From positions 1-29,366 of the IMG/VR virus record IMGVR_UViG_3300005611_001882: a stretch of 29,366 nt of DNA. The stretch is one strand, 5' to 3'. Each line of letters opens with the position of its first letter. The stretch's first letter is position 1. Positions 1-29,366 of this stretch are shown here, one piece after another. The translations under genes and the position numbers were made by a program. The notes beneath the pieces were generated by a model. It saw only the letters and a program-made list of their open reading frames with translations, made no database searches and was not told where the DNA came from. Origin of the DNA: a virus (lineage: Duplodnaviria > Caudoviricetes).

Positions 1-138
1 GATCTCCCGGATCGCACCCCCCTCGCCCGTTTCAGCGCGGCGCTTCCGCCAAAAGTAGCTCCAGCCTCGCCCGGGACTGTAGACGCGGGCGACAAGGGCG
101 ATTTCCTCTGTATTAGGCTCGTATTGCTCGATGATCAT
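1..138 (-). CDS. hypothetical protein, 3'-truncated by window edge (MIIEQYEPNTEEIALVARVYSPGRGWSYFWRKRR...)
   Basis: Hand translation. ATG at 138 overlaps the TGA of the upstream small gene (ATGA), GGAGG lies upstream, and the frame stays open to position 1. Confidence 0.55.
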   Translation of the reverse strand, partial: MIIEQYEPNTEEIALVARVYSPGRGWSYFWRKRRAETGEGGAIREI

Positions 139-236
139 TTGGCTTCATCCTCCGGGCGACACCCGATGTAGACGACGGCAAGGAACGCGAGGAGCAGCAG
201 CAGCTCCTCCGCGACGACGGATAAAAAGGCAATCAT
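135..236 (-). CDS. 33-aa putative single-pass membrane peptide (MIAFLSVVAEELLLLLAFLAVVYIGCRPEDEAK)
   Basis: Hand translation. ATGA overlaps at both ends and there is a hydrophobic core. Too short to appear in the ORF track. Confidence 0.5.
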   Translation of the reverse strand: MIAFLSVVAEELLLLLAFLAVVYIGCRPEDEAK

Positions 237-595
237 TTGACCGCCTCGCTAGGGCAAAAGATCACCGGGCCGTACAGCTCGCGCCCGGAAATGAGGCTTG
301 CCGTTACGTTGCGCGGCAACCCGTCGATCCTCCCGGTTTCGTTCACGACGGCGATCCAACTGCTGCCGGGGAGGTAGACGATCTCGACGTATCCCCCCAC
401 GTTGTCTTGCAGCTCCTGAAGCGAGAAGTCCGTTCCATTGTTGGGTGAGCGCCAAATAGGCCATGAATCGCCCAGGTCTCCAGCGAGAAAGAGTAGTCCT
501 GCCCGAGGGTTCCGAGCTGCCCCGGCGCGCCGCCGCGCGATCGCTCGGAATTCGGCGAAAATCTCATCATCGGTGCAGCAATCATCAGTTCTCAT
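233..595 (-). CDS. DUF3846-like phage protein
   Basis: SLQELQDNVGGYVEIV...VVNETGRIDGLPRN.TAS...LYGPVIF matches the DUF3846 pattern as I recall it. AGGAGG lies a few nt upstream of ATG 595. Confidence 0.75.
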   Translation of the reverse strand: MRTDDCCTDDEIFAEFRAIARRRAGAARNPRAGLLFLAGDLGDSWPIWRSPNNGTDFSLQELQDNVGGYVEIVYLPGSSWIAVVNETGRIDGLPRNVTASLISGRELYGPVIFCPSEAVK

Positions 596-809
596 TGCCA
601 CCCTCCTTCTTGTTGGTCGGCATCGACGGAGGCCGCACCAGCGGGTCCATCAGCCAATCCAGCTTCCACGCTGCTTCCTTGAGAATCTGCAACGCGCCGT
701 CGCGATGTCCGGATTCGAGGAGCATCGGCACGACCTGGCACAGGACCGTGTCCCATGTCGGAGCGAGGTTGATCGTGTTCTCGCCGTCACTTGCTTTGCT
801 TGCCTTCAT
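585..809 (-). CDS. hypothetical protein (74 aa, MKASKASDGENTINLAPTW...)
   Basis: C-terminal part of track ORF 585..1142. ATG 809 lies downstream of the predicted leftward promoter, and the gene overlaps the next gene's start. Confidence 0.5.
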   Translation of the reverse strand: MKASKASDGENTINLAPTWDTVLCQVVPMLLESGHRDGALQILKEAAWKLDWLMDPLVRPPSMPTNKKEGGNEN

Positions 810-862
810 TGTTCTATGTCTAGGGTTGGGGGGGCGTGGGCCCCCTTGTCGGTACAACAGCA

Positions 863-892
863 ACACTACACACCTTGTCGGCACAAGGTCAA
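863..892 (-). promoter_or_regulatory. putative sigma70-type leftward promoter (TTGACC-18 nt-TAGTGT) with an overlapping palindromic operator ACCTTGT-cggc-ACAAGGT (872..889)
   Basis: Lies in the gap between divergent gene sets. Near-consensus -35 and -10 elements and a perfect 7-bp inverted repeat. Confidence 0.5.
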
Positions 893-918
893 CGCCTGAA
901 CCGGGGAATCTCGAAAAA

Positions 919-1572
919 ATGGATGAGCTGGACGACCCTCTCGGCGATCTGAAGCGCGCCCTCGTGGATTGCATCGAGCGCGAGGGCTCCTGGGACTCGG
1001 AAGCCGCTCGCTTGGCCATCCCGCCGCACACCCTGCGCGAGTGGCAACGCACCGATGAGGCGTTCGCCGGAGCGGTCACACACGCAAGACCCGCCCGCCA
1101 GCGCCGCACCAGGGCCGCAGTCGAGCAGCGCCTCCTCTCCATCGTCCTGCACGGAGAGCAGCAGGTTCTGACCTACCAGGGGAAGGTCCAGTACCGCCCG
1201 CAGCGGGGTTCCGATGGGCAACCGCTTGTGGAGCAGGCGACCGACGCCAAAGGCACGCCGCTTACGCGGCTCGACAACCAGGGGAACCCTCACCCCATTA
1301 TGAGAGAGCGGTTGGAGCTAGACTCGTTTGGCATGCCGATCCCCGTCACGGTGCCACGCTACGCAGAGCGCACCACTCTAGAGCTTGCGCGGGCGCTCGG
1401 ACTACTTGAGCGGGTCGAGACAAACGAAGACGCGGGCCAGGAGGTCGTTGTCCTGCTAGACTCGGAAGGCGAGCAGCTATCATTTGCGGAGCTGCTGAAG
1501 AGGTCGATTACTGGAGCGCAAGACAATGAGCCAACAACGGTGCAAGAAGGGAAAGGGCAGGGGCAAGGGTAA
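919..1572 (+). CDS. terminase small subunit (putative)
   Basis: N-terminal HTH-like segment (EAARLAIPPHTLREWQRTDEAFAGAV), then VEQRL...GEQQVLTYQG...YAERTTLELA, typical of TerS. First gene of the late operon. ATG 919 is preferred over 463. Confidence 0.65.
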   Translation: MDELDDPLGDLKRALVDCIEREGSWDSEAARLAIPPHTLREWQRTDEAFAGAVTHARPARQRRTRAAVEQRLLSIVLHGEQQVLTYQGKVQYRPQRGSDGQPLVEQATDAKGTPLTRLDNQGNPHPIMRERLELDSFGMPIPVTVPRYAERTTLELARALGLLERVETNEDAGQEVVVLLDSEGEQLSFAELLKRSITGAQDNEPTTVQEGKGQGQG

Positions 1573-1581
1573 GGGCAAGAG
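1546..1581 (+). repeat. hexamer (NAAGGG-like) tandem / G-quadruplex-type motif spanning the TerS stop codon
   Basis: GAAGGG AAAGGG CAGGGG CAAGGG TAAGGG CAAGAG read directly. Confidence 0.6.
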
Positions 1582-2385
1582 ATGACCGCCGACATCCAGC
1601 TACACCTGACCGGGGTGCATGGAATCTTCCTCCACAGCCGATACGAAAAGCGCGGGGTCCGGTATCGCGAATACGAGGAGCAGCCGGACGGCACGCTGGC
1701 GGACATCGGTTCCGCCCTCCTGACGCAATACTCCCCCTCATGGACTCCCGCCGGAGAGGGCCTCGCGCTGGAGCTGCGAGACTTTGCCGGGCAAGGCTCG
1801 ACGCGACTCGCGGAGGGTCGCCCGGTCTTCGGGGGTGCGTTCGGCAGCTCAACACTCTCTGCCAGCGCACAGGTGCATGACGGAGATACCGTGACCATCG
1901 GGGAGCTGTCCAATTCAGCTCGCGTCTACACGTTTCGCGCAACGCCTGCCGTGGCAAATGATGTGCAGATCGGGCCGACCAAGGAGGACAGCCTCGCGAA
2001 CCTCGCCGCCGCCATCAACCTGACGGGGGACGCCGGACCTCAATGGTTCGCCGGGACAGAACGACATCGAGATGTGCATGCGATCCACTCCGGCGCCACG
2101 ATTCGGGTCTGGTCGAAGGACTGCGGGATGGTGGCGAACATGATCACCACTACCGAGAGCGCGGGATCTCGCCTGTCGTGGTCATCCGGGCAGCTCACGG
2201 GAGGCACCGGGCACCAGGGGGTCGATCTCGTGTGGCAAGCGGTCGATCTGACGGATATCGACATTCCGGCAGGCTCTCGAAGTCGCAGAGCCGTCTGGAG
2301 CCTCGTGGGGAAGCTCGCAGGGGGCGAGCCCGTCATGCTCTTCCGTGGCACCGCGACCATCTACGCGCAAGCGACCGTCCAATGA
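1582..2385 (+). CDS. putative virion structural/accessory protein (267 aa)
   Basis: G/T/S/A-rich. Contains the DGDTVTIG...YTF...VQIGPT...SLANLAAAINL module, part of which recurs in the tail protein at 15371..15430. Confidence 0.6.
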   Translation: MTADIQLHLTGVHGIFLHSRYEKRGVRYREYEEQPDGTLADIGSALLTQYSPSWTPAGEGLALELRDFAGQGSTRLAEGRPVFGGAFGSSTLSASAQVHDGDTVTIGELSNSARVYTFRATPAVANDVQIGPTKEDSLANLAAAINLTGDAGPQWFAGTERHRDVHAIHSGATIRVWSKDCGMVANMITTTESAGSRLSWSSGQLTGGTGHQGVDLVWQAVDLTDIDIPAGSRSRRAVWSLVGKLAGGEPVMLFRGTATIYAQATVQ

Positions 2386-3914
2386 GTCTCTCTGGAGGTC
2401 GTGTAGCGGACGAGGAGCTGCGATCCGGCGTCACGGGGTCTCGGCGTGAGCCGACAGGTCGCCCGAACGTGCTCTTCGTCCTAGCCGACGACGTTGGGGT
2501 GGATCAGCTCGCGTGCTACGACGACTGCAATGACTGGGTTGGCTACGTCTACACGAACACCCCTACGATCAACGCGCTCGCGGCGGCGGGGATGCGCTTC
2601 CGCCGAGCTGTAGCTGCTCCGATCTGCTCGCCAGCACGCGCCCTCGCTCTCACAGGTCGCTTGCCCTCCAAGACGGGGATCAGCGCCGTCATCAACACCG
2701 GAAGCGCCACGAAGCTCGGCGTCGAAGAGCAAACCTTCTGGGACTTGATCGAGACGGCCCGACCGACCAACCTCCGCAAGGCGCACTATGGCAAGTGGCA
2801 CCTAGCGGCGGGGGAGGCGGACTATGCATCTGTGATCCCACAGGGCGGCTTCGACGACTACATCGGTTGCCCGACGAACCCCCAGAACGACAGCTCGACA
2901 GGGTATGGAGGCACATCGGTTGGAACGGGCGTGCTCGCGGGGACGGCGGGGAGCTGGATGGAGACGGATAACGGAGCAGCTCTGACCGTCGAGAATGGCT
3001 ACATCACGACCGAGGAGGCCGACGACGTTGTGAACATCGTGGGAGTTTCACCGACGAAGGGGACGCCGCCTTGGCTCGTCTCCTGGTGGGCGCACTCGAC
3101 CCACGTTCCGTTCCATTGGGCTCCGACTACCTTGCACTCGTATGGTGCAGCTCCAACGTGGACCGACATCGGCGCTTTGGGGGCACACCAAACGATGCTC
3201 GAAGCCTTCGACACAGAGCTTGGGCGGGTGCTTGAGGCGATCTGGGACACCAACACCTTCGTCATCTTCGCGGCGGACAACGGATCGGTGCAGTTCCTCG
3301 TAGACACGACGGCGGGCATCCACGATCCGGGCGGAACGGGGCAACCGATCCCTCCTGCGTCGAGCTACGACGTAGAGCACTTCAAGGCGACCTCGTATTG
3401 GCAGGGCGTGAACGTCCCGCTCATCGTCAAGGGTCCAGGGATTCAGCCCGGATCGGTCTGCGACTCTCTCGTGAGCATCGGGGACATCTTTGCGACGATC
3501 TCCGAGCTGGTTGTCGGGCCGAATTGGGAGGAGCACAAGGTAGCGGACGATGTGGTCTCGCGCTCCATTGTGCGATGCTTCAACAACCCCGCCTACAAGC
3601 CGCACCAGGGCGAGCACGTTTGGGCGGGTTCGTGGTATGAGCCTGGCATGCCGCTGAGTTCTGAGAGCATCTATCAGCTCTGGGGCTCTGTCCAACACGG
3701 CGATCACGGGTTCCGCTTGGTGATTTCCAAGGGGTCTGCTTCCTCTCCCATTGTGCAGGAATGGTTTGAGTGGGGAGTGGACCCCTCTTCTCCCGTGGAT
3801 CAACACGAGCAGTCGCCGCTCGACCCGGCATCCGTCGAGCCGGAGAAGTATCGAGCTGCACTAGCCTTCCTTGAAGCGGAGTTTGGGCTCAAGCTCCCTG
3901 ACCTTTCTGTCTGA
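2382..3914 (+). CDS. arylsulfatase-family (S1, formylglycine-dependent) sulfatase-like hydrolase, 510 aa
   Basis: PNVLFVLADDVG, CSPARALALTGR (CxPxR, Cys codon 2625), YGKWHL, HSTHVPFH, FAADNG, VNVPLIVKGPGI, LVSIGDIFATI. The start at 2382 overlaps the upstream stop (ATGA). Confidence 0.9.
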   Translation: MSLSGGRVADEELRSGVTGSRREPTGRPNVLFVLADDVGVDQLACYDDCNDWVGYVYTNTPTINALAAAGMRFRRAVAAPICSPARALALTGRLPSKTGISAVINTGSATKLGVEEQTFWDLIETARPTNLRKAHYGKWHLAAGEADYASVIPQGGFDDYIGCPTNPQNDSSTGYGGTSVGTGVLAGTAGSWMETDNGAALTVENGYITTEEADDVVNIVGVSPTKGTPPWLVSWWAHSTHVPFHWAPTTLHSYGAAPTWTDIGALGAHQTMLEAFDTELGRVLEAIWDTNTFVIFAADNGSVQFLVDTTAGIHDPGGTGQPIPPASSYDVEHFKATSYWQGVNVPLIVKGPGIQPGSVCDSLVSIGDIFATISELVVGPNWEEHKVADDVVSRSIVRCFNNPAYKPHQGEHVWAGSWYEPGMPLSSESIYQLWGSVQHGDHGFRLVISKGSASSPIVQEWFEWGVDPSSPVDQHEQSPLDPASVEPEKYRAALAFLEAEFGLKLPDLSV

Positions 3915-3916
3915 CC

Positions 3917-4393
3917 ATGACGAGCGTAAACCGCACCCACAAGAACTTCGCGAAGCAGCTCTTGGACATCCTGACTTTGGGCGGCTCTGCCATTGTTGGC
4001 GGCACCGTGAAGGCGACGATCCTTGACGACACCACGACGGTAGACACCGAATGGGACTTGCAGGGGTACACCACCGGGCTGAACGACTTCACGACGCTTG
4101 GAGAGCTGTCGGACGCTTCGGCAAAGCGGCAGACCTTGGGCTCTCTTGCGACAAGCCTGAGTGGCACCACGGCCCGATGGGACTTTGGCGATCCGACATG
4201 GCCAGCTCTTGGCTCGACAAGTCCGAATGCTGCCGAACACATCCTGATCTACGTTGAGGAGAGCGGTGCAGGAACATTCCCGGCGGATTGTTGGCCCGTG
4301 GCGCTCTGCGATGCTTCGTTCCTCCGCGACGGCACCGACTTCACGGCGGTTGTACCGACCAACGGACTGATTGTGATGGAGACGAGCCCCTGA
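3917..4393 (+). CDS. putative minor virion/tail-associated protein (158 aa)
   Basis: TVKATIL...RQTL...ARWDFGDPTW...ILIY...PVAL.D...GTDFT...NGLI resembles a widespread ~140-aa beta-rich phage structural family. Tightly packed in the operon. Confidence 0.55.
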   Translation: MTSVNRTHKNFAKQLLDILTLGGSAIVGGTVKATILDDTTTVDTEWDLQGYTTGLNDFTTLGELSDASAKRQTLGSLATSLSGTTARWDFGDPTWPALGSTSPNAAEHILIYVEESGAGTFPADCWPVALCDASFLRDGTDFTAVVPTNGLIVMETSP

Positions 4394-5028
4394 TGCCGTC
4401 GATCAACCTGCCCGAACTAGAGCTGAACATCTTTTCGTCTTCGGTGGGGGTGACGTTGGCGTCCTACGCGGCCAGGGCGATTACGTTGCCTGAGCTTCGA
4501 GCTCGACTCGTGCTTGGTGGGCTACAGCAGAAGTTCAGCGAGCGGTTTTCCCCGGCATGGCAGACGACGGCCCCGATGTTTGTAGGGCAGCTCTCTGCGG
4601 ACGGCCACTACTACTACCCCAAGGGGCTGATGCCCGGAACGATGCAGCGGATCAAGGTACGAGAAGGAACGTCGGTGACTCGCCGTGGTCGATTTGTTGC
4701 GGAGGATGGGACGCTGATCCTTTTGGCGAACGCGAGGGCGCTGACCTATCGCCTCTTCCGAGTGACGGGTTCGACCGCCGAGGAGCTAGAGAGCGAGTCG
4801 CTATCGCCTTCTCTCGTCATGTACAACGAGCTGCACAAGACTGCCGGGTGGAGGAAGGACGCGACCGGGTTCACGTTCGAGCACACGGTAGACGGCGCTC
4901 GACTGGTTGACGGCGGGCACATCTACCGGGTGGAGTACGTCCTAGAGACCGACTCTGGCGAGCTTCTTTCGGACGCATTCGAAGTGGAGATGAGCGGCTT
5001 GTATACGCCCCCCTATGAGTTGGCCTAG
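4393..5028 (+). CDS. hypothetical protein, possibly virion-associated (211 aa, MPSINLPELEL...)
   Basis: TGATG coupling with the upstream gene. Beta-rich C-terminus (FTFEHTV...YRVEYVL). Abuts the TerL start. Confidence 0.6.
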   Translation: MPSINLPELELNIFSSSVGVTLASYAARAITLPELRARLVLGGLQQKFSERFSPAWQTTAPMFVGQLSADGHYYYPKGLMPGTMQRIKVREGTSVTRRGRFVAEDGTLILLANARALTYRLFRVTGSTAEELESESLSPSLVMYNELHKTAGWRKDATGFTFEHTVDGARLVDGGHIYRVEYVLETDSGELLSDAFEVEMSGLYTPPYELA

Positions 5029-6522
5029 ATGAGCCGATTTGCGAGCAACATCAGCTTCCGTGCCCACGGCGCAAGCTCTGATTTGGTCGTGGCTCCAGAG
5101 CGCGAGGTTCTCTTCGAGGGTCCGGCCAACACGGGGAAAACCCGCACCGTGCTTGAGAAGTGCAAGATGGTGATGGAGGACCGAAGCTTGCGCGGGGTCC
5201 GGCAGCTCTGGGTTCGCAAGACGCGGAAGAGCCTGACCCAATCCGTCTTGGTCGAGTGGGAACAGAATGTGATTCCGAGGGGCCATCCGTGCAAGGTCGG
5301 CAACGCGCACCGGGGGAACCGGGACTACTACTACAACCCGGCTACAGAGTGCGAGATCGTGCTTGGCGGGATGGACAACCCCGACAGGATCATGTCCACG
5401 CAATACGATCTGATTGCCTTCTTCGAGGCGACCGAGGGCGAGCTGCGGGATTGGGAGCAGCTCTCGACTCGTGCCCGAAACAAGAAGATCCGAGTGGGCA
5501 CGAAGAGGAATGGGAACCCCCTCTTTTGGCACCAGATGATCGCAGACTGCAACCCTGGGGCCGAGTTCCATTGGCTGAACCAGCGGGCATTGGCGGGGAA
5601 GATGCGGAGGATCAAGGCTCGCCACAAGGACAACCCGATCTTCGACGAGGAGGACCAAGCTGCCCTAGATGCGCTTTCAGGTAGCCGTCGTGCTCGACTT
5701 CGTGACGGCCTTTGGGTCTCGGAAGAAGGGCAGATTTGGGACTGTTGGGAGCCGTCCAAGATGATGGTCTACAGAGATGACTTCCTGTGGAACCAGAACG
5801 ACAGGAGCGAGGGCTACCGCTTCGACTGGCTGTTTGGCTCGATGGACTTCGGGCGGCGGCACGCGGGCGTCTTCCAGGTGTGGGGCGTGCTTGGTAGTCA
5901 GATGGTGATGGTTGCCGAGGTCTACAAGCGCGAGCGCAGCATCATGTGGTGGGCGGACGCGATTGAGCGGCAGCTCGACAGGTGGGATCTGGAGCGCATC
6001 GTGGCTGACTCCGAAGACCTAACGGCGATTGAGTACCTGAACGACCGCCTGGGCAGTCTTGGTGGCAAGGAAGAAGACCCACTCGTGGTCGGCACCAAGA
6101 AGGGAGCTGGAAGTCGGAAGCAGGGCTTCGAGCAAGTGTACGACTCGATGCTCGCTGGCCGGATTTTGATCTGCCACGACGCGCTCGAAGAGGGTCCGTG
6201 CGAGGTCTCGCGCCGTGGCTACCTACCTACCTGCACAGCAGAAGAGATTCCGTCATTCCGCTGGAAGCCTGTGAAGGATGGTCAGCGCATGAAGGAGGAC
6301 TCCGACCCTTCCTGCACCGATGATGGCTGCTTTGCCATGATCTACGCGGATCGGTGGAGGTGGGGGAAGGACTTCACAGACACCAGAGCGATCAAGTTTG
6401 TGCCCGGGAGCATGGGCGACATCATGGATCACGAGCGGGTTCTTGAAGAAGAGGCTGCCCGTCTTGAGTTTTCCGACGAGCTGTTGATCCCGGAATACGA
6501 CCAATTTGGAAACTTCCAATGA
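5029..6522 (+). CDS. terL: terminase large subunit (PBSX/Terminase_3-like)
   Basis: Walker A FEGPANTGKT, WVRKTRKSL, LGGMDNPDRIMSTQYD, Walker B-like IAFFEATE, coupling motif MIADCNP, nuclease GSMDFG and IVADSED. Confidence 0.92.
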   Translation: MSRFASNISFRAHGASSDLVVAPEREVLFEGPANTGKTRTVLEKCKMVMEDRSLRGVRQLWVRKTRKSLTQSVLVEWEQNVIPRGHPCKVGNAHRGNRDYYYNPATECEIVLGGMDNPDRIMSTQYDLIAFFEATEGELRDWEQLSTRARNKKIRVGTKRNGNPLFWHQMIADCNPGAEFHWLNQRALAGKMRRIKARHKDNPIFDEEDQAALDALSGSRRARLRDGLWVSEEGQIWDCWEPSKMMVYRDDFLWNQNDRSEGYRFDWLFGSMDFGRRHAGVFQVWGVLGSQMVMVAEVYKRERSIMWWADAIERQLDRWDLERIVADSEDLTAIEYLNDRLGSLGGKEEDPLVVGTKKGAGSRKQGFEQVYDSMLAGRILICHDALEEGPCEVSRRGYLPTCTAEEIPSFRWKPVKDGQRMKEDSDPSCTDDGCFAMIYADRWRWGKDFTDTRAIKFVPGSMGDIMDHERVLEEEAARLEFSDELLIPEYDQFGNFQ

Positions 6523-8426
6523 AAGCACCTAACAAAGAGCGCGATTGGCCGCTTGTCCTGAATCGGGACGAGCAATACATGGACTCCCACCTCTTCTCTC
6601 TGGAGAAGATGGTGCAAGCTGCTGGAGGGCCTCATTACGAGCGCAATGCCGGACCTTCGGCATACACTCCTGAGAACCACTACCACAGCTACACGAGCCT
6701 CGTCGTTCCGCGTCTATTTGACGACCTTCCGAGGGTGAAGTGCGTCACGCGCCGCCCTGGTACTCAAATGGAGGCTGCTGAAGCGATTCGGCACGGCCTG
6801 AACCGATGGGTACGCGACTCGAACTTTCGAGAGGCTACCGAGGAGCTGGCCTACGACTTCTGCTACACATGGTCTTTCGCCATGATCCGGCAAGTCCCAA
6901 ACCGCCACATGGGAAGGACGACTGAGCGGACGCTTTGGGACGACGAGGGCAACCTTCGCATCCAAAACGACGCGAGCCTTTGGCCTGCTCTCTACCGGAT
7001 TCCGCAGAGGCAGGCGATCATCGACTCTAGGGCTCTGACTACCGGGCTTGCGGAGTACATGGGCCACATCTGGTACGCGGAAGCGAAGGGGCTCCAGGCA
7101 GAAGCTGAGCGCGGAGGGGAAGAGCGCGGTTGGGATCTTCAGGCGCTCAAGGATATTGTTCAAAGCTCTGCCCCTACGGGTGGTGCTGTGGAGAGATCGG
7201 ACCCCAACCGAGAGTCATCCCAGCTAGCTAGCGACAACCCGGAGCTGGAGATGGTGACGCTCTGGGTGCCTGGAATGCAGGTAGACGAGAAGAACACGCC
7301 GGACGAAGGCTACAACGGTGGCCTTCTGACGCTGGCTAGGGCTCAGGGGTCCAAAGAGAACAAGTTCAAGCCTGTCCGATCCGAGGACTACTACGGCCCA
7401 AAAACAGGCCCTTACGTTCTTTTCGGCGCGTACAAGCTCCCCAATCGGCTTCTCCCCCTTTCTCCTCTGATCGCCGTTGAGGGACAGATCAGGGAGCTGA
7501 ACCGACAAGCGCGAGCCCTATCGAGGTCTTCAGAGCGGCACAAGCGGGTCATTCTCTTCGACGAGCGGGATAAGAAGACCGCCATGAAGCTGAAATCCGC
7601 CCAGCACGACTTCTTTGTGGGCATCCCCGGCTTCGAGTCCACGAAGTACGCTGAGGCCGAGATTGGTGGAGCTACAGACGCCCAATATCGAGCGGTCGCC
7701 TACCACCAAGACCGCCTGAATCGCGTTTCGGCAATGGACGAAGCGCAGCAGGGTAGCGTTGAGGGTGTTGGCACGGCGACCGAGAACCAGATCGCTGCCA
7801 CCGCCGTCGAGACCCGGCAGAAGTTCCTTCGGAAGCAATTTGCCAACGGCATCACGAAAGCCCTGATGAAGGTAGCGTGGTATCTGTACCACGATGATCG
7901 CGTGGTCTTCCCACTTGGCGAAGAGGCGGCAGAGGACTTCGGCATGATCGAGCCCTGGTTCCACGGCGGTCTGCACGACCAGGGCAGCGACGCGACCTTT
8001 GACGACCTAGAGCTGGAGATCGAGGCGTTCTCTATGCAGCGGAGTGATGAGGCCACGGTGAAGGCCCAAGCCCAGGAGGGGATCAACTACATCCTTTCTA
8101 CCGCACAAATGCGTTCACAGATGCCCTATATTGATTGGGACAAGGTGGACGAGCTGGCCGGGCAAGTTTACGGACTGCCTGATCTATCGGGCTTGATCGA
8201 CAACGAGGCTGCAATGCAGATGGCCCCCTTCCAAGAGGGTTCGATGGCTGAGCAGCCCCGACTTCAGCGAGATGTTGGCTCTTCCAAGCAATATGGAATG
8301 AGCTTCAGACCCTCTTCGCGCACCGCCCCTGCTAGTCTTGGGCAGGAAATGCGCTCTCTCCCTGGTGGCAACGCAGGCGTCACCCCTGGAGCTAGTCCCT
8401 TCCAGCTTGCGAAAGGTGGAATGTGA
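6519..8426 (+). CDS. portal protein (P22-like/podoviral)
   Basis: 635 aa directly after TerL with an ATGA overlap. Helical stretches QIRELNRQARAL and TATENQIA are typical of podoviral portals. Confidence 0.8.
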   Translation: MKAPNKERDWPLVLNRDEQYMDSHLFSLEKMVQAAGGPHYERNAGPSAYTPENHYHSYTSLVVPRLFDDLPRVKCVTRRPGTQMEAAEAIRHGLNRWVRDSNFREATEELAYDFCYTWSFAMIRQVPNRHMGRTTERTLWDDEGNLRIQNDASLWPALYRIPQRQAIIDSRALTTGLAEYMGHIWYAEAKGLQAEAERGGEERGWDLQALKDIVQSSAPTGGAVERSDPNRESSQLASDNPELEMVTLWVPGMQVDEKNTPDEGYNGGLLTLARAQGSKENKFKPVRSEDYYGPKTGPYVLFGAYKLPNRLLPLSPLIAVEGQIRELNRQARALSRSSERHKRVILFDERDKKTAMKLKSAQHDFFVGIPGFESTKYAEAEIGGATDAQYRAVAYHQDRLNRVSAMDEAQQGSVEGVGTATENQIAATAVETRQKFLRKQFANGITKALMKVAWYLYHDDRVVFPLGEEAAEDFGMIEPWFHGGLHDQGSDATFDDLELEIEAFSMQRSDEATVKAQAQEGINYILSTAQMRSQMPYIDWDKVDELAGQVYGLPDLSGLIDNEAAMQMAPFQEGSMAEQPRLQRDVGSSKQYGMSFRPSSRTAPASLGQEMRSLPGGNAGVTPGASPFQLAKGGM

Positions 8427-8746
8427 TGCCCTGGTACACTTGTGAGGATGTGGATTCTGGATGCGAGTCGATTCTGGAGTTCCAGATGAAGGACGTACCC
8501 AAAATCGGGGACGTTTTCAGCAGAAATGGCCGGACCTACCGACGTTTGGTTGAGCAGGACCAGCAGGCTAAGGCAAAAGCTGATGGGGCCTTCTGGAACT
8601 GGCAGGTAGCCCGAAATAGCGACGCGGCAGCCGACTGCGATTTTCGCAACGAAAAGGGCGTTCCCGGCTGGAAGAGCCGAGATTCGGCCCGGGAATGGTC
8701 TAAACGATGGAACGACAAAGGGCTGGACGCAGACTTTGATGGCTGA
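8426..8746 (+). CDS. small protein, degenerate FmdB-like zinc-ribbon
   Basis: MPWYTCEDVDSGCESILEFQMKD...TYRRLVE resembles MPxYxyxCxxCG..E. Position between portal and scaffold is common for this family. TGATG coupling. Confidence 0.55.
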   Translation: MPWYTCEDVDSGCESILEFQMKDVPKIGDVFSRNGRTYRRLVEQDQQAKAKADGAFWNWQVARNSDAAADCDFRNEKGVPGWKSRDSAREWSKRWNDKGLDADFDG

Positions 8747-8765
8747 TACACCAGGGGGTATCTAA

Positions 8766-9773
8766 ATGGAACAGAACAACGACATCGCAGAAGCCAACGA
8801 CTGGCTGAACAAGAATTCGGGGAACTACACGGAACGAAGCCTCGACGCGGCTGGGATATTTGTTGCGAGCCAAACCCCAGACGCTCCATCCGAGACGAAG
8901 GCTTCTAGCGCGGACAGCTCTTCCTCCCACCACAACGCGGAGCTGGACGCCTCTCGGATGAGCGGAGACAAAGCAGACTCTCCCCCTTCTGCCGAGTCTC
9001 CGCAGTACACGAAGGCTATGGAGGCCCTCCAAAGGGGGCTCCCCAAAGCCATTCGAGATAAGACCATTAGCACCATGAGCCGAGAGGAGATCCTTGAGGT
9101 TGGGATGCAAATGGCAGAAGACCAGGCTGAGCGCGATAGGCTCGGCTCTGAAATCGGACGCCTCAAAGAGGCGAAGGACTCTGACGGCAAAGGATCTGAG
9201 GACTCGGGCGAGGACACGGACGCCCCTGCACCCTCCGACAGCTCTCAAAACGGAGAGATGGACCTTTCTGCTGTCCTTGCACCCTTCGACCTAGAATTTG
9301 AAAGTGAGGATCTTCCGGCAGCGTTGGCCGCTGTAGCCAAGCACGTTGATTCACTTGCCCAAAGCCGCATTGGCGAGCTGGAGGGCATCGTGGCAGAGTT
9401 GCGAGGAGAGTCGGTCAGCAGGCAGCTTGAGGGGCGTTTCCCTCAACTGAGAGACCCGCAAAGGCTTCGAGAGGTACTTGAGAAGGCCCAGCAATACGAG
9501 CGAGTCGGTGACTTCGAATATACGCCGGGTGCAAATGCGGCGCAGAAGTTCCGCGAGCGAGTCGAGCTAGCCGCAGAAGTGCTCATCGGCCAAAGGGCGT
9601 CTTACAACAAAGTGCCTCTGGTTGAGCAGGGACAACCCCCTGCGCCCTCTAGGGCTTCCGTGTCGAGCGCGAAAGGTTATTCCAGCGAGCTAGATAAGGC
9701 GAATGCCTTCATCGAGACCTGGCAGGCAACCGGAGGCGACCGGGCGGCGGCTCAAAGGGCGTATCAGAGGTAG
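8766..9773 (+). CDS. capsid scaffolding protein (putative)
   Basis: Acidic, low-complexity and coiled-coil-like 335 aa immediately upstream of the major capsid gene. Confidence 0.7.
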   Translation: MEQNNDIAEANDWLNKNSGNYTERSLDAAGIFVASQTPDAPSETKASSADSSSSHHNAELDASRMSGDKADSPPSAESPQYTKAMEALQRGLPKAIRDKTISTMSREEILEVGMQMAEDQAERDRLGSEIGRLKEAKDSDGKGSEDSGEDTDAPAPSDSSQNGEMDLSAVLAPFDLEFESEDLPAALAAVAKHVDSLAQSRIGELEGIVAELRGESVSRQLEGRFPQLRDPQRLREVLEKAQQYERVGDFEYTPGANAAQKFRERVELAAEVLIGQRASYNKVPLVEQGQPPAPSRASVSSAKGYSSELDKANAFIETWQATGGDRAAAQRAYQR

Positions 9774-9776
9774 GTC

Positions 9777-9793
9777 TCGGGGTAGACCCCCGA
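9777..9793 (+). other. short GC hairpin (TCGGGG-tagac-CCCCGA) between scaffold and major capsid genes
   Basis: 6-bp inverted repeat read directly. No U-tract, so possibly an mRNA stability element. Confidence 0.35.
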
Positions 9794-9812
9794 CAACCCA
9801 TCTAAACTCCTT

Positions 9813-11045
9813 ATGGACCTCTTTGCTGACTTCCTCGTTTCGACCGGGGAGAATGACTTTGACGCAGAAGGTGGCCTGACCAACCTTCTTACCCGAAAGG
9901 GATACATGCTGAAGCTGCTACTTCGCGGCTCGGCTGGGTTCACGACGCTTCAGGGCGGGCAGAAGATTCGCGGCGATGTGATGATCCGAGAGATCAGCAC
10001 GGCGCGGAACTACAAGCCTCGTGAGAAGCAGAGCTGGCCCGATCCCCAGGTGCTCGACAACTGGGAAATCCCGTGGCGCTTCACCGTGGATCACATGGCT
10101 TGGTCGGACCACGAGATGGTGCTCAACCAGCCCGGTGGCGGTACGCAACAGTTTGTGGACATGCGGAAGAAGCTGAAGATGCGCTGCGTCACCAGCCTCG
10201 CGCACTTCATGGAAGACCAATGCTGGGCGCTTCCCGTTCACGCGGACATGGAGGCGTTCTCCGGCAAGGTGCCGAACAGCCTTGCGCTATTCTGCAACGA
10301 GCTGGAAGGCTCAGCAGGCACCAACCACGGCCTCTACTACAGCTACCGCACCGCTGGCGGCGGCAACAACGAGGTCATGGGGCTGTCCAAGACGACCTAC
10401 GGACCCACTTGGGACAACGCCCGTAAGGGCTACGCTCGCGTTGGGGCGCTCACTAGTGGCTCGGGAACGCACCTGTTTGAGGCGTTCGACGACATCGTGC
10501 TTGAGTGCAACATCCAGCAACTCCCCGGCCCTGATGGCGCGTCGAATAGCCCTGCCATGAGCACCCACAACGTCGCTGTAACCAACAAGAAAGGTTACAC
10601 GAACTTTATGGCGGCTCTTCGGGTCAACCAAGATTGGTTCCGCATGGACGCTCAAGATCCGGCTTACCCCGGTCCTAAGTTCAACGGCATCCAGCTTGTC
10701 TACATCCCGACGCTCGACACGGCTCCGATCTACCCGACTGCTGCTAACGCGGCATATGGCGCGGAGACGGCCTACTCGACCTGGGACGACACCACCAACA
10801 CCTCGGCATACGATTCCGACGCCGGAACGGACACCGCAGACAACGATGGCCCGCGCTATCACGTTATCGACTTTGACTGGCTCCACAAGGGATTCCACTC
10901 GGCTCGATACTTCAAGATGCTGGGTCGGAAAGATCCTAGCAACCAAGTTGCTGACCACATTGTCCCGGTGGACAACTGGCACAACAACTTCTGCCGCGAC
11001 TTCCGCCGTCAAGGCTGCATCTACCCCATCGCATCTCTCGCCTAG
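9813..11045 (+). CDS. major capsid protein (HK97 fold)
   Basis: 410 aa after the scaffold. QGGQKI, IPWRF, EMVLN, TWDN, FNGIQL and NNFCRDFRRQG match a common podoviral MCP pattern. C-ending codons are frequent, as in a highly expressed gene. Confidence 0.85.
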   Translation: MDLFADFLVSTGENDFDAEGGLTNLLTRKGYMLKLLLRGSAGFTTLQGGQKIRGDVMIREISTARNYKPREKQSWPDPQVLDNWEIPWRFTVDHMAWSDHEMVLNQPGGGTQQFVDMRKKLKMRCVTSLAHFMEDQCWALPVHADMEAFSGKVPNSLALFCNELEGSAGTNHGLYYSYRTAGGGNNEVMGLSKTTYGPTWDNARKGYARVGALTSGSGTHLFEAFDDIVLECNIQQLPGPDGASNSPAMSTHNVAVTNKKGYTNFMAALRVNQDWFRMDAQDPAYPGPKFNGIQLVYIPTLDTAPIYPTAANAAYGAETAYSTWDDTTNTSAYDSDAGTDTADNDGPRYHVIDFDWLHKGFHSARYFKMLGRKDPSNQVADHIVPVDNWHNNFCRDFRRQGCIYPIASLA

Positions 11046-11075
11046 TCAGGCGTACAAGACACAAGAGAATCAGAC

Positions 11076-11798
11076 ATGAGTCACATGCTGACCCCCGACG
11101 TAGGCGTGATGCCTCCGCTCCAAGATCCTTCCAAGGTGACTGGCGCGACAATCGTGCCTGTTTTGCCCCACGCTTCCGTGGACCTTGTTGAGGGCGATGT
11201 AATTGCCCTCAATCCGAGTGGTTCCGCTGCAACGACCTATTCAGCCTTCAATCCGTTTGATTGCGAAGTGTTCACGGCGCTAACACCCGCCAACGACACA
11301 GCAACGGAACAGGGCGCTTGGCAACAAGCGAGAACGCACGCAATTATGCTTACTTCGCTCAATTCTGCCTCTAACGGCGGCGAATTGGGGTACGCATGTG
11401 TGCGCGGACTCTGCATGGCGAACGTAGCTCCGACCTCAACGACGATTTCGAAGAACCACGGACTCTTCATTCCCGGCGGATCTGTAACGCTTGACCATAT
11501 TGAAGATGCCGGAAACGGGTCTCGTGTGCGGATTGTTGCTATCTCCCGCTACACCGGGACCGTTGCCGGAGCTGCGACGGCCAAGATCCCCGTGTTCTTT
11601 GATGGCGTCAACGGCATGATCGGTACTGTAGCTGCACCTGTAGCCGTCACCGCTCTGACCGACAATTCAGGAGGTACGGCAAACGGCACGCTAGAAGTCA
11701 TCGGCGCATCCTATAGCCAGTCCGAAATTGCCAACAACTTTGCGGATGTTGCGGCGAAGATCAACGGGATCATCACCGCGCTTGGCCTCGGCTCCTAA
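11076..11798 (+). CDS. capsid decoration / head-fibre-like protein
   Basis: Follows the MCP. LVEGDVIAL and GYACVRGL are cement-like. C-terminal ALTDNSGGTA...NNFADVAAKINGIITALG is fibre-like. Confidence 0.6.
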   Translation: MSHMLTPDVGVMPPLQDPSKVTGATIVPVLPHASVDLVEGDVIALNPSGSAATTYSAFNPFDCEVFTALTPANDTATEQGAWQQARTHAIMLTSLNSASNGGELGYACVRGLCMANVAPTSTTISKNHGLFIPGGSVTLDHIEDAGNGSRVRIVAISRYTGTVAGAATAKIPVFFDGVNGMIGTVAAPVAVTALTDNSGGTANGTLEVIGASYSQSEIANNFADVAAKINGIITALGLGS

Positions 11799-11808
11799 TC
11801 TTATGCGT

Positions 11809-11835
11809 CCCAGGGTGGCCTAGCGCCGCCCTGGG
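11809..11835 (+). terminator. strong hairpin CCCAGGGTGGC-ctagc-GCCGCCCTGGG after the capsid genes (weak terminator or stability element)
   Basis: 11-bp stem with one G:U at the capsid-to-tail gene boundary. No clear poly-U. Confidence 0.45.
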
Positions 11836-11861
11836 TGTACCCCTACAAATTGGAGGGCGCG

Positions 11862-12617
11862 ATGATGCAGCTAAAAGTCGTGGATCTGATCCGTGACGTA
11901 AAGATGGCCACCAATCTCGAAGAGGCTAGCGCGTGGACCTCTCAAGTTGAGATTGTCGAGCAGGCCCTCCAAGTGTTCGACTCCATGCATTCGTGGGACT
12001 TTCTCACGGGTGCGGATGTGACGCTCGACACGGTGGCGCTTCAGCCTTGGGTCGTTCTGCCGGAAGACTTCCGCGACCTAGAAGATGTCGAGCTGTCCGG
12101 CGACTCCCCTCGGTGGGTTGAGGCCGTCACGCGAGCGCGGATGACGCAGCTCCGCTCTTACGACACGCCCCTGAACACGCAGTACGCAGGCTATTACTAC
12201 TGCATCACCCAGGAGATTCGAGCTGTGGGCGGTGGGCTGGAGTCTCGCTTAGAGCTGTTCCCTGCCCCTAGTGAGACAGCGGTGGGCGTGTTTCGCATCC
12301 GGTATCGGCGCTCTCTGGCTGTTCTTGCCTCCACTTCTCCAGACACAGCCTATGTCCGGGTGCCTCCCTTCTGCGTCCCGGCTCTACGCGAGCTGGTCAG
12401 GCTTGTAGCCAAAGGTATTGAGGAAGCCGATCCAGAGGACGGCGGTGCTCCCCTCTATCAGCGTTACGAAGGCTTTCGCCGTAGCGGACTGATTCTTGAT
12501 GCCATGTCGGCAGACGGGGCTTCTCAACCGATTCTCGGACCCCTTGAAGGAGGAGCTGCCGAGATCGCAACTCTCGACACGCATTGGTGGGATACCGCCA
12601 TTGACCAACCTTCCTGA
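11862..12617 (+). CDS. head-tail adaptor protein (putative)
   Basis: GGAGG at 11852. HSWDFL, LPEDF and LELFPAP...IRY are typical of podoviral adaptors. Position fits. Confidence 0.7.
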   Translation: MMQLKVVDLIRDVKMATNLEEASAWTSQVEIVEQALQVFDSMHSWDFLTGADVTLDTVALQPWVVLPEDFRDLEDVELSGDSPRWVEAVTRARMTQLRSYDTPLNTQYAGYYYCITQEIRAVGGGLESRLELFPAPSETAVGVFRIRYRRSLAVLASTSPDTAYVRVPPFCVPALRELVRLVAKGIEEADPEDGGAPLYQRYEGFRRSGLILDAMSADGASQPILGPLEGGAAEIATLDTHWWDTAIDQPS

Positions 12618-15600
12618 TGGCACGCTTCCCTCTTCCCTGGCCTTATCTTGGCGTCAGCGAGTTTCGGGCACACGCAGATCAGCCTGAGCTTTCTACTTCC
12701 AGCTCCTTCAACTGCCGAACCCTGATTGGCGACACGCTACGCCACCAGGGCGGGCAAAGGTCCGGCTGGTCAAACTTTACTTCTGCTCCGATGGAGCCCG
12801 GAAAGCATGTAGACGCTCTTGTCGCATGCACGGTGGACTTGCCGAAGGTCGAGTTCACGGGGCCGGATGCAAAAGGGCCGGAGTTCGTTTGGGGAGACAT
12901 CAGCCCCGGAAAGAGGGCTTGCCTCGACATACAGATTGGCCGCAATGGCGACATCTTTGTCCTAGATGAGAATGGGACGTTCCGCCGACTAGGGCCAGAC
13001 GGGAAGACTCAAACGAAGGTCAGCTTCTACGTTCCCTACCAAGAAGTGGTAGTCCCGCGCATCGAGCTGGACTCATCTGGAAACGTTTATGTGGCATCGT
13101 CGCACCCTGACGGGTACTCAAGCCGTGTCTATCGCTATGAGCGAATTGAGCCGGAAGATGATGCAGACCGCGTTTTCTACAACAAGAGCTGGAACTGGGC
13201 AGGAGCCTGGGGAATTCGCGACTTCCGGGTTTCCGGCGGCTCGCTTTACTTGTCGCGGTATTTCTCAGCATTCTCTCCAGAAATCACCCCTGCTGACCTT
13301 CAGGTTGTTGGACAACTATCCTTGACGACTCCAACACTCCTTTATGCGTCAGCAACCCCCGGGCCTGTATCAACCATTGCGGTAAACGATCAAGGGGAGG
13401 TGCTTGTCTCATGCAAAGCAAACGACAGACGCACACAGATTCTTGGGGATGAGGAATGGAATGTTCCTGTTGTTGCATGGTCCCCACACGAAATCGAAGA
13501 TGTAGCAGGATATCTTGCAGCAAGAAGGCTACACGCATGGGTAGATGCCCACACGCTATTAGATACGCATATTGACGGCTCCTTTGTGTCGTTTTGGAGA
13601 GATCGGCGTTGGGTCGATACGTCCCTGGACCTTTCTACAACAACTGCGATATCAGAAAGCGATGGAGTTGCTGTCCCATCGGGCGTTCTTAGTTACATCC
13701 CGCCAACGGACACACAGGCTAGACCCGTCGTAAGGCTTCAAATAGATCCTGATCCCGATTCCCCCCCGCCTGTATTTTTCAAGCCCCAAGGAGCTGGCAG
13801 TAGTCCGGCTGTAGAGTTTTCTGGTGGCAGCCTGCAACTCATGGGGAATGGTGGCGCGGGTGGACTCGTCAAAACGGATACAGACGGAGACGGCTTCCCT
13901 AATGACGACGGATTGCTGCCCCTAGACCGTCGATCTATCCCGTCAGGTCCGTCACAAACTTGGGCAAAGTTTTTTGTTGTTCGCATCAACCCAAGGTCCG
14001 ACAGGTCAGAAGGGCTTTGGCAATTCAACGGAAAGCTAGACGGGCAACTTTTGTTGGCTGTAAACGGATCTAAATCGCAAATATACGGCGGTGATTCATT
14101 GGGGGCTACGGAGGGAGCAATCACGTTTGCTGTAACGACCTGGGAGGGGAATCCGAAGTGCGAAAACGCAACCGGGACAGCAGGCGGGACATACAGAATT
14201 GCTTCGTGCGACCTACTCAATGACGGCACGGACTATGGAACAAACCCATACGACGTTCAAAAGGACTTCAAGAATCCGCAAAACATTGCAATCATCTGCA
14301 TTAGCAATGACGGGTCCGTATCTTATCCCGGCGTATTGTCTAGCCCTGCGACTTATGGGACCAGCCTATTTAGAGTCAATGGAAGGACGGTAGATAGGTT
14401 TTCTATGGTCCCAGACGTTTTGGGAGATGGAGGGCAGGAGTATCTTGGCTCATCTTCTGCCACTTGGACTCCATCTAGCACGCTAGACAACAAAGACCAA
14501 ATACCACTTGGCGCGTTCAGGGGTCAGGTGTTGGAGCAAATAACCATTTTGGGGTCTACTGCGGTCTCAACGAAGCCCAACCAAGTTGGTGTTTCGTGGC
14601 CTGGAAAGCCGTCCGGTGCTCTTGCTCCGGCAGCTCCCGGGGCAGCACACTCCTATACGGACATGTCTTTATCCTTCACAACGTACTTTGTTGATCCGCA
14701 GGCATACACGAATTTCGCCAGCGAGATTGAACGCATGGAAGGGTACTTGGCGCACAAGTGGGGCGTAGATCATGTTCTTCCAGGCGGCATGACTATGTCT
14801 ATATCAGGCGCCTTTCAAAATAGACACCCTTTTGGAAGGGATGCATCAAACTCCCCAGTTCCTCCTGTTGGATCACCTGTTGCTGGCGGATATGTACCTG
14901 GGCCTTCCGCCTCTGCGCTGTCGTCTCCAAAAGAGCTTTTGCTGAAGCTAGGAGCAAATGGAGAGGTTACTTGGGCAATCGACGGCGGTGGGCACGGCCT
15001 TGGCGTGGCTTCAGGAACCGACGGGGCAGTTTTCGCCATGGGCAGTCACGACAAAGTTGCCGGGTCTGTCGTGGTCGCAAAGCGCATCAAAGACTTAGGT
15101 AGTCAGGTCGTAACGTCTGGTGAGGGCACATGGGAGATTGAAGACGTTCGCGAACCTACTAGTAAGCCTGTCTATGGTGCCTCCGTAGATGATGCAAACA
15201 ACTTATATTGGCCGAGGCGAATTGCCCCATACGAAGTTCGTCAACAGTTTCCAACCAACGTGCTTGTTTCCCAGGTCTTTAGGACTGGGGCGTATAGCGT
15301 TGTGAAGCGTGAATATGTTTTTTCAACTGCGCCACTTACGCAGCCACTCGCTGGCTCTGGAATCGTAAGGGTTGCACTTGGACCTACAGCCTCGAAGTCC
15401 CTGCAAAATCTAGCGGCTGCGATCAATTTGAAGGAGAATGGCGGGAGTGACGAGGCTTATTATCGAGAGGCTCTTCTTGATGGCCCGGATAAATATGTTT
15501 CAGGCGCATATGAAACAGAATCGGGCTCTGATTACTTCCGTTGGAAGCACCGAGGATTCAATGGGCTCGCCAAGCTCGTATCAGGATCGACTACAGCTTA

Positions 15601-17260
15601 CCCATACACAGAGCTTCCACCCGACACGCTTATTCTGTTCCCGACTTGGAACATCGAGTTCGGAGGAGACTCGACCTCTCGGCTAGAAATGCGCTCAGCA
15701 GAGGATGGACGTTTGGTGTGGGAGCGGTTGGTAGATTCCGGCAACTCGGGCGGCGCAGAGAGTCTTGCGTGTGCTCTAGACCCCAACCTCCCTCTATATC
15801 CCAACGGTTCTCCGCTAGAGGGCATTCCTGAGTATGTCTACTCGGCCAGGAGGGAGAACGTAGACCAGTTGGGGGAGCTTATTGAAAACCCCGACAACTA
15901 CACCCTTGAGAAGGTCCGTCAGGTACACAGAAAGCAGATCATCGGGAAAGACCTGTCTCCGAGGAAGACGTTCCTCGTCGGTGCTTCTGGGGGGAAGCTG
16001 TTCTCTGTTCGGAAAGGCGCGAAACCCAGCGCGTACACATCCTCTATCGGTCTTTTGTCTGACGGCTCTCCCTTCACCGGGCTCCTGACCTATCGCCAGA
16101 AGGTCTATGGCTTTGACGGGATGAAGTACGTTGTCTTCGACCCCAAGACAGGCAAGGCAGAAGAGTGGAAGGCAGATGGAGCTGGCGAGATACCGTTTGG
16201 GGCCAAGCTGGGCTGTGTGTGGAATGGCCGCATCGTACTAGCCAGAACCCCAGACGATCCCCACAACCTCTACATGAGTGAGCGCGGGAACCCTCTTGGG
16301 TGGGATCGAAGCCCCCCTGTCCTGACTCCCCTATCCGCGTGGTCCGGCGACAGCTCAGGAACGCTTCACTTCAAGGCACATGGGCTGGTGAACTGCCTCA
16401 TTCCCCTTCGGGATGACCTACTGTTGGTGGGGCAAGACAGCGCCGTTCATAGGCTGACGGGAGACCCTGGAGGGCAGGGCCAGCTCGACCTTCTGATGGA
16501 AGGAGAAGGGTTGGCATTCGGTCGATGCTGGGCGCAAGGCCCCGGCGGCACGGCCTACGCAAAAGGGACCAACGGAGGAATCTGGCGGTTCCGGGGCGAT
16601 GGCTCCTTTGATCGAATTTCTCTAGGTTGGGTTGAGAAGCGTCTCCAAGAGATCAACTTGGCCTACTACGACGTAGAGATGGCATGGGACTTCCGCCAGG
16701 AGGGACTCGTTGTTGTTGTGGTCCCCAAGGATGTCGGGGGCCGGATTGTCGAGCACTTCTTCTGGGACGGCCTGAATGAGTCGTGGTGGCCGGATCGCTT
16801 CTCTGATGCGTCCCTCCAGCCGACTTGCATCAGCACGCTCGACGCCGACTCCGCTGACGATAGAGTCGTCATCATTGGCTGTGAAGATGGGTATGTGCGC
16901 TATTCCAACCCAGAGGATGCGAACGACGGAGGCCAAAGGATCGTCTCTGAGGTCGTACTCGGCCCCTACAACCTCAAAGGACAGGGGCGGGTCTCTCTCA
17001 GCAAGCTCGAAATGGTGCTCGCGTCACGGTACGAAGGGTGCCTTGTAGAGGTCTTTGCAACAGATGTCGCAGACTTTGGTGCAGCCGGATCGCCCGTGTA
17101 TTCGGGAGAAATCTCCTCTGGGTATGTCGGTTGGCTTGCAGCGCGAGCCACGGGCAATCACCTGTGGATCAAGCTCTCCAATGGAGCCCAGGATGAGCGT
17201 TGGGCTCTTGAAGAGGCAACCATGATTGGGCGGCGAGCTGGGCGCAGAAGGGTGCGCTAA
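12617..17260 (+). CDS. tail nozzle/stabilisation protein (P22 gp10/T7 gp12-like position) with beta-propeller segments and an inserted ConA/LamG-like lectin domain
   Basis: 1547 aa after the adaptor. C-terminal GCVWNGRIVLA..DDPHNLYMS..GNPLGW is nozzle-like. The insert carries LHAWVDA...DGSFVSFWRD and FRGQVLEQI...ERMEGYLAHKWG. Confidence 0.7.
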   Translation: MARFPLPWPYLGVSEFRAHADQPELSTSSSFNCRTLIGDTLRHQGGQRSGWSNFTSAPMEPGKHVDALVACTVDLPKVEFTGPDAKGPEFVWGDISPGKRACLDIQIGRNGDIFVLDENGTFRRLGPDGKTQTKVSFYVPYQEVVVPRIELDSSGNVYVASSHPDGYSSRVYRYERIEPEDDADRVFYNKSWNWAGAWGIRDFRVSGGSLYLSRYFSAFSPEITPADLQVVGQLSLTTPTLLYASATPGPVSTIAVNDQGEVLVSCKANDRRTQILGDEEWNVPVVAWSPHEIEDVAGYLAARRLHAWVDAHTLLDTHIDGSFVSFWRDRRWVDTSLDLSTTTAISESDGVAVPSGVLSYIPPTDTQARPVVRLQIDPDPDSPPPVFFKPQGAGSSPAVEFSGGSLQLMGNGGAGGLVKTDTDGDGFPNDDGLLPLDRRSIPSGPSQTWAKFFVVRINPRSDRSEGLWQFNGKLDGQLLLAVNGSKSQIYGGDSLGATEGAITFAVTTWEGNPKCENATGTAGGTYRIASCDLLNDGTDYGTNPYDVQKDFKNPQNIAIICISNDGSVSYPGVLSSPATYGTSLFRVNGRTVDRFSMVPDVLGDGGQEYLGSSSATWTPSSTLDNKDQIPLGAFRGQVLEQITILGSTAVSTKPNQVGVSWPGKPSGALAPAAPGAAHSYTDMSLSFTTYFVDPQAYTNFASEIERMEGYLAHKWGVDHVLPGGMTMSISGAFQNRHPFGRDASNSPVPPVGSPVAGGYVPGPSASALSSPKELLLKLGANGEVTWAIDGGGHGLGVASGTDGAVFAMGSHDKVAGSVVVAKRIKDLGSQVVTSGEGTWEIEDVREPTSKPVYGASVDDANNLYWPRRIAPYEVRQQFPTNVLVSQVFRTGAYSVVKREYVFSTAPLTQPLAGSGIVRVALGPTASKSLQNLAAAINLKENGGSDEAYYREALLDGPDKYVSGAYETESGSDYFRWKHRGFNGLAKLVSGSTTAYPYTELPPDTLILFPTWNIEFGGDSTSRLEMRSAEDGRLVWERLVDSGNSGGAESLACALDPNLPLYPNGSPLEGIPEYVYSARRENVDQLGELIENPDNYTLEKVRQVHRKQIIGKDLSPRKTFLVGASGGKLFSVRKGAKPSAYTSSIGLLSDGSPFTGLLTYRQKVYGFDGMKYVVFDPKTGKAEEWKADGAGEIPFGAKLGCVWNGRIVLARTPDDPHNLYMSERGNPLGWDRSPPVLTPLSAWSGDSSGTLHFKAHGLVNCLIPLRDDLLLVGQDSAVHRLTGDPGGQGQLDLLMEGEGLAFGRCWAQGPGGTAYAKGTNGGIWRFRGDGSFDRISLGWVEKRLQEINLAYYDVEMAWDFRQEGLVVVVVPKDVGGRIVEHFFWDGLNESWWPDRFSDASLQPTCISTLDADSADDRVVIIGCEDGYVRYSNPEDANDGGQRIVSEVVLGPYNLKGQGRVSLSKLEMVLASRYEGCLVEVFATDVADFGAAGSPVYSGEISSGYVGWLAARATGNHLWIKLSNGAQDERWALEEATMIGRRAGRRRVR

Positions 17261-17658
17261 TGGCCCGGAAAACCGTTCAGCAGGGAACAGGCAGGCTTTC
17301 CACTTCTCTTGGGGTATCCGATCCCCGCATGAGGAGAAGTGCCGACTCTTCTCAGAACCCAGAGCAATACCTGGGCAAGACGCTGCGAATGAGCCGATCC
17401 GGGCGCATCGAGGTACGGCCAGCGACTCGAATCGCTCCGCATTCGGTTACAGTAGAAGCGATGAGCAGCATCGTGGCAGACGGAAATGGCAGCTCTGTGG
17501 CGACCCTGACGGCCTCCCACAACGAGCTGGTATCCGAGCATCGAACGCTTGTTTCAGCGCATAACGCTCTCTTAGAGGAGCATCGAGCCCTCTCGGGCAG
17601 GTTGAGTGAGCTTCTCCTTGCCATGGAGAAAGCCGGATTCCTTGGTAACGCCACATGA
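17260..17658 (+). CDS. small coiled-coil virion protein (needle/fibre-like, putative)
   Basis: Heptads HNELVSE/HRTLVSA/HNALLEE/HRALSGR. TAATG coupling to the tail gene. Confidence 0.55.
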   Translation: MARKTVQQGTGRLSTSLGVSDPRMRRSADSSQNPEQYLGKTLRMSRSGRIEVRPATRIAPHSVTVEAMSSIVADGNGSSVATLTASHNELVSEHRTLVSAHNALLEEHRALSGRLSELLLAMEKAGFLGNAT

Positions 17659-17673
17659 AAGAGGTGAAGTGAT

Positions 17674-18315
17674 ATGTGGGGAGCAGCACTAGCGATTGCA
17701 GGATCTTCCGTTCTCGGAGGCATCATGCAGGAAAAGGCCCAGAAGAAGGCTGATGCCGCTAACCAGGCGGCGATCAAGCAGGGAATGGGCTTCATCGACC
17801 AAGGCGTTTCCCAGGCCGAGGGCGCAAACGCCAAGGCGCTTCAAGCAGCCAAGCAGGGTTTCGCTGACGCCACCAAAAGCGTCGGAATCCTTGGTCAGGG
17901 TGCTCGGAGACGCCTATTGCGACGCGAGAAGCAACGACTAGGCGCTTCGGACGCCGAGGCAGCCAACCGTGGCCTGTACGCCTCCACAGGGGCTATGGGA
18001 GCCCGCAGGGCCATTCAGGCCGACACGGACCTGAGCCTTTCCGCTGTAGACGAGGCGCTCGCCCAAATTCACTCCGGCTTGTATAGGGACAGGGGGATGG
18101 CCCTGTCGTCGGTGCATCTAGCTCGACAAAACCTGTATGGAGCTGCGGCAGCAGCTAAAGCCAACCTCGCGACAAGCATCATTCACCAAGCCGCCCCAAT
18201 TGGAGCAGCTCTTGGTCAAGCTGGTGGCAGCCTTGCCCAACTTCTGATGATGTACGGAAGCAGCAATGGTGGTGGGTCGAGCAAGTTCTCCGGTGCCTCC
18301 GAAGGGGTCTTCTAA
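17674..18315 (+). CDS. DNA ejection/internal virion protein (P22 gp7-like position)
   Basis: GAGGTG RBS. N-terminal WGAALAIAGSSVLGG, Ala/Gly/Gln-rich. Confidence 0.65.
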   Translation: MWGAALAIAGSSVLGGIMQEKAQKKADAANQAAIKQGMGFIDQGVSQAEGANAKALQAAKQGFADATKSVGILGQGARRRLLRREKQRLGASDAEAANRGLYASTGAMGARRAIQADTDLSLSAVDEALAQIHSGLYRDRGMALSSVHLARQNLYGAAAAAKANLATSIIHQAAPIGAALGQAGGSLAQLLMMYGSSNGGGSSKFSGASEGVF

Positions 18316-19940
18316 TGGCTGGAATTGTCGAGCATGGGAGCGGCATTGCTGGCGGACTTCAAGCTGCTGCCGGGATGCTTCAAGGGGCTGCAAGTGGAAT
18401 GAAGATGGGCGCGGATCTGGAGGCCAGCCGCCTTCAGTCTGAGCGGCAACGCATGCAGCTTGGGATGCTCAAGCAAGCGGTTGATCTAGAAGAGAGTCAG
18501 CGGCAGGCGCAGACCGAGTGGGACATGCTTGTCGCTCGCTCTCTTGGCCAAGACCCCGCCGAGCAACAGCCAGGGGTTTACGGACCCCCCCCTCCCATTC
18601 AGGAGTTCGACACGGGTGAGACAGACATCCCCGGTGTACGTCGAGCGTCAATGGGATTCAGTCGAGAGCAGCTAGGGATTCTTTCTCGACTTAGTAATGA
18701 AGAGCGCGATGCGGCCATCGAGGACAAGCGGAATGAGATTTTCGCTGCTGACCTTGAAGCCAACATGGCAAACCTTCGTGGTCGAATAGAGATGATGCGT
18801 AGCCAGCAAGGGCCTTACGCTTCTCTCGAAGGAATGGGGGCGGACCCTAGAACTGAGTCCGTTCTCCAACAGGCCGACATGGCTATCCAGCTCTACGAGC
18901 GAGGAGAGATCAACGGCCTACAGGCGCACCAAGCGGTCTCTCAGGCTTCTAACGCTGTGCTTGAGATGATCTGGCAACAGCAAGACGCGCAGGAGACCGG
19001 ATCTGCTCTATACGCAAAGCTGCAAGAAGTGCGTAGAGGAAATGGGGACGTTCTCGGTGGGGATGATTCTGCGGTCGAGTTCCAAGAGTGGATCATCAAG
19101 AGCTGGGTTAGCGGAGACCTAGATGGCAAGACCGCCAGAGCCCTTTCGGGGCTTGGCCCGCAAGGTTCCGATGCCGCGCTATCGTGGGCAATGAGGCAGG
19201 CGCAGGGCATACAGCAGGCCCAACCCACCACCTATGAGAGCCAAGGAAGACTTACGGTGAACCGTGGTGGTCAACCTTCTAGTGCGCCGCGTGGCCTTGA
19301 TCAAATGGAAGCAGGGCCCATGCCTGGACAGGCGCAGACTTCACAAGATTCTGCTCGCAAAGCGCCTACTCAGAAACGCAAGCAAGGGACATCAGACAAT
19401 GTTGTAGGGAGTAATCCGTCTCCGATTTTCAAAGAGGAACGCACGCAGAGAGAAGAGGCTCGGTTTGTAGACAAGCTATTGGGACTTGCAAACCACCTCA
19501 AAAACAATGAGATCGAAAAATACAACATCATTGCGGACAGTTTGACGGGAAACGCTGAAGAGCAGCAGGCGCTAGCAAATGCTGTTGCTCGTGTAGCCTC
19601 TGGAAAAGACGCCCAAGCAGAAGCGAAAGCTTTGCCAAAGAACTATCTCCGCCAAGTGACTATGGGGTATCACGGCTCACAGCTAGCAGAAGAAGACCCC
19701 GGGATGATCCGTGATCTATCCGGCAACTTGGTTCCTAAGAAAAAAGCAGGTGATCTAGTTTCGCCGGATGGGCCGATGCCCCTTCCTAAGAGCATTTGGT
19801 CGGAACCTAAAGGGGAAAGGGCGGACATCAAACCGCCCAGCGAGCAAGAGAAGAAGAAAAAGAAGAAGAAGAAGAAGAATCCAAATGATCGCTTCGTGAG
19901 AGGCAAGAGGCGCAGCACGGAACAAGAGTCGGATAACTAG
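18315..19940 (+). CDS. DNA ejection/internal virion protein (541 aa) with a Lys9 tract near the C-terminus
   Basis: Gly/Ala-rich N-terminus and Gln-rich helices. Lies between the small ejection gene and the giant gene. Confidence 0.6.
   Translation: MAGIVEHGSGIAGGLQAAAGMLQGAASGMKMGADLEASRLQSERQRMQLGMLKQAVDLEESQRQAQTEWDMLVARSLGQDPAEQQPGVYGPPPPIQEFDTGETDIPGVRRASMGFSREQLGILSRLSNEERDAAIEDKRNEIFAADLEANMANLRGRIEMMRSQQGPYASLEGMGADPRTESVLQQADMAIQLYERGEINGLQAHQAVSQASNAVLEMIWQQQDAQETGSALYAKLQEVRRGNGDVLGGDDSAVEFQEWIIKSWVSGDLDGKTARALSGLGPQGSDAALSWAMRQAQGIQQAQPTTYESQGRLTVNRGGQPSSAPRGLDQMEAGPMPGQAQTSQDSARKAPTQKRKQGTSDNVVGSNPSPIFKEERTQREEARFVDKLLGLANHLKNNEIEKYNIIADSLTGNAEEQQALANAVARVASGKDAQAEAKALPKNYLRQVTMGYHGSQLAEEDPGMIRDLSGNLVPKKKAGDLVSPDGPMPLPKSIWSEPKGERADIKPPSEQEKKKKKKKKKNPNDRFVRGKRRSTEQESDN
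19851..19877 (+). repeat. (AAG)n trinucleotide run encoding Lys9
   Basis: AAG AAG AAA followed by six AAG, read directly. Confidence 0.85.
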
Positions 19941-19945
19941 CAAAC

Positions 19946-22900
19946 ATGCAACAACAGTCTGCATTCGAGCTGGCAAAGCAAGCCTTTCAGCAATCATCAG
20001 GGTCTTCATTGGAGACGACTCCTGAGCCTTCGCTTCCGATGGAAGGCGGGCTCTTGCAGCCCGAAGGAGAAGAGACTTCTGCGTTTGACCTAGCAAAGCG
20101 TTCGCTTCGGGAGACTCCAGAAGGATTTGGAGAAGGCTTTACTTCGGTTTTCTCTGAGGCGTGGGAAAGTGGCTCATGGAAAGAGGCTATTCCGTTCTTT
20201 GGCTCTGCGTACACGGCGGACAAGTACGCAACTTTGTGGTCGGCTGCGGATCGGCTAGAGCGCGGAACGCAGACGCGAGAGGACGAAGACCTACTCCTAG
20301 CCTTTCTGTCTGAATCCCAGAAACCTAGCGGAATTGGCCGCATGGTCGGGGACATCCTCCTGAACCTGCCCGGGTTTGCCATCGAGTTTTGGCTTTCAGG
20401 CGGGCTTTTGAAGCTGGGGACCAAAGGGGCCGCAAGCCTTGCTGGTAAGGGGCTGAGAGAGGCCATTGAGAAAACTGCCCAGAGAGGCACCTTGAAGGCG
20501 TTCTCTGGGCAACTGGCGAAGCGGTCTGCTTCCGGCGCGATCAAAGAGGGCGCGATTGGCGTAACCCGTAGTGTCGCTGGTAGTGCGGCGCAGCTTGGGG
20601 TAATGGCTGGCCTTCAAGAGGCCGCTGGTGGCTCGCGCATTCGAGGCAACGCTTGGCGTCGAGCTATGCCGCAGATGTCGCTTTCCGAAGAGGACGCAGG
20701 CAGGCTAGCTATCACGTTCCACAGCACCACCGGGGAGTTCATGGATGCGCTCCCTCAAGCGGTTCTGGACGAGCTGATCGAGGTCTACTCTGAGCGTAGC
20801 GGAGAGGCTCTCCTTGCTGGTGCCAGCAAGATCCCCGGATGGGCGAAGGTCCAGGCGATGATGGGGGCCGTTGCGGAGAATTGGACCAAAAAACACCCAG
20901 GAGGCATTCGGTCCCTTCTGTCTACTGTCTCAAGCAAAACAGGGTGGCACGGTCCCATCGGGGAGTTCCTTGAAGAGCGTTTTGGCGGCGCTCTTCGTGG
21001 AGCGACGGGGGTAGAGGAGGGAGGGGTCATCGAGAACACTTTCCCGGGCCTCGACCAGATGGCCGCAGAACTCATCGCGTTCTCTGTTCCTACTGCTGCC
21101 GGAACTGGTGTGCAGTTGGCTACAGATGTGCCTGCGGCTGACTACGAAAATCGTTTTGCAGACCGTGCAGGCGAAGCCAAGACCCTTAGTGGTCCGCTCA
21201 AGAAAGAAGAGATCGAGGCTGGCGTAGCGGATTTGTCCAGTCGCGAGGGCGTTGCCTTCAACGTAGTGGAAGCGCCCGACAAAGAGGCTGCGAAAGAAGC
21301 AGAGGCCGTCGCAAAGGCTCGTGGCGCGGATATCGTTTGGGTGTCTAGCGAAGACGGGTCTCCGCTTCCGTTCAATGCGGCGCTATTGCGCGAAGGCGTT
21401 ATCGCAATGGACGCCAACGCTGCGGAATCTCCGGCGCAAGTCGTACTTGAGGAGCTGTTCCACGACCTTCGAGAAAAAGACCAAGCACTACACGACGAGC
21501 TAGCTCAAGCTGTTCGAGACATAGACAAGGACAGCTTTGAGGAGTATCTCGAAGAGTATAAGGCGCTTTACAAAGAGGTTTTTGGCCGAGAGCTTGCCGA
21601 AGAAGCTGAGCTGACTGAAGGGCTGGGCGGGTATGCCCAGATGCACGCTGGGCTTCTATATCTCGCCAGCACAAAAAATGGTCGCGAGGCTTTGGCTAAG
21701 CTCGTTCAGAACAAGCGCAGCTTTGTGCAGCGTCTTGTTGACTGGATGAAAGAGGTGTCCGGGACGCTCGGATTGGGCCTCAGAACGACTCAACAGAAGC
21801 GTCTGGAGGCCCTTGATCGGCTACTTGGCGTAGAGGGAATGACTACTGTGCAAAGCGCAGAAGCCGCCCTTTTGTTGGGTGATGCCTTTCAAACGACAGT
21901 TGGTGTTGCTCCCCCGACCATGCGGTTGGGTCCAGGCGCTCCTAGGTCAACAACTCAGTTGGAAGAGCCCCAGGGCAGCCCGGAGACTACTGAGCAACAA
22001 GAAGGGGAAGAAAGCGAGGAAGCCGATGGCCAGACGGACCCGGTGCCCGGGACGGATGAGCAACCGCAAGAGGCCCCCCCTGAGCAGGAGGCTGATGCCC
22101 CTGCAAGTGCGCCACTTTCAGAGCGACAGCCTAAGCGCGCCAAAAAGCTAGCGGCGCAGGCACGCGAGCGCGTTCGAAAAGAATGGGCTCAATATGAGAA
22201 TGTGGGTGTAGATGCCCCAGCTCTTACGTTCCTTATCCGCGACTACCTTGGAGAGTATGCGGGAGACCCTCCCTTTGATGACCCCGAAGAGCTGGAGCGC
22301 AACGCTGTAGAAGAGGCTGAGCTACTCGGAATCGCGGGAACGAACTTCCCCGAGATTCTAGCCGAGCTGGCTGGTCCTGTAAGTGCAGGGGGCTCTAGCC
22401 TTGAAGAGGTTGCGCTTGAACGTGCCGATAAAGCTGTTCGTGAGTCTGGAGAGCTTTATGCGGTAGAGCTGGACAAAGACGAGCACGGAGAGCTGATCAA
22501 CAAGTGGCACGACAAGCACCACAAGACTCGCGAAAAGCTGAACCCTAGATATCAACACGCTCTGGCTGTAATGGCTGGGGATGAGTTGCTTGCCGTTGCC
22601 ACCTTGGGCACCCCTACAGGGCGTTGGGCTAAAGAAAAGCAAGGCAAGATTGTCGAGCTTCAAAGAGTCATCAGCTCTGGCTCCCGCAAGAACGCCTCTA
22701 GCCTTGCCGCAGCTCAGTCGATTGAGTGGGCCAAGAGAAACGGCCTAACTCTTGTGACGTACTCTGAGATCCAAGAGGCAGGAAGCACTTACAAGGCCCT
22801 ACAAGAGCCTCGCAAGGACGGCTATCACTTGCGCCCGACTTCCTTGCGTCCAGCAAGACAGTCTAGAGCCGGGAAGCCGGAGCCCGAAAAGGTTCGGTGG

Positions 22901-25900
22901 GAAGCAGGCCCCTTAGCTGGCGAAGCTATCGAGCTGCCCGGTCAGCCTCAAAAGAAGTCGAGATCGCGCGAGGAGCAAGAAGCCGAAGAGATTGAGATTG
23001 TTAGCCGCGCCCGCGAAGAAATCGGCAAGGGGGGAACTCCTCAGCAAATCTTCCGGCGTTTGGTCGCTCTCTACAAGAATCAGCGTAGGCCCAAGATCCG
23101 AACGTCTGAGACGGTGCTGCGCCAACAATACAGCACTCCGATTCCTCTTGCCTACCTTGCGTCGCAACTCGCTGGAGTTGAGGCAGAGGATGTTGTGTAC
23201 GAGCCTACGGCAGGCCACGGGATGCTTCTGGTGGGCGTTCCTGGTAGCGCCCTTGAGTCCGCCCAGCTCAACGAGATCGACGCAGATCGTGCAGCTCGCC
23301 TTGAGGCATATCTGGAAGAGCGATTTGGACCTACTGAGGGAGGTCGTCCCAGGGTTAGCGTCCAAGACGCAACGGAGCACACGCCCAACGTCACGCCTAC
23401 GGTTGTTTTGGCCAACCCGCCCTTTGGCAAAGTGGCGGGAGAGTCTCGTGGAAAGCCGAAGTCGTGGAGCGTCCGTATTGGCTCTAAGACTCTCAAGACG
23501 ACCACAATCGACCACGCGATTGTGGCGAAGTCTCTTGAGACTCTGAAAGACGGCGGTAGAGCCGTCTTCATCATTGGCAGCCAAAAGAGCTTGGCTTCCG
23601 GCAAAGAGCGGAGGCAGCAGGAGAGAGAGAAGGCATACCGCGTCGGAGCGACCGGAAGGTTCTTCAACGCTCTATACGACAATTGGAACGTAGTTCAGCA
23701 CGTTACGATTGACGGCGAGCTGTACAAGCAACAGGGGGCCGCATGGCCCGTGGACATCATCGTCATCGAAGGTCGCGGCGCATCAAAGCTAGAGCGCCCT
23801 AGGGAGGAAGCCCCGGAGGTTCTGTATGACTGGAAAGAAATCGAAAAGCTACTGGTGCCCGGAAGGGGCGAATCCGCTTCTAGCCAACGTGCAGGCGAAA
23901 GAGGGGGAACTGCTGTCGATGCGGGAGTACCAGAGTCGGCTCCTACTACGGGTGCTGGAGTTAGTGAAGAAGGAGAAGCTGGAGGTGGCACAGGAGCAAG
24001 TCAGGCCCCTGGAGGCGATGGGGGTTCTGGGCGTACCGGAATGGGATCTGGACAGCCTGAGAGCGGCGGATCTGGCTCACGCGCTCGTTTACAACAACCT
24101 GACGGGACAGGAGTGCCTGACGGACGATCAGGAGTTTCCGGCGAAAGTTCACAAGCTGCGGAAGATGCGGCCAATCCCCCTGGAGGGTTGGTTGGCGCAA
24201 CTAATGACGACCTTGCAAGGCTACTAGACGAGACGATTGAAGAGGCGTATGGCGAAGACGCTGCGCCCTCCGCTGTTGAGCCGGGTGAATCCGAAGAGGC
24301 TATTGAGCAAGCCAAGGAGCAGCTTAGCCCGGAGAAAATGGCGCAAGAGCCCGAGTCTCCTGAAAAGGAAGAGGGCTCCGGGCGCGACGAGGATCTAGAC
24401 AGCATTGCCGACCTTTTCTCTCTCCCCCGGCGCAACGTCGATCCGGGAGAGATGTGGAGGGCGGACATTCTTGAAGGGGCGCAGTCATACACATCGGAAC
24501 GCACCTCTAGAAAACAAGTTCCTGCCGGGAGACGGATGATCGACTGGCAGCCAGGGACGATCAACGCCGACATTGGTGGGGGAAAGTACGACGACTTCAC
24601 GGATTGGCTGCGTGAGCGCGGCGTGATCAACAAGGTCTACGATCCTTACAACCGCAGCCACGTTCATAACCGCGTCATCATTCGCGGTATCGCCAACGGG
24701 AAGGCCGACACAGCAACGGTCTTCAACGTACTGAACGTCATTCGTGAAGCCGATGTTCGTCAGCTCGTCATTGCCCAGGCAGCAGATGCCATCAAACCGG
24801 ATGGTGTGGCCGTATTCCAAGTCTATGACGGCGGCTCCGCGAAATCAGGCAAAGGTGCCCAAGCCACAAAAGATGGCTGGCAAGAGTTCCGCAAGGCGCA
24901 CACATACCGGGACGAAGTGGCGAGCTGGTTCGGCGAAGTCGAGATCAAGGGTTCGAGCCTGATCGCCAAAGAGCCCCGCAAGCTCCAGTCCGGGCGCGCG
25001 GTCTTCTCGCTGCCGAGGCGCGATGAGAGATACAGAAAGATCGCCAAGACCTTTGTTTCCTCGCTCGAAAAGCGTGGCGTAGATCCCAACGACGCAAAGG
25101 GCATCGTCACAACGCTTGTTGGTTACTTCCGCGATGAGCTGAAGTTCACAAAAGAGCGCATGGAGAAGGTGAAGGGGACGGTCATGCTCTTCATGCGTGA
25201 CGTTCAGAATGGCGTCTACGTTTGGGGCTCAGCGAAACAGCGGGATAGAGTTGAGACAAACCCGAATAACCAAGCTCTAGAGACAGACCTACAGGTTCCC
25301 TACGAAGGGATGTCTCAAGGCAACAGCATGGATACGCTGATGCCCAAGAACTTGATGACCTCGATGTTGCGTGCGCTCCGCTCCTTGAGAGAAGAGCATG
25401 GAGACATTGACGAGTGGGTCGCAGAAGAAATGGGGTGGACCACCGAGGAGTTGCACCAATACTTGGGCCAAGAGCAAATCGACGCGCTTGCAATGGCCCT
25501 AAACAGCTTCTCCAAGAACTCTGGATTCATCCTGGGGGATCAAACCGGGGTCGGAAAAGGCCGCGTTGTTGCAGCTCTTATCCGCTGGACTATCCGCCAG
25601 GGCCACACGCCTGTTTTCCTTACGCAATCGCCCGGGCTCTATGCCGCGATGTTCCGCGATCTGCACGACATTGGAGAAGAGTCCGTCAATCCATTCATCA
25701 CGAACACCACCCTTCAAGGCGGACCGATCAAACTTCCAGCACGACCGTCGCAGAAAGACAAAGGCGAAAAAGATGGAGACCGGGTTCTTCGTCCCGTGTC
25801 TGCGAAAAAGCTAAAGGAAATTGCTGACCATGCCCGCGATAACGGGCAATTGCCCGGGCCATTCAACGCTGTTTTCAGCACCTACGCTCAGTCGCAATTT

Positions 25901-28900
25901 GTCGGTGGAAAGGCGCGGGACAGGCACACCATCTTGGAGAATATCGCTCCAACCACGGTATGGATTCTGGACGAGTCTCACGAGGCTGGCGGGCAACAAC
26001 TCACGCCTGCTGACGAGAAAAAGATCGAAGAGGGAGAGAAGATGCCCCGCGCCGTCTGGATTCGGCGCGTCACGGCTAAGGCTATTGGCGTTGGGTACTC
26101 TTCTGCCACGTTTGCCAAGAACCCTTGGGTGCTTTCTCTATACCACAAGACCGACTTGTCCCTTGCCATACCTCAAGACGATGAAATGATGAAGATCACA
26201 TCGGGAGCCATTGCGACAGGTGGCGTTCCGATGCAGCAGTTCATTTCGACTCTCTTCTCAAAGGCCGGGCAAATGGTGCGCCGAGAAAGGAGTTTCGAGG
26301 GCGTTGAGTTTTCCGAGCAGATTGTCGAGGTAGACAAGCAGACCGTTGAGTATGTGTCGGAAACGCTGCGAGATATTTTTAGTCTCGATATGCGCGAGAT
26401 GAGCGGCGCAAGGTCAGCGTTTGTCGAGCTGCTTCAACGCGAGGGTCTTGAAGTAGCAGGCGATACGGCTGTTGGAGATGCTGGCGCTTCTGATACGGTT
26501 GGGTTCACAAGCGTTATGCATAACCTTGTAGCCTCGGCTTACCTTTCGCTCAAAGCGCCGGAGGTTGCTGATGCCGCAATTGCCGAGTGGAAGGCAGGAA
26601 GAAAGCCTACCATCTTCGTCAACTCGACTTTGGGCGCGGCTCTCAGAACCCTGATGGATGCGAACGACTTGAGCGTCGGAGACACCATCGAAGATCCGAG
26701 CTTCAAGAACGTGATGAAGTCGGCGCTCCATAGGCTCCGAACGCTCCCTATCAAAGATGGAGATGGGAAGAAGGTAGACGAGCGGTACATCCGCGACCAA
26801 GACTTTGCCCTGATCGGCATGCATCATGCTCTGGAAGCGTGGAACAAGTCCATGCAGCTCGTTGAGGGGATGGACTTTGCAGAAATGACGCTTTCCCCCA
26901 TCGACGTAATGCGCGAGCGCATGGAGGAAGCCGGGATGTCGGTTGGAGAGCTTTCGGGAAGAGATGTCCGGGTACGCACTACAGGCGACGGCCAATATAG
27001 AATCGAGCGTCAAAAGACAGGCAACGCCGCAAAGCAGGAGAGAATCGCTCGCTTCAACGACGGATCATTGGACGCTCTGATCTTCAACGTGGCTGCGGCA
27101 ACGGGATACTCTTTCCATGCTGGAGCCAAGTTCCTCGACCAGCGCCGTCGCGTGATGTTCATTGCCCAAGCGGCCCAAGACATCAACGTCTTCATGCAGG
27201 CCCTGGGTCGCATCCACAGAACCGGGCAAGTCACGGAGAGGCAAGAAAAGGAAACGCCTTGGTCTGTGGTCGGAACGCAATTCGAGTCGGAAGACTACGG
27301 GCTCCCTATCTTCCGGCTCATGTATGCAGACACCCCCGGGGAAATGCGTCCAAGGGCGATGGTGTCGGCCAAGTTGCAGGCGTTGAATGCCAACGTAACC
27401 GCATCTGCAAAAGGAGCTGCGAACATCGAAGGCGCACCCTCCTACATGAACAAGTATGGAGATGCGGCTGCCATGCAAGTCCTTCAAGAGATGGACCTTG
27501 TAGACACGGTTTCGATGGGGTTCTTCCAAGACAGCGAAGGCAAAATTGTGAATTCGCTTGGTATGCCTGTTCCTGCAACAGACCTTGCTAGAAAGCTGAC
27601 TGGCAAGTCATACGTTCTGCCCCTTCAAAAGCAGCAGGAGCTTTATGATCGCCTCATTTCTCTTTACGAAGAGAAGATTGAGCAATTGAACGCGATTGGT
27701 GCCAACGACCTAGAGGCTCCCCTGCTTGAGTTGGATGCCAAGCGCCTTCAGGTTCTTCTGGCGCAAGAAGCTGACGGCCCTTCTCCTTTCCAGGGCGCGG
27801 TGTTCGAAGAGCGCCTAGATGTCCTCAAGCTCAACCCCCCGGAGTCTTACGAAGACATCATGGAGAAGGTGGAGAAGAGCGACAGCGTAGAATTGCTTCG
27901 TGAAGCCGAGGAAGAGCTTCCGCGCCGCTTGGAGGAAATGGAAGACTCTGCGGGGTCGGCTTCTGAGCTGTTGGCTACTCTGGAAAAGAAGATCGAGTCT
28001 CTTGTTCAGAAGATCGAGACGATGGACCTTCAGCGGTCAATCGACGGCAAGAAGAAAAAGAACAAGAAGTCTGAAGAGCAAAAAGAGCTGGAGTCTGAGT
28101 TGCGAGGGCTGCGATCAAGGCTCAACGAACTGAACGTATTGGAGAACGCAGCAAAGAGAGATAGCGTGCGGCTCAGCGAGGCAGCGGTCTTCTTGCGTGA
28201 ACTCTCTAGGAAGGTAGTCGCAGGACGCCCGGTTCAGTTGTCCATCAAGGTAGATTCAGATTCAGAGACATCTGATGTCGGTATCACCGACGATGGCGGC
28301 AAGAACACCCTATATGGCGTGATCACAAAGGTTGGAAGACATGGCCGCACGGTGAGCGCGCTATCTCCTTCTGACTACTACTTCGAGGTATACACGAACA
28401 AGAGTTCGGCACCTTTGAAGGTCAGCTTTGCAGCTATCAAGCACAAGACTGTGGAGCTGAACACCTCGACAGGCCCCGTCGTAAAAGGGCGGATCGACCT
28501 TGAACGCTCTTCCGGCAGAGAGGAGGTGTCTGTTCTGACTGGCAACCTTCTGAGAGCTTGGGCTCAATTTGAAAAGTCCGGCACTCTCGCCATGTTCAAA
28601 GACTCCGAGGGCCGTGTGCGATCTGGGGTTATGTTGCGTGGAGGGAAGAGCGTTGTGGACCTTCTTTCTGAGGCACCCCTCCGGGTGTCTCTGGAGCAGG
28701 CAGAAAAGCTAATGGACGCAGCGGGTGGCGTCGTTGTCTTTGGAGAAGGCACAAAAAATCGCCCTGCTGGCATGGCAATTAGGCTTCAAAACGGAAACGT
28801 CTCCATCAAATTGTCGAACGCCAAAGGGGTTCGATGGATGCTGGACCGCCTTGAAGCATCTGGCCATTCGTTTGTTCAGAGATCCGAACCTGGCAGCCCT

Positions 28901-29366
28901 CTAGGGTCTACGGTTTGGGTGTCTAGGCAAGCAGGCGGGTTCGAGCTTAGTGACGCAATAAAGATTCTGTCTGTCCTTACAGACGGCGGACGAAACATTT
29001 CGGTTCCCGATCAGCTCAAAGCTCATAGCCGCAAGGTGTTGGGAGTTGAGATCAAAGCTGGCGAACCCAAGGCGCTCGATGATCCCGCGACGTACTCGCT
29101 CCCGCGCCGAATCACGACCGTCACCGAATCCGCCGCGTTCAAGAGTTGGTTCCGCGACTCGAAGGTGGTGGACGCGGACGGGAAGCCGCTCGCGGTGTAT
29201 CACGGGACAGATCGTGCGTTCACCGTCTTTGATCGGCTCGCCGCCTCGCGCATTTATGGCGGCAAGCCTGACATGAACGCCGTTGGGTCTTGGTTCTCTT
29301 CCAGCCCTGATGCGGCCAGGCAGTACGCACGCCGCGCATCCGTGATGCCAGTCTTCCTAAGCATCA
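19946..29366 (+). CDS. giant (>3140 aa, 3'-truncated) DarB-like polyvalent ejection protein: degenerate zincin, Mom/XF1762-like GNAT, N6-adenine MTase, second SAM-MTase, Strawberry-notch SF2 helicase, ART-PolyVal
   Basis: ATG 19946 (MQQQSAFELAK). In-frame motifs: EELFH 21449, HDKHH/LVTYS/KVRWE 22454-22909, YEPTAGHG 23198, NPPF 23414, DIGGGKYD 24569, NVLNVI 24725, GDQTGVGKGR 25535, DESH 25970, QALGRIHRTGQ 27197, YHGT 29198. Its absence from the ORF track is consistent with having no in-window stop. Confidence 0.9.
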   Translation, partial: MQQQSAFELAKQAFQQSSGSSLETTPEPSLPMEGGLLQPEGEETSAFDLAKRSLRETPEGFGEGFTSVFSEAWESGSWKEAIPFFGSAYTADKYATLWSAADRLERGTQTREDEDLLLAFLSESQKPSGIGRMVGDILLNLPGFAIEFWLSGGLLKLGTKGAASLAGKGLREAIEKTAQRGTLKAFSGQLAKRSASGAIKEGAIGVTRSVAGSAAQLGVMAGLQEAAGGSRIRGNAWRRAMPQMSLSEEDAGRLAITFHSTTGEFMDALPQAVLDELIEVYSERSGEALLAGASKIPGWAKVQAMMGAVAENWTKKHPGGIRSLLSTVSSKTGWHGPIGEFLEERFGGALRGATGVEEGGVIENTFPGLDQMAAELIAFSVPTAAGTGVQLATDVPAADYENRFADRAGEAKTLSGPLKKEEIEAGVADLSSREGVAFNVVEAPDKEAAKEAEAVAKARGADIVWVSSEDGSPLPFNAALLREGVIAMDANAAESPAQVVLEELFHDLREKDQALHDELAQAVRDIDKDSFEEYLEEYKALYKEVFGRELAEEAELTEGLGGYAQMHAGLLYLASTKNGREALAKLVQNKRSFVQRLVDWMKEVSGTLGLGLRTTQQKRLEALDRLLGVEGMTTVQSAEAALLLGDAFQTTVGVAPPTMRLGPGAPRSTTQLEEPQGSPETTEQQEGEESEEADGQTDPVPGTDEQPQEAPPEQEADAPASAPLSERQPKRAKKLAAQARERVRKEWAQYENVGVDAPALTFLIRDYLGEYAGDPPFDDPEELERNAVEEAELLGIAGTNFPEILAELAGPVSAGGSSLEEVALERADKAVRESGELYAVELDKDEHGELINKWHDKHHKTREKLNPRYQHALAVMAGDELLAVATLGTPTGRWAKEKQGKIVELQRVISSGSRKNASSLAAAQSIEWAKRNGLTLVTYSEIQEAGSTYKALQEPRKDGYHLRPTSLRPARQSRAGKPEPEKVRWEAGPLAGEAIELPGQPQKKSRSREEQEAEEIEIVSRAREEIGKGGTPQQIFRRLVALYKNQRRPKIRTSETVLRQQYSTPIPLAYLASQLAGVEAEDVVYEPTAGHGMLLVGVPGSALESAQLNEIDADRAARLEAYLEERFGPTEGGRPRVSVQDATEHTPNVTPTVVLANPPFGKVAGESRGKPKSWSVRIGSKTLKTTTIDHAIVAKSLETLKDGGRAVFIIGSQKSLASGKERRQQEREKAYRVGATGRFFNALYDNWNVVQHVTIDGELYKQQGAAWPVDIIVIEGRGASKLERPREEAPEVLYDWKEIEKLLVPGRGESASSQRAGERGGTAVDAGVPESAPTTGAGVSEEGEAGGGTGASQAPGGDGGSGRTGMGSGQPESGGSGSRARLQQPDGTGVPDGRSGVSGESSQAAEDAANPPGGLVGATNDDLARLLDETIEEAYGEDAAPSAVEPGESEEAIEQAKEQLSPEKMAQEPESPEKEEGSGRDEDLDSIADLFSLPRRNVDPGEMWRADILEGAQSYTSERTSRKQVPAGRRMIDWQPGTINADIGGGKYDDFTDWLRERGVINKVYDPYNRSHVHNRVIIRGIANGKADTATVFNVLNVIREADVRQLVIAQAADAIKPDGVAVFQVYDGGSAKSGKGAQATKDGWQEFRKAHTYRDEVASWFGEVEIKGSSLIAKEPRKLQSGRAVFSLPRRDERYRKIAKTFVSSLEKRGVDPNDAKGIVTTLVGYFRDELKFTKERMEKVKGTVMLFMRDVQNGVYVWGSAKQRDRVETNPNNQALETDLQVPYEGMSQGNSMDTLMPKNLMTSMLRALRSLREEHGDIDEWVAEEMGWTTEELHQYLGQEQIDALAMALNSFSKNSGFILGDQTGVGKGRVVAALIRWTIRQGHTPVFLTQSPGLYAAMFRDLHDIGEESVNPFITNTTLQGGPIKLPARPSQKDKGEKDGDRVLRPVSAKKLKEIADHARDNGQLPGPFNAVFSTYAQSQFVGGKARDRHTILENIAPTTVWILDESHEAGGQQLTPADEKKIEEGEKMPRAVWIRRVTAKAIGVGYSSATFAKNPWVLSLYHKTDLSLAIPQDDEMMKITSGAIATGGVPMQQFISTLFSKAGQMVRRERSFEGVEFSEQIVEVDKQTVEYVSETLRDIFSLDMREMSGARSAFVELLQREGLEVAGDTAVGDAGASDTVGFTSVMHNLVASAYLSLKAPEVADAAIAEWKAGRKPTIFVNSTLGAALRTLMDANDLSVGDTIEDPSFKNVMKSALHRLRTLPIKDGDGKKVDERYIRDQDFALIGMHHALEAWNKSMQLVEGMDFAEMTLSPIDVMRERMEEAGMSVGELSGRDVRVRTTGDGQYRIERQKTGNAAKQERIARFNDGSLDALIFNVAAATGYSFHAGAKFLDQRRRVMFIAQAAQDINVFMQALGRIHRTGQVTERQEKETPWSVVGTQFESEDYGLPIFRLMYADTPGEMRPRAMVSAKLQALNANVTASAKGAANIEGAPSYMNKYGDAAAMQVLQEMDLVDTVSMGFFQDSEGKIVNSLGMPVPATDLARKLTGKSYVLPLQKQQELYDRLISLYEEKIEQLNAIGANDLEAPLLELDAKRLQVLLAQEADGPSPFQGAVFEERLDVLKLNPPESYEDIMEKVEKSDSVELLREAEEELPRRLEEMEDSAGSASELLATLEKKIESLVQKIETMDLQRSIDGKKKKNKKSEEQKELESELRGLRSRLNELNVLENAAKRDSVRLSEAAVFLRELSRKVVAGRPVQLSIKVDSDSETSDVGITDDGGKNTLYGVITKVGRHGRTVSALSPSDYYFEVYTNKSSAPLKVSFAAIKHKTVELNTSTGPVVKGRIDLERSSGREEVSVLTGNLLRAWAQFEKSGTLAMFKDSEGRVRSGVMLRGGKSVVDLLSEAPLRVSLEQAEKLMDAAGGVVVFGEGTKNRPAGMAIRLQNGNVSIKLSNAKGVRWMLDRLEASGHSFVQRSEPGSPLGSTVWVSRQAGGFELSDAIKILSVLTDGGRNISVPDQLKAHSRKVLGVEIKAGEPKALDDPATYSLPRRITTVTESAAFKSWFRDSKVVDADGKPLAVYHGTDRAFTVFDRLAASRIYGGKPDMNAVGSWFSSSPDAARQYARRASVMPVFLSI

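Follow-up and report, generated by a model that had tools for sequence, protein, structure and literature searches.

Can a phage deliver a base-hypermodifying enzyme into its host together with the genome that the enzyme would protect? The question is raised by a 29,366-nucleotide stretch of viral DNA (referred to below as the window), for which a preliminary description proposed that a Mom/XF1762-like GNAT DNA-modification domain at 22454..22909 is embedded in an injected protein, fused directly upstream of an adenine methyltransferase (MTase). Known phage base hypermodifications are introduced while the DNA replicates or late in infection. The virion-delivered protection found in polyvalent proteins is methylation of the DarB type (PMC5512222), and an ejected protein carrying a Mom-like enzyme would unite hypermodification with virion-delivered protection. 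A literature search found no report of a Mom-like domain inside a phage ejection protein, and no paper or functional study on the XF1762 family.

In translation of the plus strand, positions 22454..22909 are stop-free and correspond to residues 837-988 of an open reading frame starting at 19946, while the opposite strand is interrupted by stops. The motifs quoted in the preliminary description (WHDKHH, LLAVATLGTPTGR, IVELQRVISSGSRKNASSL, LVTYSEIQEAGSTYKA and EKVRWE) are all present in this interval. The reading frame (19946..29366, plus strand) encodes 3140 residues and stays open at the window end; the full length comes from a 4171-residue database protein (P0003, encoded on an ENA contig of 22,884 bases) that agrees with the frame letter for letter over these 3140 residues. 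Read support for the GNAT-MTase region came from four public runs of one study, in which the frame is intact. Since a single contig of run X1 spans 22773-23950, crossing from the domain end into the MTase without an indel, the GNAT-MTase fusion is not an assembly join; a single contig of run X4 spans 22092-22659.

The domain was matched by PHROG 1384 (Mom-like) with an E-value of 3.4e-10 over profile positions 31-140 of 245, PHROGs having no curated cut-off. A match to the NCBIfam model XF1762 (NF045478) spans model positions 13-143 of 143 with an E-value of 4.5e-11, and its 42.8 bits fall short of the 50-bit cut-off. Close relatives score 30-39 bits with the same model, and on these profile scores the domain is assigned to an XF1762-related subfamily rather than counted as a full member. 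XF1762 was matched by 72 of the 73 aligned members and a RimI model by none of them, and the domain itself matched no RimI model in NCBIfam or Pfam. Mu Mom scored 13.6 bits against a profile of the domain's relatives, compared with 7.0 bits for the best of 1000 Mom shuffles (642 of the 1000 were reported). No match to Pfam Mom (PF25680) was obtained at E ≤ 0.1 with either the domain alone or the whole protein; 9 of 113 relatives matched it, only 2 of them above the cut-off. A PDB sequence search with the family profile gave no matches. These matches and the kept Mom residues described below bear out the proposed XF1762/Mom-like family.

The AlphaFold2 model of the domain has a pLDDT of 94.2, and the Foldseek search proposed in the preliminary description, which returned 111 matches at E ≤ 0.001, agreed with the expected GNAT fold: the matches listed were GNAT-fold, with RimI ranked first and Mom 21st. 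The VIA comparison with Mom (8bv8) gave a Z score of 13.4, with 139 of 152 residues aligned at an rmsd of 2.5; this rmsd is the smallest within the top 20 matches, where Mom ties with ordinary acetyltransferases. The 152-residue model covers Mom residues 40-220 at ~14% structural identity. When the whole cassette (the domain with its upstream partner, see below) was compared with a viral structure library, the top match was an ART-PolyVal protein; the matches were dominated by the GNAT part, and those near neighbours that have a name comprise, among others, a Mom and several endonuclease-fused proteins. The modelled fold is thus a GNAT fold, with Mom not standing out from other GNATs on structural grounds.

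Mapping of the residues of Mu Mom onto the domain gave a mixed picture. H859 (base 22520), R907 (22664), S919 (22700) and Y949 (22790) align with Mom H58, R111, S124 and Y159, and E941 (22766) aligns with D149, a conservative change. Across 151 aligned rows, arginine occupies the R111 position in 150, and H58, S124 and Y159 are kept in 147, 147 and 146, respectively. The D149 position holds glutamate in 7/7 rows of the close subclade plus P0007 and leucine in 129/151 overall, so that an acid is found here in the close subclade alone. Mom R111 (numbered R101 in PMC7261163) is reported to be conserved among Mom homologues and not across GNATs. Of the other Mom residues, R151 is replaced by Q943, with no arginine in residues 941-945 under either placement of a two-residue gap, Y59 is replaced by K860, and the dimer residue W48 is absent. 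The HTH-like insert of Mom (residues ~175-209) is also missing; the model has a 17-residue basic loop between the last two strands. In Mu Mom, R111, S124 and R151 are essential, mutation of Y59 drastically lowers activity, and deletion of the HTH-like insert abolishes it. Because Y59, R151 and the HTH-like insert are missing, the domain counts as a relative of the XF1762 type, not as a Mom of the Mu type, and neither an adenine target nor the Mu product 6-NcmdA can be assumed.

The conserved unit begins before the noted domain, at about residue 727 (base 22124). Residues ~727-836 (22124..22453, plus strand) form a five-helix partner domain, shared with P0004-P0008 by BLAST, with modelled helices H9-30, H37-46, H59-72, H80-88 and H98-113, the first of which is basic (net +6 over residues 726-750). 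It has no Pfam family, its profile matches only P0004-P0008 and P0156, and it accompanies the GNAT domain within the close subclade. The GNAT domain is 62-64% identical among the giant polyvalent proteins P0003-P0006 (44% in a fourth relative of P0003), well above the 23-33% of the scaffolds common to P0003 and P0005/P0007. The GNAT domain and its partner form a mobile cassette. The close subclade is a branch of its own with the extra motifs NxRY, KDGY, LRP and WEAG, and a wider clade of ~150 clusters places the domain within other proteins, often of the head module. The partner domain showed no significant homology to the wider clade's upstream region (hhalign probability 2%), and the two were treated as separate.

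A Pfam scan of the 113 longest of the 151 relatives identified polyvalent-type domains (LPD38, ART-PolyVal, ddrB-ParB, InPase) in 16, C5 DNA methylase in 7, DUF6884 in 7, PAPS reductase in 2 and an N6 MTase with SNF2 in 1, with 73 giving no match. Among 19 distinct loci, 7 had a DarB-like MTase or helicase within the fetched flank, weakly in one case; both counts are without a control set. P0151 (spurious, an autotransporter repeat) and P0003 (identical to the query) were dropped before the counts and tree, and alignment A2, which contained the unrelated fragment P0157, was not used. Searches for further close relatives returned little: none of 42 candidates of 83-266 residues passed in a word-index protein search with the bare domain, a weak five-row profile search restricted to proteins of 810-2310 residues found 1 among 7999 scored, and no close-subclade locus was found in viral_contigs or genome_contigs. 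Since a tblastn search of GenBank phages turned up nothing beyond weak matches of Mom-like and acetyltransferase kind (E 4e-3 to 0.7), no cultured phage in that collection carries the close-subclade domain; the same search gave nothing for the wider clade.

The giant protein combines LPD38 (P0003 residues 3871-4066, beyond the window), ART-PolyVal, AAA_34, Helicase_C_4 and MTases in one chain in a morphogenesis context, as expected of a polyvalent protein (Iyer 2017). All features given here are on the plus strand. Its N-terminal region (20090..21157), common to other LPD38 giants with 26-28% identity to P0005 and P0007, is likely a virion or ejection scaffold. Downstream of the GNAT domain and the adjacent N6-adenine MTase lie a second SAM-dependent MTase-like domain (24431..25006; DIGGG, NVLNVI; Pfam Methyltransf_23, E 7.9e-06), flanked by two SLPRR motifs and with a 42% identical stretch in P0006, then a Strawberry-notch-type SF2 helicase/ATPase (25463..27235; GDQTGVGKG, DESH; AAA_34 and Helicase_C_4 above cut-off), and the start of an ART-PolyVal ADP-ribosyltransferase (29171..29365; YHGT; PF18760). 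Giant proteins of the virion module that combine an N6-MTase with a SWI2/SNF2-type (Strawberry notch) ATPase, ART-PolyVal and LPD38 are known from the P1 DarB-type MTase-helicase and other polyvalent proteins (Iyer et al. 2017, PMC5512222), including the DarB-like gp69 of Bcep22/JC1 and phi24B gp47.

The giant gene is the last of a T7-gp14-like ejection cluster, which follows podovirus-type morphogenesis genes (5029..12617) that include the terminase large subunit (5029-6522), major capsid protein (9813-11045) and SU10-type adaptor (11835-12617). The first gene of interest (17674..18315) encodes a 213-residue T7 gp14-like ejection protein with an ESM Atlas feature score of 0.96, sharing 204-206 of 256 features with matched clusters in which T7_gp14 is annotated in 19-24% of members, along with 'putative internal virion protein'. 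The next gene (18315..19940) overlaps its stop codon (TAATG), ends 5 bases ahead of the giant gene and encodes a 541-residue protein with no family match, for which a gp15-like role is suggested by position only. The giant protein would then occupy the position of the T7 gp16/P22 gp16-type ejection proteins, and the arrangement recurs at locus L002, where three genes precede a giant carrying the GNAT domain. LPD38-bearing giants have been detected in virions of JC1 and phi24B. Judging from this gene order and the virion proteomics of other LPD38 giants, the giant protein is likely packaged and ejected with the genome, in line with the virion delivery originally suggested.

The N6-adenine MTase of the DarB/gamma type (22952..23815) carries the motifs STP (23132), EPTAGHG (23201) and NPPF (23414), consistent with the TP and NPP(Y/F) signature of this type (PMC5512222, section 14), and its isolated stretch was matched by Pfam N6_Mtase (E 9.4e-06) and by PHROG 9133. 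It starts ~15 residues past the GNAT domain, so the proposed direct fusion stands as a matter of position. As a conserved partnership it does not: the MTase is missing from all four of the closest full-length relatives, and a conserved Mom-then-MTase unit was rejected for the close subclade. Both enzymes would, moreover, target the same adenine N6, which was counted against a partnership.

We tentatively favour, at a little under an even chance, the reading that the domain is a virion-delivered base acyl- or aminoacyl-transferase protecting entering DNA. The ejected GNAT domain would transfer an acyl or aminoacyl group to a base of the entering dsDNA, blocking host restriction enzymes. The donor would most likely be host charged tRNA, as in Mu Mom, allowing activity ahead of any phage gene expression; such entry-time action is chemically feasible, as Mu Mom in vitro requires only purified dsDNA and host Gly-tRNA(Gly). 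DNA binding would be supplied by the partner helices and the basic loop (residues 966-982), which occupies the place of Mom's HTH-like insert, and movement of the enzymes along the DNA may be driven by the helicase they share a chain with. The two MTases would form a second protective layer, modifying other sites in parallel and not in a chain with the GNAT domain. Its modified base and adduct probably differ from the 6-NcmdA of Mu. Counting against this reading are the missing Mom residues and insert, the structural tie with ordinary acetyltransferases, the sub-cut-off profile score and the MTase fusion being absent from close relatives; in addition, a small number of virion copies would have to mark tens of kb of genome before restriction sets in. 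Its most specific form, in which an enzyme with its own helical DNA-binding partner uses an amino acid from host charged tRNA to place a new, non-Mu modification on bases of the incoming genome ahead of phage gene expression, as a cassette swapped repeatedly into unrelated ejection and head-cargo proteins (~150 clusters), we regard as rather unlikely.

The main rival, possible in our view though doubtful, holds that the injected domain acylates something other than DNA and, like the ART further along the protein, helps to take over the host; its target could be a host protein (for example RNA polymerase or one involved in defence), a charged tRNA or a small molecule used in signalling. The absence of the Mom elements linked to DNA binding (HTH-like insert and R151) and the RimI-type protein acetyltransferases at the top of the Foldseek ranking point this way, and the substrate of Mom reportedly could not be predicted from its structure (PMC13219725). 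In addition, PMC5512222 describes the GNATs of polyvalent proteins as predicted protein modifiers, often beside ART (its main text names two RimI-like families and mentions neither 'Mom' nor 'XF1762'), and ART-PolyVal is found in P0003, P0004, P0006 and P0010. Against this, the aligned members carry the Mom/XF1762 signature and match no RimI model, and the Mom-specific arginine is nearly invariant. DNA-modifying domains are often neighbours, an argument from domain company that is weakened by the free mixing of DNA-acting and protein-acting domains in polyvalent proteins, as with the ART here.

Alternatively, newly made protein could mark progeny DNA before or during packaging, in the manner of late-expressed Mu Mom, the fusion serving only to tether it to the head. 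Mu confines mom to late infection (PMC7261163), the giant gene belongs to the late module, the terminase genes of HTVC034P and ZF40 are immediately preceded by stand-alone XF1762 genes, and wider-clade genes lie between portal and head genes (L008, L011). We nevertheless consider this improbable: a stand-alone gene would suffice, without repeated insertion into ejected proteins, and the chain holds a DarB-like MTase-helicase and ART, which are thought to act on entry (PMC5512222). A mere passenger role for the domain, without catalysis or in decay (as a binding module, decoy or relic) and spread by domain shuffling, would fit the missing Mom residues and P0007, which has lysine in place of R907 and glutamine in place of E944; it is very unlikely given cleft residues that are near-invariant over 151 rows, a domain far better conserved than the surrounding scaffolds and a frame intact in four further runs.

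If the most specific form of the favoured reading is true, hypermodification would occur at entry and not during replication or late infection, and the XF1762 family would gain its first chemistry. With no requirement beyond charged tRNA or acyl-CoA from the host, a Mom-like enzyme in an ejected protein could start work immediately. At 152-280 residues the domain is small, well folded in the model and easily expressed, with R907A as a clear dead-mutant control, making the XF1762/PHROG 1384 family directly assayable; possible gains are a new DNA adduct and a tool for labelling.

The domain shares with Mu Mom (PF25680; 8bv8; PMC13219725, PMC7261163) a non-canonical CoA loop in addition to the fold and kept residues; unlike Mom, the product of a stand-alone late gene, it is embedded in a virion-type protein. 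With the XF1762 family and PHROG 1384 it shares the same motif series and its best family matches, differing in its sub-cut-off score, own branch and helical partner. Mom-family domains fused to other domains are also known from jumbo phages (PMC7824862); unlike the protein studied here, those fusions involve restriction-endonuclease folds, are predicted modification-restriction pairs and are not described as virion-delivered. Stand-alone XF1762 members occur in phages and plasmids, and in phage phi1026b the XF1762 gene overlaps a DNA MTase gene. The Mom-then-MTase order recurs in P0056 (locus L025; N6 MTase with SNF2), on another branch of a quick tree.

The domain occupies aa 837-988 of the giant protein, whose open reading frame starts at 19946 and is still open at the window end. 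The 152-residue plus-strand translation of 22454-22909 contains all of the motifs quoted in the preliminary description. P0003, a 4171-aa database copy of the giant protein, is identical to the frame across the 3140 in-window residues, and the rest of the protein is known from this copy. Direct fusion of the domain to an adenine methyltransferase (MTase), as previously described, was examined in four public runs from one study (labelled a mollusc metagenome), the contigs of which match the region at at least 95% with no indel or joint. One run contig (22773-23950) crosses the border between domain and MTase, and a second covers 22092-22659. Since these contigs are intact across the region, border included, the fusion in this protein is genuine.

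The domain matched PHROG 1384, a Mom-like profile (E-value 3.4e-10), and NCBIfam XF1762 (E-value 4.5e-11; 42.8 bits, under the cut-off of 50), and a Pfam search of the domain gave no match. XF1762 was matched by 72 of the 73 rows of the relatives' alignment, and the relatives' profile scored 13.6 bits against Mu Mom, compared with 7.0 bits for the best shuffle (642 reported of 1000). The AlphaFold2 model (pLDDT 94.2) is a GNAT, bearing out the fold claimed earlier. The Foldseek comparison suggested there for recognizing Mom recovered a GNAT-type fold but did not single out Mom: RimI ranked first and 8bv8, the Mu Mom structure, 21st. VIA aligned 139 of the 152 model residues to 8bv8 at an rmsd of 2.5; the Z of 13.4 was a tie with the highest-ranking rows. 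It is thus sequence, not fold, that places the domain beside Mom.

Mu Mom uses Gly-tRNA(Gly) as the donor of a glycine that it attaches to N6 of adenine in dsDNA, and H58, Y59, R111, S124, D149, R151 and Y159 are important for it, as is an HTH-like insert (PMC13219725); the Mom arginine is described as specific to Mom among GNATs (PMC7261163). In 151 aligned rows (the query and 150 relatives, leaving out P0151 and P0003), the H58, R111, S124 and Y159 positions hold the same residue as Mom in 147, 150, 147 and 146 rows, respectively. The D149 position is E941 in the close subclade of nearest relatives, and leucine in 129 of the 151 rows. In contrast to Mu Mom, the domain does not retain R151, Y59 or W48, and a 17-residue basic loop occupies the place of the HTH-like insert. 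The proposed Mom/XF1762-type identity therefore holds in that the domain is an XF1762-type Mom relative with key residues kept; lacking R151, Y59 and the insert, it is not a Mu-type Mom. The domain looks catalytic, with a product probably unlike that of Mu Mom.

By a tool's estimate the window, a linear virus record, is 71% complete; its podovirus-type genes include those for terminase (5029-6522), major capsid (9813-11045) and an SU10-type adaptor (11835-12617). Upstream of the terminase lies a gene for a 623-aa sulfatase, unusual for a phage (2043-3914; Pfam Sulfatase, E-value 2.3e-27). The adaptor is followed, at the tail-nozzle position, by a 1547-aa protein with no family match (12617-17260), which is far longer than nozzle proteins usually are. 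Later come three tightly packed genes, encoding a 213-aa protein whose closest neighbours in the Atlas (score 0.96) are clusters of T7 gp14-like or 'internal virion protein' type, a 541-aa protein with no family match, and the giant. The 541-aa gene ends in a basic tail with a terminal run of nine lysines (19800-19940). The giant carries two MTase-like domains, the first of them an N6-adenine MTase with STP, EPTAGHG and NPPF motifs, together with a Strawberry-notch helicase, ART-PolyVal and LPD38, and is a polyvalent protein as defined in PMC5512222. The second MTase-like domain (24431-25006; DIGGG...YDPY...NVLNVI) weakly matches PHROG 14016 and has a 42% identical copy in P0006, a full-length relative. 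LPD38 giants were found in purified virions of JC1 (PMC9144972) and of phi24B, for which ejection was proposed (bioRxiv 10.64898/2026.04.10.717836). Ejection of the present giant from the virion is very likely.

A profile-free search of 1.84 billion representatives returned 157 proteins at E ≤ 0.001, 150 among the matches listed; P0004 and P0007 were added by another search. In a quick tree, the query groups with P0004, P0005, P0006, P0008 and P0009 (SH-aLRT 96), adjoining P0007. The four full-length relatives, P0004-P0007 (2614-4210 aa), contain LPD38 and/or ART-PolyVal, and their domains start near aa 436, 1349, 1557 and 1174, with 62-64% identity to the query (44% in P0007); the scaffolds common to the query and P0005/P0007 are 23-33% identical. 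A region of ~110 aa, modelled as five helices of which the first is basic, precedes the domain in P0004-P0008. The N6 MTase that follows the domain in the window protein is absent from all four full-length relatives; ddrB-ParB comes next in P0005, and DUF6884 lies downstream in P0007. The arrangement recurs in metagenome locus L002, where three genes are accompanied by a giant that holds the domain at about aa 870-1020. The domain and its helical partner form a mobile cassette in proteins that would be delivered by the virion.

In a viral library, the top match of the cassette model was BFVD A0A6J5LU57 from an uncultured phage, annotated as an 'ART-PolyVal-like domain-containing protein' and 877 aa long (19% identity); a Mom and endonuclease-fused proteins ranked lower. 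This model match may point to a recruitment into polyvalent proteins that took place separately, and A0A6J5LU57 may hold a different Mom-like lineage. The literature searched yielded no report of a Mom-like domain within an ejection or polyvalent protein. The main text of PMC5512222 covers two RimI-like GNAT families and does not contain 'Mom'; PMC7824862 describes Mom-REase fusions, and PMC11318856 tabulates a PHROG 1384 gene adjoining a DarB-like gene in one prophage. The family and context of the domain are solid, and the use of an XF1762-type Mom relative as a mobile module of proteins likely delivered by the virion is real and apparently unreported.

The leading, still tentative, reading is that the cassette leaves the virion together with the genome and would place an acyl or aminoacyl group on a base of the entering DNA. 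The donor would probably be a host charged tRNA, the giant's MTases would act in parallel, and the partner helices and basic loop could stand in for the missing Mom insert. Action at entry is feasible because Mu Mom does not need replication in vitro (PMC13219725). The main rival, a non-DNA target for the domain, is less likely, modification of DNA late in infection is less probable still, and a non-catalytic passenger is the most improbable reading.

Across the wider clade, the Pfam scan covered the 113 of 151 relatives that are at least 348 aa long. As raw counts with no background control, polyvalent-type domains occur in 16 of the 113, a C5 methylase in 7, DUF6884 in 7, PAPS reductase in 2, and an N6 MTase plus SNF2 directly downstream in 1 (P0056). 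Pfam Mom was matched by 9 of them, with 2 passing its cut-off; for 73, Pfam gave no match at all. In P0056 (L025, 9629-13102), which sits on a separate tree branch, the Mom-like domain is followed by a DarB-type N6 MTase and then by an SNF2 helicase, likely an independent fusion. Head or packaging genes lie beside the relative's gene in 4 of 12 loci with neighbours scanned (likewise raw). In L008 a portal gene lies immediately upstream; L011 has a portal gene on the upstream side and protease, scaffold and capsid genes on the downstream side; the neighbour in L009 is a capsid gene, and those in L016 encode terminase and a minor head protein. An invertase adjoins the gene in L024. Among 19 distinct loci, 7 have a DarB-like MTase or helicase in the flank, one of these being a weak case (raw count), and a 1126-aa protein of L019 matches PHROG 1384. 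As stand-alone genes, XF1762 members are present in 32 phage records and 63 plasmid records (also raw counts). In the four examined, the gene overlaps that of a DNA MTase once, lies upstream of terminase twice and once sits among small genes.

Q-x-x-L-F motifs, which resemble the sliding-clamp-binding motif, occur in 37 of the 150 relatives P0004-P0154, against 2.1 expected from shuffles, and VxxHxR repeats in 28 of 150, against 12.8 expected. Loci with such relatives include L003 (803-5776) and L013 (1614-20716), and in L013 several large genes in succession bear both motifs. The clamp-like motif is absent from the window protein. SLPRR, a pentapeptide that each time follows F, Y or H, has four copies in the 4171-aa protein, at window positions 24419, 25007 and 29096 and, past the window, at aa 3231 of P0003. 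These sites are domain borders (before the second MTase, before the helicase region, before ART and after ART), and no 5-mer reached four copies in 200 shuffles. SLPRR is absent from P0004-P0007 and P0010. Because the copies use different codons, the motif is maintained at the protein level, possibly as a processing or linker signal.
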